Position numbers and translations under genes: made by a program
In this document: positions 1 through 64,000 of the stretch, in pieces
Layout of the letters: each line of letters begins with the position of its first letter
Position numbering within the stretch: position 1 is the stretch's first letter
Notes under the pieces: model-generated
What the model saw: only the letters and a program-made list of their open reading frames with translations
What the model was told of the DNA's origin: nothing
Database searches by the model: none
Assembly: GCA_965224705.1 (NCBI GenBank)
Contig: OZ245056.1
Coordinates: 2,528,001-2,592,000 of the forward strand
Source: Spirochaetaceae bacterium
Lineage (GTDB): Bacteria > Spirochaetota > Spirochaetia > DSM-2461
Length of the DNA: 64,000 nucleotides
Reading direction: 5' to 3'

Positions 1-28
1 TCCCGGTTTGCATATAGACTGACCCAAT

Positions 29-1366
29 ATGCTTGATAAGTTAACAGAGGCTTTTTCAGAAATCTCACGACGTTTCTCCGGTCATCATCGTATCAGTGAG
101 AAGAACATTCGGGATGCTGTAGAAGACATAAAGACAGCACTTCTGGAGGCTGATGTCAATCTGCGGGTCGTCCGTCAACTCGTGAATCGAACGATTGAAG
201 AAGCTCTTGGCGAAACAGTTTTGAAGTCAGTGAATCCAGGTCAGCAGTTTATCAAGATTATTCATGACAAAATCCTGGCTCTGCTTGGTGACGATGCCTC
301 GGAGCTGAAGCTGCGGGGACCTGATACGGTATCTGTTATTCTGATAATGGGACTTCAAGGATCGGGTAAAACAACAACAGCGGCAAAGCTGGCCCATCGA
401 CTCAAAAATGAAGGACGTCGTGTATTGATGGCTGCCGCTGATTTAACACGGCCTGCAGCAGCGGAACAATTAAAAAAACTTGGTCAGCAGATTGATATTG
501 AGGTATACGGGGAGGGCGGATCAAAACCAGAAAAAATCATTAAGAACGCATATAAAAAGGCAAATAAAGAGCAATTTAACGTTCTTATTGTGGATACGGC
601 TGGCCGTATGCAGGTCGATACTGATTTGATGCGGGAGATCAAGCGAGTTCAGAATTCCGTGACCTGTGATGAAGCACTTCTTGTTGCCGATGCTATGACG
701 GGTCAAAACTCGGTTGAGATTGCCGGAAAATTCAGTGAAGAGCTGGATCTGACGGGTGTGATACTGAGCAAGTTTGATTCGGATACACGCGGTGGTGCTG
801 CCCTATCGTTCAAAAAGATTACTGGTAAACCGATCAAGTTCATTGGTGTCGGTGAGAAGATAAAGGATCTGGAAATATTTTATCCTGAGCGAATTGCCTC
901 CCGGATCCTGGGAATGGGAGATGTGGTCTCTCTGGTTGAAAAAGCTCGGGAAACAATAGAAGAAAATGAAGCTGACAAACTTCAGGAAAAAATACTCAAA
1001 TCCAGGTTTACGCTTGAAGACTATCTCGACCAGATCAGCCGAATGCGAAAAATAGGCAGCATGAAAACGATAATGGAAATGATGCCTGGTATGGCCGGTC
1101 AAATTGATGAGTCAAAACTGGATGAGTCTCAGTGGAAGAAAGATGAGGCTATTATCCTGTCGATGACCTTGGCTGAACGCAGGAATCACAATATACTGGG
1201 TCCGCCCAGGCGCAAACGAATAGCCCGGGGAAGTGGTACAAATATCGCGGCTGTGAACAGGTTACTGAAGACTTTTGATAAGTCACGGAGCATGATGAAA
1301 AAAATGGCAAAGAACAAAAAACTACAGAAGCAGTTTCTGGGCGGCATGACTGTCCCGGAGCTATAG
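29..1366 (+). CDS. ffh: Signal recognition particle protein
   Basis: ALLEADV N-domain, GLQGSGKTT, DTAGR, SKFD, RGGAALS, Met-rich M domain with RRKRIARGSG; upstream of rpsP. Confidence 0.98.
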   Translation: MLDKLTEAFSEISRRFSGHHRISEKNIRDAVEDIKTALLEADVNLRVVRQLVNRTIEEALGETVLKSVNPGQQFIKIIHDKILALLGDDASELKLRGPDTVSVILIMGLQGSGKTTTAAKLAHRLKNEGRRVLMAAADLTRPAAAEQLKKLGQQIDIEVYGEGGSKPEKIIKNAYKKANKEQFNVLIVDTAGRMQVDTDLMREIKRVQNSVTCDEALLVADAMTGQNSVEIAGKFSEELDLTGVILSKFDSDTRGGAALSFKKITGKPIKFIGVGEKIKDLEIFYPERIASRILGMGDVVSLVEKARETIEENEADKLQEKILKSRFTLEDYLDQISRMRKIGSMKTIMEMMPGMAGQIDESKLDESQWKKDEAIILSMTLAERRNHNILGPPRRKRIARGSGTNIAAVNRLLKTFDKSRSMMKKMAKNKKLQKQFLGGMTVPEL

Positions 1367-1383
1367 TGTAAGGAGATGAGAAT

Positions 1384-1635
1384 ATGAGTGTCAAAATAAG
1401 ACTTAAAAGGTTCGGTACGAAGAAACGTCCCTATTACCGGGTCGTTGTCATGGATTCCAGGAGGCCGAGAGATGGCCGAACTATAGAAGAAGTTGGTGCC
1501 TACCATCCCATTGAGATGAAAGAAAAACAGTTCTCCATCAAAGAGGATAGGGTAAGGGAATGGCTCATTAAAGGTGCACGGCCGACTCCAACAGTCAAGA
1601 GACTGTTGAACAAAGTCAGTATTACCGTTAAGTAG
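1384..1635 (+). CDS. rpsP: 30S ribosomal protein S16
   Basis: [36 protein letters not shown]. Confidence 0.98.
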
Positions 1636-1640
1636 GCTTC

Positions 1641-1874
1641 ATGAGTACTGATCTTATTGAATACATCGTTCAGGCTCTGGTCGATAATCCCGATCAAGTG
1701 GAAATAACCAGGATTAATGGGGAAAACTCCTCTATCTGGGAATTGAAGGTCGCAGAAGAAGATATGGGTAAAATTATTGGCAAACATGGACGAATAGCCC
1801 GAGCAATGCGGATTTTGCTCAGTGCTTCAGCAAGGGAATCCAGCAAAAGATTTGCCCTCGAAATTCTTGACTGA
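1641..1874 (+). CDS. khpA: KH-domain RNA-binding protein
   Basis: DMGKIIGKHGRIARAMR KH motif; canonical position between rpsP and rimM. Confidence 0.93.
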   Translation: MSTDLIEYIVQALVDNPDQVEITRINGENSSIWELKVAEEDMGKIIGKHGRIARAMRILLSASARESSKRFALEILD

Positions 1875-2391
1875 GAAACTTTCATCACAGTTTTCCATTG
1901 GCGCAGTAAGAACATCCTTTGGTGTGAAGGGCTGGTTGAAGCTTGTGAGTTTTTCTGGTGAATGGAAGCATTTCAAGGCTCTTTCATCAGTTGTATTGGC
2001 AGATATTCATCGAAATAACCCGAAAAAGTATGATATTGAGGGATTTCGGATTCACCATGGCAGGGGGATAATGAAGCTTTCCAGAGTCGATGATCTTGAG
2101 TCCGCCAGGGCCCTGGCAGGGCAGGTCTTGTTTGTATCCAGGGAATTTGCTGTTCCATTGGAAGCGGATGAATGGTATGTCAGGGATTTAATCGGTCTTT
2201 CTGTCATTGATCATGACTGTAATTACATTGGTGAGATTGTATCCATGATCAAAACATCTGAAGACTTGCTGGTGATCTCCCGAACTGATAAAAGTCAGTT
2301 CATGGTACCGTTTCGAAAGCAGTTCGTAGGAGAGCCGGATTTTGCTTCATGCAGCATTGTTCTAGAGGCAGAATGGCTGGCTGATCTATAG
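1867..2391 (+). CDS. rimM: Ribosome maturation factor RimM
   Basis: FGVKGWLK, EWYVRDLIGLSV, MVPF; likely TTG start at 1867 rather than 1822. Confidence 0.93.
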   Translation: MTEKLSSQFSIGAVRTSFGVKGWLKLVSFSGEWKHFKALSSVVLADIHRNNPKKYDIEGFRIHHGRGIMKLSRVDDLESARALAGQVLFVSREFAVPLEADEWYVRDLIGLSVIDHDCNYIGEIVSMIKTSEDLLVISRTDKSQFMVPFRKQFVGEPDFASCSIVLEAEWLADL

Positions 2392-3095
2392 TGAAATTCA
2401 CACTCCTGAGCCTGTTTCCGCAGATATTCGAGGTTTTTTTTAACGAGTCCATTATGGCCAGAGCCGTTGAGCGGAATCTTGTTAAATTTGAACTTGTCAA
2501 TATACGTGATTATGCTTATGATAAGCACCGTGTCTGCGACGATTACCCTTATGGGGGTGGGGCAGGGATGGTATTGAAACCTGAGCCGCTGTCACGAGCT
2601 CTTGATAAAGTTGGGGCCAGGGACAAATTGGTTGTGTATCCTACACCATCGGGAAAACCCTTTAAGCAGGAAGTCGCTGACTGGCTGGCAAATGAAGAAG
2701 AATTGGTCATTATTTGTGGGCGATATGAAGGAATAGATCAACGGATTATTGATCTATATGTGGATGAAGAAATTTCCATCGGTGATTATGTCATTTCATC
2801 TGGAGAGATCGCATCATTAGTAATTGTTGATGCTGTGTATCGATTACTTGACGGTGTTATCAGACAGGAATCATTGGAAGAGGAGAGCTTTGCGCAACAG
2901 CTCCTGGAGTATCCGCACTACACAAGACCGGAGGTTTTCAAGGGATTAAGGGTGCCGGAAATTTTACGAAGCGGTCATCATGCAGAGATCAATTCATGGA
3001 GACAAAAAAAAAGGTTTGAAAAAACCCTGAGTAATCGACCCGACCTTCTTGAAAAAAAAGGTTTGGAAAAAGGAAAAGAAAATGGATCTTGTTAA
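2391..3095 (+). CDS. trmD: tRNA (guanine37-N1)-methyltransferase
   Basis: [40 protein letters not shown]. Confidence 0.98.
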
Positions 3096-3462
3096 ATATG
3101 TAGAGGCAGAACAAATCAAGGATGGTGCCGAGAACTTTGGAATTGGTGATACTATCAGAGTTCATTATCGTATAGTCGAGGGTAATAATGAGCGGATACA
3201 GGTGTATGAAGGTCTGGTGATAGCCCTCAATAATTCTGGAATCAGTCGTACAGTCACTGTTCGCAAGATTTCCTATGGTGTTGGTGTTGAAAGAATATTT
3301 CCGGTTAATTCTCCCCGTGTTGAACGCTTTGAAGTTGTTCGTTCTGGTCGGGTTCGCCGCTCAAAACTGTACTATTTACGGAACCGTATCGGTAAAAAGG
3401 CGATTAAGGTTCGGGAATTGATAGTCAGTAAAAGAAAAAAAACAGCCGATCATTCGAGTTAG
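3082..3462 (+). CDS. rplS: 50S ribosomal protein L19
   Basis: [45 protein letters not shown] at 3082. Confidence 0.98.
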
Positions 3463-3463
3463 G

Positions 3464-3811
3464 GTGAAGCCGTATCGGAAAGGTATAGAAGGAGAAAACA
3501 AAGTTGCCTGCTATTTTGAGGAATGCGGGTATGAAATTTTGGAAAGACGATTCAGATCCAGGCTGGGAGAGGTCGATATTATAGCAAGGCAGAGAGATGT
3601 AATTGTTTTCATTGAGGTTAAAACCTGGGATGTTCTGGGCATGGAGAGTCTGGAGCATTCGGTAGATTCACGGAAACGTGACAAAATCAAGGAAGCAGCA
3701 TCAATTTACCTGTATCATCATCCAGAATTCAGCGATTGTCGTATCCGCTTCGATTTGGTTTTTCTGTCAAGGAAGATGGAAATTCTGAATCATTGGGATT
3801 ATGCGTTTTAG
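3464..3811 (+). CDS. YraN/UPF0102 family PD-(D/E)XK nuclease-like protein
   Basis: GIEGE, GEVDIIAR, VFIEVKT, RFDLV. Confidence 0.92.
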   Translation: MKPYRKGIEGENKVACYFEECGYEILERRFRSRLGEVDIIARQRDVIVFIEVKTWDVLGMESLEHSVDSRKRDKIKEAASIYLYHHPEFSDCRIRFDLVFLSRKMEILNHWDYAF

Positions 3812-3826
3812 GGAGAAGGAGCTCCA

Positions 3827-3988
3827 ATGGTACGCATCGCTAAACAAACAGACCCAGCAAAACTGGCGGAGCTGAAGGTACGAATCAATGACCAGAGGTA
3901 TCTGCAGATAGCGATTGAGAGGATAGCGAAGAGCTTGACTGATGAAATCGTCAATCGTACTGGGGAGACAAATGAGTACAAGATCTAA
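3827..3988 (+). CDS. Small 53-aa protein, FlgM C-terminal-like (below ORF-track cutoff)
   Basis: SD AAGGAG upstream of ATG; MVRIAKQTDPAKLAELKVRINDQRYLQIAIERIAKSLTDEIVNRTGETNEYKI; fills the gap and overlaps the next start. Confidence 0.75.
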   Translation: MVRIAKQTDPAKLAELKVRINDQRYLQIAIERIAKSLTDEIVNRTGETNEYKI

Positions 3989-4349
3989 GCAAAACGGCAG
4001 GCGTGGTCGTCGACGGAATCGCCCGCCTCGATTAGATTCGCCGCGACCCCTTGACTATGAAATGGTTCCCTGTGGGATTTGCAGAGAACCAGTCAAGGAT
4101 ATTTATTCTGCATTGTCCCATCCTGAGGATGGGATTGCAGTTCATTTCGATTGTGCGCTGAAGGATGCGGAAAAGAAACTCAAACCTGAAAATGATGAGA
4201 AAATCATCTACCATGGTAATGGTTGTTTCGCTGTGATCGCAGCCTATCCCAGCAATCGGAATAAGCTGAAAATCCTCCGGAGAATAGATTGGGAGAAATT
4301 GGATGAATCTCCCGACTGGAGGAAGAAACTTCAAACAGATATACTTTGA
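3972..4349 (+). CDS. Hypothetical protein with Arg-rich N-terminus and CxxC...HxxC putative zinc site
   Basis: GGAG before ATG 3972; CGIC and HFDC. Confidence 0.8.
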   Translation: MSTRSKQNGRRGRRRNRPPRLDSPRPLDYEMVPCGICREPVKDIYSALSHPEDGIAVHFDCALKDAEKKLKPENDEKIIYHGNGCFAVIAAYPSNRNKLKILRRIDWEKLDESPDWRKKLQTDIL

Positions 4350-5048
4350 TCAGTAGAGTTCTTTTAATTCTCGGAGAAGCTTCATTGCTTTCTCCTGTAT
4401 GGATGTGATATACCCATTTCTTGCGTCAGTGAGTTTTGCCACCTCAGCAATAATGGAAGGGTTGTTAATAACCCCCTCTCTCTCCACAATGTTTCTAACA
4501 GATTCAAGGTAATTGAATGCGAAATTGTTATCTTTCTCTATCGCAGTTTGACGGAAGATTGATTCAACGAAAATACGGTCACGATAGGTTGTATCGGCCA
4601 GTTGAATGGTGGATAAGGCTAAAATCGCCTCACTCATTACCATGGGTTCTGGATCGGTCAGTAAAACAAGACTGAGTTGATCTGCAGCTTCTTCCGTGTT
4701 CATTCTCCCAAGCAATCGGGTGGCTTCGCTTCTGATTTCAGGAAAATCATTGATAATAAATCCATCCTCCCGGAGTATATTCGTAACGCCTTCGCTGGAC
4801 AAATCACTCAATATAGACAGCAACTCTGGATTTCCCTGTGCTGTATTATCGGAAATCATCTCTTCAATGTCTCTCAGGGCTATCATTTTCAGCTCTCTGT
4901 CATTGGATGCTGCTTCTGCTCTGAGAATCTGTGTTTTTATTGTACTTTGAAGATAGAGTTCTTCAATCGTTTGCTCTGATTCCTGTGCAAAAACAACGGC
5001 TGCAAGTGATAAAGCAGTAATCATCAGTAAAAGACTTCGTTTATTCAT
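4350..5048 (-). CDS. Exported HEAT-repeat protein
   Basis: AGGAG SD before ATG 5048; signal peptide ending VFA-Q; HEAT-like IRSEATRLLG and DPEPMVMSEAILAL. Confidence 0.85.
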   Translation of the reverse strand: MNKRSLLLMITALSLAAVVFAQESEQTIEELYLQSTIKTQILRAEAASNDRELKMIALRDIEEMISDNTAQGNPELLSILSDLSSEGVTNILREDGFIINDFPEIRSEATRLLGRMNTEEAADQLSLVLLTDPEPMVMSEAILALSTIQLADTTYRDRIFVESIFRQTAIEKDNNFAFNYLESVRNIVEREGVINNPSIIAEVAKLTDARNGYITSIQEKAMKLLRELKELY

Positions 5049-5118
5049 TATAAAACTCCTAATGGAACTGGAGACTGAATCAGTGTCAGAATAATTCCGT
5101 CTCTCATTGTATCCTGAA

Positions 5119-5664
5119 CTACCATACCGAAATTTTCCACATACCATCAATCTTCTCCAGTTCATATAGTTTTGCCCGTTTCCCATCAAAAGAAGAATAA
5201 GCAACAATCTTATTCTCACTGACGAAAACAATTTCTTTCAGTACAGCCTGGCTCCGGCTTGGTACTACAACAACTTTGAAGTAATCTTCCAAAGAAGTCA
5301 ATACAATGTTGTTTTCCAGCAGCTGTGGGTACTGATTGTACTCGTTGAGAGTTTCATCAGAGCTGTATTTTTCTGAATATGCCTGGGAAATAAAGGTCTT
5401 CCAGCGATTAAACTGTCCCCGGGCAATAACGGAATTCAGTTTTGCTATCAGTTCTTCTATTTCTTCAAATGCCTGTTCATACATGGATTGAGTTACTTCA
5501 AATTCCTGATCCTCAGATTCTGTATCATCGGGAGTTTCATGGATTTCTTCAATCACTTTTTCAGGGGGAGGCTCCTCAACAGTTTCTATATGTGGGGGCT
5601 GGGGCTCTGTCACACAGGCTAAAATGAATATCGATACGGATGAAATCAGCAGTACTTCTTTCAT
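5119..5664 (-). CDS. Putative lipoprotein
   Basis: MKEVLLISSVSIFILA-C lipobox-like signal; acidic Pro-rich linker. Confidence 0.8.
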   Translation of the reverse strand: MKEVLLISSVSIFILACVTEPQPPHIETVEEPPPEKVIEEIHETPDDTESEDQEFEVTQSMYEQAFEEIEELIAKLNSVIARGQFNRWKTFISQAYSEKYSSDETLNEYNQYPQLLENNIVLTSLEDYFKVVVVPSRSQAVLKEIVFVSENKIVAYSSFDGKRAKLYELEKIDGMWKISVW

Positions 5665-5671
5665 TTTATAA

Positions 5672-5700
5672 ATCGTAGTATATTCTAGGAATTGTGTCAA
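5672..5700 (-). promoter_or_regulatory. Sigma70-type promoter, probably leaderless
   Basis: TTGACA-17 bp-TACGAT, 7 nt before ATG 5664. Confidence 0.65.
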
Positions 5701-5741
5701 TATCCAGAATATTTCTAATTCTGTGGAACGCTGTATAATGG

Positions 5742-6242
5742 GTGGTTATTGTGGTTAAAGCTGTTTACCCCGGTACTTTTGATCCTCCTACTCTGGGCCA
5801 TATTAATATAGTTTCCCGCGGTGCCCGGATTTTCGATTCTCTACACATTGTTGTTGCTGTTAATAATGAAAAATCTCCATTGCTGAACCTGGAAATGCGG
5901 CGGGATCTCATTGCCGATCAAGTTTCCAGGCTGGGACTGGCAGCCGTCGAGGTGGGCATCTGGGATGGACTGATCGTTGACTACTGCCGTAAGATTGGAG
6001 CCGATATTCTGCTTCGTGGTATTAGAACAGGTGCCGATTTAAACTATGAGTCTGAAATGGCCATGCTGAATAGGCATCTTGAATCACGCATTGAAACAGT
6101 ATTTCTTCCGGCAGAACCAGAATTCATTTTTCTTCAGTCGAAAACTATCAGGGATTTGTTTTTGCTTGGGGGAGATATCAGCGGGATGGTTCCCGTTGAG
6201 GTTCATGCTGCCCTGGCAGAGAGAACTATCAGCAATAAATGA
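5742..6242 (+). CDS. coaD: Phosphopantetheine adenylyltransferase
   Basis: YPGTFDPPTLGH, LRGIR, YESEMAMLNR, ETVFL. Confidence 0.95.
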   Translation: MVIVVKAVYPGTFDPPTLGHINIVSRGARIFDSLHIVVAVNNEKSPLLNLEMRRDLIADQVSRLGLAAVEVGIWDGLIVDYCRKIGADILLRGIRTGADLNYESEMAMLNRHLESRIETVFLPAEPEFIFLQSKTIRDLFLLGGDISGMVPVEVHAALAERTISNK

Positions 6243-6263
6243 TTCATCCAGGCGGTATTCTGG

Positions 6264-6424
6264 GAGTCTGTCGGACTTACGCCTCACGGCTCGATTTTTG
6301 CCCTTTTTACCTGCTGCTGTGTTGCCAAAATACTCACGTAGCCCAGCTACGCTCCGTTTTTGTCGCCTTGCATCAGGAAAAAATCATCAAAAATCGCCTC
6401 GAAGTCTTAAAGTCCGACAGACTC
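6264..6424 (+). mobile_element. Palindromic MITE family 1, copy 1 (161 bp)
   Basis: TIR GAGTCTGTCGGACTT / AAGTCCGACAGACTC, flanked by CTGG/CTGG duplication. Confidence 0.9.
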
Positions 6425-6479
6425 CTGGGGAAGGGGTTCCCGGAAAACAGGCATGATGGAATCCGGTTTGAAACTCTTT

Positions 6480-6598
6480 CAGAGTGTCAGCAAGCTTGTT
6501 AAATTCTCTCTGTTTCTAGCAATTGCAGGGTTCTAAGTCATCAAAACAGCCGTATTGAAGAAATATTTTTCTGATTCAACAAGCTTGCTGACACTTCG
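6480..6598. mobile_element. MITE family 2, copy A (IS256-like ends)
   Basis: Perfect 18-bp IR AGTGTCAGCAAGCTTGTT (6483-6500 / 6578-6595); 9-bp flanking direct repeat AAACTCTTT/AAATTCTTT. Confidence 0.75.
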
Positions 6599-6746
6599 AA
6601 ATTCTTTCATTGATACAGGCGGAAAAAACAGAACTGTGGCTGACAGCCCATGTTTCCGGCCTCGCACAATTCTCCAGCAGTCTCTTTTATCTTTACCAAT
6701 GACAGGCTTTTTCTCAGCAGACACCTTGAATTGATCGATAAAAAAA

Positions 6747-8411
6747 ATGATACAACGCATTGATAGAGTGAGATGGGAGGTCTCAGTGTCATATCGACTG
6801 AAGATTCTAGTGCTGACATTGGTATTTATCTCAAAATCCACAGCTGTCACGGCTTTCAGTCATACTGTGGCATCCAACGAAACCCTCTATAGTCTGTCCA
6901 AAAAATACAGGGTATCTATTGAATTCATCCGCCGGGTGAATAACCTGACAGATGATCTGATCTACCATGGAGATGAACTTGAGATACCTGTGGATGGAAC
7001 CAGTGAAATAATTGTTCAACCCGGGGACAGTTTATCCGGTTTGTCATATCTTTTCGATATTTCCGAACGAAGTATCATGGAGGCCAACAATCTTTCGTCA
7101 GAAAGTATTCAAATCGGGCAGGTACTCAAAATCCCCCCCCCAGTTCCCGAGGGATTCCATAGAGTACTTCGCGGTGAAACCATTCTGGGGATTGCATCAC
7201 GTCATGGGCTCTCCGCAGCTCAGCTCAGAGCGTATAACAATATTCAGGACGATGTTATCTATCCAGATCAATTGATTGTAACTCAGCCTCCTCATCCGGA
7301 AGGGATTCGAGTTGTCAAAGGACAGTCCCTGTGGGAGATTGCCCAGACTTATGGTGTAAGCATGGACGATCTGAGGCAGTGGAACAGCATCGGCGAGAAG
7401 CAGATTATTCATCCAGGAGAGATTCTGGTGCTGTATCCCCATATCACCAATCCTGCATCAATCATTGAGCCCCCGGGTGAACAGAAGTCAGTGGCTCTTG
7501 CTTCTGTTCAGTCTCCTGTCTCCAGGGTCATGGATCTACCCCGGGAGGGAGAGTATTTTTACTCAAAACCACTGAAAGATACTCAGCCAAGTGTTACTTA
7601 TTGGGAGGGACCCACAGCTTCGGCTAAAACTGACTATCAGAGGGCTCGGAAAATCCTTGAAGCATTCAAAATGGAAGTTGAACAATTGCCTGTTTTAAGC
7701 AGACAACTGGATGGCTGGCATCTGGTTCTGGATCCTGGACATGGGGGGCTGGATCCAGGAAGCATAGTATCGGCTGTGGACGGTAACGGAAACTCAATTG
7801 TTATTACCGAAGATGAATATGTCTATGATATTTCGCTCAGGGCATATCAGGATCTTGTTCGTCATGGTGCATCGGTGGATTTGACAATTATTGCGCCAGA
7901 TCATCATATTCGCAACAATGAGAATGCCAGAAAGAGCTTCGTAAACCGTAAAAGTGAAGTATATCACAGTAAAGACCACAATGAGACACAGGGCTGGCGT
8001 CCGGTGGGGAACATTGCCGGACTTGACCTTCGGAAGACCATTGCTTCCAGATCCATCATGTCTGTTCCTCAATCTCGACGGTCCCGAGGGACACTGTTTG
8101 TAAGCATACATGCCGATAATTCTGCGAATTTCCCCGAAGGTACAGCAGTTCTTTATGATGGTGAAAACAAAGAGGAGTTGGCTCGTTCGAAAGTTTTTGC
8201 CGCTGTTATGGCCAGGAACATGGGAATTGGCTCCTTTATTCATCAGCAGAATCTAAGGGTACTGAAGGGAAATCCTGCTGATGCGGCGATATTGGTAGAG
8301 GTGCGCAATGTGCATTACACAGGTGATGCATGGGCCCTCCGCAGTACAGAACTTCGTGATCAGGATGCAAAGATGCTGGTAGAGGGAATACTTGACTGGG
8401 CCAGACAGTAG
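6747..8411 (+). CDS. Multi-LysM N-acetylmuramoyl-L-alanine amidase (Amidase_3)
   Basis: Four LysM repeats; LDPGHGG, FVSIHAD, LVE zinc-amidase motifs; start uncertain. Confidence 0.9.
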   Translation: MIQRIDRVRWEVSVSYRLKILVLTLVFISKSTAVTAFSHTVASNETLYSLSKKYRVSIEFIRRVNNLTDDLIYHGDELEIPVDGTSEIIVQPGDSLSGLSYLFDISERSIMEANNLSSESIQIGQVLKIPPPVPEGFHRVLRGETILGIASRHGLSAAQLRAYNNIQDDVIYPDQLIVTQPPHPEGIRVVKGQSLWEIAQTYGVSMDDLRQWNSIGEKQIIHPGEILVLYPHITNPASIIEPPGEQKSVALASVQSPVSRVMDLPREGEYFYSKPLKDTQPSVTYWEGPTASAKTDYQRARKILEAFKMEVEQLPVLSRQLDGWHLVLDPGHGGLDPGSIVSAVDGNGNSIVITEDEYVYDISLRAYQDLVRHGASVDLTIIAPDHHIRNNENARKSFVNRKSEVYHSKDHNETQGWRPVGNIAGLDLRKTIASRSIMSVPQSRRSRGTLFVSIHADNSANFPEGTAVLYDGENKEELARSKVFAAVMARNMGIGSFIHQQNLRVLKGNPADAAILVEVRNVHYTGDAWALRSTELRDQDAKMLVEGILDWARQ

Positions 8412-8443
8412 ACTGTTGTCCATAGCTTGAGGAATAATGTCAT

Positions 8444-9550
8444 ATGAGCCCGGATAATAAACGACGATTACACACTCCCCAGGGAGCAGAGGCTGTGTAC
8501 CTTGAAGAGGCCTGCCGTCACCGGAAGCTGCTGCGCATGACGGAAGACCACTTCACATCCTGGGGATACCAGCCGGCATTGACTCCTGTGTTTGATTACT
8601 ATGAAACCTACCGGCCTCTTCTGGATCATGCACAGCTGGAGCGGATTTATCGTTTCCCGGACAGGGATGGAGAATTGCTGATGCTCCGATCAGATGTTAC
8701 TCTTTTTCTGGCAAAACAGATGGGACTTGTTTTGAGGAATGATGAGAGTCCTGTACGAGTGTACTATGCGGACAGCATCCTGCGGCATCAATCGGAAGAG
8801 GATATTTCCAGCGATGAGTTTTTTCAGGTGGGAGGAGAATTGATTGGACTGTCCGGTTGTGATGGAGATCTGGAAGTATTGATGCTTCTGCATGATTTAC
8901 TAACAGAGCTCCAGCTTCCGAAATGGAGGATGCATATCGGTTCACGGCAATTGACTGACCGGGTACTGGGTCGGCAGGGAGATGCTGGCGAAGCGGGAAG
9001 ATTCATGGAAACCCGTGATAAGGCCGCCCTTATCAAACTGTTTGCCCGATCAGGATTATCCGCCCCTGAATCCCGGGCTGAACTATTATTCTTTCTTGGA
9101 ACCCCGGATGAGTTTGCCGACTCCTGGAAAAAACTGACTTCCCAATGCGGTGATTCATCGGATAACGGGATAGCTGAAGCAGCCGAAGAATTGGTCTCCC
9201 TGGCGGCTGAATTGACTCAGATCGTGTCTCAGGATTCTATTCGAATTGATTTATCGGAGCATGGAGATCAACCCTACTATACAGGATTCACAGTGAAAGC
9301 CTATGTTGAAGGAGTTTCAACAGCGGTAGCTGCCGGCGGACGATATGACGATCTGTCAGGATTTTTTGGAACCAGACTGCCCGCGGCAGGTTTCAGTTTG
9401 TTAACACGCAAAATTGAACCGCTGAGTATCTATGCCTCCGCAATTTCCGAAGATTTAAAAGCATCAAAGGCACAGGGCGTTGACTTCATCCAGCGCTACA
9501 GAGATGCTGAAAATCGAAGAAAAAACGGAGAAAAAGTCACCCTATCATGA
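8444..9550 (+). CDS. hisZ: ATP phosphoribosyltransferase regulatory subunit
   Basis: LRSDVT, EFFQVGGELIG, YYTG, GGRYDDL, AAGFS; precedes short hisG. Confidence 0.92.
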   Translation: MSPDNKRRLHTPQGAEAVYLEEACRHRKLLRMTEDHFTSWGYQPALTPVFDYYETYRPLLDHAQLERIYRFPDRDGELLMLRSDVTLFLAKQMGLVLRNDESPVRVYYADSILRHQSEEDISSDEFFQVGGELIGLSGCDGDLEVLMLLHDLLTELQLPKWRMHIGSRQLTDRVLGRQGDAGEAGRFMETRDKAALIKLFARSGLSAPESRAELLFFLGTPDEFADSWKKLTSQCGDSSDNGIAEAAEELVSLAAELTQIVSQDSIRIDLSEHGDQPYYTGFTVKAYVEGVSTAVAAGGRYDDLSGFFGTRLPAAGFSLLTRKIEPLSIYASAISEDLKASKAQGVDFIQRYRDAENRRKNGEKVTLS

Positions 9551-9665
9551 GAAAAATCTTGAGTGTCCTTCAAGACAGGATCCATTTCGGTTCAGGCCAG
9601 ATCTTCTCCCTCATTGCGGCATTGATGGATTACTCCAGAAAATTTAAAAAACGAGTTTTCTCAAC

Positions 9666-10283
9666 GTGCCCTTAACACTTGCCATTCCCAAAGGCCGATT
9701 GATGCATTCAGTTGAGGAGTATTTATCGGAGAGGGGTATCACAGTCATTTTTGAACCTCGTCAGCTCTCCGGAACGGACAGCAGCGGTTTACTTGAAGTC
9801 TATAAGGTAAAAAACCACGATCTGCCCACCTATGTTCGCCATGGCATTACTGGTTTGGGAATTGCGGGAGATGATACTGTGGCGGAATCAGGTTTATCAT
9901 TCCCCCGGATGTTTACTTTTCCATTCGGCGGTACCAGACTTTGCCTCTCCGCTCCTGTTGGTTCAAAACCTCCGGAACGAATCGGGGGAACTGTCAGTGT
10001 AGCAACCAGCTATGTCCGCATGACAAGGGAATGGTTCCATCAGCATGGGATACCTGTGAAAATCATCCGTCTTGGCGGCAGTGTGGAGCTGGCACCTGCC
10101 CTTGGCCTGACCGATTACATAGTTGATCTTGTGGAATCGGGTCATACACTGGCGGCTAACGGGCTGGAAGTTGTTTCTCAGATGGCTGAAATCTCTGTCC
10201 GGCTGATTGCAAATCCGGCCTATTTCAAACTTTGCTATGATGAGATTCAGAAACTGACCGATATTCTGAGTATGGAGAAATAA
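9666..10283 (+). CDS. hisG: ATP phosphoribosyltransferase, short form
   Basis: LAIPKGRL, DLPTYV, GSVELAPALGL, IVDLVESGHTL. Confidence 0.95.
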   Translation: MPLTLAIPKGRLMHSVEEYLSERGITVIFEPRQLSGTDSSGLLEVYKVKNHDLPTYVRHGITGLGIAGDDTVAESGLSFPRMFTFPFGGTRLCLSAPVGSKPPERIGGTVSVATSYVRMTREWFHQHGIPVKIIRLGGSVELAPALGLTDYIVDLVESGHTLAANGLEVVSQMAEISVRLIANPAYFKLCYDEIQKLTDILSMEK

Positions 10284-10861
10284 TGATAAGAATCCAGAGA
10301 AAGACCAGAGAAACAGATGTTCAGGTAATTCTTGATATGGGCGCCGACGGACCATCTGATCCTCAGACAGGTCTGCCGTTTTTCGATCACATGCTGAATT
10401 CCATGGCATTTCATGGGCAATTCCAACTTGAGATCACAGCAAGTGGTGATGTTGCCGTTGATCCTCATCACCTGGTTGAAGATACGGGTCTTGTGATTGG
10501 TCAGGCTCTCGAAGAGTACCGATTGAAAACTAATGGCATTGCCAGATATGGTCAGGCTCTTATTCCCATGGATGATGCTCTGAGTGAAGCGGTTGTTGAT
10601 GCCTGTGGCCGTCCTTACCTTGTTTGCAATGTGCAGTGGCCGCAAACTCATGCCGGTGATTTCGATCTATCCCTTCTCAGGGAGTTCTGGTGGGGGCTGG
10701 CTGTTGCGGGAAAACTCAATCTCCATCTTCATACCCGATATGCGGAGAATGCTCATCATGGGGCCGAATCTCTCTTCAAAGCTGTCGGGAGGGCTCTGGG
10801 TAAGGCATATCAGCCAATTCAAGGCGGCGAATCAGCCATGTCAACTAAAGGTAGAATATAG
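10283..10861 (+). CDS. hisB: Imidazoleglycerol-phosphate dehydratase
   Basis: RKTRETDV, FFDHML, DPHHLVED, PMDDAL, NAHHGAESLFKA. Confidence 0.96.
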   Translation: MIRIQRKTRETDVQVILDMGADGPSDPQTGLPFFDHMLNSMAFHGQFQLEITASGDVAVDPHHLVEDTGLVIGQALEEYRLKTNGIARYGQALIPMDDALSEAVVDACGRPYLVCNVQWPQTHAGDFDLSLLREFWWGLAVAGKLNLHLHTRYAENAHHGAESLFKAVGRALGKAYQPIQGGESAMSTKGRI

Positions 10862-10864
10862 GTC

Positions 10865-11185
10865 GTGGCCAGGATACTTCAGGAAGGGTTCATAAAAACT
10901 GTCAGGCCCAAAACCATTCAGGTAAAATCTTCAGAAAAGGCGGCCTTGATCAGAAAAGGAAATCAGTTGCTCAATTCCGGCGATGTGGAAATGGCCAGGA
11001 AGATATTCCTGTCCCTTGGGTATTCCGATGGCATAATCAGAATAGGTGACTATTACTATAATAATGCCGACTATGCGGAAGCCTGGCGGATGTATAAAAT
11101 TGCCCCGGCTCCCGATAAGGCTGCACAGATGACAGAACTCATGGCCAATATCCTTGTGAAGTGGATGGAAGACCGGGGAAAATGA
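10865..11185 (+). CDS. Hypothetical TPR-like helical protein
   Basis: ALIRKGNQLLNSG..ARKIF..GYSDGIIRIGDYY; follows hisB. Confidence 0.8.
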   Translation: MARILQEGFIKTVRPKTIQVKSSEKAALIRKGNQLLNSGDVEMARKIFLSLGYSDGIIRIGDYYYNNADYAEAWRMYKIAPAPDKAAQMTELMANILVKWMEDRGK

Positions 11186-11398
11186 TTGGGGTTATCCACT
11201 TCCCGGATAGATGATACTGCTTTTGAGAAATTATGACACAGATAGGCACTCCTTATTGTCTCAATGATTCAAATCGACTCAAAATAAGTATATCCTGATG
11301 AAAACACTGTGATTCTCTACGCCGATCTGTAGATTCTGCTGAGAATTTGTTTTTTTATTTCTTTTAATAAAAAGGAAATAGATTAACGATTTAGAAAG

Positions 11399-11415
11399 TT
11401 GGCATGCTATGTGCT
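11399..11415 (+). promoter_or_regulatory. Candidate sigma54 (-24/-12) promoter of hsp20
   Basis: TTGGCATGCTATGTGCT matches YTGGCACGRNNNTTGCW with exact spacing; A/T tract upstream. Confidence 0.6.
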
Positions 11416-11453
11416 ATATAGGTAGTGAGATCAATTTCATGAGGAGGTATGAT

Positions 11454-11870
11454 ATGAAACATCTCTGTACAACTGCCTGGAGGCCGCTGAGCATGATGAA
11501 TGGTCTGGATTCCATGCTGAAGCATTACATGGAATCTTCAGATCCCCACGAAGGATTTGCTGTCGATACAGCTGAAACAAATGAAGGTTATCGAATACTG
11601 GCTGATCTACCCGGATTCGCAGCGTCTGAAATTGATGTGCGGATTGATAATAATGCATTGGTTATCGAAGCCAGAGTGGAAGATCGAAATGAGGAAGAAA
11701 TAACCTGGCACAGTCGAGAACGATTGCGGAGGAATCGAAAACGTTCATTTATTCTGCCCGATGATGTTGACAGGAGCTCTGTTGAGGCCAGAATGGAAAA
11801 TGGTACTCTGATTGTTGAACTGAAGAAGAGTCCTGGGTCCGAATCTTTCAATATAAAAGTGCAGAGTTAA
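11454..11870 (+). CDS. Hsp20/alpha-crystallin small heat-shock protein
   Basis: ADLPG, RSFILPDDVD, ARMENGTLIVELKK; SD GAGGAGG before ATG 11454. Confidence 0.93.
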   Translation: MKHLCTTAWRPLSMMNGLDSMLKHYMESSDPHEGFAVDTAETNEGYRILADLPGFAASEIDVRIDNNALVIEARVEDRNEEEITWHSRERLRRNRKRSFILPDDVDRSSVEARMENGTLIVELKKSPGSESFNIKVQS

Positions 11871-11926
11871 TCAGGCAGGTTTCATTCAGCCGTCACATTC
11901 GCATTCCGGATATGACGGCTTTTTTG

Positions 11927-13600
11927 TCAGTAGTGAAATCCGCTTCGGCCGATGAACTCCCGCAGGATTGAGTATAGGGGAACTTCTTCAATAGGGAAGG
12001 GAGAGAAATTGTCCAGAAACGCCAATAGACGTCTTGCTTCTCCATATTCCTCTTCAACAGGAGATACTGTTCGTAAGAGGGGTTCGGCAAACACCTTCAA
12101 TATGGCCAGCTCGTAATCCAGGGCTGAATTGAACATTGTATCGGCCAGATACTGCCAGGGGAAGATGTGCTTTTCTTCTCCACGGCGAACAGATGACCAG
12201 ATTTTAAGTGTATCACTGGCTGAGTACTGGCGAAATTGATGGTCCCGGACAATGCGGCGAATGAGCCTGTTGTCTGTTGTAGGAATGCGGATATGGTTGT
12301 CCAGATTCAAGGTTGTCAGGGCGGAGATATAAATACGAAATGCTTTGCCCATATCCAGATCCGGTGCCAGGTTGGGATTCAAACCATGAATTCCTTCGAA
12401 TAGAAGAACACTATCTTCATTGAGGATTGTTTTTCTGCCCCGGGGAAGGCGCCCCCCAGTTTTTTTGAAATCGAAGACAGGTATTTCTACTTCTTTTCCG
12501 GCAAAGAGGTCTGCAATGTTTTCATTGAAGAGTTTAACATCCAGTGCTTCCAATACCTCAAAATCCGGTTTGCCGTCTCTATCTTTTGGGATGTTTTCTA
12601 TTCTGTTGTAATAATCATCCAGACTGACAAGCTTCGGATGCAAGCCAATGGATTTAAGACTCAATGCCAGTTTCTTCATGAATGTTGTTTTGCCTGACGA
12701 TGAGGGACCAGCTATCATGACAACCTTTACTTCGCTGGATTTCTGGTTAATCTTCCCTGCGATTTCTGCTATTTTTCTATCGTGGAGGGCCTCGGCTGTA
12801 AGGATGAAATCTTTTGCCGTACTGCGTTGACGGGACAGGGTGTTGAGACTGGCAACATTGGATACAGAAAGAATTTCTCCCCAGCGTTTGTATTCTTTAT
12901 AAACGGCATAGAGCTGAGATTTATTCCTGCTCTGGTTCAATACTTGAGGAGTCCTATGTGACGGGTAGCCCAATATGAGCCCCTCGGCATAGGGCTTGAC
13001 AGAGAATTCTTTCAGGACACCCGTATTCTCAACCATGGGGCTGTACCGTAGAGTCATGTACTGGTCAGTTCTCCAGATCTTTAATGGAGAATTGTTAAGC
13101 TCCCGCAGGAGTAATACAGTTGACTCGCATCCAAGACTTTTATAGTACTCAATCATATCCGTCCAGGACATTTCGTCGGGTATGATGTCCTGGGTATCTT
13201 CAACAATTTCCTTCATCCTGCCTTCAATACTCTCAGCTTCCTGCCTGCTGACAGATGGTGAATCGTCCTGAAATCTATAGAAGAAACCATTATCAAGGGA
13301 GTGTCCAATAATTGTCTGGCGATCAGGATAGACCTGATGAACTGCTATTTCAAATAAGAATATGAGTGAGTTTTGATAGATTCGCTGTCCGGAGGATTCG
13401 TGCAATGCTATGGGTACGAGTTCACAATTAACAGTTATTCTATCCATGAGAGAGGCATATTCATTATTCATGCGGGCTGCAATTATTTTTGAGTTATTTC
13501 TATCCAGACCTGAGTTGAAGCATTCATGGATGCAGGTTCCGTAGGGCACGCTTAGTTTTTGCTTCCCCAGGATAACAGTCATGTTTCGTTCTCTTATCAT
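11927..13600 (-). CDS. Uridine/nucleoside kinase with ThrRS-like N-terminal domains
   Basis: IAGPSSSGKTT, SLDDYY, EGIHGLN, RLIRRIVRD, FNSALDYEL; start approximate. Confidence 0.9.
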   Translation of the reverse strand: MIRERNMTVILGKQKLSVPYGTCIHECFNSGLDRNNSKIIAARMNNEYASLMDRITVNCELVPIALHESSGQRIYQNSLIFLFEIAVHQVYPDRQTIIGHSLDNGFFYRFQDDSPSVSRQEAESIEGRMKEIVEDTQDIIPDEMSWTDMIEYYKSLGCESTVLLLRELNNSPLKIWRTDQYMTLRYSPMVENTGVLKEFSVKPYAEGLILGYPSHRTPQVLNQSRNKSQLYAVYKEYKRWGEILSVSNVASLNTLSRQRSTAKDFILTAEALHDRKIAEIAGKINQKSSEVKVVMIAGPSSSGKTTFMKKLALSLKSIGLHPKLVSLDDYYNRIENIPKDRDGKPDFEVLEALDVKLFNENIADLFAGKEVEIPVFDFKKTGGRLPRGRKTILNEDSVLLFEGIHGLNPNLAPDLDMGKAFRIYISALTTLNLDNHIRIPTTDNRLIRRIVRDHQFRQYSASDTLKIWSSVRRGEEKHIFPWQYLADTMFNSALDYELAILKVFAEPLLRTVSPVEEEYGEARRLLAFLDNFSPFPIEEVPLYSILREFIGRSGFHY

Positions 13601-13625
13601 TTCTGATCTCCATGCTGATGATTCA

Positions 13626-14825
13626 TCATGGCAAAAGTTTATCGGTCCGCAATCTTGAAATCTGCTGGTTGCTGAGAGCATTTACTATGGTTAAACTGTT
13701 TTCTTCATGTGTATCCACAACAAGGAGGTCTTTGAGAGGATTGAGGTTTTTATCCAGCAGAAGCTTCACAATTGGTGATTTCAGATCTTTTGGATTAATC
13801 TCCTGAACAACACCAATGGCATTGTTGTCCAGTGCAATGTAGGTTCCTGGAGGATACAATGAAAAAGTCTTCAGAAGAGCCTTTATTACGGTCTCATCAA
13901 AATTTGTACCAATTTCCTGCATCATCAGCAGCATTGCGGAATGGGGATTCAAACTGACTCTATACGCTTTTTTTGAGATTCGGGCAGCATAAACACTTGC
14001 CGCAGCCAGAATTTTCCCTATCAGGGATATGCCCACTCCTTTTATTCCCAATGGAGAACCGGATCCATCTTCTCTTTCTTGATATTGAGCAATGCCCAAT
14101 GGAATATCCGGTGAAATTGATGACTTACTTCGTTTGAAGTAAGTGGTAAGCAGTTCTTTCCCAAGGATGGGATGAGCTCTAAACAGTTTCTCTTCAGATT
14201 CATTCAACTGCGATTTTTTATTGTACAGCTTGATGCATGTCTGATAGGGAATCTTCATCATCCCGATTTTGTGTAAAACTCCTGCAATTCCAATTTCTAT
14301 AAGTCGAAACAGAGGTATTTTCAATCCTTCGCCAATCAATATGGCAATAACAGTGGTCATGCAGATACTGTGAATAAATATGTTTTCTACATCTTCGTAG
14401 ATCCCGGAGAGTTGCAGCACGTAGTTCCTGTACTCTTTAATCTTCACGATGAGATCTCTCACCATTTCCGTTATTAGTGGTAAATCAATTTCCTTGTTGA
14501 CGTTAAAAACAGTATAAGTATCTGTAATAAAAAGATGCAAATCTTCGTATAATTCTCTGGCAGTTCTGAGATCTTCTTCAGCTTCCGCATCAATACTGAG
14601 TACCGTAGCATTTTCAATTTCCTCCAGGGCAGGAGTGGGGGCATCCGTCATCGTTCCCCGGGTAAAAACTGTCCGAAACTCCCAATTCTTCAGATTTCTT
14701 ATCAATGACTCCGTTACAGGGGTTTCTCTGGTGAGAAGAAGAATTCTCTCATCAAGCCACAACAGGTCATTGAGAAGTGCATTGGGTTTGAGAGAACTTA
14801 CTGGTAATTCATTAATAGCCGACAT
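13626..14825 (-). CDS. Degenerate HD-GYP domain protein
   Basis: LHKIG, HP, QYQEREDGSGSPLG, C-terminal YPPGT..L...IGVV. Confidence 0.85.
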   Translation of the reverse strand: MSAINELPVSSLKPNALLNDLLWLDERILLLTRETPVTESLIRNLKNWEFRTVFTRGTMTDAPTPALEEIENATVLSIDAEAEEDLRTARELYEDLHLFITDTYTVFNVNKEIDLPLITEMVRDLIVKIKEYRNYVLQLSGIYEDVENIFIHSICMTTVIAILIGEGLKIPLFRLIEIGIAGVLHKIGMMKIPYQTCIKLYNKKSQLNESEEKLFRAHPILGKELLTTYFKRSKSSISPDIPLGIAQYQEREDGSGSPLGIKGVGISLIGKILAAASVYAARISKKAYRVSLNPHSAMLLMMQEIGTNFDETVIKALLKTFSLYPPGTYIALDNNAIGVVQEINPKDLKSPIVKLLLDKNLNPLKDLLVVDTHEENSLTIVNALSNQQISRLRTDKLLP

Positions 14826-14887
14826 ATGCTTTCTTGACCCCTTCTACTGGCTTCAATACACTGATTTCTCAGTACTCATGCACCTGG

Positions 14888-14985
14888 GAGTCTGTCGGAC
14901 TTTAAGGCTGTGTGAGTATTTTGGCAGCACAGCAGCAGGAAAGAAGAGCGACAATTGAGCCGTGAGGCGTGAGTCCGACAGGCTC
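14888..14985 (-). mobile_element. MITE family 1, copy 2 (internally deleted, 98 bp)
   Basis: GAGTCTGTCGGACTT ... GAGTCCGACAGGCTC; flanks CTGG/CCGG. Confidence 0.85.
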
Positions 14986-15020
14986 CCGGGCAGCATCATT
15001 TCATTATACAGGAGTGTTCC

Positions 15021-15812
15021 GTGAAATTTAAGTCCATATTCTGGATATATAACATAATTGTCATATTCGTGCTCCTATCATTCACTCTTATCTCCCTGTT
15101 TGTTTTTGGTTCAATCTACATAGTAGAATACTGGAGCAGGATGTGGGTTGTCACGGCCATCTTTGTCGTTTTAGTTGGACTACTTGATTACTACTTCATT
15201 CTTAATTGGAAACTCTTTGACTTAATGGAAAAAGAAGACTGGCCGGTACTTCTGGCATGGCTGGAGGATAAGATATACAGAAAAGGTAAAATAAAGAAGC
15301 ACTATGTCAACCTTCTGATCAATACGGCATTATCGGTATCCAATCTGGAATCAGTGAGGAAACTGGAAACTGAGATAAGGCACCGAAAAAAAGGATTACT
15401 CCCAAAAGTTGGGGTGTCATTGGGTATCCCCCTGCTGTTGAAACAGAATCACAGGGCCATATATGACTATTATACACAATTTGCGGAGGATGAAAAAACT
15501 TCTATGCGGGAATGGGCCCAATGGTGTCAGGCCTACGCTTCTGAAGATCCAATGTATGCTGTTCTTTTTGAGTTATTGAATAGCCAGGATCCATCTATAA
15601 GTTTACTATCCATGGATTTATTAGAGCAGAATTCGGGGGAACTGGATGAACAGGATATCAGGAAAATCGATGAATTCAAAAGAAGCATCCATTCAAAGTT
15701 AGCTGGTTCAAAGGGTGTCCGCATCCTGCAGGAATCCCGTGAAAGAAGTCTTATCGCCAATGTCATGTCTTCCCGGGTTGATACCGTGCGGGATAAACTC
15801 ATTAACCAGTGA
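15021..15812 (+). CDS. Hypothetical membrane protein
   Basis: Two N-terminal hydrophobic helices; SD AGGAG before GTG. Confidence 0.8.
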   Translation: MKFKSIFWIYNIIVIFVLLSFTLISLFVFGSIYIVEYWSRMWVVTAIFVVLVGLLDYYFILNWKLFDLMEKEDWPVLLAWLEDKIYRKGKIKKHYVNLLINTALSVSNLESVRKLETEIRHRKKGLLPKVGVSLGIPLLLKQNHRAIYDYYTQFAEDEKTSMREWAQWCQAYASEDPMYAVLFELLNSQDPSISLLSMDLLEQNSGELDEQDIRKIDEFKRSIHSKLAGSKGVRILQESRERSLIANVMSSRVDTVRDKLINQ

Positions 15813-15831
15813 ATTAAGGAGTTCTTGCCCT

Positions 15832-17337
15832 ATGAGTGTTCGTGTCCGTTATGCACCTTCGCCAACAGGCTTACAGCACATTGGCGGAATTCGTACTGCA
15901 TTGTTCAATTATTTTTTCGCACGGGTCAGTAAGGGGAAATTCATCCTGAGGGTGGAAGATACGGATCAGGAAAGAAGCACTCCGGAAGCCCTCAGCGACC
16001 TGTATTCCAATCTGGAATGGCTGGGTATTGATTTCGATGAGGGCCCCGGAAAAGAAGGGAATTGCGGTCCCTATATACAATCCCTCAGGAAGGAAATCTA
16101 CAGGGAAAAAGCGCAGCATCTGGTACAGATGGGAAAGGCCTATCCCTGTTTTTGTTCCTCTGAGCGCCTGAACCAGATCCGTGAGGAGCAAAAGAATTCA
16201 AAAACTGATATTGGTTATGATCGCAGATGTGAGAGTATTTCTCCGTCAGAAGCTGCCGCCCGCATGGCTTCCGGTGAGCCATATGTTCTCAGATTGAAAG
16301 TTCCCCGGGAGGGTAAAACAGAATTTGCAGACCTTTTGCTTGGCCGTATCAGCCGTAAGAACAAGGATATTAACCCTGATCCTGTTATTCTTAAATCGGA
16401 TGGATTTCCAACCTATCATCTGGCTAATGTCATTGATGATCACATGATGGGCATTACCCATATAATGCGTGCCCAGGAATGGATCCCTTCGGGTCCGCTG
16501 CATGTATTGCTCTACCAGGCATTCAGCTGGAATCTGCCTTTCTACTGCCACCTTCCCATGGTGATGGGAAAAGATGGGCAGAAACTCTCCAAGAGACATG
16601 GAGCAACAGCGGTTTCGGATTTCCGTGCCGCAGGCTACCTGCCCGAAGCCATCATCAATTACATTTCTCTTCTGGGTTGGAGTTATGATGATTCCCGTGA
16701 GTTTTTTACCAGAAACGAGCTTTGTGAATTGTTTTGTATTGAGAAAATCAATAAATCTCCAGCTATTTTCGACTACAGGAAGCTTGAGTGGTTTAATGGT
16801 CAGTATATTCGCAGAAAAGACCCGGAAACTTTAAAAACTGAGCTGAGATCCATATTGGTACAGGATGGAATAATATCCAATCCAATATCAGCTGAGGACA
16901 GGGACATCTTCGAGGGCGCATTCCCCATTGTCCGGGAACGGCTTAAAGTTCTTGGAGATGTATCATCCATGCTGAGATTTCTTTTTGATGACCCCGGAAC
17001 TGGCAATACTGAAGATGCCATACCGAAAAAAATGGATGGTTTGCAGACAGCCGCCGTACTGAGGGCTGGTATTATACTATTGGGCAATGCCCCGGAAGTT
17101 CCCCCTGTTGCCAACCAGACTGCGTGCCGAAAATGGGACGATGACCGGGAGAATGAATTCCGGGCAAAGGCCGATGAATCCGGATGGAAGTTCGGGGTAA
17201 TGATGCAGCCTCTGCGGCTGGCCGTTACGGCCAGCAAGGTCAGTCCCCCCCTGTTTCCGGCAATTCGACTTCTGGGAATTGAGGAATCCCTCCGGCGGGC
17301 AGAACGATTACTGAAGGAACTGGAGGGGACTCTTTAA
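15832..17337 (+). CDS. gltX: Glutamate--tRNA ligase
   Basis: RYAPSPTG, HIGG, LRVEDTD, PTYHLANVIDD, KLSKR; ATG 15832. Confidence 0.97.
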   Translation: MSVRVRYAPSPTGLQHIGGIRTALFNYFFARVSKGKFILRVEDTDQERSTPEALSDLYSNLEWLGIDFDEGPGKEGNCGPYIQSLRKEIYREKAQHLVQMGKAYPCFCSSERLNQIREEQKNSKTDIGYDRRCESISPSEAAARMASGEPYVLRLKVPREGKTEFADLLLGRISRKNKDINPDPVILKSDGFPTYHLANVIDDHMMGITHIMRAQEWIPSGPLHVLLYQAFSWNLPFYCHLPMVMGKDGQKLSKRHGATAVSDFRAAGYLPEAIINYISLLGWSYDDSREFFTRNELCELFCIEKINKSPAIFDYRKLEWFNGQYIRRKDPETLKTELRSILVQDGIISNPISAEDRDIFEGAFPIVRERLKVLGDVSSMLRFLFDDPGTGNTEDAIPKKMDGLQTAAVLRAGIILLGNAPEVPPVANQTACRKWDDDRENEFRAKADESGWKFGVMMQPLRLAVTASKVSPPLFPAIRLLGIEESLRRAERLLKELEGTL

Positions 17338-17608
17338 GAGGAAGAAAAATCCAAACTAAATTCGGCTTTTCTTTCATTTTTGAGGTATTCTGCCACGAAA
17401 ATGCGGATGCATTCAGGCACCCGTGGGGGCTGTGTCAGGCCAAAGGCGAGTTCTGGCACAGCTCCTTTAGGAGGCCTCATCATTCTTCTACGGTTTAAAT
17501 CTCTGGTGATGGATCCGCCGGGTGGTGTGAAAGAATAATGCAGCCACACCATTGTCCTGGCTATTAACCTTGTTTCATATCTGGATACTCTCCAGCCAGG
17601 CTTTGATT

Positions 17609-18346
17609 TCAGTCTGACTCTATCCGTTTCAACCCATCTCGACTCATGACTAAACGGAATCTCTGAGTACTGTGATTCTGATTACCGAAACCTGTCAGGC
17701 AGATTACAAGGCTGAGGCTGTAGACGCGTTTGCTTTTCATTGCCCGTGGTTTTTCGTTCTCTGCAAATACTGATACCATCTTCTCTGGAGCATCCATACT
17801 TCGCAACAGTTCATCCAGTTTCAGGCGTACTATGTCCGTGACCGTATCCAGACGGATATGAAACTTTCTGAGTCTTTTATTGTTGATGACAATTTTTCGT
17901 CGGTAGTGAATCAGATCTTCCTCCGGATGAATATGCTGAAGAGGGCTTGTAATTGTTTGCCTTGCTCGCAAGACATCGCGAGGGGCATTTCTGGCCTTGA
18001 TAAAACGAACTCGACTGTTCACTCTTCCAGCCTTGTTTCCGGTAGCCTGGTCAGTCAGACGAATCCGTTCATCTGCAACAAGGCCAGGTGCGGTATGTAT
18101 CAGTACCTCCCTCAAAGACTCCTTAATGCGGTCTTTGAAAATGTATGAAACGACAATAGCTAAGATCCATGGAAGACTTTGTCCGGGGAGGTACCTATCT
18201 GCAATAATTGACACAGAAACAGCAAAGGTCATGGCAATTGCAGCTGCGATGCTGGCATAGAGTGGTGATCCTGTCTCCGACGCATATATGCACGCCAGAC
18301 TCCGTAATTCGTACAAAATCCGTTTTACATTAACATCATGCGGCAA
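17609..18346 (-). pseudogene. Hypothetical membrane protein, probably 5'-truncated
   Basis: Two TM helices then YIFKDRIKE; no convincing start or SD; 5' end overlaps an opposite-strand fragment. Confidence 0.5.
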
Positions 18347-18820
18347 CAGACTGCTGTCAATTCCTTTCTGAATTCTGGAAAATGGACTGATTTCATACGA
18401 CGGATCAACAAGGTTCGACAGGGATATTGAGGGAACGCCGAATCGAGTCAGGCAGTTTATATCGGAGAAGAAACCGGAAACACCATCAAAATCATGTCAA
18501 AATTCTGGGGCAGCGAGTGGCTTGTGGAACCGCCGGAAGAATCACCTCCCGCGATTTCCCTTAATGAACTCTGTCAGAAGCTGCAGGAGAAATGTACCGA
18601 GGAAGGAGTGGAAAAGGATATAAACATCCATCAAAGCGCGAAAGCTCTCAAAATCCTTTTTCGGCACAGAGGCACAAAAGCCTATAATCTGAAATTTCTG
18701 CTGGAGGATATTTTTGGCAAAAACGCGCTTCACCTGGGATGGAGAATAACCCGCCTGGCCTGTCTGGCTGTTGATAACAATGGGGAAAACCCCATGAATT
18801 ACCTGAATCTCTGTCATTAA
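18308..18820 (+). pseudogene. Interrupted ORF of unknown function upstream of the NLR gene
   Basis: Frame of the 108-aa ORF (18494) continues upstream to 18308 with a single in-frame TGA at 18428-18430. Confidence 0.4.
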
Positions 18821-18944
18821 CATATCGGCGGCGGCCGGACTGCTTCAGGCTCCGCTGCCGCTCCGGCGGTTGAGAAGTGGATGCAGCGGATAATTTCGAG
18901 AATACATATTTTTATGAAAAAATAGAAATAAATATGAATAACCG

Positions 18945-18973
18945 TTGACCTTTCTCTGGGCTCATAGTATTTT
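18945..18973 (+). promoter_or_regulatory. Candidate sigma70 promoter of the NLR-like gene
   Basis: TTGACC-17 bp-TATTTT with an A/T-rich upstream tract; SD AAGGAG before ATG 18995. Confidence 0.5.
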
Positions 18974-18994
18974 GTCTCTGCTAAGGAGAAAAAA

Positions 18995-21900
18995 ATGAAA
19001 TCCATAAGCAACGCCATTGACGAATTTCTTGCCCTGAATGAGCTCGGAAAAACCGATGCCAAAAACCTGAACAAGCTGATCGGGCTGCTGGAAGACGGAA
19101 AAGTGGCAACGGAAAGAGCCGTCCAGGCACTGTATGCCGACGCGAAAAATCCAGATGGCAGTTTCAAGAGCTTCATCATGAGGATCAGGGCGGCCATCAA
19201 GGTTACAGCGGACAATCAGAAAGACAAGCGGTTGAAGGAACGGTTGGAATCCATAAAGATAATCACCCATCAGAAAACCTCTTCCATGCCCGGCTGCATC
19301 AGTATTAAGGCCCACTCCGAACCGACCGGCCATCTGCCAGCGGCCAACCGGCAGTACCCGGATGAAAATTATGTTCAAAGCGAGGCATCCAGTGTGGATG
19401 GCAAGCCGCTCCGCAAGGGGGAATCAAAGCTGTTTCTCAGCTACTCCAATGAGAATGCCCGATTAGCCCACGACCTTAAAGACATGCTGGAACAGCAGAG
19501 TAAAGGCACCGAAAACCCTGTCCGTATTTGGTCCATGCTGGAACTGCTGCCGAACCAGAGTTTCATAGAACAGATCAGGGAGAAGCTGAATGAATGCGAT
19601 TTGGGCCTGGCCTGCCTGTCCCAGGCATTCCTCAATAGTCAATTCATAGCGGAGGAGGAAGTCCCTTTTCTACTGAACCACAATAAGATAATCCTGGTCG
19701 GACTGGATTCCCGTTGGGATGGCCGCTCAAAAACACCCTCAGAATTTTTTGATCTTGTGAAAAAGGGCTTTAACGAAAATATCCCCTACTGGAAAAAGAA
19801 TCTCTCGAAGTTATTAGGAATTCATGTATACCACCTGCGCGATACAGAGTGCGGTGCTTTTTGGGGACAATGTGTAAAGAAAACGCCCCAAGAGCAGTTT
19901 GTCGATGGTTTGATTGGGGATATTCGGAAAGTAATCAAACAGAAAAAAGAACGTGAAGAAAAACAGACCGAAGAATTAAAAAAGAACTGGGAAGTTGGAG
20001 ACCGGCGTTACCTTCCCAGGAACTATGTGGATACTGAAGTAAAAGCATTACTAATTCAAAGCCAAACAGAAGCATCCTCGGAAACGCAAAAACGGCACCA
20101 CGAACAGGATGACAAAGAGCCATCCAAACCAACCAGAGAATTGGTGCCCGACATGTTGAACTGGGCGGCCAACGGAAAGGAACCCGTTTACGCCATACTG
20201 GGCGACTACGGCATGGGCAAAACCTTTTCCTGCCGGATTTTCGCCCAGCGTCTGGATGAAGCGCACAAAAAAACGGCCTCCCTGCCGATTTCACTGTACA
20301 TGGATCTGCGTAAGGTACAGACCTTTGTTAAAGACAAGGGTATAGAACGCCTTCCGCGTCTGGACGAAATGATTGATATGATGCTTAAAAGTCATGGAGC
20401 TGAAGCCGATCCGAAGAGATTTATTGAAGACGCGAGACATGGCCGCGTTCTGCCCATATTCGACGGCCTGGATGAAAAGCTGGTCTACTACACCAGGGAC
20501 ATGCAGTACCAGTTTCTGAACGAACTGATGCGGGTGTTCCCGTTCGAAACAACACGGGACAAATCGAAGATCAAAGTCGTGATTTCCTGCCGGACGCATC
20601 ACTTTGAATCAATTGCCCAACAGTCCGTTTTCCTGCAGGGCCTTTACCGGGATGACAGCATGCGGGGCGACTTCCGGGCCATGGAAATACTGCCCCTGTC
20701 GGATGGAAAGATGCGCCAACTCCTGGAAAAAAGGCTGGGCCGGGATGCCACGTTCCAGGTGTGGGAATACATAGACCGTCAGGAATACCTGGCCGCCCTG
20801 GGCCGCCGTCCCCTTCTGCTCAGCAAACTGCCCGATATGCTCCCGTCCATCCAGTCCATGCAGTCAGAGGGAATTCCCGTCAATGCCGCCGTGTTCTATA
20901 AAGCCCTTATCGATGATGTACTGGCTCGGGATAATCCCAAACATGTCCTTAAAAACCGTCATAAGCACCGCCTTCTGCTGGATTTGGCCCTGTATTTCTG
21001 GGAGAAGGGAGAACAGAGCATGAACATAGACAATTTGAACGACTGGTACCAGGCATGGCTGCGCCGCGACCCGGACATGTTTGCCCAGTATCAGACAGAG
21101 GGCAGTGAACAACTGGAAAAAGACCTGCGCAACTCCACCCTGCTGCTCCGCTTCGGTGAAAAAGAATTTGGTTTTACCCACAGCTCCATGCAGGAATACT
21201 TACTGGCCCGGAAACTGCTTTCAGAATGGGGGCAAAACGGTTATTCCCTGGCCAAACCTGTTTCCCGTTTGACAGAGAAGTTCATTGGCGAAGCCCTCGT
21301 GTTGCTGGAGGACGGCGAACGGCGGAAACTGCGTGAACAGCTTGCTGTTTATGCCGCCAGGCCGGAAAAAACCGCCCACTCACCCCATCAGGATGCCCTG
21401 CTGCTCTGCGTAATCCATTCCGCGGCGGAAGCGGGACGGCCTTTTGAAGCCTTTGATGCCATCCATGTCTTTGGTGTCAATTTCTCCGGTGAACGGATTA
21501 GGGGCCTTCGTGCCCGGAAACTAACCCTGAACCGCTGTGAAATGCCGCTCTGCCGCTGGCAGGAAAGCAATATTGACAACCTGGAGTTGAACGAAACCAA
21601 CATCAACCAATCGGTGTGGGAGGAATGCCGGGTTGAGCAAGCGGCGGGAAATGCCCAGGGGCTGACCTGCGTCAACACAGTGGGGCGGATTGAGGGACTC
21701 TGCAAAAACGGAGGAGGCCGGATATATCCGCTGCCGGAGAAGGCCCCTGTGCCGCCCCCGCCGTACGCGGAGAATAATGTAACATGGGGTCATAACTATG
21801 AAATAAACGCGTTGTCATTCAGCCCCGATGGCCGCCTTCTGGCTTCCGCTTCCTCTGACGACACGGTGAGAATCTGGAGCGCGGAGGGCGAATGCCTGCG

Positions 21901-23719
21901 CGTCCTGGAGGGCCATTCCGATGGGGTTCATAGTGTGGACTTCAGCCCCGATGGCCGCCTTCTGGCTTCCGCTTCCTCTGACAACACGGTGAGAATCTGG
22001 AGCGCGGAGGGCGAATGCCTGCGCGTCCTGGAGGGCCATTCCGATGGGGTTCATAGTGTGGGCTTCAGCCCCGATGGCCGCCTTCTGGCTTCCGCTTCCT
22101 CTGACGACACGGTGAGAATCTGGAGCGCGGAGGGCGAATGCCTGCGCGTCCTGGAGGGCCATTCCGATTGGGTTCATAGTGTGGGCTTCAGCCCCGATGG
22201 CCGCCTTCTGGCTTCCGCTTCCTCTGACGACACGGTGAGAATCTGGAGCGCGGAGGGCGAATGCCTGCGCGTCCTGGAGGGCCATTCCGATTCGGTTTGG
22301 AGTGTGGGCTTCAGCCCCGATGGCCGCCTTCTGGCTTCCGCTTCCTCTGACGACACGGTGAGAATCTGGAGTGCGGAGGGCGAATGCCTGCGCGTCCTGG
22401 AGGGCCATTCCGATTCGATTAATAGTGTGGGCTTCAGCCCCGATGGCCGCCTTCTGGCTTCCGCTTCCTCTGACGACACGGTGAGAATCTGGAGCGCGGA
22501 GGGCGAATGCCTGCGCGTCCTGGAGGGCCATTTCCATTGGGTTCATAGTGTGGGCTTCAGCCCCGATGGCCGCCTTCTGGCTTCCGCTTCCTATGATCAC
22601 ACGGTGAGAATCTGGAGCGCGGAGGGCGAATGCCTGCGCGTCCTGGAGGGCCATTCCGATTGGGTTCATAGTGTGGGCTTCAGCCCCGATGGCCGCCTTC
22701 TGGCTTCCGCTTCCTCTGACAACACGGTGAGAATCTGGAGTGCGGAGGGCGAATGCCTGCACGTCCTGGAGGGCCATTTCCTTTCGGTTAATAGTGTGGG
22801 CTACAGCCCCGATGGCCGCCTTCTGGCTTCCGCTTCCTATGATCACACGGTGAGAATCTGGAGCGCGGAGGGCGAATGCCTGCGCGTCCTGGAGGGCCAT
22901 TCCGGTGGGGTTTGGAGTGTGGGCTTCAGCCCCGATGGCCGCCGTCTGGCTTCCGCTTCTTCTGTCAACATGGTGAGAATCTGGAGCGCGGAGGGCGAAT
23001 GCCTGCGCGTCCTGGAGGGCCATTCCGATGGGGTTCGGAGTGTGGGCTTCAGCCCCGATGGCCGCCTTCTGGCTTCCGCTTCCTATGACCACACGGTGAG
23101 AATCTGGAGCGCGGAGGGCGAATGCCTGCGCGTCCTGGAGGGCCATTCCGATTCGGTTATGAGTGTGGGCTTCAGCCCCGATGGCCGCCGTCTGGCTTCC
23201 GCTTCCTTTGATAAAACGGTGAGAATCTGGAGCGCGGAGGGCGAATGCCTGCGCGTCCTGGAGGGCCATTCCGGTGGGGTTATGAGTGTGGGCTTCAGCC
23301 CCGATGGCCGCCTTCTGGCTTCCGCTTCCGATGACAACACGGTGAGAATCTGGAGCGCGGAGGGCGAATGCCTGCGCGTCCTGGAGGGCCATTCCGATTC
23401 GGTTATGTGTGTGGGCTTCAGCCCCGATGGCCGCCTTCTGGCTTCCGGATCCCATGACGGAACGCATATTATCTGGTCCGTAGACCAGGGCCTTCCGCTC
23501 CGTATTATGAGCGCGCAAATAGACGGGCAGTGGTGGTCGGTGGAAATAGACGAAAACCGCCGTTACACCCGGATGCTGGGCACCGAACTGGCCTGGCAGC
23601 GGGTGTGGCTGCGGCATAAGGACGGTGTGGCTTCCCTGGATGCCTTTGACGGGTTTCGATTGGTGCCGTCACGACACTGCCTGAAAAATGATGCCAAAAC
23701 ACATCTGAATCGACCATGA
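18995..23719 (+). CDS. NLR-like STAND protein: TIR - NACHT - pentapeptide-like - 14 WD40 repeats
   Basis: TIR LFLSYS...LSQAFLNSQFIAEEEV; Walker A GDYGMGKT; Walker B IFDGLDE; ISCRTHHF; FTHSSMQEYLLA; GH...FSPDG...IW repeats. Confidence 0.93.
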   Translation: MKSISNAIDEFLALNELGKTDAKNLNKLIGLLEDGKVATERAVQALYADAKNPDGSFKSFIMRIRAAIKVTADNQKDKRLKERLESIKIITHQKTSSMPGCISIKAHSEPTGHLPAANRQYPDENYVQSEASSVDGKPLRKGESKLFLSYSNENARLAHDLKDMLEQQSKGTENPVRIWSMLELLPNQSFIEQIREKLNECDLGLACLSQAFLNSQFIAEEEVPFLLNHNKIILVGLDSRWDGRSKTPSEFFDLVKKGFNENIPYWKKNLSKLLGIHVYHLRDTECGAFWGQCVKKTPQEQFVDGLIGDIRKVIKQKKEREEKQTEELKKNWEVGDRRYLPRNYVDTEVKALLIQSQTEASSETQKRHHEQDDKEPSKPTRELVPDMLNWAANGKEPVYAILGDYGMGKTFSCRIFAQRLDEAHKKTASLPISLYMDLRKVQTFVKDKGIERLPRLDEMIDMMLKSHGAEADPKRFIEDARHGRVLPIFDGLDEKLVYYTRDMQYQFLNELMRVFPFETTRDKSKIKVVISCRTHHFESIAQQSVFLQGLYRDDSMRGDFRAMEILPLSDGKMRQLLEKRLGRDATFQVWEYIDRQEYLAALGRRPLLLSKLPDMLPSIQSMQSEGIPVNAAVFYKALIDDVLARDNPKHVLKNRHKHRLLLDLALYFWEKGEQSMNIDNLNDWYQAWLRRDPDMFAQYQTEGSEQLEKDLRNSTLLLRFGEKEFGFTHSSMQEYLLARKLLSEWGQNGYSLAKPVSRLTEKFIGEALVLLEDGERRKLREQLAVYAARPEKTAHSPHQDALLLCVIHSAAEAGRPFEAFDAIHVFGVNFSGERIRGLRARKLTLNRCEMPLCRWQESNIDNLELNETNINQSVWEECRVEQAAGNAQGLTCVNTVGRIEGLCKNGGGRIYPLPEKAPVPPPPYAENNVTWGHNYEINALSFSPDGRLLASASSDDTVRIWSAEGECLRVLEGHSDGVHSVDFSPDGRLLASASSDNTVRIWSAEGECLRVLEGHSDGVHSVGFSPDGRLLASASSDDTVRIWSAEGECLRVLEGHSDWVHSVGFSPDGRLLASASSDDTVRIWSAEGECLRVLEGHSDSVWSVGFSPDGRLLASASSDDTVRIWSAEGECLRVLEGHSDSINSVGFSPDGRLLASASSDDTVRIWSAEGECLRVLEGHFHWVHSVGFSPDGRLLASASYDHTVRIWSAEGECLRVLEGHSDWVHSVGFSPDGRLLASASSDNTVRIWSAEGECLHVLEGHFLSVNSVGYSPDGRLLASASYDHTVRIWSAEGECLRVLEGHSGGVWSVGFSPDGRRLASASSVNMVRIWSAEGECLRVLEGHSDGVRSVGFSPDGRLLASASYDHTVRIWSAEGECLRVLEGHSDSVMSVGFSPDGRRLASASFDKTVRIWSAEGECLRVLEGHSGGVMSVGFSPDGRLLASASDDNTVRIWSAEGECLRVLEGHSDSVMCVGFSPDGRLLASGSHDGTHIIWSVDQGLPLRIMSAQIDGQWWSVEIDENRRYTRMLGTELAWQRVWLRHKDGVASLDAFDGFRLVPSRHCLKNDAKTHLNRP
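21788..23490 (+). repeat. 14 tandem 123-bp WD40-encoding repeats
   Basis: GH codons at 21788, 21911 ... 23387 at exact 123-bp spacing; internal units near-identical in DNA. Confidence 0.97.
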
Positions 23720-23858
23720 TTCCTAATCGCAGAATGAGATGCGATTGCCCCGAGGGAATAAAACAAGATACCTGTCTTTTCAAATAAAATCATCCTGCTT
23801 GCCCAAGCTGACTGAAAAATGCTACGTTAGTTCTCATTCTATAAGTAAGGATTAACCT

Positions 23859-25265
23859 GTGCCCAAAGAGAAACAAGCGAACAACATCGGTAATGAACAT
23901 GGTGCATCAATGGAAAAGATGGTCTCTCTCTGCAAAAGAAGAGGATTCGTCTATCCTTCCAGCGAGATCTATGGAGGTTTATCTGCCACCTGGGACTATG
24001 GCCCATTGGGCGTTGAACTGAAGAAAAACATTCAGGAAGCCTGGTGGAAGGAGATGGTGCAGAGGCATACCAATATTGTTGGACTTGATGCTGCCATCAT
24101 GATGCATCCACGAACCTGGGAGGCCTCAGGCCATGTTGAGAATTTTTCCGACCCCCTGGTGGATTGCAAGAAGTGTAAAACCCGATTCCGGGCTGATCAT
24201 CTGGAAGATATTCGCAAAGAACAGGAAATCAGCCATGATAACTGCCCTGAATGCGGAGGGGAGCTGACCGAACCCCGGCAGTTCAATCTTATGTTTACCA
24301 CCCACATGGGACCAGTCGCAGACACAGGCTCCCTGATTTACCTTCGGCCTGAAACAGCCCAGGGTATCTTTGTCAATTTTAAAAATGTTGTGGATACCAC
24401 AAGGGTGCAGATTCCTTTCGGCATCGCCCAGGTTGGAAAGGCGTTCCGGAATGAAATAACCACTAAGAACTTCATTTTTCGCACCTGTGAATTTGAGCAA
24501 ATGGAAATGCAGTACTTCGTGAAACCGGGTACTGAGGACGATTTTTTTGAGGAATGGAAGGCCAAACGTCTATCCTGGTATGTTGACCGCCTGGGTATTA
24601 TGGCAGACCGGCTTCGATATTCAGAGCATGGCCCGGATGAACTGGCCCACTATGCAAAGGTGGCCTTTGATATTCAGTACAAATACCCGTTTGGATGGCA
24701 GGAGCTGGAAGGCATTCATTCACGGACGGACTATGATTTAAGACGGCATGGCGAGTTCTGCGGGAAGGAAATCAACTATCTGGATCCGGTCGATAACAGC
24801 CGCTACATTCCCTATGTTATTGAGACTTCTTCCGGCCTTACCAGGAGCGTATTGGTGACTTTGATGGATGCCTACCATGAGGAAAATATTGGGGAACAAA
24901 ACGGGAAGCCTGATATCCGCACCGTACTGCATCTCCACCCCGACATTGCCCCGGTGAGAGTGGCTGTTTTTCCCCTGGTTAAGAAGGATGGACTGGCTGA
25001 GCTTGCCCGGGATCTGGAATTGGAGCTCCGGGAGGACTATTCCACTTTCTACGATCAAGGCGGAGCAATCGGACGCCGTTATCGCCGCATGGATGAAATT
25101 GGAACTCCCTTCTGTGTGACCATTGACCATGAAACAAAAGAGAATAAAACAGTAACTCTCCGGTTTCGGGATTCCATGGAACAGGTGAGAGTTCCTCTTG
25201 ATGGTGTCAGTCAGGTTATCCGCAGGGAAAGCAGGGAATACGTTCGGAAAACAACTTCGGTTTGA
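23859..25265 (+). CDS. glyQS: Glycine--tRNA ligase, alpha2 type
   Basis: KRRGF, WDYGPLG, YLRPETAQGIF, FRNEI, EFEQME, IGRRYRRMDEIGTP. Confidence 0.97.
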   Translation: MPKEKQANNIGNEHGASMEKMVSLCKRRGFVYPSSEIYGGLSATWDYGPLGVELKKNIQEAWWKEMVQRHTNIVGLDAAIMMHPRTWEASGHVENFSDPLVDCKKCKTRFRADHLEDIRKEQEISHDNCPECGGELTEPRQFNLMFTTHMGPVADTGSLIYLRPETAQGIFVNFKNVVDTTRVQIPFGIAQVGKAFRNEITTKNFIFRTCEFEQMEMQYFVKPGTEDDFFEEWKAKRLSWYVDRLGIMADRLRYSEHGPDELAHYAKVAFDIQYKYPFGWQELEGIHSRTDYDLRRHGEFCGKEINYLDPVDNSRYIPYVIETSSGLTRSVLVTLMDAYHEENIGEQNGKPDIRTVLHLHPDIAPVRVAVFPLVKKDGLAELARDLELELREDYSTFYDQGGAIGRRYRRMDEIGTPFCVTIDHETKENKTVTLRFRDSMEQVRVPLDGVSQVIRRESREYVRKTTSV

Positions 25266-26504
25266 ATGATGAATGCATTAGACGTCCTGAAGGAACGGGG
25301 ATTTTTTCAGCAGTGTACCAGTGAGGAAGGACTGAGGAGTGAACTCTCAAAGGGATCTCAACGGTTTTATATCGGACTTGATCCCACAGGCCCCTCCTGT
25401 CACATCGGCCACCTTGTGCCCATCTATGCGGCGGCTCATTTACAGAGAGCCGGTCATGTTCCCATAATTCTTATGGGCGGAGGAACTGCTCTTATCGGAG
25501 ATCCCTCGGGCAAGACTGAAATGCGGCAGTTGATCAGTCCTCAGCAGGTTGATCAGAATATCACAGGCATGAAATCACAACTGAGCCGACTCATTGATTT
25601 TGTCAACTCCAGCGCCATCATTGAGAACAATGCCCAGTGGCTTGCACCGCTCAACTACCTGGATTTCCTCCGTGATATTGGGAGGCACTTCAGTGTAAAC
25701 CGCATGCTGACTTTTGAAGCTTACAGGCAGCGTCTGGAAAAGGGCCTGTCATTTCTGGAATTCAATTACCAGCTTCTCCAGTCCTATGATTTCCTTGAAT
25801 TGTACCGGCGCCACAACTGTGTCCTCCAGATTGGTGGGGATGACCAGTGGGGTAACATTGTTGCGGGTATGGAGTTGATCCGCCGGGTGGAAGGTGTTAC
25901 AACATTTGGTCTGACTTTTCCCCTCATCACAAGATCGGATGGGAAGAAAATGGGTAAAACAGAACAGGGTGCCCTGTTTCTGGATCGGGAACTTGTTTCT
26001 GTGTATGATTTCTATCAGTACTGGCGCAATGTCCCGGATGAGGATGTTGGCAGATTTTTACTTCTCTTTACCTTTTTAGATGCAGAAGAGTGCCGTGAAC
26101 TTGGTGCGCTGAATGATAGGACCATCAATGATTCCAAGGAACGGCTGGCCTGGGAGATTACCAGACTCCTTCATGGTGAGGACCAGGCCATGACAGCTCG
26201 AGAGGCTTCTCAATCCATGTTTACAGGAATCGGAAAGAAGGATGGAATGCCTGGCACAGAATTATCACCCGATCTGTTCGATAATGGAATAAACATGATT
26301 GAACTCTTTGTCATTACCGGCTTATGCTCATCGAAGAGTGAGGCACGTCGTCTTGTACAGCAGGGCGGAGCCAGGGTGAACGATAAAAAAATGGATGATA
26401 TTGATGCCGTGATAGCATTGGAATCCTTCATCGGCGGTGAGATAATTCTCAAAGCTGGTAAGAAGCGTTTTCATCGTGTCAGCTTGAAGCCGGACAGTGC
26501 CTGA
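25266..26504 (+). CDS. tyrS: Tyrosine--tRNA ligase
   Basis: HIGH, IGDPSGK, QIGGDDQWGNI, KMGKT, C-terminal S4 domain. Confidence 0.97.
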   Translation: MMNALDVLKERGFFQQCTSEEGLRSELSKGSQRFYIGLDPTGPSCHIGHLVPIYAAAHLQRAGHVPIILMGGGTALIGDPSGKTEMRQLISPQQVDQNITGMKSQLSRLIDFVNSSAIIENNAQWLAPLNYLDFLRDIGRHFSVNRMLTFEAYRQRLEKGLSFLEFNYQLLQSYDFLELYRRHNCVLQIGGDDQWGNIVAGMELIRRVEGVTTFGLTFPLITRSDGKKMGKTEQGALFLDRELVSVYDFYQYWRNVPDEDVGRFLLLFTFLDAEECRELGALNDRTINDSKERLAWEITRLLHGEDQAMTAREASQSMFTGIGKKDGMPGTELSPDLFDNGINMIELFVITGLCSSKSEARRLVQQGGARVNDKKMDDIDAVIALESFIGGEIILKAGKKRFHRVSLKPDSA

Positions 26505-26857
26505 TGCAGATAATCGGAAGGATGAAATGCCGGGACACGAAGAAATGCCGACTCTGGTTCGACCAGAGGGGAATCAAGTACCATTTTGTTGATCTTGAAA
26601 AACGAGATTTGAGTCAGGGTGAATGGCAGGCTGTTGCAACCGGGCGAAATTGGGATGATTTAATAGACCGGAGCGGAAAGGCATGGGAAAAGCATCAACT
26701 GGCCTGGAAGGATTACAATCCCCGGGATGAATTGATGGATGATTCAGCCTTACTCAAAACCCCGGTACTGAGGGAGGGGCGAATGGTTGCTGTTGGCTAT
26801 GATCCCGGGGCATGGGAAAAGGTTCTGCAGATGATTAAATCAGGAGGGGAGAAATGA
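26504..26857 (+). CDS. ArsC/Spx family protein
   Basis: KCRDTKKC..WF, LLKTPVLR. Confidence 0.85.
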   Translation: MQIIGRMKCRDTKKCRLWFDQRGIKYHFVDLEKRDLSQGEWQAVATGRNWDDLIDRSGKAWEKHQLAWKDYNPRDELMDDSALLKTPVLREGRMVAVGYDPGAWEKVLQMIKSGGEK

Positions 26858-28788
26858 GCAGGGATGCACAGAATTTCTATAAAACAATGCTCTCAGTCTG
26901 GGACAATTTGGACAGGGCCAATGATCAAACAGCAGATTCAGCGTATGAATTTTTGAAAGCACTGGCAGGTGTTCGGGAAACGGATAATCTGGAGGATGTT
27001 TTCCGGGATGCTGTCAATGCCGTGCATGCTGAGTTCGATAATGCACCGAAAGATAGAAAAGAGGCATTACTGAACCTTCAGCAATTGGTTGACGGCGGAG
27101 ATGCTGCGGAAGAAACCATTGTACATGCTGTTTGGAAGGCTTTTTTTCCTGAGGCTCTTCATCTTGACGATAACCCGGAAAAACAAATTGAACTGCTGCG
27201 CAAAAGTCGGCGGATTGATGTCCATAAGCTTGTTGATGATCCCATTGATGATGTTCCCGGCCAGATTGTATTTACTTCCAATGTTCTTCTTTCTCCGCCT
27301 GTTCCCAACAGGGATTCTGGTGCCATTGAAGAAGTGAAGAAGATTGTCCAGGGTGCTGATGAGGTCAATAAGGAATCTCAACAGTACTGGTATGATCATC
27401 CGATTCCTGTTGGTATTCCCCCGCAGAATGATGAAGTTGTGTATGGTCTGGAGGGAATGGCTCAAACTCTTGCTTTTGAGAAAAAACAAGGAACGGCTCG
27501 TCCATCGGATCGGCTGACCATACTGCTTTCCGTGTCCGTTACTCACCGCGGCCTTCATCGCTGGGCAGGACCCTGGCTCAAGGTGCAGCTGGCAGGACTG
27601 GAGAAAGAAAGATTTGAGGGACTGGATGTTTTTGCCTTTACGGAGGCGGATACGGATAAGATCGTCGATGTACTGCTTCCCTGGCTGGACAATCCTGATG
27701 ACGAAACTGCACTGAGGAAAACTTTTGGAGTTGATGGGGAATATGGCCGGCATTATTCCTTTTTGAAGGCCATGCCAGCTCTCTGGGCCATTCTGGATAA
27801 CCCAAAAATAAAGGCCACATTCAAAATTGATCTGGATCAGGTTTTTCCTCAGGAAGTTCTTACTGAGGAAACAGGGAAAAGTGCGTTTGAGCATTTCAGG
27901 ACTCCTCTCTGGGGAGCCCTTGGAAAAGATGTATCCGGACAGGACGTTGAGCTTGGCATGATTGCCGGGGCTCTGGTGAACGAGAAAGACATTTCTGATG
28001 GATTATTCACACCGGACATCCCATGGCCTTCTGATCTTCCTCAAGGTGGTGAATTCTTATTCTTCAAACAGAGGCCCATGGCGGTGTCCACTCGTGCGGA
28101 ACTCAATACCCGCAATGGAGATGTAGAACCCATACACCGCATACATGTGACGGGCGGAACAAATGGCATCCGGCTGGATGCCCTGCGATGCCACCAGCCT
28201 TTTACTCCCAGCTTCATTGGCCGGGCTGAAGACCAGGCCTACCTTCTCTCCGTTCTTACAAATTGGCGGGAACGGGCATCGTTAAGGTATGTCCATGCTT
28301 CTGGATTGATTATGCGTCATGACAAAGCCGCCTTTGCCGGTGATGCGGTAAAGGCAGGAAAAGCCGGTTCCCATGTTGGAGACCTGATCCGAATACTTGT
28401 ATTCAGTGCCTATGCCGGTTTCCTCCCCGATGGACCTGAAAAGATCAAAAAACTAATCGATCCCTTTACTGGATGTTTTATCACACCCCTTCCCATCACA
28501 CTTGTGCTGCTGAGTCTGGCCCTTCATCTTCTTTCCCCGGGCAGTGAGGACGGTCGAAAAAGAATTCTCTCCCTTGCCAATAAACGGCTGCCGGATTGGG
28601 TTAAAAACTATGATAGGAAATCGACATCGCTGAAAAGAATATGGCATCAGGAAAAACGTGGATGGAATGCGTACTATACAGCCCTCAATAACCTGGAAGC
28701 CGCAGTGAAGGCAGGGAGCGATGAAGCCCATCACACATCCAGACGATTCAAGGAAATTGTAAAGAACTGCAGAATAACGGACAGATGA
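26854..28788 (+). CDS. Uncharacterised 644-aa protein, possible GT-A-fold enzyme
   Basis: ATGA overlaps at both ends; KIDLDQ (DxD), TGGTNG, RAEDQ. Confidence 0.8.
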   Translation: MSRDAQNFYKTMLSVWDNLDRANDQTADSAYEFLKALAGVRETDNLEDVFRDAVNAVHAEFDNAPKDRKEALLNLQQLVDGGDAAEETIVHAVWKAFFPEALHLDDNPEKQIELLRKSRRIDVHKLVDDPIDDVPGQIVFTSNVLLSPPVPNRDSGAIEEVKKIVQGADEVNKESQQYWYDHPIPVGIPPQNDEVVYGLEGMAQTLAFEKKQGTARPSDRLTILLSVSVTHRGLHRWAGPWLKVQLAGLEKERFEGLDVFAFTEADTDKIVDVLLPWLDNPDDETALRKTFGVDGEYGRHYSFLKAMPALWAILDNPKIKATFKIDLDQVFPQEVLTEETGKSAFEHFRTPLWGALGKDVSGQDVELGMIAGALVNEKDISDGLFTPDIPWPSDLPQGGEFLFFKQRPMAVSTRAELNTRNGDVEPIHRIHVTGGTNGIRLDALRCHQPFTPSFIGRAEDQAYLLSVLTNWRERASLRYVHASGLIMRHDKAAFAGDAVKAGKAGSHVGDLIRILVFSAYAGFLPDGPEKIKKLIDPFTGCFITPLPITLVLLSLALHLLSPGSEDGRKRILSLANKRLPDWVKNYDRKSTSLKRIWHQEKRGWNAYYTALNNLEAAVKAGSDEAHHTSRRFKEIVKNCRITDR

Positions 28789-29618
28789 GCTTCATCCAGT
28801 GGTTCCCTGGTCATATGGCTGGAACCAGAAGACTCATATCGGAAAATCTCAAACGGGTTGACGTTGTTATTGAAGTTCTGGATGCCAGAGCCCCAGAAGC
28901 CAGCCGCAATCCCCTTCTTGAGCAAATAACCCGGTCCAAACCTCGATTGATTGTGCTGAATAAAGATGATCTGGCTGATTCAGCAGTAACAGCTCTCTGG
29001 GCAGAGGCGTTCAAAAAGAATGGGAAGGTTTTACCTGTAAGAGTCTCAGGCAGGCAGAAAAAAAGCTTATCCTCCATTCCTCCGGTATGCAGGAAGCTTT
29101 GCGAGGGAAAGTCCTGGCTGGCTCGCCGCCCCGTCAGGGCCTTGATTGTCGGTATACCCAATGTGGGTAAATCAACCATTATCAATGGACTGGCAGGGAG
29201 AAGGAAGGCTGAAGCCGGAGCAACTCCCGGCCTCACACGCCAGCTAAACCGTATCCCTGTAAGCCGTCAGTTTGAGTTATTTGATACACCGGGTTTACTC
29301 TGGCATAAGTTTGAGAACCCGCAGACAGGTATCGTACTATCGGCTCTGGGAGCTATCAAGGAAACAGTTCTGCCGGAAGAAGAAGTCACCAGAAAAATTC
29401 TTGTTTACCTGGCGCAGCACTACCCGAAATCTCTTGCCGATCGCTATAAACTGCCTGATATACCGGAAGATTCCTATGAACTGCTGGATCTTATTGGCCG
29501 AAAGCGCGGTTGCATTACAACTGGAGAGATTGTTGATCTTCCACGCATCTGTCAGATGGTTCTCAAAGACATCCGGGAAGGAAAATTCGGGTGCATCAGT
29601 CTGGAGAGGCCCGATTAA
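28785..29618 (+). CDS. rbgA: Ribosome biogenesis GTPase YlqF/RbgA
   Basis: IQWFPGHM, DARAP, NKDD, GIPNVGKST, DTPG. Confidence 0.95.
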   Translation: MSFIQWFPGHMAGTRRLISENLKRVDVVIEVLDARAPEASRNPLLEQITRSKPRLIVLNKDDLADSAVTALWAEAFKKNGKVLPVRVSGRQKKSLSSIPPVCRKLCEGKSWLARRPVRALIVGIPNVGKSTIINGLAGRRKAEAGATPGLTRQLNRIPVSRQFELFDTPGLLWHKFENPQTGIVLSALGAIKETVLPEEEVTRKILVYLAQHYPKSLADRYKLPDIPEDSYELLDLIGRKRGCITTGEIVDLPRICQMVLKDIREGKFGCISLERPD

Positions 29619-29629
29619 AGGGACTGGAA

Positions 29630-30640
29630 TCAGGGTTCTGGTCTTGCCAGTACCTTCCATTCTCCATCTGTATCCAGTCCCACAAGAAACACAAGGAAAT
29701 CGACTCCACTCAAGTCGATATGATTCATGTTATTCTCATTTCCCATAAATAAATACATATCCATACCCGGAGACCATTCCCTTGAAATATCGAACCATTC
29801 CGGGAACATATCGGAGTACGTCTCCATAGAGTATATCCTGTAGATGAAATGCTTTCTGTAATCCTGAATGGTTGATATGCCGGGAATACCTGATGGAAGG
29901 GGAAGGCTGTATTTCTGTCTTGAGCTGCCATCGTCAAGAATGTGTATTGTATCATTTTGTGAACGGTAGTATTCGGTTAGATCACCTGTAATACAGGAAT
30001 CAATAAATGAAAGTGAGAATTCCATGGCTGCCTGGGGGCCTGTATTAAAGGGCTGAGGACGATTGTTTTCGGAGTTGATCACTGGTGCCCGGGTGTAGGC
30101 CAGTTGTACAGAGGATCCTTCATGACCGGGTCGAATTGATTTTGCCTGTACCTCCCAGGCTTCCATCGATATGGCATAGATGGTTCCCTGGAGGGGTGTT
30201 CGGGGAGATGCAATCAGTTTTGCTTCAACGATACTGCGATCCCCTGAGTCAACCAATCGTCTGAGATCCTCAAACCAATTACTGTATGAATCATTTTCTT
30301 TCTGAACACTCTGGGCCCAGTCGTGTGTGAATAGTGAGGTGCCTGCCTGATTGAAAATCCTGACCTGGAGTGTAACAGGTCCACCTGAACTCTGGTGTTC
30401 ATAGCGGCTGCGAAGCCGCCAGATCCTGGTTGACTTCTTATTTGTGGAATGAGTCTTCACGGTATCCCAGTCGATGACGGCAATAGTGGTCCAACCCCTG
30501 GAGCTGTCCAGAATCACTGGAGGAGTTTCTGGTCCGCCGAATATTGTCAGTGTATCAGCAAGAGTATTCTGGGAATTGTCTGCATGGATTTGAAAAACTG
30601 ATATCAGGATCAGCAGCAGTAAAGGGAAGCGATAAATCAT
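29630..30640 (-). CDS. Hypothetical exported protein
   Basis: Signal peptide MIYRFPLLLLILISVFQIHA. Confidence 0.75.
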   Translation of the reverse strand: MIYRFPLLLLILISVFQIHADNSQNTLADTLTIFGGPETPPVILDSSRGWTTIAVIDWDTVKTHSTNKKSTRIWRLRSRYEHQSSGGPVTLQVRIFNQAGTSLFTHDWAQSVQKENDSYSNWFEDLRRLVDSGDRSIVEAKLIASPRTPLQGTIYAISMEAWEVQAKSIRPGHEGSSVQLAYTRAPVINSENNRPQPFNTGPQAAMEFSLSFIDSCITGDLTEYYRSQNDTIHILDDGSSRQKYSLPLPSGIPGISTIQDYRKHFIYRIYSMETYSDMFPEWFDISREWSPGMDMYLFMGNENNMNHIDLSGVDFLVFLVGLDTDGEWKVLARPEP

Positions 30641-30706
30641 TGAATACCTCAATGAAAATATCGACATTCAGATATTATTTTGTTAGCCTGATTTACAGGC
30701 TCCCAG

Positions 30707-30867
30707 GAGTCTGTCGGGTTTTAAGGCTTCGAGGCGATTTTTGATGATTTTTTCCTGATGCAAGGCGACAAAAACGGAGCGTAGCTGGGCTACGTGAGTA
30801 TTTTGGCAACACAGCAGCAGATAAAAAGGGCAAAAATCGAGCCGTGAGACGTAAATCCGACAGGCTC
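30707..30867 (-). mobile_element. MITE family 1, copy 3 (161 bp)
   Basis: TIRs present; flanks CCAG/CTAA; abuts pbpC stop codon; remnant end ACAGGCTC at 30695-30702. Confidence 0.9.
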
Positions 30868-33162
30868 CTAAAGTTCCATGAGAACCGTCACACTCCGCTC
30901 CTGAGATAGGCCCTGGTCATCAAGCAGAATCAGATCATATTGACCGGGGGAAGGAGTCCATATCAGTGTTTCTTCCGGTTGGGTTTTTCCAAGAAAAATT
31001 CCATTGGCAAACCAGAATATCTCATTGACCTCTCCATCAACTGCTCCCATCAATGGAATTTTCCCGAAACGATCCAATTCGGGTCTGAGGATGTAGGTTG
31101 CCCTGGCGACGGGAGAAAGAATGGTTGGCTGAATCATCCTCCTGTCCGTATGGATTCCCTTATCTTCAAATGGGGGCGGTACGGGCCTGGGGATTCCTGC
31201 TTCCCGAAATAATTTGAGGAGATCAGAAGGCCATACCTCACGGACAATCATTTTTGTACCTGCTCCCTCAGTTCTCACTCTCAAACCTGTTTCTTCATCG
31301 ATCCAGAAAGGTCTGTGAATCCCGCACAGTTTAGCCGGTGAAATGCCGGGCATGAAAAGGGCCTGTTCCAGATGTTGGCAGTACTTTCCAGGAATGGATC
31401 CGGATATGGCACAGACCTCAATAATGCTTACCCCGGGCACAAATTTCAGACGGAAATTCTTAACTCTGCTTTCGAGGAGTTTGGTCATATCAAAAAGAAA
31501 GGGAGCCGCAATACTTCTTCCCAGAAAGGCCGGGTTTCCCTCTCCACTGAAATTCCCAATCCAGACAGCCATCACATAGGGGCCATGGAGACCAATGCTC
31601 CAGGCATCCTTGAATCCGATGGAAGTTCCCGTTTTCCAGGCCGCAGGTACTTCTTTACCGACAGGATTCCAACTCTCAGATATGGGGAATTCTTTTTCAG
31701 GGGAAGGATTCCGTTCCAGAATAAGCCGTATGACTCGAGATGCCTGGGGGCTCATTATATTTTTTTCAGGAAAAGATTTAAGTACTCGATCCCTTCCAAT
31801 TAAAATGTCTTTGAGTCTTCCTTCGTTTCCTATGGCAGCATAGAGTCCTGCCAGTTCAAGCATGGTTAATTCGGCCGTTCCCAAAACGATGGAAAGTCCA
31901 TAATGATTCTTCTCCTTCAGTTCTCCCACTTCTGCCAGGGCAAGAAGGTCGTGGAGGTCTAAATCGTGGAGATTGGAATTGAGTTCCACAGCGGGGATAT
32001 TCCGGCTGTTAACCAATGCGGCCCATACGGGAACAGGTCCATGAAAATCTTCTTTGTAGTTATCGGGTGTGTAGGAACTGAAGCTTACCGGCCGGTCATG
32101 GAGAATGGAATTGGAATGGATCAAACCCTGGTCGAGTCCCTGTCCGTAAATGAATGGCTTGAGGGTTGAACCGGGTGAACGCCGTGAATTTGTACCGTTC
32201 ACCATGCCCTGAATGGATTCATCAAAGAAATCAGCCGAACCGATCATTGCAAGAAGCTCCATCGTCTGGTAATTGAGAACAAGGGCAGCTCCATTTTTCA
32301 CTCCCCTGTCAGAATTTCTTGCTACATAAGACTTCAGCCGGGTATGGATTTCCCTCTGTAAATCCCAGTCAATACTTGTAATCATTCCTTCTTTTTCGGT
32401 GAACTTTGTTCTGAGAAGCTCTGTCAGGTGGGGAGTTTTGTATCGGGGCTCTGGATGTATGACAGGAAGCAGTTCTAAATGGAAAATTCTCTCTTCCCTG
32501 CCGGAATAGACGGATTTCCATCGTTCATGAAGCCGGTTTCTTGCCATAAGAATTTCGCTGTGATTCTCAGCATTTCGGGGATTTCTGTCCTGTGGATTCT
32601 GTGGAAGTATGCAGAGCATCATCATTTCACCAAGATTCAGCTCATCCAGTGAACGGCTGAAATAATGAAGGGAGGCCGCCGGGAAGCCCTGAATATTCCC
32701 CCCGCAGGGAACCAGGTTGAGGTAGGTTTCGAGAATCTCTTGTTTTGAATGAAATAGATCCATGTACAGGGCATGGAGAATCTGATTGATCTTTCCGGGT
32801 ATGCTTTGAGTGTTCAATCCATAGTAGAGACGAGCCAGCTGCATTGTAATTGTTGAACCTCCCATTCGCCGATTCCTGATTACATAGGTCTGGTAGAATC
32901 CCCTGAGCAGGGAAACTGGATTAACTCCCGGATGCAGATGGAAATATCTGTCTTCCTGGAGAAGTATTATTGAAATAAAATTCCGGGGATATGAAGATAT
33001 ATGGGTGTAATAGCGGTACTGTTCATCGCTGGCGGGATACATCCCCAGAAGATTGTTCTGACGGGAGAAATAAACCTTTGAAAATGGAATCTTATCGTGC
33101 AGCGGTTTGATGCGCATCACGAACAGAGCAGGAACCAGGAGCAGGAGGGGCAGAGTCAGCAT
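30868..33162 (-). CDS. pbpC: Penicillin-binding protein 1C
   Basis: EDRYF, GGSTITMQL, GSTLKP, SRN, KTGT; downstream of alpha-2-macroglobulin. Confidence 0.95.
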   Translation of the reverse strand: MLTLPLLLLVPALFVMRIKPLHDKIPFSKVYFSRQNNLLGMYPASDEQYRYYTHISSYPRNFISIILLQEDRYFHLHPGVNPVSLLRGFYQTYVIRNRRMGGSTITMQLARLYYGLNTQSIPGKINQILHALYMDLFHSKQEILETYLNLVPCGGNIQGFPAASLHYFSRSLDELNLGEMMMLCILPQNPQDRNPRNAENHSEILMARNRLHERWKSVYSGREERIFHLELLPVIHPEPRYKTPHLTELLRTKFTEKEGMITSIDWDLQREIHTRLKSYVARNSDRGVKNGAALVLNYQTMELLAMIGSADFFDESIQGMVNGTNSRRSPGSTLKPFIYGQGLDQGLIHSNSILHDRPVSFSSYTPDNYKEDFHGPVPVWAALVNSRNIPAVELNSNLHDLDLHDLLALAEVGELKEKNHYGLSIVLGTAELTMLELAGLYAAIGNEGRLKDILIGRDRVLKSFPEKNIMSPQASRVIRLILERNPSPEKEFPISESWNPVGKEVPAAWKTGTSIGFKDAWSIGLHGPYVMAVWIGNFSGEGNPAFLGRSIAAPFLFDMTKLLESRVKNFRLKFVPGVSIIEVCAISGSIPGKYCQHLEQALFMPGISPAKLCGIHRPFWIDEETGLRVRTEGAGTKMIVREVWPSDLLKLFREAGIPRPVPPPFEDKGIHTDRRMIQPTILSPVARATYILRPELDRFGKIPLMGAVDGEVNEIFWFANGIFLGKTQPEETLIWTPSPGQYDLILLDDQGLSQERSVTVLMEL

Positions 33163-33210
33163 CCATCTTCTTGAATTCCTCCTTGTAATACGGATTTTCC
33201 CTCCCAGAAC

Positions 33211-36200
33211 CTACTCCTTTACAGTTATCTCCGAACTTCTCTGCATGGCCCATATCTTATTGTCGTACATGGCTTCCGCAAAGAGGGGCGGTACCTTGAA
33301 TTGACCCGAATAAACAGATCGCACGGGGTAGGTGAAGGTAGTCAGTCTATTTTCTGCCGTTCCATAGAATACAAGTCGATCTTCCCGAATTTCAACATGA
33401 TCTGGCTGGAATGTTGAGCTTTCCCCTCCTCTCTGGTCAACCAGTGCACGAATTCTATCCTGTATCGGTTCCAGGCAGGCGGGTAGAAGATCAACAATGG
33501 CAACATCAGGAATATCCTCCCCCATGAGTGATCGTATGCTGATCTTCACAAAACAGATCTCTCCAGGTTCCAGCTCTTTGACAGGCTTCAAATCCTCACC
33601 AAGGAACTCACGCAGGATTTCTATTCCTTCCGAAATCTCTTCTTCTGGAGTCTCCCGGTCGAATCCTCCCTGGATAATCTGGTAATACAATGGCTCCTCA
33701 TTTTTGTTTGATATACTGATTGTCTGAGCGGTGGGACTGAAATCGGTGCTTTTGAGAACTTCACCGCTCAGGGAGAGCGTATTCCTGTCCTGATTTTCAA
33801 GATATTCCATTATCTCCATGGCCCGGGTATCAATCCTGTCTACGGCATCAACATAGGCCTGAATGGCTACAAGAGCCAGGGAAGCGGAGTAAGTGCTGAA
33901 ATGGTTTGCACTGATCTCAAGGGATAGAGCGTTGAGCAATTCACTGGATACCCTGCCGAGACCTCCCTTATCGTAGCTGGATAGTACCCAGAGATACTGA
34001 CTCAGATAGCTGAGTCTATCGTTGTAGCCATTGGCAAAATCACTTTCCTCAGGATTTATTCTCACGTTTCTCAGAATAGCTGCCGCCTGGCTTTTCATCT
34101 GGAGCAGACTGTAGCTTGAGGCCAGATAAAGACCGATCAGATCGGACTTCCACTCAGTGTCTTCTGCTTTCAGATCCGCCCTTATTTCTTCAATAAAACG
34201 GGTTGTTACAGTTCCTGAAAGGGTGAGAAGAAAGGTGGCAAAAGCTCTCAGCCGCATATCTTCAATACCTGTCTCTTTAATAGATGCAATTTCTTCAACT
34301 CTACTGGCTGCATGTTCAAAGGTGAACCGGGGAACATGGAATCCATTTCTTTCGGATTCAAGCAGGAAATGAAAGGAATGAAGATCGATCAGAGGATCCG
34401 GTGGAGACTTGATGGTCCACGTTCCAAACCCGCCTGAATCCTGCTGTCTTGCCTGCATTATTGACATGGTGGAGGAATACTGCTTTGCAGCTTCCTCCCG
34501 GTCGATGTTGAGATTTTTAATCAGACCACTGTAGAGCAGGGGAAAGGTTTTACTTATCAGTTGCTCTGTGCAGATGTAGGAGTATTCACTCAGATAGTAA
34601 TTCAGTCCTCCGGCCAGTCCGATGGGGAGGTAGGACGCTGAAACTTCCAGTTTTCTGAAATCAGGATACATCCTTCGGTTTATGGGGATTTCGTCGCCTC
34701 CCTGTTTGCTGACTCCGCTAATAATTGTTGTCCGGAAGGGAACCAGGGGTCTGACACTCAGGGAGTGAATCATTGAGGAACTCTTTCCGCCGGACGATGC
34801 ATTGACAGTTAGATCCTTTGAGCCCGGCATATCACCCACTTCAACTGGAAACTTCACCACTTCGTCCCTGCCTTCGGGGATAATGACTGTCCTGCTGGTC
34901 TCGGGAATTATGAGACCCTTACTCCCTTTCAGCGTAACAATAACTTCGGCATTCTCGCCTGATCCTTCAAGGTTATTGGACACCGTTGCCTGGAATGAGA
35001 AGCGATCTCCCCCTGCCGCAGCCAGGGGGGCTGAAGGTTGAATAACAAAGGTTGAACGGGCCAGGGTTGATTCACTTCTGGATCCCACCGCGTCCTTTGA
35101 GACACAAACAGCCATAATCCTCAATGAACCATTGAAGTAATCTGGAACTTTGTAGCTGACGGATCGGGTTTGAGGGCTGGATTCAAGAATTCCGGACCAG
35201 AATACAACAGGGGCCTGATTCTTCTTCTTGAATGGGTTGAGATTGTTGTTGATCAGCATTTCAGCGCTCATACCTCCTCCCGCAGCCGAAAACCGTTTCA
35301 CTATCGAGTAATCGGGCAGAATCAAATCAAGTATCTGGGCGGTGTTCACTTCAAGTGCTCTCTTTTTGAAGAAATAGGCCAGGGGATCGGGAGTCGTGTA
35401 GCGGCCAACCTGCAGTATTCCTTCATCAACGGCATATATAATGATCCTTCCCCTCCTGTTTGAGGAGTAATCGATCTTCAATTCCTTACCCGGCTCGATT
35501 AAGTCGGGGTAATCAAGGGAAATACTCTGAGTTCTTTTTTCCCTGTCAAGAAAAAAAGGAACCGATCCACTGGAAAGAGGAGACATGAAAATATCCGTTG
35601 AATCGGGGGCTCGGACACAGACGACGGACACATAGGCATTTCCCTCAAAGCTGTTTGCAGGTATCTCTATCGTCTGAACAGTTGAGGTGGAATCAGTTTT
35701 GAACCACTTGTATGTGTACACCTTATCAGCTTCGATGGTAATCAATCCGGCCCCGGGATAGGGGGCGTTGATTGAGACTTCAATCAACTCGCCCTCTTTA
35801 TAGTCGTTCTTATTGAGTTTTATTTCCAATTCAGCTGATCGGTTCAAGGATCGTGCGAAGTCGATTTCACCGGCAACTGTATAGTCGAATTGGGCAGTAA
35901 CATCCCCATCTTCATTAAGAATTTCGGCAGAGTAATTCCCCGGTTCCGAGGTATTCAGGGGGAGTATTGTTCCCTCTGAGTCAATGGAAATGGGAGTGCT
36001 TGTTATGGGCTGTTCCTTTTCTACTGACTGGTATTTGAACACTCCGTCAGGCTGTTTCACCAGAGTTGTGATGAACTTCCTGCTTTTAAGGGCAAGAGTC
36101 ATTCCTTTCAGCGAAATCTTTTCCAGTTCAGGATTGATGGCGATGAGTTCAACATTCCTCTCACTTCCTTTATGGATGAAGGAAAGATCTCCATCAGCTT

Positions 36201-38967
36201 GATAGCCAATCAGGAATCTGGAGGGCGAAACCAGTATCTCTGCCCCTGATTCAACACTTCTGCCGCCTGCTTTTTCATAGACACTTACGCTGAGATTCAG
36301 CCTGTAAGTCCTTTTTTCAAATCTCGCCAATGAAAGGGGGAGGGTGACAGCTCCTTCATCATCCGTGCTGAAGTCAGGCAGTTCTTTGTTGTAGGCAATC
36401 GGTTGTTTCCCGGGTTCGAGAAAATGGTAGTCTCTATACTGCTGAAAGTGAACCGGGGTGGAATTGAGGCTGAATCTGGAGCTTACTCTGTGGTCGGAGG
36501 CTGGTATTCCATGGAGATTTCTAACGGTTACAGAAGCTTCAAGTTTCTCCGGCAGAACCCAGCCTGTGGATGAAGGGAGGATGGATGTGAGCACCATCAA
36601 TCTGTCGGGGAGAAATTCCTCCACTGAAATCGTATCACCACCAAGAAAAAGATCACCTCTTTCTTCCCGAACCAGGTAGAGATCCAATGCATATCGGCCT
36701 GTGGGAGAAAAATCCTGTGTTACAAAGCTAAATTCACTGAATCCATCGGCCGAAAGGGATATTTTCTTCTCATAGATGAGCAGTCCTGCAGGATCTATGA
36801 CTCTCAGAATCAGTGGAGTTCCCTGAATATTGGTCTCCCAGCGTCCTGCCTTAACGATAATCGCTCCGTTTATCTGATCTCCGGGACGATAAATCCCTCT
36901 GTCCGAGAAGACCTGGGCTGTAATTTTCTTCGGATCTCCTGCCCCATAAATACCTCCTGTATCGAAGTTGCTGTAATCAAGGAATTGTCCTGGAGACTCG
37001 TATGGCAGGAAGGAAAGATCGTTTCCAATAGTGGCAACGATGGCCATGGGCTGGTTCTCATCATTGGAGAATTCAAAGTAGGGGAAGGTTGTGTGACCCC
37101 CATTATTGCTGAACCTGGTGGTTAATGGTATGCCGTTTTTTCCCAGTATCTGCACCTGAACTCCTGCAAGTGGTCTGCCTGCTGCAATTGACTGAATAAA
37201 CACATCCTTTCTACCTTCTCTGCCGGTTTTTACAAGGAGTCCCAGATCAGAGACTATGATGAGCCGACGATCCAGTGCCTGAAAATCATCCTCACCCCCG
37301 ATATCCACGACTCCCACCTCAATTGAAAACAGACCATAACGGAGGTGTTCTTCAGGAATTGTGGCAAGGTATTGGGTCATATCAATTGAAAAATAGTTAA
37401 CCTCACCTGCCGCAGTTGAATTGAATATCCGGGACCCTTTGTAAGTTCTGGATATGTTTTCTACATTGAAGCGATGGCTGTAATAGCGGAGATTTCTGAT
37501 GCTGCCATTGGACTGGCTCACCAGATGGTTGATGTCGTCAGGAATGATTCTATGTATTCTGTAATGAACCCTGTCAATTCCCCGGGTGAACAGGGAAAGC
37601 TTTTTGCTTCCCGACATGGAAAGAACATTGCCTTCTGTAACAAAAGAAACTTCTTTCGGGTATTCCTTAACCGTTAAAACCGTCTCATAATCCGATGCCA
37701 GATGATACCCTCCATAGAAGGGTGTTCCACTTCCAATTCTCACATAAAGGTATTTCTCAGGATCATTGCGAGGTGTTACATCGATGGCGAAGCTGTTGAG
37801 ACTTGTGTAATCCACTTCGGTTGGCAGAGGGATACCGTCTACTTTTCTGGAAAGCTCAAGCACCTCATCAGTAATCAGATCTATAGTGTTCCATCCCCAT
37901 CTGATATCTTTCTGTCCCTTCAATCCGGGAAGATCGGGGAGATCTCTGGGTAATTCCCATATTTCCATATTTCGGGCAAGTTCTGCTCCTGAGATATCAC
38001 CTTTCGTTTCCACTATAATGTACTGATTGTAAATCTGGTTTTCATCCTTCAGAAGCTTGAAATCAATACCCTTTATTTCCACAAAACTGGTCAGTCCTGA
38101 GATGGTCAGAGTTCTGGTCAGTTTTTCAGCAGTACTGGAGTTTTTTCTTGAATTGAGAACGCCCTTTTTGATTTCAATCACCATTTCCACATCGTCCAGC
38201 GGGATTTCAATCGGTTCGGAAACGATGTAGACCGTTCTGGCGTTATCCTCAAATACCAGATTGAAGTTGTAATCTCTATTAATCAATCGACCAGAATCTT
38301 TTTTTAAATCAGGGAATATCCGTATATACTCATTCAAGGTTGATGTATCAATTGAATAATTAGATTTCAGGGTTGCCAATACCCGTTTTATTTTTTCATC
38401 TGTTGGATCAATGTAATAAGTTGGGTCTTCCATTTCTATCTGAATACCCACCGTTGAGAATTCAAACTGGCGAGACTTCACTCTGATATGGGAAGGGAAG
38501 AGCTCTTTATCCATTGATATTTTGTATTTTTGTGCAATACCCCAGTTAACAGAAGGCTGGAAGAGAAGAGTCCTGTCATCATCCCATCTCCACTGTCCAT
38601 CAATGGATGGTTTTATACTGATTTTTCCACCTGCTTCCTTCTCCCTGCTTCCCATCAATGATGCAGAACCGCTGAATACTATTGTGAGGGGCTGAATTCT
38701 TTCTTCATCATCTATTTCGGGTGGAATGGGTGGAATGATTCTGTAGTCGACTGATATCAATTCGGGCTGTAAACTCTGCCAGAAGATTGTGCCTCCCCAG
38801 ATAAGAACTCCCAGGATTCCCACGATCCCTCCGGTAAAAAGGGTTCGGCGGGATATCTTTCTGGTGTTTTTAAGCAATGTCCTGATGTACTCCGGAGGAG
38901 TGTATCGCAGAGAACCAAAAATCTTTCTCATAGTGTTTTTAATGTTCGTTCTTTTTGTCTCAGCCAT
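33211..38967 (-). CDS. Bacterial alpha-2-macroglobulin
   Basis: SDRGIYRPG, VEEFLPDR, AVDEGIL, PDYFNGSLR, thioester CTEQ, REDR, AEAMYD. Confidence 0.95.
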   Translation of the reverse strand: MAETKRTNIKNTMRKIFGSLRYTPPEYIRTLLKNTRKISRRTLFTGGIVGILGVLIWGGTIFWQSLQPELISVDYRIIPPIPPEIDDEERIQPLTIVFSGSASLMGSREKEAGGKISIKPSIDGQWRWDDDRTLLFQPSVNWGIAQKYKISMDKELFPSHIRVKSRQFEFSTVGIQIEMEDPTYYIDPTDEKIKRVLATLKSNYSIDTSTLNEYIRIFPDLKKDSGRLINRDYNFNLVFEDNARTVYIVSEPIEIPLDDVEMVIEIKKGVLNSRKNSSTAEKLTRTLTISGLTSFVEIKGIDFKLLKDENQIYNQYIIVETKGDISGAELARNMEIWELPRDLPDLPGLKGQKDIRWGWNTIDLITDEVLELSRKVDGIPLPTEVDYTSLNSFAIDVTPRNDPEKYLYVRIGSGTPFYGGYHLASDYETVLTVKEYPKEVSFVTEGNVLSMSGSKKLSLFTRGIDRVHYRIHRIIPDDINHLVSQSNGSIRNLRYYSHRFNVENISRTYKGSRIFNSTAAGEVNYFSIDMTQYLATIPEEHLRYGLFSIEVGVVDIGGEDDFQALDRRLIIVSDLGLLVKTGREGRKDVFIQSIAAGRPLAGVQVQILGKNGIPLTTRFSNNGGHTTFPYFEFSNDENQPMAIVATIGNDLSFLPYESPGQFLDYSNFDTGGIYGAGDPKKITAQVFSDRGIYRPGDQINGAIIVKAGRWETNIQGTPLILRVIDPAGLLIYEKKISLSADGFSEFSFVTQDFSPTGRYALDLYLVREERGDLFLGGDTISVEEFLPDRLMVLTSILPSSTGWVLPEKLEASVTVRNLHGIPASDHRVSSRFSLNSTPVHFQQYRDYHFLEPGKQPIAYNKELPDFSTDDEGAVTLPLSLARFEKRTYRLNLSVSVYEKAGGRSVESGAEILVSPSRFLIGYQADGDLSFIHKGSERNVELIAINPELEKISLKGMTLALKSRKFITTLVKQPDGVFKYQSVEKEQPITSTPISIDSEGTILPLNTSEPGNYSAEILNEDGDVTAQFDYTVAGEIDFARSLNRSAELEIKLNKNDYKEGELIEVSINAPYPGAGLITIEADKVYTYKWFKTDSTSTVQTIEIPANSFEGNAYVSVVCVRAPDSTDIFMSPLSSGSVPFFLDREKRTQSISLDYPDLIEPGKELKIDYSSNRRGRIIIYAVDEGILQVGRYTTPDPLAYFFKKRALEVNTAQILDLILPDYSIVKRFSAAGGGMSAEMLINNNLNPFKKKNQAPVVFWSGILESSPQTRSVSYKVPDYFNGSLRIMAVCVSKDAVGSRSESTLARSTFVIQPSAPLAAAGGDRFSFQATVSNNLEGSGENAEVIVTLKGSKGLIIPETSRTVIIPEGRDEVVKFPVEVGDMPGSKDLTVNASSGGKSSSMIHSLSVRPLVPFRTTIISGVSKQGGDEIPINRRMYPDFRKLEVSASYLPIGLAGGLNYYLSEYSYICTEQLISKTFPLLYSGLIKNLNIDREEAAKQYSSTMSIMQARQQDSGGFGTWTIKSPPDPLIDLHSFHFLLESERNGFHVPRFTFEHAASRVEEIASIKETGIEDMRLRAFATFLLTLSGTVTTRFIEEIRADLKAEDTEWKSDLIGLYLASSYSLLQMKSQAAAILRNVRINPEESDFANGYNDRLSYLSQYLWVLSSYDKGGLGRVSSELLNALSLEISANHFSTYSASLALVAIQAYVDAVDRIDTRAMEIMEYLENQDRNTLSLSGEVLKSTDFSPTAQTISISNKNEEPLYYQIIQGGFDRETPEEEISEGIEILREFLGEDLKPVKELEPGEICFVKISIRSLMGEDIPDVAIVDLLPACLEPIQDRIRALVDQRGGESSTFQPDHVEIREDRLVFYGTAENRLTTFTYPVRSVYSGQFKVPPLFAEAMYDNKIWAMQRSSEITVKE

Positions 38968-38988
38968 ATGATCCCATACTGGAAATTA

Positions 38989-39395
38989 TACAGTGTCAGG
39001 AAGCTTGTTATAACCTGGTTTCATTTGAATTCGGTTGGATGAAGATCCTTGCCCAATATAGTAATTCAATACTCATTGATCGCTGAAATTCAGCGAATTA
39101 GTCATCTGGAATGCTGAGAAGTCTCTCCGGTAAGATGTTTTGTAAATGGTTTTCCATAATATATTAATTCATATGATGGAAGAGATTATTTCATTTAACA
39201 GGCTTCCTGACACCGCTCTCTGAGTCTGTCGGACTTTAAGACTTCGAGGCGATTTTTGATGATTTTTCCCTGATGCAAGGCGACGAAAACGGAGCGTAGC
39301 TGGGCTACGTGAGTATTTTGGCAACGCAGCAGCAGGGAAAAAGGGCAAAAATCGAGCCGTGAGGCGTAAGTCCGACAGACTCCTCTGACACTGTA
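38989..39395. mobile_element. MITE family 2, copy B, containing a nested family-1 copy
   Basis: Ends TACAGTGTCAG / CTGACACTGTA; inner IR 38993-39010 / 39196-39213 (17/18); 9-bp flanks TGGAAATTA/TGGAGATTA. Confidence 0.75.
39222..39382 (-). mobile_element. MITE family 1, copy 4 (161 bp)
   Basis: Perfect TIRs; CTCT/CTCT duplication. Confidence 0.92.
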
Positions 39396-39422
39396 TGGAG
39401 ATTACGTGATGGAGTCCAATGA

Positions 39423-40982
39423 TCAGTTCTCAGATTGTACAGGTGTCAGAATATCACTGAGATCATCGTGAAAGATGGATGGTATGGACATGATTTTTCT
39501 TGTATAGATTTCTCTGATCTCCTTGCTATCTTCACTGAAAATTTTTTCCAGAAGAAGAGCGGTATTGACATCATTTTCATTGTAGGAAAAAACTGCCTTC
39601 CCCAACTGAACAAATACATCTCTGTGGAGAGTTTTGTCATTTCTATCGATGTAACTGAGCTTAATAAATCCGGTAAACTCCTCATTTGAAACGGCTGCAA
39701 TCTGAAACCTGTCAAGCTTCATCTTTGAAAGAGCCGTCAGCTTTGGTTCCTTGAAAGTTCGGATATTATTCTCAGTAATAACAGCAGCTCTTGAATTGGT
39801 GATGATATAGGACTTTGAACTCCAGCCATTATCTCCGTCAGGAAATTCAATGTGGCTGAAATCTACATTGTCATACTTCATTTCACGTCCGGTTGTGTAG
39901 ACAGTTTCTCCCATTTCAAGATATTTATGGGGTATTAAACGCTCATTTCCCTGTTCGTCTTTCACCAGTTTTCTGTAAGAGAGCCCCTGATAGAGGTTAA
40001 TGGATGGAACTCCTTCTCCAGTATAGGTGCTCTTATCATCGAGAGGAGGTCTCAGGGATATTTTTTCTCTAAGAGGTGTATCAAGGGTGAGGATTTCAGT
40101 TTGAATCCATCCAGAATTTTCATCATCAAAAATGACAGGATACCAGTCCATTGCATTCCCCTCTTCCAGGGGATTCACAGCGAGAACCCGCATTTCTGCC
40201 CAGCCTTCAATTCTGTCTGAATTCATATCGGGTTCTGCATAGAGATGCCCTTCTGAGATCAGATTGATATTCACATTGAAAATAGATCCTGTCGAAATGG
40301 CCAGGATGAAGAAGTCTGATCGTTGTTCAGGATATCTGAAAGCCTTCAAGGTGAGTTGAGCAGCACCAATATCACTTCCATTGACTGATAGTTTATCATA
40401 TTCAATGTAGAGTGTTTCAGGGTTTGAAATTTTATCTCCATCATACCAGGAGAAAGTGATTTGTGCGAATCCATTTGTTTGCCCCTGTTCAAGGGATACT
40501 GCGACAATTTGACCGCTGGGAACCGTTCTATTGACGGGGGTTGTTATCATGTTTTTTTTATAGAGCCATGCTTTTTCGACAACAACGGCGCTGATAGCAT
40601 TTTTAGCCAGTCGAAAGGTGGACACCCATCCAGTTGTGCCGTCACTGAGTTCCACTCTGGAATAATCGTAGGAATTGCTGTCGCCTGACAGTTCCTTATC
40701 GATTCCAAGGTACGTTAATTCCGTTCCCATATCCAGTTGATTCAGTGATCCAGATATTGATTCCCCATCCCTGGAATCCCAGACAACGGCCTCATCCCTG
40801 AGTACAACGGCCGGGATATGGATTTCAGTCTCAGGAGGTTCCTTTTTTGATTCATCCGGTTCTTCCAGGGCATTTGCGGCTTTTAGCGTTTCACGGCCTG
40901 AATCAGTCTTTTTAGTATCCTGACAGGATGTCATTAACAAAAAACATGTCAGCAAGGCTATTCTACTCAAAAACTGCATCAC
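39423..40982 (-). CDS. Lipoprotein with duplicated SH3b-like modules
   Basis: LLMTS-C lipobox; two similar halves (DGTTGWVS / DGDNGWSS). Confidence 0.8.
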   Translation of the reverse strand: MMQFLSRIALLTCFLLMTSCQDTKKTDSGRETLKAANALEEPDESKKEPPETEIHIPAVVLRDEAVVWDSRDGESISGSLNQLDMGTELTYLGIDKELSGDSNSYDYSRVELSDGTTGWVSTFRLAKNAISAVVVEKAWLYKKNMITTPVNRTVPSGQIVAVSLEQGQTNGFAQITFSWYDGDKISNPETLYIEYDKLSVNGSDIGAAQLTLKAFRYPEQRSDFFILAISTGSIFNVNINLISEGHLYAEPDMNSDRIEGWAEMRVLAVNPLEEGNAMDWYPVIFDDENSGWIQTEILTLDTPLREKISLRPPLDDKSTYTGEGVPSINLYQGLSYRKLVKDEQGNERLIPHKYLEMGETVYTTGREMKYDNVDFSHIEFPDGDNGWSSKSYIITNSRAAVITENNIRTFKEPKLTALSKMKLDRFQIAAVSNEEFTGFIKLSYIDRNDKTLHRDVFVQLGKAVFSYNENDVNTALLLEKIFSEDSKEIREIYTRKIMSIPSIFHDDLSDILTPVQSEN

Positions 40983-41008
40983 TGGTTCTTCCTCATACAG
41001 TAGGTTAG

Positions 41009-41170
41009 GAGTCTGTCGGACTTTAAGACTTCAAGGCGATTTTTGATGATTTTTTTTCCGATACAAGGCGGCAAAAGCAGAGCGTAGCTGAGCTCCGTGA
41101 GCATTTTGACAACGCGGTAGCGGGAAAAAAGGGCAAAAATCGAGCCGTGAGGCGTAAGTCCGACAGACTC
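41009..41170 (-). mobile_element. MITE family 1, copy 5 (162 bp)
   Basis: Perfect TIRs; TTAG/TTAG duplication. Confidence 0.92.
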
Positions 41171-41245
41171 TTAGAGTACAGGACTCAGGGAAACAACACA
41201 AGTATTCATTCCTAAAGATGCTTTTCTATTGGACGACGAGAGAAC

Positions 41246-42070
41246 TCATGAAGATTTTTTCAATCCCAGAATTTTCCGTGCTTCTGCGGGTGAGGCCACT
41301 TCCCGTTCCAGGTCTTTTGCAATCTGTATTACACGGTTAACCAGAATCTTATTGTCCGCCGGTATGCTTCCGGAATACGTAAGTGTATCTTCAAGACCGG
41401 TACGGACATGACCGCCCAGTAAAATACCTGCAGTGATCATGGATACATGAGCCCTTCCAATACCGCATACGGTCCATGTTGAATTTTTGGGGATTATTTC
41501 AGTCATGAACAGAAGATTCTTGATAGTTCCCTGAATGGATCCGGGCACGTTCATCACCATGTTGAAATGAAGGGAATCTTTGAGTATGCCTTTTTTCAGT
41601 AAGAAAGAGGCATTGGAAATCATGCCGCAGTCGAAGGCCTCTATTTCAGGTTTTATTCCGTGTGAGTACATTTTTTCAGCCAGTGCGTGAATAAGTTTGG
41701 GTGAATTTGCATTGATGGAAGAAGGAAAATTGGATGAACCGGTGGCCAGACTGGCCATCTCAAAGGGCAGATCCAGCATCTGACCCCGGCACTCAATTGT
41801 GTTATCCCCCCCTCGTGCACCGGTTGAACACTGGGTGATTACATCAAGTTGACGGCGGTGAATCTCGTTGAGAATCGCCTCAAAACACCTGCGGTCATGG
41901 GTTGGGTTTCCAGACTCATCCCGTGCATGGATATGGGCGATGGAAATTCCCTGTTCCAAACCAGTTTCAATCTGGTCTGCTATCTCAGCGGCGGTTATCG
42001 GAGTTGATGAATTGAGAGCCTTTGTGGGTACATTTCCAGTCAGAGCCAGAGTTATTATAAGTTTTTGCAT
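41246..42070 (-). CDS. Beta-keto acid cleavage enzyme (BKACE/Kce, DUF849 family)
   Basis: LIITLALTG, AHIHAR, STG, GSSNF, KPEIEAFD, GGHVRTGLED. Confidence 0.93.
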   Translation of the reverse strand: MQKLIITLALTGNVPTKALNSSTPITAAEIADQIETGLEQGISIAHIHARDESGNPTHDRRCFEAILNEIHRRQLDVITQCSTGARGGDNTIECRGQMLDLPFEMASLATGSSNFPSSINANSPKLIHALAEKMYSHGIKPEIEAFDCGMISNASFLLKKGILKDSLHFNMVMNVPGSIQGTIKNLLFMTEIIPKNSTWTVCGIGRAHVSMITAGILLGGHVRTGLEDTLTYSGSIPADNKILVNRVIQIAKDLEREVASPAEARKILGLKKSS

Positions 42071-42097
42071 AATGGATTGCCTTCCCTCCGCAGTTAT

Positions 42098-43465
42098 TCA
42101 CCGGCAGAATGATTCTAATTTCTCCGCGCAGCGATTCAACGTCTTCTCAAGTCGATGAAGGAGCATATCTGTTTCTTCGCGAGTGATATTTATTGGCGGA
42201 GCCAGGAGGAAGTGATCGCCGAGATTTCCCGGAGCTGATTCACCGCCGGGGTAGAGTACAATGCCTTCTTCCAGACCAATTTCCATCACAAGCTGACTGG
42301 CATTGATTGAGGCGTCAAATGGTTCCTTTGACTCTTTGTTTTTGACTAATTCAACACCAACCATCAATCCTTTGCCTCGAATGTCTCCAATCACAGGATT
42401 GTCGGCCAGGCTCTTCATCTTCAAAATAAGGTATTCTCCCTGAATCGCCGAGTTTTTAACATACTCTTCACGCTCAATGATTTCCAGCACCTTATGTGCA
42501 ATACCGCATGAGAGAGGATTGCCGGCAAAGGTGTAGCCGTGAACAAACACTCCCGATCCCTTGAGCATGATTGTATCAAAAACTTTGTCAGAAGCAACAG
42601 CGGCACCAATGGGGGTGTAGCCGCAGGATAAACCCTTGGCTAAAGTCATTATATCGGCCTGAACATCATAATGGTTGGAGCCGAATTTCTTGCCAGTACG
42701 GCCAATTCCGGACATCACCTCATCAATGATCAGGAGAATATCATACCTATCACAGATTTCTCTCACCATATCAAAGTAGATTTTTGTAGGATGGGCTCCG
42801 GGAGCGGCAGCCCCTACAACGGGCTCGGTAATAAATGCCGAAACAGTATCAGGATCCTGATTAATGATTTCTTCTTCAAGGACCTGTGCCGCTTTGATAC
42901 TGGTTTCTTCCAGTGTTTTACAGTTCCAGGGATTTCGATAGTGGTAGAACTGTTGTATTTGAGGAAACCCAACATTCAATATGGGGCCAAAAGGGCGGCG
43001 GCGGCCCCATACACCGGTCAGGGAGAGGGCTCCCAGTGTGCTCCCATGGTAGGCATTCCACTTTGAGATAATTTTCCATTTCTTTGAATTGATTCCATTG
43101 CGTTCCACAAAGTATTGCCGGGCCATTTTAAGAGCGGTCTCAATGGCTTCCGATCCACCGGAAACAAAGTAAACATGATCAAGGGACCCAGGAGTCCAGC
43201 TCGATAATTTTTCCGCACAGTTCTCAATGGAGTCCACTGTCCATCTGGAAAGATGGGTGTAGGCAATTCTTTCTATGTGCTCTTTAGCATAGGCAGCAAT
43301 TTCTTTGTTGCCATGGCCAATATTCGCAACCGCCGCCCCCGAACATGCATCAATGTATGAATTGCCTGAATCATCAAACAGGTGAATGCCTTTACCGTGT
43401 GTGATCCTCGGGTAACTCCAATTCTGATTCCGATAGAATACATTATTCTCAGGAGCTTGTTTCAT
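42098..43465 (-). CDS. Class-III PLP-dependent aminotransferase
   Basis: IDACSGA, SGGSEA, YHGST, DEVMSGIGRTG, AKG, HGYT; ATG at 43465 (the ORF-track extension is MITE sequence). Confidence 0.93.
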   Translation of the reverse strand: MKQAPENNVFYRNQNWSYPRITHGKGIHLFDDSGNSYIDACSGAAVANIGHGNKEIAAYAKEHIERIAYTHLSRWTVDSIENCAEKLSSWTPGSLDHVYFVSGGSEAIETALKMARQYFVERNGINSKKWKIISKWNAYHGSTLGALSLTGVWGRRRPFGPILNVGFPQIQQFYHYRNPWNCKTLEETSIKAAQVLEEEIINQDPDTVSAFITEPVVGAAAPGAHPTKIYFDMVREICDRYDILLIIDEVMSGIGRTGKKFGSNHYDVQADIMTLAKGLSCGYTPIGAAVASDKVFDTIMLKGSGVFVHGYTFAGNPLSCGIAHKVLEIIEREEYVKNSAIQGEYLILKMKSLADNPVIGDIRGKGLMVGVELVKNKESKEPFDASINASQLVMEIGLEEGIVLYPGGESAPGNLGDHFLLAPPINITREETDMLLHRLEKTLNRCAEKLESFCR

Positions 43466-43484
43466 AAATCTGGTTTTCTGCCAG

Positions 43485-43645
43485 GAGTCTGTCGAACTTT
43501 GAGACTTCGAGGCGATTTTTGATAATTTTTTCCTGATGCAAGGCGACAAAAACGGAGCGTAGCTGGGCTACGTGAGTATTTTGGTAACGCAGCAGCAGGG
43601 CAAAAGGGCAAAAATCGAGCCGTGAGGCGTAAGTCCGACAGGCTC
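43485..43645 (-). mobile_element. MITE family 1, copy 6 (161 bp)
   Basis: TIRs; flanks CCAG/CTAG; abuts TAG of the upstream gene. Confidence 0.9.
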
Positions 43646-44290
43646 CTAGTTCTCAGGAGCATTCAATTGCTCTCCTTGATTTTCGGGAGGTAGTTTATTC
43701 CCTGTTGAACCTGCATTTTCCCTGTCGCTGCTGTTGCCGAATTTCATTATTTCCCCCGTATAGGGGCTGTATATGTAATCCGGATTAAACTTATTGCCGT
43801 TTGAATCAATTTTGAAGCTGCCGATATCAGGTCCAAATTCAATGGCAGTAATTGATTTACTCCAGATTCGGTTGCTTACCAGTTCGTTGTTAACAGGATC
43901 AGATTTCTTATACACTATGTATTTGTCATCCCGTTTAAAGAGACTGTCTGGATTGGCTATAATCATGTATTCCTTGCTGCCTGTATCATTGGCGGCCAGT
44001 ATTTCAGGTCTTAAAACAATTTTTCCTTCAAGCCACCATTCTTCTTCATTATCCCATTTGGTGATTTCCAACCGCTTTATATCGTTAATCACTATATTGC
44101 TTTTAACACGTTCCCCATCATCCAGTATTATAGTAACGTTCCATTTTTTGCCGAAGTTGGCGAGGATTTCGTCTACTTTGATGACTTTGGATTTGCTTGT
44201 ATAGATCACAGCTCTGCCTCTATCTTCCAATCCATATACATGCAGTGCAAGAACACCAGTAAGAAGTAGCAGCATAGTATTTCTTTTCAT
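43646..44290 (-). CDS. Hypothetical exported protein
   Basis: Signal peptide MKRNTMLLLLTGVLALHVYG; SD GGAGG. Confidence 0.8.
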   Translation of the reverse strand: MKRNTMLLLLTGVLALHVYGLEDRGRAVIYTSKSKVIKVDEILANFGKKWNVTIILDDGERVKSNIVINDIKRLEITKWDNEEEWWLEGKIVLRPEILAANDTGSKEYMIIANPDSLFKRDDKYIVYKKSDPVNNELVSNRIWSKSITAIEFGPDIGSFKIDSNGNKFNPDYIYSPYTGEIMKFGNSSDRENAGSTGNKLPPENQGEQLNAPEN

Positions 44291-44540
44291 ATAGAGCCTC
44301 CGCCTGTCCCAAAGTATTTCATATAATTAAACATCAAGTTTATGATTGTCAAGATTGCTACCATAGATTATCGACGATTAATGCTATTGTGATAACCCGT
44401 TTTTATTTCAGTTCCAGTTGTACCAGGATATTCCAGGAGGACGACTCCATGGGACACCAGAATCCTTTTTTGCTTTCATCAGGAGAAAGTTGTATTTCAC
44501 CGGTCTTTTCATGATCGACTGGTTCTGGCATACTTCGCTC

Positions 44541-45020
44541 ATGTACCGAATTATGTTCATTTGCACCGGCAACATTTGCCGGAGTCCTCTTGCCCATGGT
44601 CTGATGGAAAAACTGATTAAGGATAATGATCTGGAATCTCATTTCTTTGTTGAATCGAGCGGCACTGATGCCTGGCATTCTGGTGAACAGGTCGATTCCC
44701 GAATGAGGGAAACAGCGAAACGACATGGTGTACACCTGAATCATTATTCGCGTCAGTTTGTTCAATCGGATCTTTCTGATTATGATTTACTTCTCGTCAT
44801 GGATCGTGGTCACTACCGGGAAGCAGCGAGGAAGGCAGGAAATCCAGTGAAGCTGAAAAAAATTGTAATGTTTCGAGATTTTGATCCTCAGGGACCGGGG
44901 GATGTGCCGGATCCATGGTATGGGGATATGGATGGTTTTGAAGAAGTATGGATGATTACTGAGAGAACCTGTCATGCCCTCTTCAAGGAACTCAGGCAGA
45001 AAGTCGTATCAAACGGGTAG
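44541..45020 (+). CDS. Low-molecular-weight protein-tyrosine phosphatase
   Basis: CTGNICRS P-loop, DPWYG; ATG 44541. Confidence 0.94.
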   Translation: MYRIMFICTGNICRSPLAHGLMEKLIKDNDLESHFFVESSGTDAWHSGEQVDSRMRETAKRHGVHLNHYSRQFVQSDLSDYDLLLVMDRGHYREAARKAGNPVKLKKIVMFRDFDPQGPGDVPDPWYGDMDGFEEVWMITERTCHALFKELRQKVVSNG

Positions 45021-45116
45021 TTTCATTGCCTGAAATTCCTTGACTGCTTCGCTCCTTGTAGCTGAAAGAATTAAAAGGGTCTTTATCTGATTGTTCCAAA
45101 AAAATATACTGATGAA

Positions 45117-46328
45117 ATGAAATCTGGGAAAATTCAATTATATTCTATCGTTTTCGTCATATCTCTTCTCGTTCTAATCCTGCTCCTTGGGTTTGGGATA
45201 ATCAGTTTTGATTCAGGCCGGAATGAAGAAGCTTCCCGAAGCCTGCCGGTTTCAGGCTCCCCTGATTTTGAATTTCAGGAAAGTGAAATTGACACCGTAG
45301 CCAATACTCCTTTGACAGAGAACTACACCCAGGATGAAATTGAGAATATTGCAGTCTATGACAAACTGAATGAGGGCGTTGTCAACATCACAACGGAGGT
45401 GATGGGCTATAACTGGTTTCTGGAGCCAGTCCCCAGGGAAGGTTCATCGGGTTCTGGTTCCATCATTGATGTTCGGGGATACATACTGACCAATAACCAT
45501 GTCGTGGAAAAAGCCTATAAGGTTAATGTTACTCTTGCTGATGGGGAAACTTTTGAAGGTGAGGTTATTGGCTCAGATCAGGAAAACGATCTGGCCGTTG
45601 TGAAAATCGATCCGGGGAACCACAGGGTGACGACAATCCCGTTTGGAAAATCATCGGGACTGAAAGTTGGCCAGAAAGTATTGGCTATCGGGAATCCATT
45701 CGCCTTTGAACGCACTCTCACAACCGGCATCATTTCCGGACTCGGACGGCCCCTTAAAAATGACAGAGGCATTGTTCTCCAGGATCTCATTCAAACCGAT
45801 GCATCGATTAATCCCGGCAATTCAGGGGGGCCATTACTCAATGCCCGTGGAGAGCTTATTGGTGTTAATACAATGATTTATACACCATCGGGAGGGTCTG
45901 TTGGCATTGGATTCGCTGTTCCTGTTGATACGGCCTTGAGAATCGTTCCCGATCTTATTGAATATGGATATGTACGACGCGGCTGGATTGACATAGAGCC
46001 AGTCCAACTGTTTCCTTCCCTGGTCCGTTATGCGAGATTAAGTGTGGACCAGGGGATTCTTGTCTCACGGGTTAAGGCTGGCGGCAATGCTGAATCGGCC
46101 GGTATACAGGGGGGGAAAACCAACAGAGCTGTACGAAGCGGTTCCACAGTTATCTATCTGGGGGGGGATATCATTGTTGGTATTAATGGTGAAAACATCA
46201 CTTCTCTGGGTGATCTTTATGTGGCGCTGGAACGCTCCCGACCCGGGAATGAGGTAACGGTAAACCTGATCAGGGGAAGAAAGAGAATTGATGTTGACTT
46301 GATATTGTCGAATCGAAATGGAAGTTGA
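45117..46328 (+). CDS. HtrA/DegP-family serine protease with PDZ domain
   Basis: TNNHVV, DLAVVK, GNSGGPL; N-terminal TM. Confidence 0.95.
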   Translation: MKSGKIQLYSIVFVISLLVLILLLGFGIISFDSGRNEEASRSLPVSGSPDFEFQESEIDTVANTPLTENYTQDEIENIAVYDKLNEGVVNITTEVMGYNWFLEPVPREGSSGSGSIIDVRGYILTNNHVVEKAYKVNVTLADGETFEGEVIGSDQENDLAVVKIDPGNHRVTTIPFGKSSGLKVGQKVLAIGNPFAFERTLTTGIISGLGRPLKNDRGIVLQDLIQTDASINPGNSGGPLLNARGELIGVNTMIYTPSGGSVGIGFAVPVDTALRIVPDLIEYGYVRRGWIDIEPVQLFPSLVRYARLSVDQGILVSRVKAGGNAESAGIQGGKTNRAVRSGSTVIYLGGDIIVGINGENITSLGDLYVALERSRPGNEVTVNLIRGRKRIDVDLILSNRNGS

Positions 46329-46329
46329 G

Positions 46330-48318
46330 ATGGTCGGGAAATTCAGGACCGAAGCACCTTTTGAACCGACAGGAGATCAGCCATCGGCCATTGAAACGCT
46401 TTCTGAAGGTTTGATGTCCGGTATTAGCAATCAAACTCTACTGGGAGTAACTGGTTCCGGGAAAACCTACACAATGGCAAAAACCATTGAGAAGGTTCAA
46501 TTGCCGGCACTTGTTATCTGCCATAATAAAACTCTTGCGGCTCAACTCTACAGGGAATTCAAGGAATTCTTTCCTGACAATGCGGTGGAATATTTTGTTT
46601 CCTATTTTGATTACTATCAGCCGGAAGCCTATCTTCCATCCCGCGATCTCTACATTGAGAAGGATTCCAGTGTCAATGAAGAAATTGAGCGGATGCGACT
46701 TTCAGCCACCATGAGTCTCATGGAAAGAAACGATGTGATCATTGTTGCGACGGTGTCCTGTATTTACGGTTTGGGCAGTACGGAGACCTACAGGGACATG
46801 GTTTTGGAAATCCACTCCGGCGATGAGATTGATGTCCATAAATTTCGCATGGAACTGGTGAACATGCAGTATCAGCGCAATGATTCTGTTCTTGAACGTG
46901 GAAAATTCCGCATACGGGGGGATGTCATTGAGATCTATCCAGCCAACCTCGACAAAATCGCTTACAGGATAAGCCTTGATTTTGACCGGGTGGATGGAAT
47001 TGATAGAATCCACACTGTAACCGGAGAGGTAATCGAACCCCTTGAAATGACTAAAATCTATGCGGCCAAGCATTTTGTGATGCCCGAAAAACGTGTTGAA
47101 ATTGCGGTGAATACCATACAGAAAGAGCTGGAAGATCGATTGGAAACTCTGGAGGTTCAGGGAAAAACAATGGAAGCCCAGCGTCTTAAAACACGGGTGG
47201 AATATGACCTGGAGATGCTTGCTGAGATGGGTTATTGCTCCGGTATAGAGAATTACAGCCGTCACCTTACAGGGCGTATGCCTGGAGAACAACCGGAAGT
47301 TCTTCTTGATTACTTCCCTGAAAGATTTATCACATTTGTCGATGAATCCCATGTTACTTTGTCGCAGATAAGGGCAATGTATGCCGGAGATAGATCTCGA
47401 AAACTCAATCTGGTTGATTTTGGTTTCCGCCTGCCATCGGCCCTCGATAACAGACCTCTGGTTTACGATGAATTCGAGCGTCAGCTTGATAAGGTTGTGT
47501 ATGTTTCTGCAACTCCCGGCAGAGAAGAAAGGGAGAAGAGTCAGGTTATTGTTGAGCAATTGATCCGTCCTACCGGGTTGCTTGATCCGCCCATAGAGGT
47601 GAGGTCAAGTCAGGGACAGATCGAAGATCTCTACGGAGAGATCCAGAACAGTATTGAACGAGATGAGCGGGTACTGGTTACCACTCTTACGAAAAGGATG
47701 GCCGAGGAATTAACTGATTATCTTAACGGTTCTGGTTTGAGAGCAAGGTATCTGCACAGTGAGGTGGAAACCATTGAAAGAGTTGAAATCATACGCGATC
47801 TCCGCAGGGGATTATTCAATGTTCTGGTAGGAATCAATTTGCTCCGGGAGGGACTGGATATACCCGAAGTGGCACTGGTCGCCATAATAGATGCGGATAA
47901 AATTGGGTTTCTCCGCAGCGAGACAAGTCTAATACAGACAATTGGCCGTACAGCCAGAAATGTCAATGGAAAAGTGATAATGTATGCGGACGATATGAGC
48001 GAAGCGATGAAGAATGCCATCGTAGAAACCGACAGGCGGCGGAGCATTCAAACAGCCTATAATGAAGCGAATGGCATCACTCCCCAATCCATCCGTAAAG
48101 AGATACAGGACATCCTTGTACGTAAAAGTGAGAGCAAACGTAAAGCTGAGCAGATGAGCATTGATGTGATGAAGGAATCCACCAATCTTCTGGACCTCAA
48201 ACAGAAAAAACGTTTAATAAAAGCTCTTGAAAACGAGATGACAGAACGGGCGAGGAATCTGGAATACGAAGAAGCCGCTGTTCTCAGGGATGAAATCAAA
48301 AAACTACGGGAATCTTGA
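46330..48318 (+). CDS. uvrB: Excinuclease ABC subunit B
   Basis: GVTGSGKT, YYQPEAY, DESH, GINLLREGLD, C-terminal UVR domain. Confidence 0.98.
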   Translation: MVGKFRTEAPFEPTGDQPSAIETLSEGLMSGISNQTLLGVTGSGKTYTMAKTIEKVQLPALVICHNKTLAAQLYREFKEFFPDNAVEYFVSYFDYYQPEAYLPSRDLYIEKDSSVNEEIERMRLSATMSLMERNDVIIVATVSCIYGLGSTETYRDMVLEIHSGDEIDVHKFRMELVNMQYQRNDSVLERGKFRIRGDVIEIYPANLDKIAYRISLDFDRVDGIDRIHTVTGEVIEPLEMTKIYAAKHFVMPEKRVEIAVNTIQKELEDRLETLEVQGKTMEAQRLKTRVEYDLEMLAEMGYCSGIENYSRHLTGRMPGEQPEVLLDYFPERFITFVDESHVTLSQIRAMYAGDRSRKLNLVDFGFRLPSALDNRPLVYDEFERQLDKVVYVSATPGREEREKSQVIVEQLIRPTGLLDPPIEVRSSQGQIEDLYGEIQNSIERDERVLVTTLTKRMAEELTDYLNGSGLRARYLHSEVETIERVEIIRDLRRGLFNVLVGINLLREGLDIPEVALVAIIDADKIGFLRSETSLIQTIGRTARNVNGKVIMYADDMSEAMKNAIVETDRRRSIQTAYNEANGITPQSIRKEIQDILVRKSESKRKAEQMSIDVMKESTNLLDLKQKKRLIKALENEMTERARNLEYEEAAVLRDEIKKLRES

Positions 48319-48695
48319 TCATTCAATTGGGTATGGCAGTCTTTTTATTTTTCATGATCAGTATGACATCCTGCAAACCGGAAAAACTCCCTGTCAATCT
48401 TGATCCCCCGCCAACACCTGTTCTCACCTCCCAGTCTATCTGGGGTGTTGTCAATAAACCCTACCTCAAACTCATGAAGAGTCCGAGCATGGAAACCGAT
48501 GTGACTGGAGTGTTGAGAAGGGGATATATTGCTCAGGTGATCACCAAGGTTGAAGATACAGATGGAAGCGGCTACTGGCTTGAAATCATTCTGCCCGAAT
48601 CTCAGATGAAGGGCTGGGTCAGAGATATTGATTTTGATGTCTACGACACCGAACCCCAGGCCAGGACAGCCCGGGAAGCTATGCTGGTAGAATAA
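48315..48695 (+). CDS. SH3-like lipoprotein
   Basis: MTS-C lipobox; WLEI...GWV. Confidence 0.75.
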   Translation: MIIQLGMAVFLFFMISMTSCKPEKLPVNLDPPPTPVLTSQSIWGVVNKPYLKLMKSPSMETDVTGVLRRGYIAQVITKVEDTDGSGYWLEIILPESQMKGWVRDIDFDVYDTEPQARTAREAMLVE

Positions 48696-51600
48696 GTGGC
48701 GGATAAGGTCATCCCCAAACCAGCATATCCTGAACACCTGCCCATAACTCAGTATCGTGAAGAAATCATTGATGCAATCCGTCAGCATCAGGTGATTATT
48801 CTCTCCGGTGAAACAGGCAGCGGAAAAACGACACAGATACCCAGGATGTGCATTGAGGCCCGGCGTGCTGTTCATGGTTTGATTGCCTGCACCCAGCCTC
48901 GTCGAATTGCAGCTCTGACAGTGGCGGAACGGATTGGAGAAGAACTGGGCAGTAAGAATCTTGTGGGCTGTAGAATTCGATTTCACAGTTCCTGTCAGCC
49001 TGAGAATATTGTCAGGATAATGACAGATGGCATCCTCCTGGCAGAAAACCAGAATAACCCTTCCCTGAGTCACTACAATACAATCATAATTGATGAGGCC
49101 CATGAACGTTCTCTGAACATTGATGTTTTACTGGGCATGACACGGCGATTGATAGACCGGCGAAAAGACTTGAAATTGATTATCACATCGGCCACCCTGG
49201 ATACGGAAAAGTTTTCTGAACATTTCAAACAGGCCCCCATTATTGAAGTGAGCGGTCGAACATTCCCGGTTGAGATACTGTACAAACCACCGGACAGCAA
49301 AACTTCCCTCAGCCTGACAGAACGAATAACTGCGGCAGTGCAGGATGTTTTGAACAGCAGCCGGAGCGGTGATATTCTGGTGTTTCTTCCAACAGAGCAG
49401 GATATAAGGGATACCATGGATCTGGTACGGAGGGAATATCCCGACCGGCTGAACATCCTTTCCCTCTTTGCCCGTATGCCGGCATCGGAACAGCGGAAAG
49501 TTTTTGAGACTGGAGGTAAACGCAAACTTGTCATTGCAACCAATATCGCTGAAACGTCTCTGACGATACCAGGAATACGCTATGTTATCGATTCAGGGAT
49601 TGCCCGGATCAGCCGCTACAATCCCGGTACCGGCACTCATGGACTGCCCGTCGATCCCATCTCCAGGGCCAGTGCGGATCAACGGGCAGGACGATGCGGG
49701 CGGGTTGAAAATGGCACCTGCATTCGCCTCTATTCAGAGGAGGATTACCTTGCCCGCCCCCGGTACACACTTCCTGAAATCAAAAGGACCAACCTTGCCG
49801 ATGTCATTCTGCGGCTCATTGATCTTGGTATAACCGACATAGAGAATTTCCCCTTTGTGGATCCTCCATCGACTGCCGGTATCAAAGACGGTCTGAGAAC
49901 ACTGATGGAAGTCGGTGCTCTTGTATCGACGAAGGACAAAAGTTTAACTCCCGATGGGAAAATGATGGCCCAACTGCCTATTGATCCCCGATTTGCTCGA
50001 ATGCTCATTCAGGCGGACAGGGAGAACTGTCTTGGCGATATCCTGCCCATTGTGGCGGCTTTGAGTTTGCAGGATCCCCGGGAAGTCTCACCGGAAAAAG
50101 CAGCCCAGGCGGAATCCGCTCATGCCGTATTCAAAAACGAGCATTCTGATTTCATTACCTGGCTGAATATATGGGATGGTTTCCGTACTCAATCGGGAAA
50201 GGGCGGCTTTTCAGCCAGACTCAAAAGGTATTGCCGGGAGCATTATCTCTCTTTCCGCCGAATGCGGGAATGGATGGATGTGCATCGTCAACTTGCTTTG
50301 ATGATGGAAGAGAACGGCTATCGGCCCAATCGCAGGAAGCCTGAACCATGGGTGGATAAAAAAGGCGGTTACACACAGCGGTATTCCAGTATTCACCGTT
50401 CCATTATCAGTGGCCTGCTTTCCCATCTTGCACGATTAGCCAATGACGGCAGTTATGAAGCAACCCGAAACAGAAAGGTGTACATACATCCGGGGTCAGG
50501 AACAAGGAAAACATCGGCAATGTGGATTGTTGCTTCTGAGGTGGTAAGAACATCCCGGCTCTTTGCCCGTTCTGTTGCCGCTGTTGATCCTCTATGGCTG
50601 GAAGAATTGGGAAAGCATTTGCTGACGAAGAAATGGATAAATCCACACTGGAACAATAAAACAGGATCCGTGATGGCCGAGGAACAATCCCGTCTGTTTG
50701 GATTTCTTGTTTCTGATGGAAAAATGGTGCCCTTTGGACCCGTTAACCCCCGGGAAGCCAGGGAGATCTTCATTAACAGTTTTCTTATTAATGCTGGCAG
50801 GGATTCCCGGGACTATGAGTTTTTGAAGAAGAACAGACGTCTCATACGCAATCTGGAATCAGTCGAATCCAAACTCCGCCGAAATGACTACATGGCTGGA
50901 GAGGACGCTCAGCTTGTATTTTATGATCAACGGCTTCCAGCAGAAGTTCTTGATGTCTCTACATTGAATACAGCCTTGAAAACAGATGGAAATCTGGAAT
51001 TCATCCTGTGCATGGAGGAAAAAGACCTCCTGACAGGCATTGATGTACAGGAAAAACTCCAGCAGTATCCAGATGAAGTGCAATTATCGGGTAAAAAATG
51101 GAGACTCACATATAATTTCAATCCTGGTTCCAAAAATGATGGCGTTACTTTAAAAATCCCATCAGGGCGACTTGCAGACATTGAACATGGGTCAATTGAC
51201 TGGAAGGTTCCGGGACTGCTCAGGGAGAAGATTGAAGCCATGCTGCGGAGTCTGCCCAAACACATTCGCCGCCAACTGTTTCCAATCGCAGAAACAGCAG
51301 AAAAAGCCTTCAAAAGCATGCCGCAGGTTGAGAATCTACAATATGCCCTGTCTTCCTGGCTGTACAAAGAATATGGAGTCGATATTCCCCATACAATGTG
51401 GGAAATGGACAAACTGCCGGACTATCTCAAAGTACGTTTCAGCTTATTGAACGATGCGGGCAGGGAAGTGGCATCGGGTTACAATCCCATGAAACTTGAA
51501 TCAGTGTCTCAAAACAGTCAACAGAAAAATGCAGCCTCCCAGAGTCCTTCCAGGGAGTACAGACGGAAATTTGAACGCAGCGGTTTGAAGGACTGGCCCG

Positions 51601-52439
51601 AAGATCTGCCCGAATCGGTGAATATTGGTAGAAACTCCCTCCTGTGGCCTGCCCTTAAGGATGATGGCGAATCCGTATCACTTCGTTTCTACGATTTCAA
51701 GTCTCTGGCAGAAAAAGAGCAGATAAAGGGTCAGCAGAGACTGGCTTCAATTTATTGGAAAAAAGAAATCAAAAGTTTTAGAGAACAATTATTTCTTGAG
51801 GATAAGGCCAGACAGACCGCCCTTTCCCAGGGTGGAGCCAGTCAGATGGAAGACCGGATCTGGCAAAGAGTCGTGATTGATGTATTTGCCTTTAAAATTG
51901 TACGGAAAAAGAAGGAATGGGTGTCCGTGTTACTCAGCGGCGGAAAACAGCTCTACTCTACGGCCATTGATTATTTCAAAACTATTTCCCTTATATTGAC
52001 CACCTGCCATGAAGTGGAAGAATACCTTCGAAAACTCAGTCGTAAGGGATACCGTCAGGATTTTTTGAAACTATGCATGAAAGATGCAAGAGCTATGATT
52101 TCCGGCCGTTTTATTGAAGATGGAATGCTCAAAGAATGGCATGCCATGCCCCGCTGGCTTAAGGCTGTTGAGGTGAGAGCCCGGCGAGGTGTTGAAAATC
52201 CGGCGAGGGAGAAGAGATTTCAGGATAGCTGGAGTCCCCTGAGGAGCCATTTTAAAGAAATTGCTGCGAATTTATCCGAGATGGCTTCCAGCGAAAAAAA
52301 AGATGCAGTTGCAGAAGCCGGGTATATGATGAAGGAACTTGAGCTGACTCTCTCCGCCAATGGTGAGATTCGGCCCCTGATAAGAATTTCCGGGAGTAAA
52401 ATGAAAAAGTTTCTGGAGGAGATTGAAAGAATGATCTAG
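48696..52439 (+). CDS. hrpA: ATP-dependent RNA helicase HrpA
   Basis: GETGSGKTTQ, TQPRR, DEAH, SAT, QRAGRCGR, long C-terminal extension. Confidence 0.95.
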   Translation: MADKVIPKPAYPEHLPITQYREEIIDAIRQHQVIILSGETGSGKTTQIPRMCIEARRAVHGLIACTQPRRIAALTVAERIGEELGSKNLVGCRIRFHSSCQPENIVRIMTDGILLAENQNNPSLSHYNTIIIDEAHERSLNIDVLLGMTRRLIDRRKDLKLIITSATLDTEKFSEHFKQAPIIEVSGRTFPVEILYKPPDSKTSLSLTERITAAVQDVLNSSRSGDILVFLPTEQDIRDTMDLVRREYPDRLNILSLFARMPASEQRKVFETGGKRKLVIATNIAETSLTIPGIRYVIDSGIARISRYNPGTGTHGLPVDPISRASADQRAGRCGRVENGTCIRLYSEEDYLARPRYTLPEIKRTNLADVILRLIDLGITDIENFPFVDPPSTAGIKDGLRTLMEVGALVSTKDKSLTPDGKMMAQLPIDPRFARMLIQADRENCLGDILPIVAALSLQDPREVSPEKAAQAESAHAVFKNEHSDFITWLNIWDGFRTQSGKGGFSARLKRYCREHYLSFRRMREWMDVHRQLALMMEENGYRPNRRKPEPWVDKKGGYTQRYSSIHRSIISGLLSHLARLANDGSYEATRNRKVYIHPGSGTRKTSAMWIVASEVVRTSRLFARSVAAVDPLWLEELGKHLLTKKWINPHWNNKTGSVMAEEQSRLFGFLVSDGKMVPFGPVNPREAREIFINSFLINAGRDSRDYEFLKKNRRLIRNLESVESKLRRNDYMAGEDAQLVFYDQRLPAEVLDVSTLNTALKTDGNLEFILCMEEKDLLTGIDVQEKLQQYPDEVQLSGKKWRLTYNFNPGSKNDGVTLKIPSGRLADIEHGSIDWKVPGLLREKIEAMLRSLPKHIRRQLFPIAETAEKAFKSMPQVENLQYALSSWLYKEYGVDIPHTMWEMDKLPDYLKVRFSLLNDAGREVASGYNPMKLESVSQNSQQKNAASQSPSREYRRKFERSGLKDWPEDLPESVNIGRNSLLWPALKDDGESVSLRFYDFKSLAEKEQIKGQQRLASIYWKKEIKSFREQLFLEDKARQTALSQGGASQMEDRIWQRVVIDVFAFKIVRKKKEWVSVLLSGGKQLYSTAIDYFKTISLILTTCHEVEEYLRKLSRKGYRQDFLKLCMKDARAMISGRFIEDGMLKEWHAMPRWLKAVEVRARRGVENPAREKRFQDSWSPLRSHFKEIAANLSEMASSEKKDAVAEAGYMMKELELTLSANGEIRPLIRISGSKMKKFLEEIERMI

Positions 52440-52520
52440 GAGTCTGTCGGCGGACAGGTCGCCTTGCATCAGGAAAAAATCATCAAAAATCGCCTCGAAG
52501 CCTTAAAGTCCGACAGACTC
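52440..52520 (+). mobile_element. MITE family 1, copy 7 (short 81-bp subtype)
   Basis: GAGTCTGTCGG...CCGACAGACTC; starts immediately after hrpA TAG; flanks CTAG/CCTG. Confidence 0.88.
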
Positions 52521-52521
52521 C

Positions 52522-52785
52522 CTGGGGGTTACCATAGGCGCCTTGAGTGTGGCCAAAGAACTCGCCGACGAGAAAGGTCACCCAACCATTGAAGATGAGG
52601 TAACGATATATGCCGGCGCAACCATCCTTGGCGGTGAAACCATTCTCGGCAAGGGTTCGGTCATCGGGGGTAACGTGTGGATTACCAGTTCAGTACCGCC
52701 TTTCTCTGTCATCCACAACAGGCCTGCAGATTATCGGGTGAAGAATCGATACGCTGAGGGGACAGCGGATAATTGGTCGATATAG
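52522..52785 (+). pseudogene. cysE: 3' fragment of serine O-acetyltransferase
   Basis: GVTIGALS...[19 protein letters not shown]...IGGNVW begins exactly at the MITE end; N-terminal part absent. Confidence 0.85.
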
Positions 52786-52800
52786 AGATGACCGCCTAAC

Positions 52801-53175
52801 CTATGCCCCGGCCTTGCTCAACGCGTTCTCCACGGCGGCCATGATCCCCCGGCTGGTGTAGGTTGCGCCTCCAACGGCATCCACCCTTGTATCCTGTTTC
52901 TTGATGATGGCCTGGGGTATCAGTTTTACCGGCCGTCTCCAGAATCGGGACCCGACTTCGTTATGGCTGAGGACTTCAACCCTGACAATCTGACCATCCC
53001 GGATATCCACTTCCACCTTCAGGCCGGGTCTGAATCCCCGTCCTGTGCCGATGTAGGTTCCATCGGTATAGCGGATTTTCTGGGTGGAATTTGATTCATC
53101 GGGCAGCTGTTGGGCTGGTAAAATCATCGTGATCGCCATAATGGCTCCGAGGAACAAAACACAAAACTTTTTCAT
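52801..53175 (-). CDS. Exported FMN-binding domain protein
   Basis: DGTYIGTGRGF, VDAVGGATYTS flavinylation-type motif; signal peptide. Confidence 0.9.
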   Translation of the reverse strand: MKKFCVLFLGAIMAITMILPAQQLPDESNSTQKIRYTDGTYIGTGRGFRPGLKVEVDIRDGQIVRVEVLSHNEVGSRFWRRPVKLIPQAIIKKQDTRVDAVGGATYTSRGIMAAVENALSKAGA

Positions 53176-53903
53176 TGCTTATCTCCTTTGTTTCCTGGTC
53201 TGGAGAAGGCCCAGCCGTAGCGCAGAGTTCCGGCTACCGGGCAGGCGCTTATGCATTCCAGGCAATTGATGCATTGAGGATGTCGAATATGACCTCTGGC
53301 GGAAATATTCACCTGGGTGGGGCAGGCTTCGTCGCAGCGCAGGCAATGGACACAGGTATCGGCATCGCGCCGGATGGAAAATACCCTGGCCAGGCTTAAG
53401 GCTCCATACTTCGCGCCCTGGACACAGAAATAGCGGCAGAAGGGGCGATCAATCAGAAGCGCACTGATCAGGAACAGGGCAAGGTATGCCAGGGCAAACC
53501 ATGTGATGTAAGCTGTCTGACCAGTCAGGATGCTCAAGAATGACTGGTAGGGCTGGCTGAGAAAGGACAGAACCGCCATGCCCCCCCAGGCAAGAAATCC
53601 CGCGAGCAGGAGCACGTAGCGTGATAAGATAAGCCAGCGTTCCACCTTGACGGGGACTCTGAATCGTTTGCCGCGCAGCATTTTTCGCCCCAGATACCCT
53701 ATCCATTCCTGGGCCGTTCCCAGGGGACAGAGCCACCCGCAGTAGAAGGCCCCTCCCAGCAGGGCCATGCCCAGCAGAACCAGCATGGTCACAAAATCCT
53801 CGCTGTACAGTGCAAGGATTACCGCAAGGGCGTATCCAATTTGCCCCGAGCGCCGAGCAAACTGCAGCCAGGACCATTGCGGTCTTTTTCGAGTTCTCGC
53901 CAT
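53172..53903 (-). CDS. Membrane 4Fe-4S polyferredoxin (NapH/MauN-like)
   Basis: YCGWLCP, FCRYFC, CVHCLRCDEACP, CINCLECISACP. Confidence 0.9.
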   Translation of the reverse strand: MARTRKRPQWSWLQFARRSGQIGYALAVILALYSEDFVTMLVLLGMALLGGAFYCGWLCPLGTAQEWIGYLGRKMLRGKRFRVPVKVERWLILSRYVLLLAGFLAWGGMAVLSFLSQPYQSFLSILTGQTAYITWFALAYLALFLISALLIDRPFCRYFCVQGAKYGALSLARVFSIRRDADTCVHCLRCDEACPTQVNISARGHIRHPQCINCLECISACPVAGTLRYGWAFSRPGNKGDKQ

Positions 53904-54014
53904 GATAATTATACCTCTCCTAGGAGCCTAGAGTAATTGACTTCCTGGGCCCTGACAATGGAGGCCCGAAGCTTCCTTTAACCGTAATAACGCATTCGGC
54001 GGTGCTCAAAGCAC

Positions 54015-54323
54015 TCACGCGCCAGTCCATGGATTCCCTCTGTACTGGCGGTCTCTTCTCCCAGACCAATTTTTTCTCCTGGAACTAATATCGCAGGAGA
54101 AGATGATTGCTTTGTGAACGGGATATAATTGTTTTGTAAAAATGACGCCTTGCCCATAGGCGGTGGGGAGATTCAAGCTGTCGGTTCCCTGCTTCTGGGC
54201 CAGATTGCAGAGGTATCCGGCTATTATCGTTACAGGAAGGGTGTCATCCGCAGCGAAGAGTACTCCTGTCGCCAGGGCTGCAGTTTTCTTCAGGGTTTCG
54301 ATGATAACCTTCTTGCCGTCCAG
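54015..54323 (-). pseudogene. Possible gene fragment truncated by MITE copy 8
   Basis: Open frame LDGKKVIIETLKK... starts at the MITE boundary with no start or SD of its own; family not recognised. Confidence 0.3.
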
Positions 54324-54402
54324 GAGCCTGTCGGCGGATAGGCCGCCTTTCATCAGGAAAAATCGTCAAAAATGCCTTGAAGCTTCAAAGTCTGACAGAC
54401 CG
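54324..54402 (+). mobile_element. MITE family 1, copy 8 (short 79-bp subtype)
   Basis: Same internal junction as copy 7 (GTCGGCGGAYAGGYCGCC); CCAG/CCAG duplication. Confidence 0.85.
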
Positions 54403-54444
54403 CCAGCCTGAAATTCTTCTGGAAAACCGGGATGAAACTGCGGA

Positions 54445-55569
54445 CTAAAACTCAAATTCAAGCTGGCGTTCACACTGAATTTCCTCAGGAAACAATGAAG
54501 AAAAACTGAGGCCCAGGAGTCGGACTGGTTGAGAACCGGCCCTGGTTGCCTTGAGGAGATCAGTGGCCAGATTTTGTGTTTGATTTAAGGATTGAATGCC
54601 GTTTGCGCATGTATGGCTCCGTGTTACCTGCTTGAAATTGGAGTATTTTACTTTGACAGTCAGAGTTTTACCCATCAGTTTTCGTTCCTTGAGTTCCTGC
54701 CATACTGATGCTGACAGATGAGTCAGGAAAAGTATCATTTCATCAATATTGGTTTTGTTTTGATCAAAAGTGCGTTCTTTTCCCAGTGATTTTCTTTCAT
54801 ATTCGACTGTAACACTCCGATTATCTATTCCTCTACAAACATTGTAGTACCAGGGACCGGCTTCCCCAAACACTTCACTCAGCTGCCACATTGGCCATTT
54901 TCTCAAATCTCCTCCCGTGTGTATTCCCATTTTTGCCATCTTTGCGGCTGTCACCGGTCCTATACCAAAGAATTTCTTGACAGGTAGAGTTTTTAAGAAT
55001 TCCATGGCCTGAGTGGGAATGATAACAGTTAATCCATCTGGTTTTTTCCAGTCAGAAGCAATTTTTGCCAGTGATTTATTGTAGCTCACCCCCGCTGACG
55101 CTGTGAGTTTGGTTACATTTTTTATTCTTTGCCGAATCCATTCGGCAACCTGGGTGGCCGATCTTTCTTTGAGTTTGTTGGTTGTGACATCCAGAAATGC
55201 CTCATCCAGGGAGAGGGGTTCTACAAGATCGGTCACTTCCTTGAAAATGCTGTTAATTTGTTTAGATATATATATATATTCGTCGAAATTAGAATGAGTA
55301 ATGAATACTCCATGTGGGCAGCGGCGATAGGCTTCACTGGTGGGCATTGCCGAATGTATGCCATAGACTCTCGCCTCATAGGAACAGGTTGAAACAACAC
55401 TGCGGCTGTCTGGCGGTCCTCCAACAATAACCGGCTTGCCCTGCAGGGATGGGTTATTTCTTTGTTCTACCGAAGCATAGAAGGCATCCATATCGATGTG
55501 GATAATCTTTCTGACGGTTTCATCATTCATTCCGCAGATACTATACTCCAGTATAGTGTTTTCGGTCAA
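54445..55569 (-). CDS. dinB: DNA polymerase IV
   Basis: IHIDMDAFYASVE, SYEAR, SLDEAFLD, AKIASD..KPDG; alternative ATG at 55530. Confidence 0.97.
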   Translation of the reverse strand: MTENTILEYSICGMNDETVRKIIHIDMDAFYASVEQRNNPSLQGKPVIVGGPPDSRSVVSTCSYEARVYGIHSAMPTSEAYRRCPHGVFITHSNFDEYIYISKQINSIFKEVTDLVEPLSLDEAFLDVTTNKLKERSATQVAEWIRQRIKNVTKLTASAGVSYNKSLAKIASDWKKPDGLTVIIPTQAMEFLKTLPVKKFFGIGPVTAAKMAKMGIHTGGDLRKWPMWQLSEVFGEAGPWYYNVCRGIDNRSVTVEYERKSLGKERTFDQNKTNIDEMILFLTHLSASVWQELKERKLMGKTLTVKVKYSNFKQVTRSHTCANGIQSLNQTQNLATDLLKATRAGSQPVRLLGLSFSSLFPEEIQCERQLEFEF

Positions 55570-57488
55570 TGACCGGAATTCATTTCCATTTTTTCAAGGC
55601 TTTCTGTCACCTCTTCCCAGCGAACACTTGTTCGTTCAATTCTCTCTTCAACATCCTTGATTTTCAGTGAAAGATTGTGAGCTTTTACCGGATCCGAATA
55701 ATTTTCCGGTTTTTCCAGTTCAAAATGGAGATTGGAGTTTGATAGTTCCATTTCTTCCAGTTCAGATGCAATGTTTTTTTCTTCCTTCCTTAATCGTGAC
55801 AATTCCGCCTTGCGTTTTTTCATATCTTCGTAGGAAGAAGTGGTCGATTTGTTCTTTCTGCCCGAATTCTGTTTTTCATGAGGTGAAGGATTTTCTTCAA
55901 TTCTCCATCTGTAATAGGAATAATCTCCCAGAAATAGTTTTCCTCTTCCATCTCTGATCTCCAGAACCCTGTCGGCTATGTGCTCAAGAAAGTATTTATC
56001 ATGAGAAACAATGACCAATGTTCCTCCGAAATCTGATAAGGCATTGAGAAGGATGTCTTTCGATGTGATATCAAGGTGGTTGGTTGGTTCATCAAGAACA
56101 AGGAGATTGACTGGCTCAAGTAAGAGTTTCAGCAGGGATAAGCGATTTTTTTCTCCACCTGAAAGAATCCCGACTTTCTTATCGATATCATCACCTGAGA
56201 AGAGAAAGCTTCCCAGCAAGTTTCTCAAATGGTTCTTATCCTCTCTGGAATCCCTGGCCGCCTCATCAAGAACAGTGAGGGATGAATCGAGAACAGCATC
56301 CTGATCCTGGGAAAAATAGCCAATTTTCACCCCGTTTCCAAATTGCAGACTACCGGAGTATCCTGTGTCATTTCCGGAAACAATACGCAGAAAAGTGGAT
56401 TTTCCGGCTCCATTGACTCCAACGACGGCTGTTTTTGATCCACGGGGCAGCTCCAGATTGAGTTCGGAAAAAACTGTATTCTCATCATATTGATAGGACA
56501 GATTCTCACAGCGGAGAACATTTTTTCCGCTGTAAGGGACTTTTGGAAATTTCAGGCGCATACGTTTCATGGCCGCTGGAATGGTTATTCGCTTCAGTTC
56601 AGCAAGCATCTTGACGCGTGACTGAACCTGTGCTGCCTTTGATTTCTTGTATCGAAAACGGTTGATAAATGATTCTATCCGGGCAATTTCTTCCTGCTGC
56701 TGTTTCCATTTCTTTAAAAGAATAACCGTCTCCTTCTTCTTCAAATCTTCGTATTCACTGAAGGTGCTTTTGTACATTCTCACCCTGGACATGAATATTT
56801 CGGCCACCTGCCTGCAGGTTTCGTCCAGGAAGCGGCGGTCATGAGAGACCAGCATCACACCGCCTGAATACTGCTGGATGAAGTCCCTCAGCCACTCCCT
56901 TGCTTCCAGATCGAGGTAGTTCGTTGGTTCATCCAGAAGGAGTATGTCGGGAGCAAGAAGCAGGATCTTTGACAGAGCTATACGCATTTGCCAGCCCCCT
57001 GAAAATGCCGCCACATCCGATTCAAAATCTTTCTGCTTAAAACCAAGACCTGTCAGAACTTGTTCGACACGGTTTGCTTTTTTATCCCATTCAGCATCGT
57101 CCAGGATGTCGGATATTTTTTGATATCTGCGGAGTAATGCTTCCTGATTTGAATCATTTTTTTCAAGTTGTTCAGTAATTTCTTCAGCTTCAAGTGCCAG
57201 CTTATTCAGTTCGCTGAAAGCCTCATGAACTTCTTCAAGCAGGGTGTGCCCCCTGTGAACAATACCGAATTGAGGCAAATAGGCAGTTTTTACCTTATCT
57301 GAGCAGATAATTTTTCCAGAATCAGCTTCCATCAGACCGGCTATCGTTTTCATCAGTGTTGATTTACCGCTGCCATTGGCACCGGTCAATGCGATTCGAC
57401 TCCCGGATGTTATAAGGAGTTGTACGTTTGAAAAAACCGAATGGTCCCCAAACGCCAGGGATAAACCGTCAAGTTGGATGGAATCCAT
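55566..57488 (-). CDS. ABC-F family ATPase
   Basis: Two ABC cassettes (GANGSGKS, FSGGW, DEPTN; GVNGAGKS, LSGGE, DEPTNH), no TM, C-terminal coiled coil. Confidence 0.94.
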   Translation of the reverse strand: MDSIQLDGLSLAFGDHSVFSNVQLLITSGSRIALTGANGSGKSTLMKTIAGLMEADSGKIICSDKVKTAYLPQFGIVHRGHTLLEEVHEAFSELNKLALEAEEITEQLEKNDSNQEALLRRYQKISDILDDAEWDKKANRVEQVLTGLGFKQKDFESDVAAFSGGWQMRIALSKILLLAPDILLLDEPTNYLDLEAREWLRDFIQQYSGGVMLVSHDRRFLDETCRQVAEIFMSRVRMYKSTFSEYEDLKKKETVILLKKWKQQQEEIARIESFINRFRYKKSKAAQVQSRVKMLAELKRITIPAAMKRMRLKFPKVPYSGKNVLRCENLSYQYDENTVFSELNLELPRGSKTAVVGVNGAGKSTFLRIVSGNDTGYSGSLQFGNGVKIGYFSQDQDAVLDSSLTVLDEAARDSREDKNHLRNLLGSFLFSGDDIDKKVGILSGGEKNRLSLLKLLLEPVNLLVLDEPTNHLDITSKDILLNALSDFGGTLVIVSHDKYFLEHIADRVLEIRDGRGKLFLGDYSYYRWRIEENPSPHEKQNSGRKNKSTTSSYEDMKKRKAELSRLRKEEKNIASELEEMELSNSNLHFELEKPENYSDPVKAHNLSLKIKDVEERIERTSVRWEEVTESLEKMEMNSGH

Positions 57489-57489
57489 A

Positions 57490-58821
57490 TTACTCAGATG
57501 GGTGCAGGTTTACACCGTCTTCAGTGGTTTCATCAGTTGTTGACTTGAAAAAGATTCGCACAGAATCAAAGAACTGATCCGTGATAACAATTCTGTCATT
57601 GATGGAATTGTCAGGGATGTAAAGCAGGTTCAGCCCATTGTCTCTCAATGTATAGATGAAAACCAATGTTTCACCATTGTCAAAACCAAGTCTGAATACG
57701 CCGTCATAACCTTCGGCAATCTCTGGAGCCAGAAAATGATCAAAGAATACGGATGCCGTATTCCCGGCGTCCAGTGAAAGGATTCTTTTTGATATGAGAG
57801 TAGATTTGCCGCTCCAGGAGCATCGACCATCTTCAAAGAGTGCAAGGCTGCCATAGGAACGACTCTCATACACCGGTCCGTTTTCAATTAAAGCAGAATA
57901 CAGTTGGTTTTGACGTTCGATTTCCGCAGAGATGTAATCATCAATATTCCCGCCCAGATGTATGAAGGCTTCATAATGTTCAGTTCCGTCAGCAGTGTAC
58001 TGGATACTGACAAAAGTATTGGTATTGACGGTTACTCGAAAGCTTGTTCCATGAAAGTCGTAGCGATTGAAGCCCACCGGAATGATGTCCGTCCATACTT
58101 CTAAAAGGGTTGTTTCGGGAAGTTTTACTCTCAGGGTCTGCTTTTCACTGTTGATGAAAAAGCCATATTCGGGCCGGAACAAATCCAGATTTATCTGCTT
58201 GTTGTTTATCATGTTTTGAAAGTATTTTGGCCGCCAGGTTTTGGATAGAAAATCATTGAGCTGTGCGTCTTCTGTATCTCTGACGTTGAGAATTTCCTCT
58301 TCACCACCTTTGATTCTGATGACTTTGAGATGATAATCGAATACATATCCCTCAACACCACCATAGGCAAGGACTTTATACCAGAAACCTTCAAGGTTTC
58401 CCACCATGACCGGTCCGGGTTCCTGACTGAGAATTTTGATTAAATCTCCTTCTATAAATCGATACACCTGGTCTGAGGTATTTCTGGGTTCCGATCTCAT
58501 GGGGAGTCCCTGATACAGGCATTCAGCATAGACATCTTTCCACTCGCCTATACTGGCGGCCCAGGCAGCAGCATCCTTTTCCTGCTTGAAAATCCTGAGT
58601 CTCCACTGATCAATTTCCTCTTTCAGTCTTGGCTGGTCGGGCAGATTGACTATGTAGGACTTGTTTAGAAAGGATTCGTCTATGACTGTGAAGAGATCGC
58701 CGGATTCCCATCGGCTATCCTCTGGTGCCCACATGAGAACTCCAGTACCAAGCTTATTGCAGCCGCCAAGTGCTGACAGGAGGAGCAGGCATTTCAAGGT
58801 ATACAGAAGCCGGTTCATCAT
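57490..58821 (-). CDS. SH3-domain lipoprotein
   Basis: LGG-C lipobox; WYKVL...EGYVF. Confidence 0.8.
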   Translation of the reverse strand: MMNRLLYTLKCLLLLSALGGCNKLGTGVLMWAPEDSRWESGDLFTVIDESFLNKSYIVNLPDQPRLKEEIDQWRLRIFKQEKDAAAWAASIGEWKDVYAECLYQGLPMRSEPRNTSDQVYRFIEGDLIKILSQEPGPVMVGNLEGFWYKVLAYGGVEGYVFDYHLKVIRIKGGEEEILNVRDTEDAQLNDFLSKTWRPKYFQNMINNKQINLDLFRPEYGFFINSEKQTLRVKLPETTLLEVWTDIIPVGFNRYDFHGTSFRVTVNTNTFVSIQYTADGTEHYEAFIHLGGNIDDYISAEIERQNQLYSALIENGPVYESRSYGSLALFEDGRCSWSGKSTLISKRILSLDAGNTASVFFDHFLAPEIAEGYDGVFRLGFDNGETLVFIYTLRDNGLNLLYIPDNSINDRIVITDQFFDSVRIFFKSTTDETTEDGVNLHPSE

Positions 58822-58834
58822 TACTCCCTGCCAG

Positions 58835-59650
58835 TTACGGGTCCAGCAATATGGCTATACGCCCTTCCGCCAATGCCAGACGGCCGGACTCTGAAGCCAT
58901 AATTCGCAGTGTATCATCCTTGCTTAGAATAATATCGCAGGGGTACTCTCCATACAATGCCCTGGCAAGAATTCTGAGCGGACGGCGGCCGACCATGGTA
59001 TCAATTTCTTCTCTTCGCTCCATGGGTCTGTAGCTTAGTTTTTTGAAGGATTCAAAGTTGGAATCAAATACTACCCGTAGATCTGTATCCAGAATTCGTG
59101 CTTTGAGAGCCGGCTGTGGATTTCCTGTATTGCCCGTACCCACAATAGGGAGAGCGTTTGGGGCATAAATGACTATACCCGTCCATGGATCTTCGGGAAC
59201 TGGAATCCCGATAACCGGGTACCTCTCCTGGAAATCCACTTCTTTTGTGGGAAATAAATCATGCACAGCTTCCATTATATTGACCGAGTATTGTGCGATT
59301 ATGAATTTTCTATCAGTCGAAAGGTGACTCCATTCCTTTTTCAGGGTTGAGGAAAGTTGTTTGATCGTTGAGCGGATTTCAGGTAGTTTTAGCTCTGCCA
59401 GACTGCCCTCATTATTCCACGGCAGGAGTCCAAGTTGTCTTTCAATCAGCGGCCCCAGTTCACTTTCAAGGGAATTCAATGCCATGGGGTGATCCGCCGG
59501 TGTCATTCCGGGATTCAGAGGGTGGGTTGCCTTTATCTGGAATATTCCGCTGCTCCAGTCCATTGATGCTGTAATGGCAGTTTGAGCGAAACCTCTGTTC
59601 ACTCCGCCGAAAAGCAGTGCGAAAACAAGTATAAGGAAGCAGTTCTTCAC
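58835..59650 (-). CDS. Hypothetical exported protein
   Basis: GTG at 59650 overlaps the upstream stop, SD GGAGG; signal peptide. Confidence 0.78.
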   Translation of the reverse strand: MKNCFLILVFALLFGGVNRGFAQTAITASMDWSSGIFQIKATHPLNPGMTPADHPMALNSLESELGPLIERQLGLLPWNNEGSLAELKLPEIRSTIKQLSSTLKKEWSHLSTDRKFIIAQYSVNIMEAVHDLFPTKEVDFQERYPVIGIPVPEDPWTGIVIYAPNALPIVGTGNTGNPQPALKARILDTDLRVVFDSNFESFKKLSYRPMERREEIDTMVGRRPLRILARALYGEYPCDIILSKDDTLRIMASESGRLALAEGRIAILLDP

Positions 59651-60993
59651 TTGCCTTCCTCCTCTGTCGGCACCCACAGCAGACTTCCTGTGTGAAGAAT
59701 GCCATGCACAGGGCGATAATTCATTTCCGCAAGCAATTCCGGTGAGACACCGAACAGTCTGGAAATAGACCACAGCGAATCACCCGGTTTCACTCTGTAT
59801 TGACCTTCCCATCTGGGTATTTCATCGGCAGCAATTCCCGGCACAGGGGTATTGGTTCCAGGAACATAGACATGTCGGCCAATCCTGAGAGATTCCATCT
59901 CCAGGGAAGGATTGTACTTCATAATGTCATTGATGGGTATATTCAGACTTCTGGAGATGCTTGAAAGGGAATCTTCAGGCTGAACGACATATCGCCAGAA
60001 TCGTTCAGGAGCATCTTCTATATTATCGATGAAGGATCTGATCTCAGTTTCATCTAAATCACCGGCTGGTATTTTGACTATGTAATCCTGAATCGACGGC
60101 GGAGTGACTGACTGATGCAATTCCTGATTGCCCTCATGGAGCAGTTTATTGTCTACACCGGGGATAGCGGTTAGTTGATTGAAGTGTAAGGAGCGGTTTA
60201 ATTGTATTTTGAACCATCGCTCTGGTTTTTTCCATTTCAAAGGCAGTCCCATGCGGCCCGCATGGGCTTGAATATAGGCAACTGCTATAACTTGAGGAAC
60301 ATAGTTCTGTGTTTCGGGAGGGATGATACCTTCATCCAGCATCGTCCAGAAATTCGTATAGTTACCTGTATTTTTAAGTTTTCTCAATCTTGTTGGTCCG
60401 GCATTATATGCTGCAATTGTCAGAGGCCAATCCCCAAAGATCCTGTAGGAAAAAAGAAGTTCTTCTGATGCGGCTTCCGTAGAACGCCAGATATCTCTTC
60501 TTTCATCCCGCCATGTATCGATTATTAATCCACGTCCACGGCCAGTCGATTCAAGGAACTGCCAGGGGCCCATGGCCCCGGAAGGGGATACTATGTTTAT
60601 CTGCCAGTTTGATTCTACTATTGGTATGGATAATAGTTCCCAGGGAATACCCGCATTCCTTAAAATGGTACCTACTTCGGTACGGAATTCAAATGCCCTT
60701 TCCATTGCAGATTGCAGTTTACGCAATCCGGCATCATCCGACCATCGATCAATCCAGTATTCAACATCGCTCCGTACGAACAGGTCTGTCTCAAATCCTG
60801 GAGACCATGCCTTTGGACCTGTATGACCCCGTCTGGATTTTTTATATGCTTCCTTCCCGTTTGTCAGCTTCGGCTGTATGGACATCAAAGGCTCAAGTGG
60901 ACCAACATGGTTACCCGCAGCCATTGTGACAATACCGACAAGAAGAATAAGGATTATATTCGTTCGCCGAAATATATACCGCCCCATTCCCAT
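59647..60993 (-). CDS. LysM lytic transglycosylase (MltD-like)
   Basis: IVES, GAMGPWQF, AAYNAG, ETQNYV; two LysM repeats. Confidence 0.93.
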   Translation of the reverse strand: MGMGRYIFRRTNIILILLVGIVTMAAGNHVGPLEPLMSIQPKLTNGKEAYKKSRRGHTGPKAWSPGFETDLFVRSDVEYWIDRWSDDAGLRKLQSAMERAFEFRTEVGTILRNAGIPWELLSIPIVESNWQINIVSPSGAMGPWQFLESTGRGRGLIIDTWRDERRDIWRSTEAASEELLFSYRIFGDWPLTIAAYNAGPTRLRKLKNTGNYTNFWTMLDEGIIPPETQNYVPQVIAVAYIQAHAGRMGLPLKWKKPERWFKIQLNRSLHFNQLTAIPGVDNKLLHEGNQELHQSVTPPSIQDYIVKIPAGDLDETEIRSFIDNIEDAPERFWRYVVQPEDSLSSISRSLNIPINDIMKYNPSLEMESLRIGRHVYVPGTNTPVPGIAADEIPRWEGQYRVKPGDSLWSISRLFGVSPELLAEMNYRPVHGILHTGSLLWVPTEEEGK

Positions 60994-61991
60994 CGTCCAT
61001 TTATTTCCGGATCAACCGGATAGTCAATTTTGCGAAAATAGAGATACCATGTTGGTATCTTCCATGTCCATCCAGCAGTCCATAGAAAGGCTTCTCTATC
61101 ATTTGAATACTCATCCAGTTCCTTCTTGAAACGAACCCTGTTTGTCAGGAAGGACCCCAGTGTCATGGGGATGTGGGTGAAGGAGTCGGAGGTTTCCTGA
61201 CTCCAGTTCATGAAGAAGAAATTCTCCGATTGATAACGATGAAGAAGCTGGATATTTTGAGATTGGATGGCGTATTTAATCGTCTGAACAAGACTATCCA
61301 GGCTGACCATTGTCCATGATTTGTTTCCAGCATGAAATCTCAATGCATCACCTGCGATTGAGCGTGCATCTGGAATACCGGGGATGACGGCATCAGAATC
61401 AGCAAGAAATGCTCTGTAATGTTCATACATACTATCCCACTCACCAATCTTCTTATACTCATTGGCTAAGTAGAAATGATTCGTGCTGACATTGATACGG
61501 TCAGAAAATCGAGTTTGAATCTCTTCTCTGGCCGCAATGGCTTCACGCGGGGAATGAGTATTCAAGGCAATTTCTCCCAGAGCCAGATGATGTATGGAAC
61601 GGTTATTGACGATGAGGTCCGGATAATTATTAAGCAGTCTTCGCAAATAATCCAGAGCTAATTCATCAGAATCAGTGCCTCCCGCCCCTTCGGCCATGGA
61701 CATCAGGTAATAGGCCCCATAAGGATCATCTGGGTTTTTTTCCAGCACAGTACCCAGAATAGATATAAGCCAGTCAAATTCACCAAGTGCTCTTGCCTTT
61801 GATATGATGGGTTCCAATGCTGTATACCGCAATGCAGGATCCGCATCCTCCTTTGATGCTATTTCCAGGTAATCTATTATATCTTCATGATTGGATAAAC
61901 TTTCTGGAAGTGCTGACCTGTCACAGGAGATTACCAGGGATGAGTATCCTGACAAAAAACAAAATAAAAGAATGAATCTTGTGGGAATCAT
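60954..61991 (-). CDS. TPR-containing lipoprotein
   Basis: VIS-C lipobox; TPR-like helices; Trp-rich C-terminus WEWGGIYFGE. Confidence 0.8.
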   Translation of the reverse strand: MIPTRFILLFCFLSGYSSLVISCDRSALPESLSNHEDIIDYLEIASKEDADPALRYTALEPIISKARALGEFDWLISILGTVLEKNPDDPYGAYYLMSMAEGAGGTDSDELALDYLRRLLNNYPDLIVNNRSIHHLALGEIALNTHSPREAIAAREEIQTRFSDRINVSTNHFYLANEYKKIGEWDSMYEHYRAFLADSDAVIPGIPDARSIAGDALRFHAGNKSWTMVSLDSLVQTIKYAIQSQNIQLLHRYQSENFFFMNWSQETSDSFTHIPMTLGSFLTNRVRFKKELDEYSNDREAFLWTAGWTWKIPTWYLYFRKIDYPVDPEINGRWEWGGIYFGERI

Positions 61992-62009
61992 TGTGAGTAT
62001 GCTTCTATC

Positions 62010-63704
62010 CTAATCCTTCGAGTATTCCAGATATTTCATTGGGTCAGACTGGAAAGCTACAATTACCGCATTTTCATTTGTTTTGTTTGAAGCATGTTTT
62101 ACTTCAACCAATAATTCAGCAGCCTTGATATTGCGGTTGTTTTTCGAAGTAATGCCTATGCGGAAATTCCTCTCTCCAACGTTTCTTTCGAGAGAACTGA
62201 GTATTGATTTTGATGTCAGTAATGCTGAATCAAGATTTTTATTGCTTTCAATAACGACGACCTGATTATCATCCAATTGGAATGTCTTCTGATTCGGAAG
62301 AAAAGCTTCCTTTATTGAATCAAAGCTGTCATCGCTGGATCGTATGAGGAACAGGGCAAGATCTTCCCCCCTGGATTCAGCTTCGGACAGTTCTGTTTCT
62401 AATTGTTCCAGTACATCTCGTTCCTCATTTGAAATGCTGTTATCTTCAGGATGAATTTCCACCGGCTCATCAAAGCTCACCGGCTCATCAAAGCTCATCG
62501 GATCATCAAGGCCTGTCGGCTCATCAAAACTCACCGGATCATCAAGGCCTGCGGGCTCATCAAAACTTACCGGGTCATCAAGGCCTGTCGGCTCATCAAA
62601 ACTCACCGGATCATCAAGGCCTGTCGGCTCATCAAAACTCACCGGATTATCAAGGCCGACCGGCTCATCAAAGCTCACCGGCTCATCAAAACTCACCGGA
62701 TCATCAAGGCCTGTCGGCTCATCAAAGCTCACCGGATCATCAAGGCCTGCAGGATCGTCAAAGCTCACCGGATCATCAAGGCCTGTCGGCTCATCAAAGC
62801 CTGCGGGATCATCAAAGCTCACCGGCTCATTAAAGCTCACCGGGTCATCAAGGTTTGCAGGATCATCAAAGCTCATCGGGTCATCAAGGTTTGCAGGATC
62901 ATCAAAACTCACCGGATCATCAAGGTTTGCAGGCTCATCAAAGCTCATCGGATCATCAAGGTTTGTGGGCTCATCAAAGCTCACCGGATCATCAAGGCCG
63001 AGCGGCGCATCAAAGCTTACCGGATCATCGAGGTCTGCAGAATCATTAAAGCTCACCGGATCATCAAAGCTTACCGGATCATCAAGATCTGCAGGATCAT
63101 CAATGCTTACAGGATCGTCAAAGTCGTCGTTCATTGAAATACTGCTGTCATCAATTGTGTCATTGACTCTCCTCTGCTTCGGACGAAGAAGGAGCAGTGC
63201 GAGTGTTATAATGAAAATCACCCCGGCCGGTATGATTATGTACAATAGAAATTTTCGTATGTCTTCATAGGTCAGGCTGACAGAAACATAGTAAGCACGC
63301 AGGCCAACCATCTCTTTAATATTCATTGGATGATGAACAACATGGTAATGCCATCTTGAAAAACCATCAAACTTGTTGGAATCGGCAATGGCACTGGATT
63401 TAAATTCATCCATAACTGGTTGAATAACACTGAACCGCAGTCCATCATCCAGGGAGTATACTTGAACTGCTACAAGCAATGGGTTATTTTTTATGAGATT
63501 TCTTGCGTATTCAACTTCCGCCTCAATATCCCGTCGTTCGATGAGTAATTCTGACAGGTATTGGGTATACCGGGTTGAATCCTCAGTCATTTTCATCATT
63601 CTTGTATTTCTTAAGTTGTAGACTTCCCGGGAAATGTAAGCGATGATGCAAAAAAGTAAAATCAGAGCCAGTATGGTGTATACTGTTGAGAATGATTTCT
63701 TCAT
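62010..63704 (-). CDS. Two-TM membrane protein with acidic hexapeptide repeats and a degenerate GGDEF-like C-terminus
   Basis: ATG 63704 (MKKSF); two hydrophobic helices; LETELSEAESRGEDLALFLI...IGIT..N.R...AELL with no GGDEF motif. Confidence 0.82.
   Translation of the reverse strand: MKKSFSTVYTILALILLFCIIAYISREVYNLRNTRMMKMTEDSTRYTQYLSELLIERRDIEAEVEYARNLIKNNPLLVAVQVYSLDDGLRFSVIQPVMDEFKSSAIADSNKFDGFSRWHYHVVHHPMNIKEMVGLRAYYVSVSLTYEDIRKFLLYIIIPAGVIFIITLALLLLRPKQRRVNDTIDDSSISMNDDFDDPVSIDDPADLDDPVSFDDPVSFNDSADLDDPVSFDAPLGLDDPVSFDEPTNLDDPMSFDEPANLDDPVSFDDPANLDDPMSFDDPANLDDPVSFNEPVSFDDPAGFDEPTGLDDPVSFDDPAGLDDPVSFDEPTGLDDPVSFDEPVSFDEPVGLDNPVSFDEPTGLDDPVSFDEPTGLDDPVSFDEPAGLDDPVSFDEPTGLDDPMSFDEPVSFDEPVEIHPEDNSISNEERDVLEQLETELSEAESRGEDLALFLIRSSDDSFDSIKEAFLPNQKTFQLDDNQVVVIESNKNLDSALLTSKSILSSLERNVGERNFRIGITSKNNRNIKAAELLVEVKHASNKTNENAVIVAFQSDPMKYLEYSKD
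62454..63119 (-). repeat. 37 x 18-bp coding tandem repeat, D[DE]Pxx[FL]
   Basis: DDPVSF units mostly alternating with DEPTGL/DDPANL/DDPAGL. Confidence 0.95.
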
Positions 63705-63736
63705 GATATCTATTGTATAATGAATGGGGTGTATTG

Positions 63737-64000
63737 TTGAAGATCCGAAATCGAAAATTATCAAAAGGATGGTATCCTGATTCAAAAAATGATATAGAGG
63801 ACTTACTTGCTGGTATGAGATCCTCCCGGGGAAATGAAGATGTACTTGCCGGCGTTGTACCGCATGCCGGCTGGATTTACTGTGGTTCAATAATGGCAGA
63901 TGTTCTTCTCAGGCTGCCGGATGATGTTGAAACGGTGATTGTGCTGGGCGGGCACAATCCTCCTGGAGGAGCATTTATTTCCTATCACTACGATCAATGG
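63737..64000 (+). CDS. amrB: Memo-family protein (AmmeMemoRadiSam protein B), partial; runs off the window
   Basis: Own translation: KIRNRKLSKGWYP...VVPHAGWIYCG...VIVLGGH; probable TTG start. Confidence 0.85.
   Translation, partial: MKIRNRKLSKGWYPDSKNDIEDLLAGMRSSRGNEDVLAGVVPHAGWIYCGSIMADVLLRLPDDVETVIVLGGHNPPGGAFISYHYDQW

What the first reader, a model, noticed from the sequence alone, without database searches (positions are those of the whole stretch)
21788..23490. Hypervariable WD40 sensor array in a bacterial NLR: homogenised repeats with focused codon diversification
Seen: 14 units of exactly 123 bp; internal units are nearly identical, with very few silent differences (e.g. AGC/AGT). 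Variation is concentrated in two patches per unit. After GH: SDGVH, SDWVH, SDSVW, SDSIN, FHWVH, FLSVN, SGGVW, SDGVR, SDSVM, SGGVM (one codon takes CAT/TGG/AAT/CGG/ATG, i.e. multi-base changes). After ASAS: SDD, SDN, YDH, SVN, FDK, DDN. The patches reassort: YDH occurs with three different left patches, SDWVH with both SDD and SDN. Known: these positions lie on the ligand-binding top face of WD40 propellers, 14 blades fits two 7-bladed propellers, and concerted evolution plus positive selection at such sites is how Podospora HET-D/HET-E/HET-R NLRs make new specificities. Inference: a bacterial immune or kin-recognition receptor whose specificity is rewritten by repeat shuffling or gene conversion. 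Best candidate here for an undescribed system.
Basis: partly seen in the sequence, partly recalled or inferred. Interest (0 to 1): 0.9.

Follow-up and report, generated by a model that had tools for sequence, protein, structure and literature searches.

The report
Near-identical WD40 repeats in bacterial NLR
This is a bacterial immune-type sensor gene whose 14 almost identical propeller repeats differ mainly at the predicted ligand-binding positions, a pattern already described for such genes in cyanobacteria and fungi, so it is a clear but ordinary example.

Summary
ORF 18995-23719 (+, 1574 aa) ends in 13 near-identical 123-bp WD40 units plus one degenerate unit (TRF: period 123, 94% match, no indels). 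The units differ mainly at codons 13, 15, 35, 36 and 38. These lie in the b-c turn, in the d-a loop and at the start of strand a, the top-face hotspot positions of WD40 propellers.

The protein reads NNH6 helical domain, TIR, NACHT NTPase (Walker A, DGLDE), a short pentapeptide-repeat stretch, then WD40 x14. It is a bacterial NLR-like STAND protein.

It is not an undescribed system. Its closest solved relative is the 14-blade WRAP propeller of Nostoc punctiforme (PDB 2YMU, about 50% identity). Highly repetitive WD40 arrays with variable hotspots in bacterial STAND/NLR proteins are already in print.

- The same columns are hypervariable in 26 other arrays of the family.
- A paralogue lies beside a CRISPR-Cas locus in the same genome.
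- That paralogue and its orthologue (84% identical N-terminus) keep 14 units but show no position-by-position correspondence of internal units.

This points to array turnover at a fixed blade number. Function (ligand-triggered TIR NADase defence) is inferred. Array order was not checked with long reads.

The parts
18995..23719 (+). Whole gene, 1574 aa: NNH6 - TIR - NACHT - pentapeptide-like stretch - 14 WD40 units - C-terminal tail
   Evidence: ORF list and translation; domain scans
19034..19204 (+). N-terminal helical domain (aa 14-70), weak match to Pfam NNH6 (NACHT N-terminal helical domain 6)
   Evidence: E 3.6e-5, 24.3 bits, below the cut-off of 27. PF22737 is precomputed on homologues P0004 and P0005.
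19433..19759 (+). TIR domain (aa 147-255). E222 is invariant in 6 of 6 aligned family members and is the candidate catalytic glutamate (inferred).
   Evidence: Pfam TIR_2 34.3 bits, above cut-off 28. The family profile hits solved TIR domains: 7uxr E 2.8e-4, Cat1 3.9e-4, AbTIR 0.014. Invariant columns.
20150..21304 (+). NACHT-type STAND NTPase module (about aa 386-770, limits approximate). Walker A GDYGMGKT is aa 403-410 (nt 20201-20224). Walker B IFDGLDE is aa 488-494 (nt 20456-20476).
   Evidence: Pfam NACHT 20.9 bits, below cut-off 26.7. Motifs are invariant in alignment A3. The D[GAS]hDE signature is as defined in the Kibby preprint.
21524..21643 (+). Short pentapeptide-repeat-like stretch (aa 844-883) between the NTPase and the propellers
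   Evidence: Pfam Pentapeptide_4 E 0.0045, below cut-off. Family profile A3 hits solved pentapeptide-repeat proteins at E 4.9e-9 to 1e-5.
21788..21817 (+). Non-repeated leading strand (GHNYEINALS) before unit 1. It differs from the equivalent part of the repeats.
   Evidence: A, B and P0002 each have their own version
21818..23416 (+). Homogenised core: 13 units of 123 bp (41 aa). Hypervariable codons in each unit are 13, 15, 35, 36 and 38, with codon 34 less so.
23417..23539 (+). Unit 14, degenerate. It is conserved by position between paralogues and orthologues, not homogenised with units 1-13.
   Evidence: A_14 is nearest to B_14 (0.797 nt). The last units of B and P0002 are 100% identical.
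23540..23719 (+). C-terminal tail with further predicted strands, then the stop codon. It is conserved in relatives (GQWWS..GTELAWQRV motif).
   Evidence: DSSP of the model

Best explanation
The gene encodes a single-chain bacterial NLR-like STAND protein.

Architecture (shown): an N-terminal helical domain, a TIR effector domain, a NACHT-type NTPase, a short pentapeptide-repeat connector and a sensor of 14 WD40 blades forming two beta-propellers.

The array (shown): it is a WRAP-type, highly internally conserved array. The framework of 13 blades is about 98.5% identical at the DNA level. The residues that point out of the top face (b-c turn codons 13 and 15; d-a loop and strand-a start codons 35, 36 and 38) differ from blade to blade, often by two or three bases per codon.

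Evolution (supported indirectly): intragenic recombination, gene conversion or repeated re-amplification keeps the framework uniform. Diversifying selection keeps or creates differences at the contact residues. The set of contact residues therefore changes quickly while the blade number stays at 14.

Function (inferred from the domain families, not tested): the propellers bind a foreign protein, most likely from a phage. Binding releases NACHT oligomerisation, which brings the TIR domains together. The TIR domains then consume NAD+ or make a nucleotide signal, stopping the infected cell.
For: Architecture:
- 14 WD40 matches.
- TIR_2 above its cut-off, plus weak NNH6, NACHT and Pentapeptide_4 matches.
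- Walker A, Walker B and DGLDE invariant in the family alignment.
- The D[GAS]hDE definition of NACHT.
- The family profile hits solved TIR and pentapeptide-repeat structures.

Propeller:
- phmmer E 5e-212 to 2YMU.
- Foldseek top hit 2YMU, 50% identity over 571 columns, followed by Apaf-1.
- AlphaFold model with mean pLDDT 78.4 and two confident all-beta blocks.

Hotspots:
- In the model's DSSP the strands fall at unit positions 7-12, 16-21, 26-31 and 37-41. The variable codons therefore lie in the b-c turn, in the d-a loop and at the start of strand a.
- Codons 13, 36 and 38 are D-1, R1-2 and R1 of Wu 2012.

Selection:
- Hot-codon pN 0.405 against framework pS 0.030, a ratio of about 19 after correction. 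Framework dN/dS is 0.69.
- 10 of 28 minimal mutations lie in 9 pre-defined nt, P = 1.7e-5.

Family-wide pattern:
- Of 30 arrays with at least 6 full units, 27 have mean unit identity of 0.6 or more.
- In the 26 of those other than this one, the top-5 variable columns are 13 (24 arrays), 36 (21), 35 (19), 15 (15) and 38 (15).

Turnover:
- Paralogue B and its orthologue P0002 share 84% N-terminal identity, an identical last unit and a 90% identical tail.
- Their 13 internal units match no better by position (0.70) than off position (0.70).
- 38 of 39 internal units of A, B and G009 have their nearest neighbour in their own array. The one exception is a unit with a codon deletion.

Exchange within the array:
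- 32 of 78 informative site pairs fail the four-gamete test, including pairs with synonymous sites.

Defence context:
- Paralogue B lies between a type II CRISPR-Cas locus and an SNF2 helicase/DUF4391 pair.

The family is large: 2174 cluster representatives at E <= 1e-3 and 561 at E <= 1e-30.
Against: - No functional data of any kind.
- PADLOC gives no named defence system. Its only matches are a WD-driven HEAT-ARM_XIII match and weak SAVED_TIR and BrxD matches.
- The gene in the window sits among housekeeping genes (gltX, hisS, tyrS), not in a defence island.
- The NACHT and NNH6 Pfam matches are below their cut-offs.
- No solved NACHT chain was hit by the family profile at E <= 0.1.
- The excess of non-synonymous over synonymous events across the whole array is only marginal: 25 against 3, P = 0.059. 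Hot codons against the rest give Fisher P = 0.067.
- Four-gamete failures can also come from recurrent selected mutation.
- Unit identity does not fall with distance along the array. That also fits a single recent amplification.
- Both AlphaFold models fit the C-terminal propeller to 8-bladed structures (rmsd 1.4-1.7) better than to 7-bladed WRAP-T (rmsd 3.1-3.4). The 7+7 split is therefore not confirmed.
- Array order and unit number rest on one assembly. Public short-read contigs do not bridge the array.
Confidence: 0.6

Rival explanations
1. Recent one-off amplification (the 'recently amplified propeller' view). The 13 units arose very recently from one blade and have since only collected point mutations, fastest at surface positions. 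There is no ongoing exchange between units.
For: - Only three purely synonymous polymorphic sites.
- Framework dN/dS is about 0.7, as expected for very young copies.
- Identity is independent of the distance between units.
- WRAP is a precedent, and the authors of that work argue for independent amplifications.
- P0011, a relative, ends in a disrupted array.
Against: - 32 of 78 informative site pairs show all four combinations, including pairs with synonymous markers.
- Codon 38 alone needs about six base changes, while 108 framework nt carry 12 in all.
- A, B, P0002, G009/P0003 and G001b each have their own unit consensus yet the same count of 14. A, B and P0002 also keep a non-repeated first strand and a position-conserved last unit. 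A fresh amplification would have to hit these each time.
Confidence: 0.2
2. Not an immune receptor. The protein is a scaffold or signalling NTPase with a cellular partner, and the hotspot variety simply lets each blade hold a different part of one large ligand.
For: - The gene lies among aminoacyl-tRNA synthetase genes.
- There is no PADLOC system match.
- Some relatives are annotated 'High-affinity carbon uptake protein Hat/HatR'.
- The blade number is fixed at 14.
Against: - The TIR plus NACHT combination is typical of conflict systems (passages).
- The array turned over between orthologues with conserved flanks. That is hard to reconcile with a fixed cellular ligand.
- The distribution is patchy: matches in 3 of 13 other same-genus genomes, only one of them a full-length relative (G009); two are partial (about 30% over the NACHT region) and one is a 45-residue match at E 5.5e-4. 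Relatives occur in unrelated phyla.
- The paralogue lies beside CRISPR-Cas.
- G+C is higher than in neighbouring genes: GC3 0.61-0.70 against 0.47-0.53.
Confidence: 0.1
3. Assembly artefact. The number or order of units, or the combination of patches, was produced by mis-assembly of a repeat.
For: No read or contig spanning the array was available. Public contigs of the runs that hold the sequence are short pieces.
Against: - The genome is a single 3.0-Mb contig without N.
- The reading frame is intact over 1574 codons.
- Several patch-specific pieces of the array are found letter for letter in short contigs of runs X1 and X2, for example 22023-22084, 23007-23066 and 23161-23245. These runs may be the source sample, so this is weak support.
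- The paralogue and relatives from other assemblies have the same 14-unit layout.
Confidence: 0.03
4. Targeted mutagenesis by a diversity-generating retroelement or a similar device writes the variable codons.
For: Five reverse-transcriptase matches exist in the genome. Variation is focused on a few codons.
Against: - The nearest reverse transcriptase is about 335 kb from the gene.
- No template copy of the unit exists. The only other copies are the paralogue's units at 69-80% identity.
- The changes are not confined to one base type. For example G/T, G/C, C/A/T and T/G all occur.
Confidence: 0.02

Closest known systems
WRAP propeller of Npun_R6612, Nostoc punctiforme (PDB 2YMU), and WRAP-like 'recently amplified' WD40 propellers
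   Same: - 14 units of 41 aa with near-identical blades and almost no synonymous differences.
- The C-terminal sensor of a STAND NTPase that is linked to a TIR domain.
- The recurrent variable site of WRAP (Trp/Arg) is the same column as codon 38 here.
- About 50% identity.
   Different: - Here TIR, NTPase and propellers are in one polypeptide. In WRAP the TIR-carrying STAND protein is a separate, co-transcribed gene.
- This array carries many more hotspot variants: WRAP has 10 point mutations in all against 28 minimal mutations here.
- A pentapeptide-like connector is present.
- The closest same-genus relatives carry record titles reading Spirochaetaceae, not cyanobacteria.
Podospora anserina HNWD NLRs (HET-D, HET-E, HET-R)
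   Same: NACHT plus highly internally conserved WD40 repeats, concerted evolution, a few hypervariable codons on the interaction surface, and a double propeller.
   Different: - The N-terminal effector is TIR, not HET.
- Units are 41 aa, not 42 aa.
- The unit number is constant at 14 in the close relatives seen here, whereas the fungal alleles vary in length.
- The allorecognition function and allelic series are not shown here.
Bacterial NACHT (bNACHT) antiphage proteins
   Same: Tripartite layout of effector, NACHT and repeat sensor. TIR appears among the listed effectors, and beta-propeller and pentapeptide repeats among the listed sensors. The D[GAS]hDE signature is present.
   Different: - None of the passages I read reports an experimentally tested member with a WD40 array ('wd40' occurs 0 times in that preprint).
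- The clade of this protein was not determined.
Apaf-1 and Apaf-1-like WD40 STAND sensors
   Same: A STAND NTPase followed by two WD40 propellers that clamp a protein ligand. Apaf-1 is among the top Foldseek matches. 'Apaf1-like WD40 beta-propellers' are listed as sensors of prokaryotic defence STANDs.
   Different: - Apaf-1 is an AP-ATPase, not a NACHT.
- It has a CARD effector.
- Its blades are diverged, not homogenised.
HR-WD40 proteins (Hu et al. 2017)
   Same: Internal identity of 0.7 or more (0.88 here), many repeats, complete DHSW tetrads, and hotspot sites that are diverse while the rest is conserved.
   Different: That study is a catalogue. It gives no link to this TIR-NACHT family ('nacht' and 'tir' each occur 0 times in the text).

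Membership tests
NACHT-clade STAND NTPase (bacterial NLR-related) | Walker A P-loop GxxxxGK[ST] | tested here: met
   GDYGMGKT at aa 403-410, invariant in 6 of 6 aligned relatives
NACHT-clade STAND NTPase (bacterial NLR-related) | Walker B with the D[GAS]hDE signature | tested here: met
   IFDGLDE at aa 488-494, invariant in alignment A3. Signature as worded in the Kibby preprint.
NACHT-clade STAND NTPase (bacterial NLR-related) | Pfam NACHT (PF05729) match above the gathering score | tested here: inconclusive
   20.9 bits against a cut-off of 26.7, E 3.4e-4. PF05729 is precomputed on several of the homologues found (e.g. P0003-P0005, P0007, P0009). No solved NACHT chain was hit by profile A3 at E <= 0.1.
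TIR domain effector | Pfam TIR family match above the gathering score | tested here: met
   TIR_2 34.3 bits against cut-off 28, aa 147-255. The profile hits solved TIR domains.
TIR domain effector | Catalytic glutamate and NAD+ cleavage | not testable with these tools
   E222 is invariant in the alignments. Its equivalence to the catalytic Glu of TIR NADases is my inference from the motif context, not an aligned structure.
WRAP / HR / HIC WD40 array | High internal identity of blades (at least 0.7 by Hu 2017; above 60% by Pereira and Lupas 2022) | tested here: met
   Mean unit identity 0.88 aa and 0.938 nt. Thresholds.
WRAP / HR / HIC WD40 array | Few or no synonymous differences between blades | tested here: met
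   3 purely synonymous polymorphic sites out of 23. Framework pS 0.030.
WRAP / HR / HIC WD40 array | 14 blades folding as two 7-bladed propellers | tested here: inconclusive
   14 units and about 50% identity to 2YMU. Both AlphaFold models fit residues 271-592 best to 8-bladed propellers (rmsd 1.4-1.7, Z 41-46) and worse to 7-bladed WRAP-T (rmsd 3.1-3.4). Model confidence is low at the junction.
Fungal HNWD NLRs (HET-D/E/R) | N-terminal HET cell-death domain | tested here: not met
   The Pfam scan of aa 1-930 finds TIR_2 and NNH6, and no HET.
Fungal HNWD NLRs (HET-D/E/R) | HIC WD40 repeats with hypervariable surface codons under diversifying selection | tested here: met
   The excess of non-synonymous events over the whole array is only marginal (P = 0.059).
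Fungal HNWD NLRs (HET-D/E/R) | Allelic repeat-number and order polymorphism tied to recognition specificity | not testable with these tools
   No second strain of this gene was found. The closest relatives are 64-72% identical in the N-terminus. Indirect support comes from the turnover between B and P0002.
Named anti-phage systems in PADLOC 2.0 | Match to a system model over the NTPase or effector part | tested here: not met
   Only HEAT-ARM_XIII on the WD part, SAVED_TIR at E 1.7e-5 and BrxD at E 0.0054.
Diversity-generating retroelement target | Adjacent reverse transcriptase and a template repeat with adenine-specific differences | tested here: not met
   The nearest RT match is about 335 kb away. 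No template copy exists. Mixed base changes.

The most novel reading that the evidence does not exclude
The array is an actively recombining contingency locus. Exchange among the 13 near-identical 123-bp cassettes reshuffles the sets of top-face residues at a fixed count of 14 blades. A bacterial population would then carry a changing repertoire of NLR specificities, a prokaryotic counterpart of the Podospora het-d/het-e system. The complete loss of positional correspondence between the paralogue's array and its orthologue's would be one snapshot of that process.
Probability: 0.25. Interest if true: 0.7.

Novelty: new member of a known kind. Interest (0 to 1): 0.3.

Why it matters
Two explanations for near-identical WD40 blades in microbial NLR-like proteins are both in print. 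One is repeated fresh amplification from a single blade. The other is concerted evolution with diversifying selection. For bacteria the second was, in the passages I read, offered only as a possibility.

This locus and its relatives give a compact test case:
- There are two paralogues in one closed genome, one strongly homogenised and one less so.
- An orthologue of the second paralogue has turned over its array while keeping 14 blades and its end units.

If strain-level long reads showed unit exchange, it would show that bacteria diversify an innate immune sensor by cassette shuffling. As it stands the finding is a well-formed example of a described class, useful mainly as material for that test.

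Tried and rejected
- Donor pool. A search of the whole genome with three units found only the array itself and the paralogue's array at 75-79% identity. Unit-by-unit identity between the two arrays is 0.69-0.80, and the longest exact tract shared by them is 26 nt, in the conserved FSPDGRR part. I rejected a donor pool.
- DGR. Rejected; see the rival explanations.
- Sequencing runs. Four coded runs were listed and no RNA holder was listed.
- Laid contigs. They are short pieces and none spans the array. The stretch 22344-22865 had no cover. Loose ends at 22964 and 23201 read like the paralogue's units, so they say nothing about heterogeneity. The array order could therefore not be verified.
- Synteny. 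tblastn of the window's flanking proteins (gltX, hisS, tyrS and three unnamed ORFs) against 7 related loci gave no hit. There is no shared context.
- The three unnamed ORFs around the gene (15021-15812, 17609-18346, 18494-18820) have no Pfam match.
- A single-sequence search of the TIR region against solved structures gave only chance-level hits. The family profile was needed.
- Earlier notes of this scan: nothing for this genome or sequence.
- Kaur et al. 2020 (passages) held nothing on near-identical repeats.
- Model coordinates are not given to scripts. Surface mapping rests on DSSP strand positions and on the published hotspot rule, not on measured solvent exposure.
- NCBIfam gave only spurious sub-threshold matches driven by the repeats.
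Full report
**What is there**

The window holds one long ORF, 18995-23719 on the + strand, 1574 aa. Tandem Repeats Finder reports a single array at 21818-23447 with period 123, 13.3 copies, 94% matches and no indels.

In the register that begins at F-SPDGR, the units start at 21818+123*i. Units 1-13 are near-identical. Unit 14 (23417-23539) is degenerate in its second half. A non-repeated strand (GHNYEINALS, 21788-21817) precedes unit 1, and a 59-aa tail follows unit 14.

**How the units differ**

- Among the 13 units, 23 of 123 nt are polymorphic. Three of these sites are purely synonymous.
- Mean pairwise nt identity is 0.938. In the framework outside codons 13-15 and 34-38 it is 0.985, and it does not fall with distance along the array.
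- Variation is concentrated in codons 13, 15, 35, 36 and 38.
- Using only the three hotspot positions defined beforehand by Wu et al. 2012 (D-1, R1-2, R1; passages read), which are codons 13, 36 and 38 here, 10 of 28 minimal mutations fall in 9 of 123 nt (P = 1.7e-5).
- With five codons the figure is 16 of 28 (P = 1.7e-8). Two of those five were picked after seeing the data.
- Nei-Gojobori proportions are pN 0.405 and pS 0.051 in the five codons, against pN 0.020 and pS 0.030 elsewhere.
- The excess of non-synonymous over synonymous events across the whole array is only marginal (25 against 3, P = 0.059). Hot codons against the rest give Fisher P = 0.067, because there are so few synonymous events.
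- 32 of 78 pairs of informative sites show all four combinations, including pairs that involve the synonymous markers. That indicates exchange between units or recurrent mutation.

**What the protein is**

The Pfam scan of the whole protein is swamped by WD40 (14 stretches). A scan of aa 1-930 alone gives:

| Domain | Residues | Score vs cut-off |
|---|---|---|
| NNH6 | 14-70 | below cut-off |
| TIR_2 | 147-255 | 34.3 bits, cut-off 28 |
| NACHT | 399-496 | 20.9 bits, cut-off 26.7 |
| Pentapeptide_4 | 844-883 | weak, below cut-off |

Walker A (GDYGMGKT, 403-410) and Walker B (IFDGLDE, 488-494) are invariant in an alignment with five relatives. DGLDE fits the D[GAS]hDE signature that the Kibby et al. 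preprint gives for the NACHT clade (passages read).

A profile of that alignment hits solved pentapeptide-repeat proteins (E 4.9e-9 and weaker) and solved TIR domains (7uxr 2.8e-4, Cat1 3.9e-4, AbTIR 0.014). It hits no solved NACHT chain at E <= 0.1.

A glutamate, E222, is invariant in the TIR region. That it is the catalytic residue is my inference.

PADLOC has no system model for the protein.

**The propellers**

The repeat region matches PDB 2YMU ('highly repetitive propeller structure') at E 5e-212. 2YMU is also the top Foldseek hit, with 50% identity over 571 columns, followed by tandem-propeller proteins including Apaf-1.

I made two AlphaFold models:

| Model | Rows in alignment | Mean pLDDT | pTM |
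|---|---|---|---|
| First | 8 | 73.6 | 0.53 |
| Second | 17 | 78.4 | 0.55 |

The second model has two confident blocks and a weak junction at residues 240-320.

In its DSSP string the strands of each unit fall at unit positions 7-12, 16-21, 26-31 and 37-41. Codons 13 and 15 therefore lie in the b-c turn, 35-36 in the d-a loop, and 38 is the second residue of strand a. By the established WD40 topology and the Wu 2012 rule (V-R1-R2-V = V37-H38-S39-V40; D14 is the tetrad Asp), these are top-face positions.

The split into 7+7 blades is not confirmed. In both models residues of about 271-592 superpose best on 8-bladed propellers (rmsd 1.4-1.7, Z 41-46). They fit 7-bladed WRAP-T less well (rmsd 3.1-3.4). 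The 7+7 reading rests on the crystal structure of the 50%-identical 14-blade homologue.

**Relatives**

The genome is one contig of 3,005,944 bp with 47.1% G+C. The gene is richer in G+C than its neighbours:

| Region | G+C | GC3 |
|---|---|---|
| N-terminal part of the gene | 51.6% | 0.61 |
| Repeat array | 62.8% | 0.70 |
| Five neighbouring genes | 46-49% | 0.47-0.53 |

A paralogue, B (genome 551130-555893, minus strand, 1583 aa), has the same architecture and 14 units. It is 67% identical in the N-terminus, and its array is less uniform (0.832 nt identity).

B lies between a type II CRISPR-Cas locus (Csx12-type Cas9, Cas1, Cas2, Cas4 and a repeat array) and an SNF2 helicase with DUF4391. 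The gene in the window lies between gltX and hisS/tyrS.

In 40 related genomes, matches were found in 3 of 13 other same-genus genomes and in none of 27 genomes outside the genus. The two same-genus loci I read (G009; G001, two genes) carry TIR-NACHT-type proteins with 14, 16 and 14 near-identical units. The third match, G008, was a 45-residue stretch at E 5.5e-4.

A scan of genome contigs confirmed 210 relatives among 599 pattern matches. The 80 loci kept come from many phyla, including cable bacteria, Bathymodiolus symbionts, Arcobacter, Thiothrix, actinomycetes and acidobacteria. The two same-genus records are titled 'Spirochaetaceae bacterium'.

A full HMMER scan finds 2174 cluster representatives at E <= 1e-3 and 561 at E <= 1e-30.

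**Family-wide pattern**

I built a unit HMM and scanned 66 ORFs: 63 of the 80 loci, after dropping 17 whose ORF had almost no sequence after the NTPase match, plus A, B and G001a.

- 30 arrays had at least 6 full units, and 27 of them have mean unit identity of 0.6 or more.
- This array, at 0.88, is second of the 30.
- In the 26 such arrays other than this one, the five most variable columns are most often 13 (24 arrays), 36 (21), 35 (19), 15 (15) and 38 (15), followed by 34 (10).
- In complete ORFs the domain counts cluster at 13-15 and 7-10.

The hypervariable positions and the 14-unit layout are therefore properties of the family, not of this gene alone.

**Turnover**

P0002, from an 85-kb metagenomic contig, is the orthologue of paralogue B. 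The N-terminus is 84% identical, the last degenerate unit is 100% identical and the tail is 90% identical.

Its 13 internal units match B's units no better by position (0.70) than off position (0.70). Identity within the array is 0.88 in P0002 and 0.67 in B.

At the DNA level, 38 of 39 internal units of A, B and G009 have their nearest neighbour in their own array. The single exception is B's unit with a one-codon deletion, an artefact of ungapped comparison. The last units pair across arrays.

The internal units are therefore replaced or homogenised on a timescale shorter than the divergence of the flanks. The number of units and the end units are kept.

**Comparison with what is known**

| Source | What I read | What it says | Call |
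|---|---|---|---|
| Afanasieva et al. 2019 | passages | WRAP of Nostoc punctiforme has 14 practically identical blades, no synonymous changes, and recurrent Trp/Arg at one position. 2YMU shows two 7-bladed propellers. | 46 |
| Pereira and Lupas 2022 | passages | WRAP is the C-terminus of a STAND ATPase coupled to a TIR-carrying STAND. It is read as recent amplification and linked to innate immunity. | 45 |
| Hu et al. 2017 | passages and section 11 in full | 305 highly repetitive WD40 proteins, half of them bacterial. The predicted hotspot sites are diverse. | 25, 62 |
| Dyrka et al. 2020 preprint | passages | Bacterial NLRs have WD and TPR repeats of 80-90% internal identity. [quoted passage not shown]
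| 2025 Podospora paper | passages | Sets out the fungal paradigm. | 61 |
| 2026 STAND census | passages | Lists Apaf1-like WD40 propellers among defence sensors. | 27 |

I did not see Dunin-Horkawicz 2014, Paoletti 2007 or Chevanne 2010 themselves.

My five searches turned up no paper that tests repeat shuffling in a bacterial WD40 NLR experimentally. That is a limited search, not proof of absence.

**Verdict**

The claim of an undescribed system is not.

This is a new member of a known kind: a WRAP-type, highly internally conserved WD40 sensor in a TIR-NACHT bacterial NLR-like protein.

The mechanism of homogenisation (conversion or unequal exchange against re-amplification), the ligand, the TIR activity and the accuracy of the assembled unit order all remain open.

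Noticed in passing
Own genome C1:541000-550000 (locus L100:1-8789): A type II CRISPR-Cas locus sits directly downstream of the paralogue. It has a CRISPR array of about 37-nt repeats at 72-77 nt spacing (at least 11 copies), Cas4, Cas2, Cas1 and a 1609-aa Cas9 with the Csx12-type helical lobe.
   Followed up: partly
Own genome C1:556774-560687 (L100:15775-19688): An SNF2/ResIII helicase (1084 aa) followed by a DUF4391 protein lies upstream of the paralogue. It looks like another defence-type gene pair.
   Followed up: no
window 21815-23617 (-): A 600-aa open frame runs antisense through the repeat array. It is most likely a by-product of repeating a unit whose antisense frame has no stop codon, not a gene.
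   Followed up: no
window 30868-38967 (-): A penicillin-binding protein with a BiPBP_C domain (764 aa) sits next to a 1918-aa bacterial alpha-2-macroglobulin. From recall, this is the known A2M-PBP1C pairing.
   Followed up: no
window 18995-23719 versus flanks: The gene is much richer in G+C than its surroundings: array 62.8% with GC3 0.70, against genome 47.1% and neighbours' GC3 of 0.47-0.53. The paralogue shows the same trend. This could reflect foreign origin or GC-biased conversion in the repeats. I did not separate the two.
   Followed up: partly
P0002 (protein, aa ~100-190): The orthologue of the paralogue carries an internal duplication of about 43 aa just before its TIR domain (the stretch ...PIGNLPDANRQYNSEQFVF... 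occurs twice).
   Followed up: no
P0011 (protein, C-terminus): A related protein has 7 near-identical units of the P0002 type and then ends in an unrelated 20-aa tail. This may be a frameshifted or truncated array, as described for disrupted WRAP-like propellers.
   Followed up: no
window 22055-22292; runs X3 and X4: A run from another sample of the same study (X3) and a run labelled mollusc metagenome (X4) each hold a 153-nt contig identical to part of the array. X4 also holds a 41-nt piece near the gene's end with 4 differences. These are short pieces and may come from a relative.
   Followed up: partly
Own genome C1:332290, 1071852, 1652954: There are three copies of a 426-aa reverse-transcriptase open frame, one of them with an in-frame TAG. 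They are probably copies of a mobile retroelement. All are far from the gene studied.
   Followed up: no
window 26854-28788 (+), 29630-30667 (-): Two sizeable ORFs (644 aa and 345 aa) have no Pfam match at E <= 1e-4.
   Followed up: no

Follow-up and report, generated by a model that had tools for sequence, protein, structure and literature searches.

A TIR-NACHT-WD40 gene of NLR type with a homogenised, focally variable repeat array at a variable chromosomal site of a probable spirochaete

The HNWD/NWD proteins of Podospora anserina (HET-E, HET-D and HET-R) consist of a TIR-related effector, a NACHT domain and highly identical WD40 repeats, with about 14 blades in total (PMC1805685, PMC12222747); HET-E has been modelled with two 7-bladed propellers (PMC12222747). 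Its selected codons, 7, 9, 25 and 27, form two pairs around conserved residues at the top of the propeller (PMC1805685). NLRs whose WD40 repeats are highly conserved and carry variable hotspots are already on record from bacteria (Hu 2017, PMC5587647; Dyrka 2020, 10.1101/2020.01.06.895854; Ament-Velasquez and Saupe 2026, PMC13449251), and the Fig. 8 legend of PMC13449251 places NNH6, TIR and PNP-UDP among the N-terminal domains of such high-conservation WD40 NLRs. In their cited passages these surveys stress multicellular lineages, treat diversifying selection in bacteria as a possibility, proposed rather than measured, and give no ligand. The bNACHT proteins (Kibby et al., bioRxiv 10.1101/2022.07.19.500537) share the single-gene effector-NACHT-sensor layout of the gene described here; TIR, PNPase, wHTH, NNH, pentapeptide and beta-propeller domains are listed there for bacterial NACHT proteins, NNH6 is not named in the cited portions of the preprint text, and the legend of its Fig. 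S3 gives LRR, HEAT, REase, TIR, TM, NNH1 and NCH1, with no propeller, for the tested proteins. In Avs and other STAND anti-phage receptors, too, the N-terminal effector is an enzyme joined to a STAND switch; WD40 sensors are recorded in defence STAND clades, where most sensors are TPR-like, and the main-text sections contain no tested WD40 NACHT that we found (PMC13581612).

The gene lies in a 64,000-nt stretch of DNA (the window) from a source genome of 3.0 Mb in a single contig. Among STAND regulators of the AfsR/SARP type, AfsR has the layout BTAD, NB-ARC, TPR; our protein has TIR where these have BTAD, and NACHT-WD40 where they have NB-ARC-TPR. The features of the locus, in window coordinates, are the following.

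17342..23784, no strand: 6.4-kb variable insert between gltX (15832-17337) and glyQS (23859-25265)
17609..18484, minus strand: remnant of an uncharacterised gene of ~500 aa, of which residues ~63-133 and ~289-500 remain; cut at ~18485
18470..18820, plus strand: 3' end (~113 codons) of a radical-SAM-type gene of ~840 aa, the label being read from a relative's sequence
18900..18988, plus strand: AT-rich tract, sigma70-like promoter (TTGACC at 18945, TATTTT ending at 18973) and Shine-Dalgarno (SD) sequence AAGGAG (18983-18988)
18995..23719, plus strand: full NLR-type ORF, 1574 aa, NNH6(winged helix)-TIR-NACHT-pentapeptide-like-14xWD40
18995..19318, plus strand: NNH6 domain, a predicted winged helix-turn-helix, with recognition helix at aa 53-73 and wing at aa 88-105
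19415..19957, plus strand: TIR domain, with presumed catalytic Glu222 at 19658-19660
20147..21229, plus strand: NACHT module with Walker A (20201-20224), Walker B (20456-20476) and conserved SCR, RPLL and FTHSSMQEY motifs
21230..21790, plus strand: helical linker and degenerate pentapeptide-like segment (Pfam match aa 844-883, 21524-21643), below the cut-off here and above it in relatives
21791..23494, plus strand: 14 WD40 repeats of 41 aa (123 bp), with variation focused at +2, +3, +5, +21 and +23 past the GH histidine
23495..23719, plus strand: C-terminal tail, kept in near relatives and without a family match

The 4.7-kb ORF is intact. Pfam places NNH6 at aa 14-70, TIR_2 at 147-255 and NACHT from 399, with the 14 WD40 repeats last, which is the effector, NTPase, repeat sensor order of NACHT-type STAND proteins and bacterial NLRs. 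A preliminary description of this DNA had ended the gene at 21787 and read it as a stand-alone effector/switch module; it covered the front 60% of an effector-switch-sensor protein. Because the frame stays open to 23719 through all 14 repeats, the gene is a complete, sensor-bearing receptor and not a bare module. The same description found nothing recognisable in the first ~135 residues, where Pfam NNH6 (PF22737) scores 28.2 bits against a cut-off of 27 with aa 1-140 as the query (24.3 bits with a 931-aa piece) and 31-113 bits in relatives. Its TIR-like domain with glutamates is indeed a TIR, with an E-value of 3.4e-9 for TIR_2, above the cut-off, and structural support for the fold; of the three glutamates in EEE, conservation falls on E222 alone. 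This residue is invariant in 52 of 52 aligned sequences, occupies the position of the catalytic Glu of helix C, and aligns with the Glu of BtTir and AbTir across a one-residue gap. The best PDB sequence matches are BtTir, TcpB/BtpA and AbTir, and a TIR with an intact presumed catalytic Glu is supported by these alignments.

The Walker motifs of the NACHT module, GDYGMGKT (aa 403-410) and IFDGLDE (aa 488-494), are intact, as had been reported; they conform to GxxGxGK[ST] and hhhhDGLDE and are followed by the helical and winged-helix motifs of NACHT-type STAND proteins. Across eight aligned relatives the motifs at aa 403-410, 488-494, 531-537, 604-609 and 727-735 are mostly invariant. The Pfam NACHT score (20.9 bits, E 3.4e-4) is under the 26.7 cut-off in this protein, and two relatives exceed it. 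The pentapeptide-like segment that had been pointed out corresponds to a weak stretch (E 0.0007-0.005), under the Pfam cut-off although relatives pass it. Of the promoter and SD ascribed to the gene, the SD stands; the promoter match by itself is at chance level (5 found in the scan versus 4.9 expected), yet an AT-rich tract, TTGAC and a -10-like hexamer 17-18 nt further on recur upstream of all three aligned spirochaete copies (this gene, its paralog and the copy in the nearest genome, G009). A raised GC content was correctly noted: the whole gene has 55.7% and its repeats 62%, compared with 47.5 +/- 4.3% in the genome's 1757 long ORFs; without the repeats the gene has 51.6%, just mildly raised (85th percentile). 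Similar short copies of a linker motif, R-x-Y...Y-V, precede the TIR (19346-19375) and the NACHT (20003-20029); the first copy is doubled in the relative P0002, and P0012 has no TIR between its copies, which suggests a possible route of gain and loss in the effector slot.

The repeats form a highly regular array. Tandem Repeats Finder reports a 123-bp unit in 13.3 copies with 94% matches (21818-23447), and the 12 inner repeats are 87-99% identical in DNA (mean, 93.7%), within the 80-100% identity that marks NLRs of high internal conservation. They are 75% identical to the repeats of the paralog, without positional orthology (0.752 versus 0.751). Because identity is high within arrays and 75% between the paralogs, with no positional correspondence, each array has been homogenised independently. 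Nothing indicates that whole repeats have passed from one paralog to the other; the best pair has 81% identity. Repeat number varies among relatives, with 14 in this gene and 16 in one copy of genome G001. In the Arcobacter members L022 and L023 the propeller has Reg_prop-type repeats instead of ordinary WD40 (L022 was scanned), a sensor swap on the same chassis.

Differences among the inner repeats are concentrated at few codons. Of 22 variable bases, 19 alter amino acids and 3 are silent, and 11 lie within codons +2, +3, +5, +21 and +23. A codon model run with our own code on a fixed FastTree tree of the 12 repeats favoured a positively selected class (LRT, 50.6; omega, ~24) with sites at these five positions; the same test gives 22.7 for the paralog and 34.4 for the G009 copy, in agreement, with site lists that are partly different. 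Of 28 site pairs, 11 are incompatible, a sign of exchange between repeats, and such exchange can inflate the selection signal of a codon model. A tree-independent measure gives the same positions: across 20 family arrays from several phyla, after exclusion of arrays with fewer than 6 usable repeats or less than 65% identity, mean heterozygosity is 0.52-0.69 at the five positions and at most 0.27 at every other. We considered and rejected a diversity-generating retroelement target, since no template-like copy lies outside the two arrays and the third positions of +5 vary T/G, not only at template adenines; the sole outside match in this search was a short one of 32 bp in another WD40 gene.

The likeness to HNWD/NWD proteins extends from the domain order to the selected codons, since the +3/+5 and +21/+23 pairs share the 2-16-2 spacing of HET-E, positions being equated by spacing and not in three dimensions (PMC1805685). 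With that match and the recombination caveat in mind, diversifying selection falls here, too, on codon pairs that would lie on the top face, and we infer that the five variable positions are binding residues there; the 14 blades would fit the two-propeller plan. The window protein differs in being bacterial, in having repeats of 41 rather than 42 aa, in that all 14 blades are recognisable repeats, in its additional winged helix and pentapeptide-like segment, in carrying TIR_2 rather than HET, and in the lack of any sign of repeat exchange between paralogs. Pfam gives TIR_2 and NNH6 and no HET domain in this protein, and because the HET effector is absent the gene is HET-E-like by design yet no member of the fungal HNWD family. 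The design is thus already known from fungi and other bacteria; new here are a selection signal measured across one bacterial family and in a 3.0-Mb genome of a probable spirochaete, a winged-helix reading of NNH6, and evidence for a recent strain-level gain.

Similarity to the nearest genome, G009, ends at 17341 and restarts at 23785. The placement between gltX and glyQS given in the preliminary description is correct and incomplete, in that two gene remnants, abutting at ~18485, separate gltX from the NLR gene. The radical-SAM-type 3' end is the sole trace of its gene found in the genome, and it probably arrived together with the NLR. In 9 of 11 same-genus genomes with both genes on one contig, gltX and glyQS are at most 160 bp apart; the exceptions are G009, with an FGE-sulfatase gene, and G007, with 7.9 kb of other genes. 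The FGE-sulfatase-domain gene of G009 is split in two pieces (L010:4227-5393), FGE domains being another variable-sensor fold. The NLR gene is absent from this gap in all relatives tested, so the synteny check sides with the earlier proposal of horizontal acquisition. One run, labelled mollusc metagenome, contains a 9.2-kb contig that is 98-99% identical to the window across gltX and most of the first remnant and 92% over the last 238 bases, has 417 extra bases inside that remnant, and continues with different sequence after 18486; it represents a close strain without the NLR block at this site. In runs X1-X4, many short contigs, some at high depth, are 85-90% like window positions 20120-21590 (the NACHT region) and would be further family members within the same samples.

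Among 38 genomes of the family, 23 of them near-complete, a profile search found the gene in three, each of them near-complete, with five copies in total; fragmented genomes may hide others, because all three carriers are single-contig assemblies. The paralog (C1:551127-555878), with 67% identity, has cas9-cas1-cas2-cas4 on one side and an SNF2/DUF4391 locus on the other, and one of the G001 copies adjoins GmrSD genes. The window copy is surrounded by housekeeping genes and remnants. In the NACHT tree the window gene, the paralog, P0002 and L017, a Spirochaetaceae locus among the nearest relatives in the matches listed, form a clade (100/99). Its sister group includes Bathymodiolus symbiont proteins (92/95), and cable bacteria, Desulfobacteraceae and Arcobacter are near. 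A constraint uniting all spirochaete copies in one group is rejected (p-AU 5.7e-9), with the provisos that a quick tree had been seen before this group was chosen and that long branches are involved. Transfer is well supported because occurrence is patchy, the gap is empty of the gene in relatives, and the NACHT tree runs against host taxonomy, which bears out the horizontal acquisition first suggested. Together with the site comparisons, this is evidence for a recent, strain-level gain at a variable site.

Relatives number at least 189, across many phyla, among 600 pattern matches listed. In 58 loci analysed, an N-terminal NNH6 domain occurs in 47 and a TIR in 44; six of seven TIR-less members with a long N-terminus have a phosphorylase in the TIR slot, and in the shorter members L018, L019 and L068 no enzyme is recognisable at that place. 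PADLOC lacks a whole-protein model; across 51 family loci, 11 of 144 nearest neighbours match at E<=1e-10, a raw count made up mostly of generic domains, so that defence-island linkage across the family is weak.

The predicted model of NNH6 (pLDDT 91) has the topology helix-strand-helix-helix-strand-strand of a winged helix, and winged helices dominate both structure searches made with it. OmpR/PhoB-, SARP- or ToxR-type DNA-binding domains, AfsR included, make up 13 of the top 14 and 24 of the top 50 matches. Among 96 NNH6 domains, Lys or Arg is present in 59-78% at recognition-helix positions 58, 61 and 63 and in 65-85% at wing positions 93, 94 and 100. We therefore predict that NNH6 is a winged helix, a new reading that would turn a hitherto unexplained Pfam domain into a testable DNA-binding hypothesis.

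We give slightly better than even chances to the following reading: the gene would encode a single-gene cytoplasmic NLR-type receptor of an NNH6-(TIR or phosphorylase)-NACHT-WD40 family. Whereas anatomy, motifs, homogenisation, change at five positions and recent gain were observed directly, the steps of this mechanism draw on NLR and TIR biology. The 14 repeats would form two 7-bladed propellers, whose variable top-face residues may bind a foreign or infection-altered protein, most likely of a phage or other mobile element. Binding would lead to nucleotide exchange and NACHT oligomerisation; the clustered TIR domains would cleave NAD+ through Glu222, and the infected cell would be arrested or killed, so that the gene may act by abortive infection. 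Exchange between repeats and selection would keep specificity renewed, and the winged helix may be an accessory adaptor or autoregulator. Several points count against a defence receptor: defence-island linkage is weak, the window copy sits among housekeeping genes and remnants, PADLOC does not model the whole protein, NNH6 (47/58) is as constant as TIR (44/58), and some members are enzyme-less.

The structural neighbours of NNH6, the basic residues kept on its recognition helix and wing, and its retention in enzyme-less members speak for a ligand-gated transcription regulator resembling AfsR or MalT, in which the winged helix is the main output, binding DNA after WD40/NACHT activation, and the TIR or phosphorylase is an optional second one; we regard this as quite unlikely. 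A broader proposal, to which we assign a low probability though the highest of those set beside the receptor reading, builds on a putative DNA-binding NNH6: the cross-phylum family would be a self-diversifying, positively selected WD40 receptor with two outputs per chain, a transcriptional or DNA-gated arm that is always kept and a TIR/phosphorylase arm that kills and can be swapped, and it would be handed on between marine and animal-associated bacteria. If true, it would be an NLR that is transcription factor and executioner at once. The sensor might instead read molecules of a host animal or of neighbouring cells, in symbiosis or kin discrimination, rather than phage proteins. The Bathymodiolus gill symbiont-named proteins among the nearest non-spirochaete relatives, the contig from the mollusc-labelled run and the fact that the fungal analogue HET-E reads a conspecific protein (PMC12222747) speak for this, but cable bacteria and Arcobacter are also close, the family occurs in free-living Myxococcota, Verrucomicrobiota, Planctomycetota, Actinomycetota and Chlorobiota among the matches listed, and the protein opens directly with the winged helix, with no signal peptide visible by eye; we think it unlikely.

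Two further alternatives concern the enzyme and the array. The TIR might make a cyclic ADP-ribose signal for a separately encoded effector instead of itself draining NAD+. Its best PDB matches are described as 2'cADPR producers, and an aromatic residue is kept near the W204 position (F217 in this protein, Tyr in 37 of 52), where cyclisers have W, Y or F; yet none of the five spirochaete copies has an adjoining effector gene, and one ThsB-like match occurs among the 144 neighbours, which leaves this reading improbable. That the gene has no sensing role, being decaying cargo with repeats near-identical through recent amplification alone, would agree with its broken neighbours in the insert and with the frequent amplification of new propellers from a single blade (PMC9218822). 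The ORF is intact, however, its motifs and promoter layout are conserved, just 3 of the 22 variable bases are silent, and variation of the same five positions in 20 arrays from several phyla largely refutes this explanation, to which we attach a very small probability. For the favoured receptor reading, the family is a compact test case: a single gene is involved, each repeat can be read as a five-residue code, NADase activity is a standard read-out, and variants with TIR, with phosphorylase and without an enzyme occur naturally.

Several other elements were observed in the source genome (G000). A cas9 gene (1609 aa, with a Csx12/Cas9 lobe) with cas1, cas2 and cas4 forms a type II-B-like set 1.3 kb from the NLR paralog (L001:157-6789; C1 ~543150-549800). 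At L003:2921-9111 (C1 ~525000-531100), a gene with an FGE-sulfatase domain, a short reverse-transcriptase frame (C1:527025-527480) and the gene of a WD40 protein of 920 aa adjoin one another; they are possibly a retroelement remnant of the diversity-generating type. Three near-equal reverse-transcriptase frames of 426 aa, one with a stop, at C1 ~332000, 1072000 and 1653000, are probably copies of one mobile element. The window itself contains an 18-bp tandem repeat of ~37 copies at 62460-63123.
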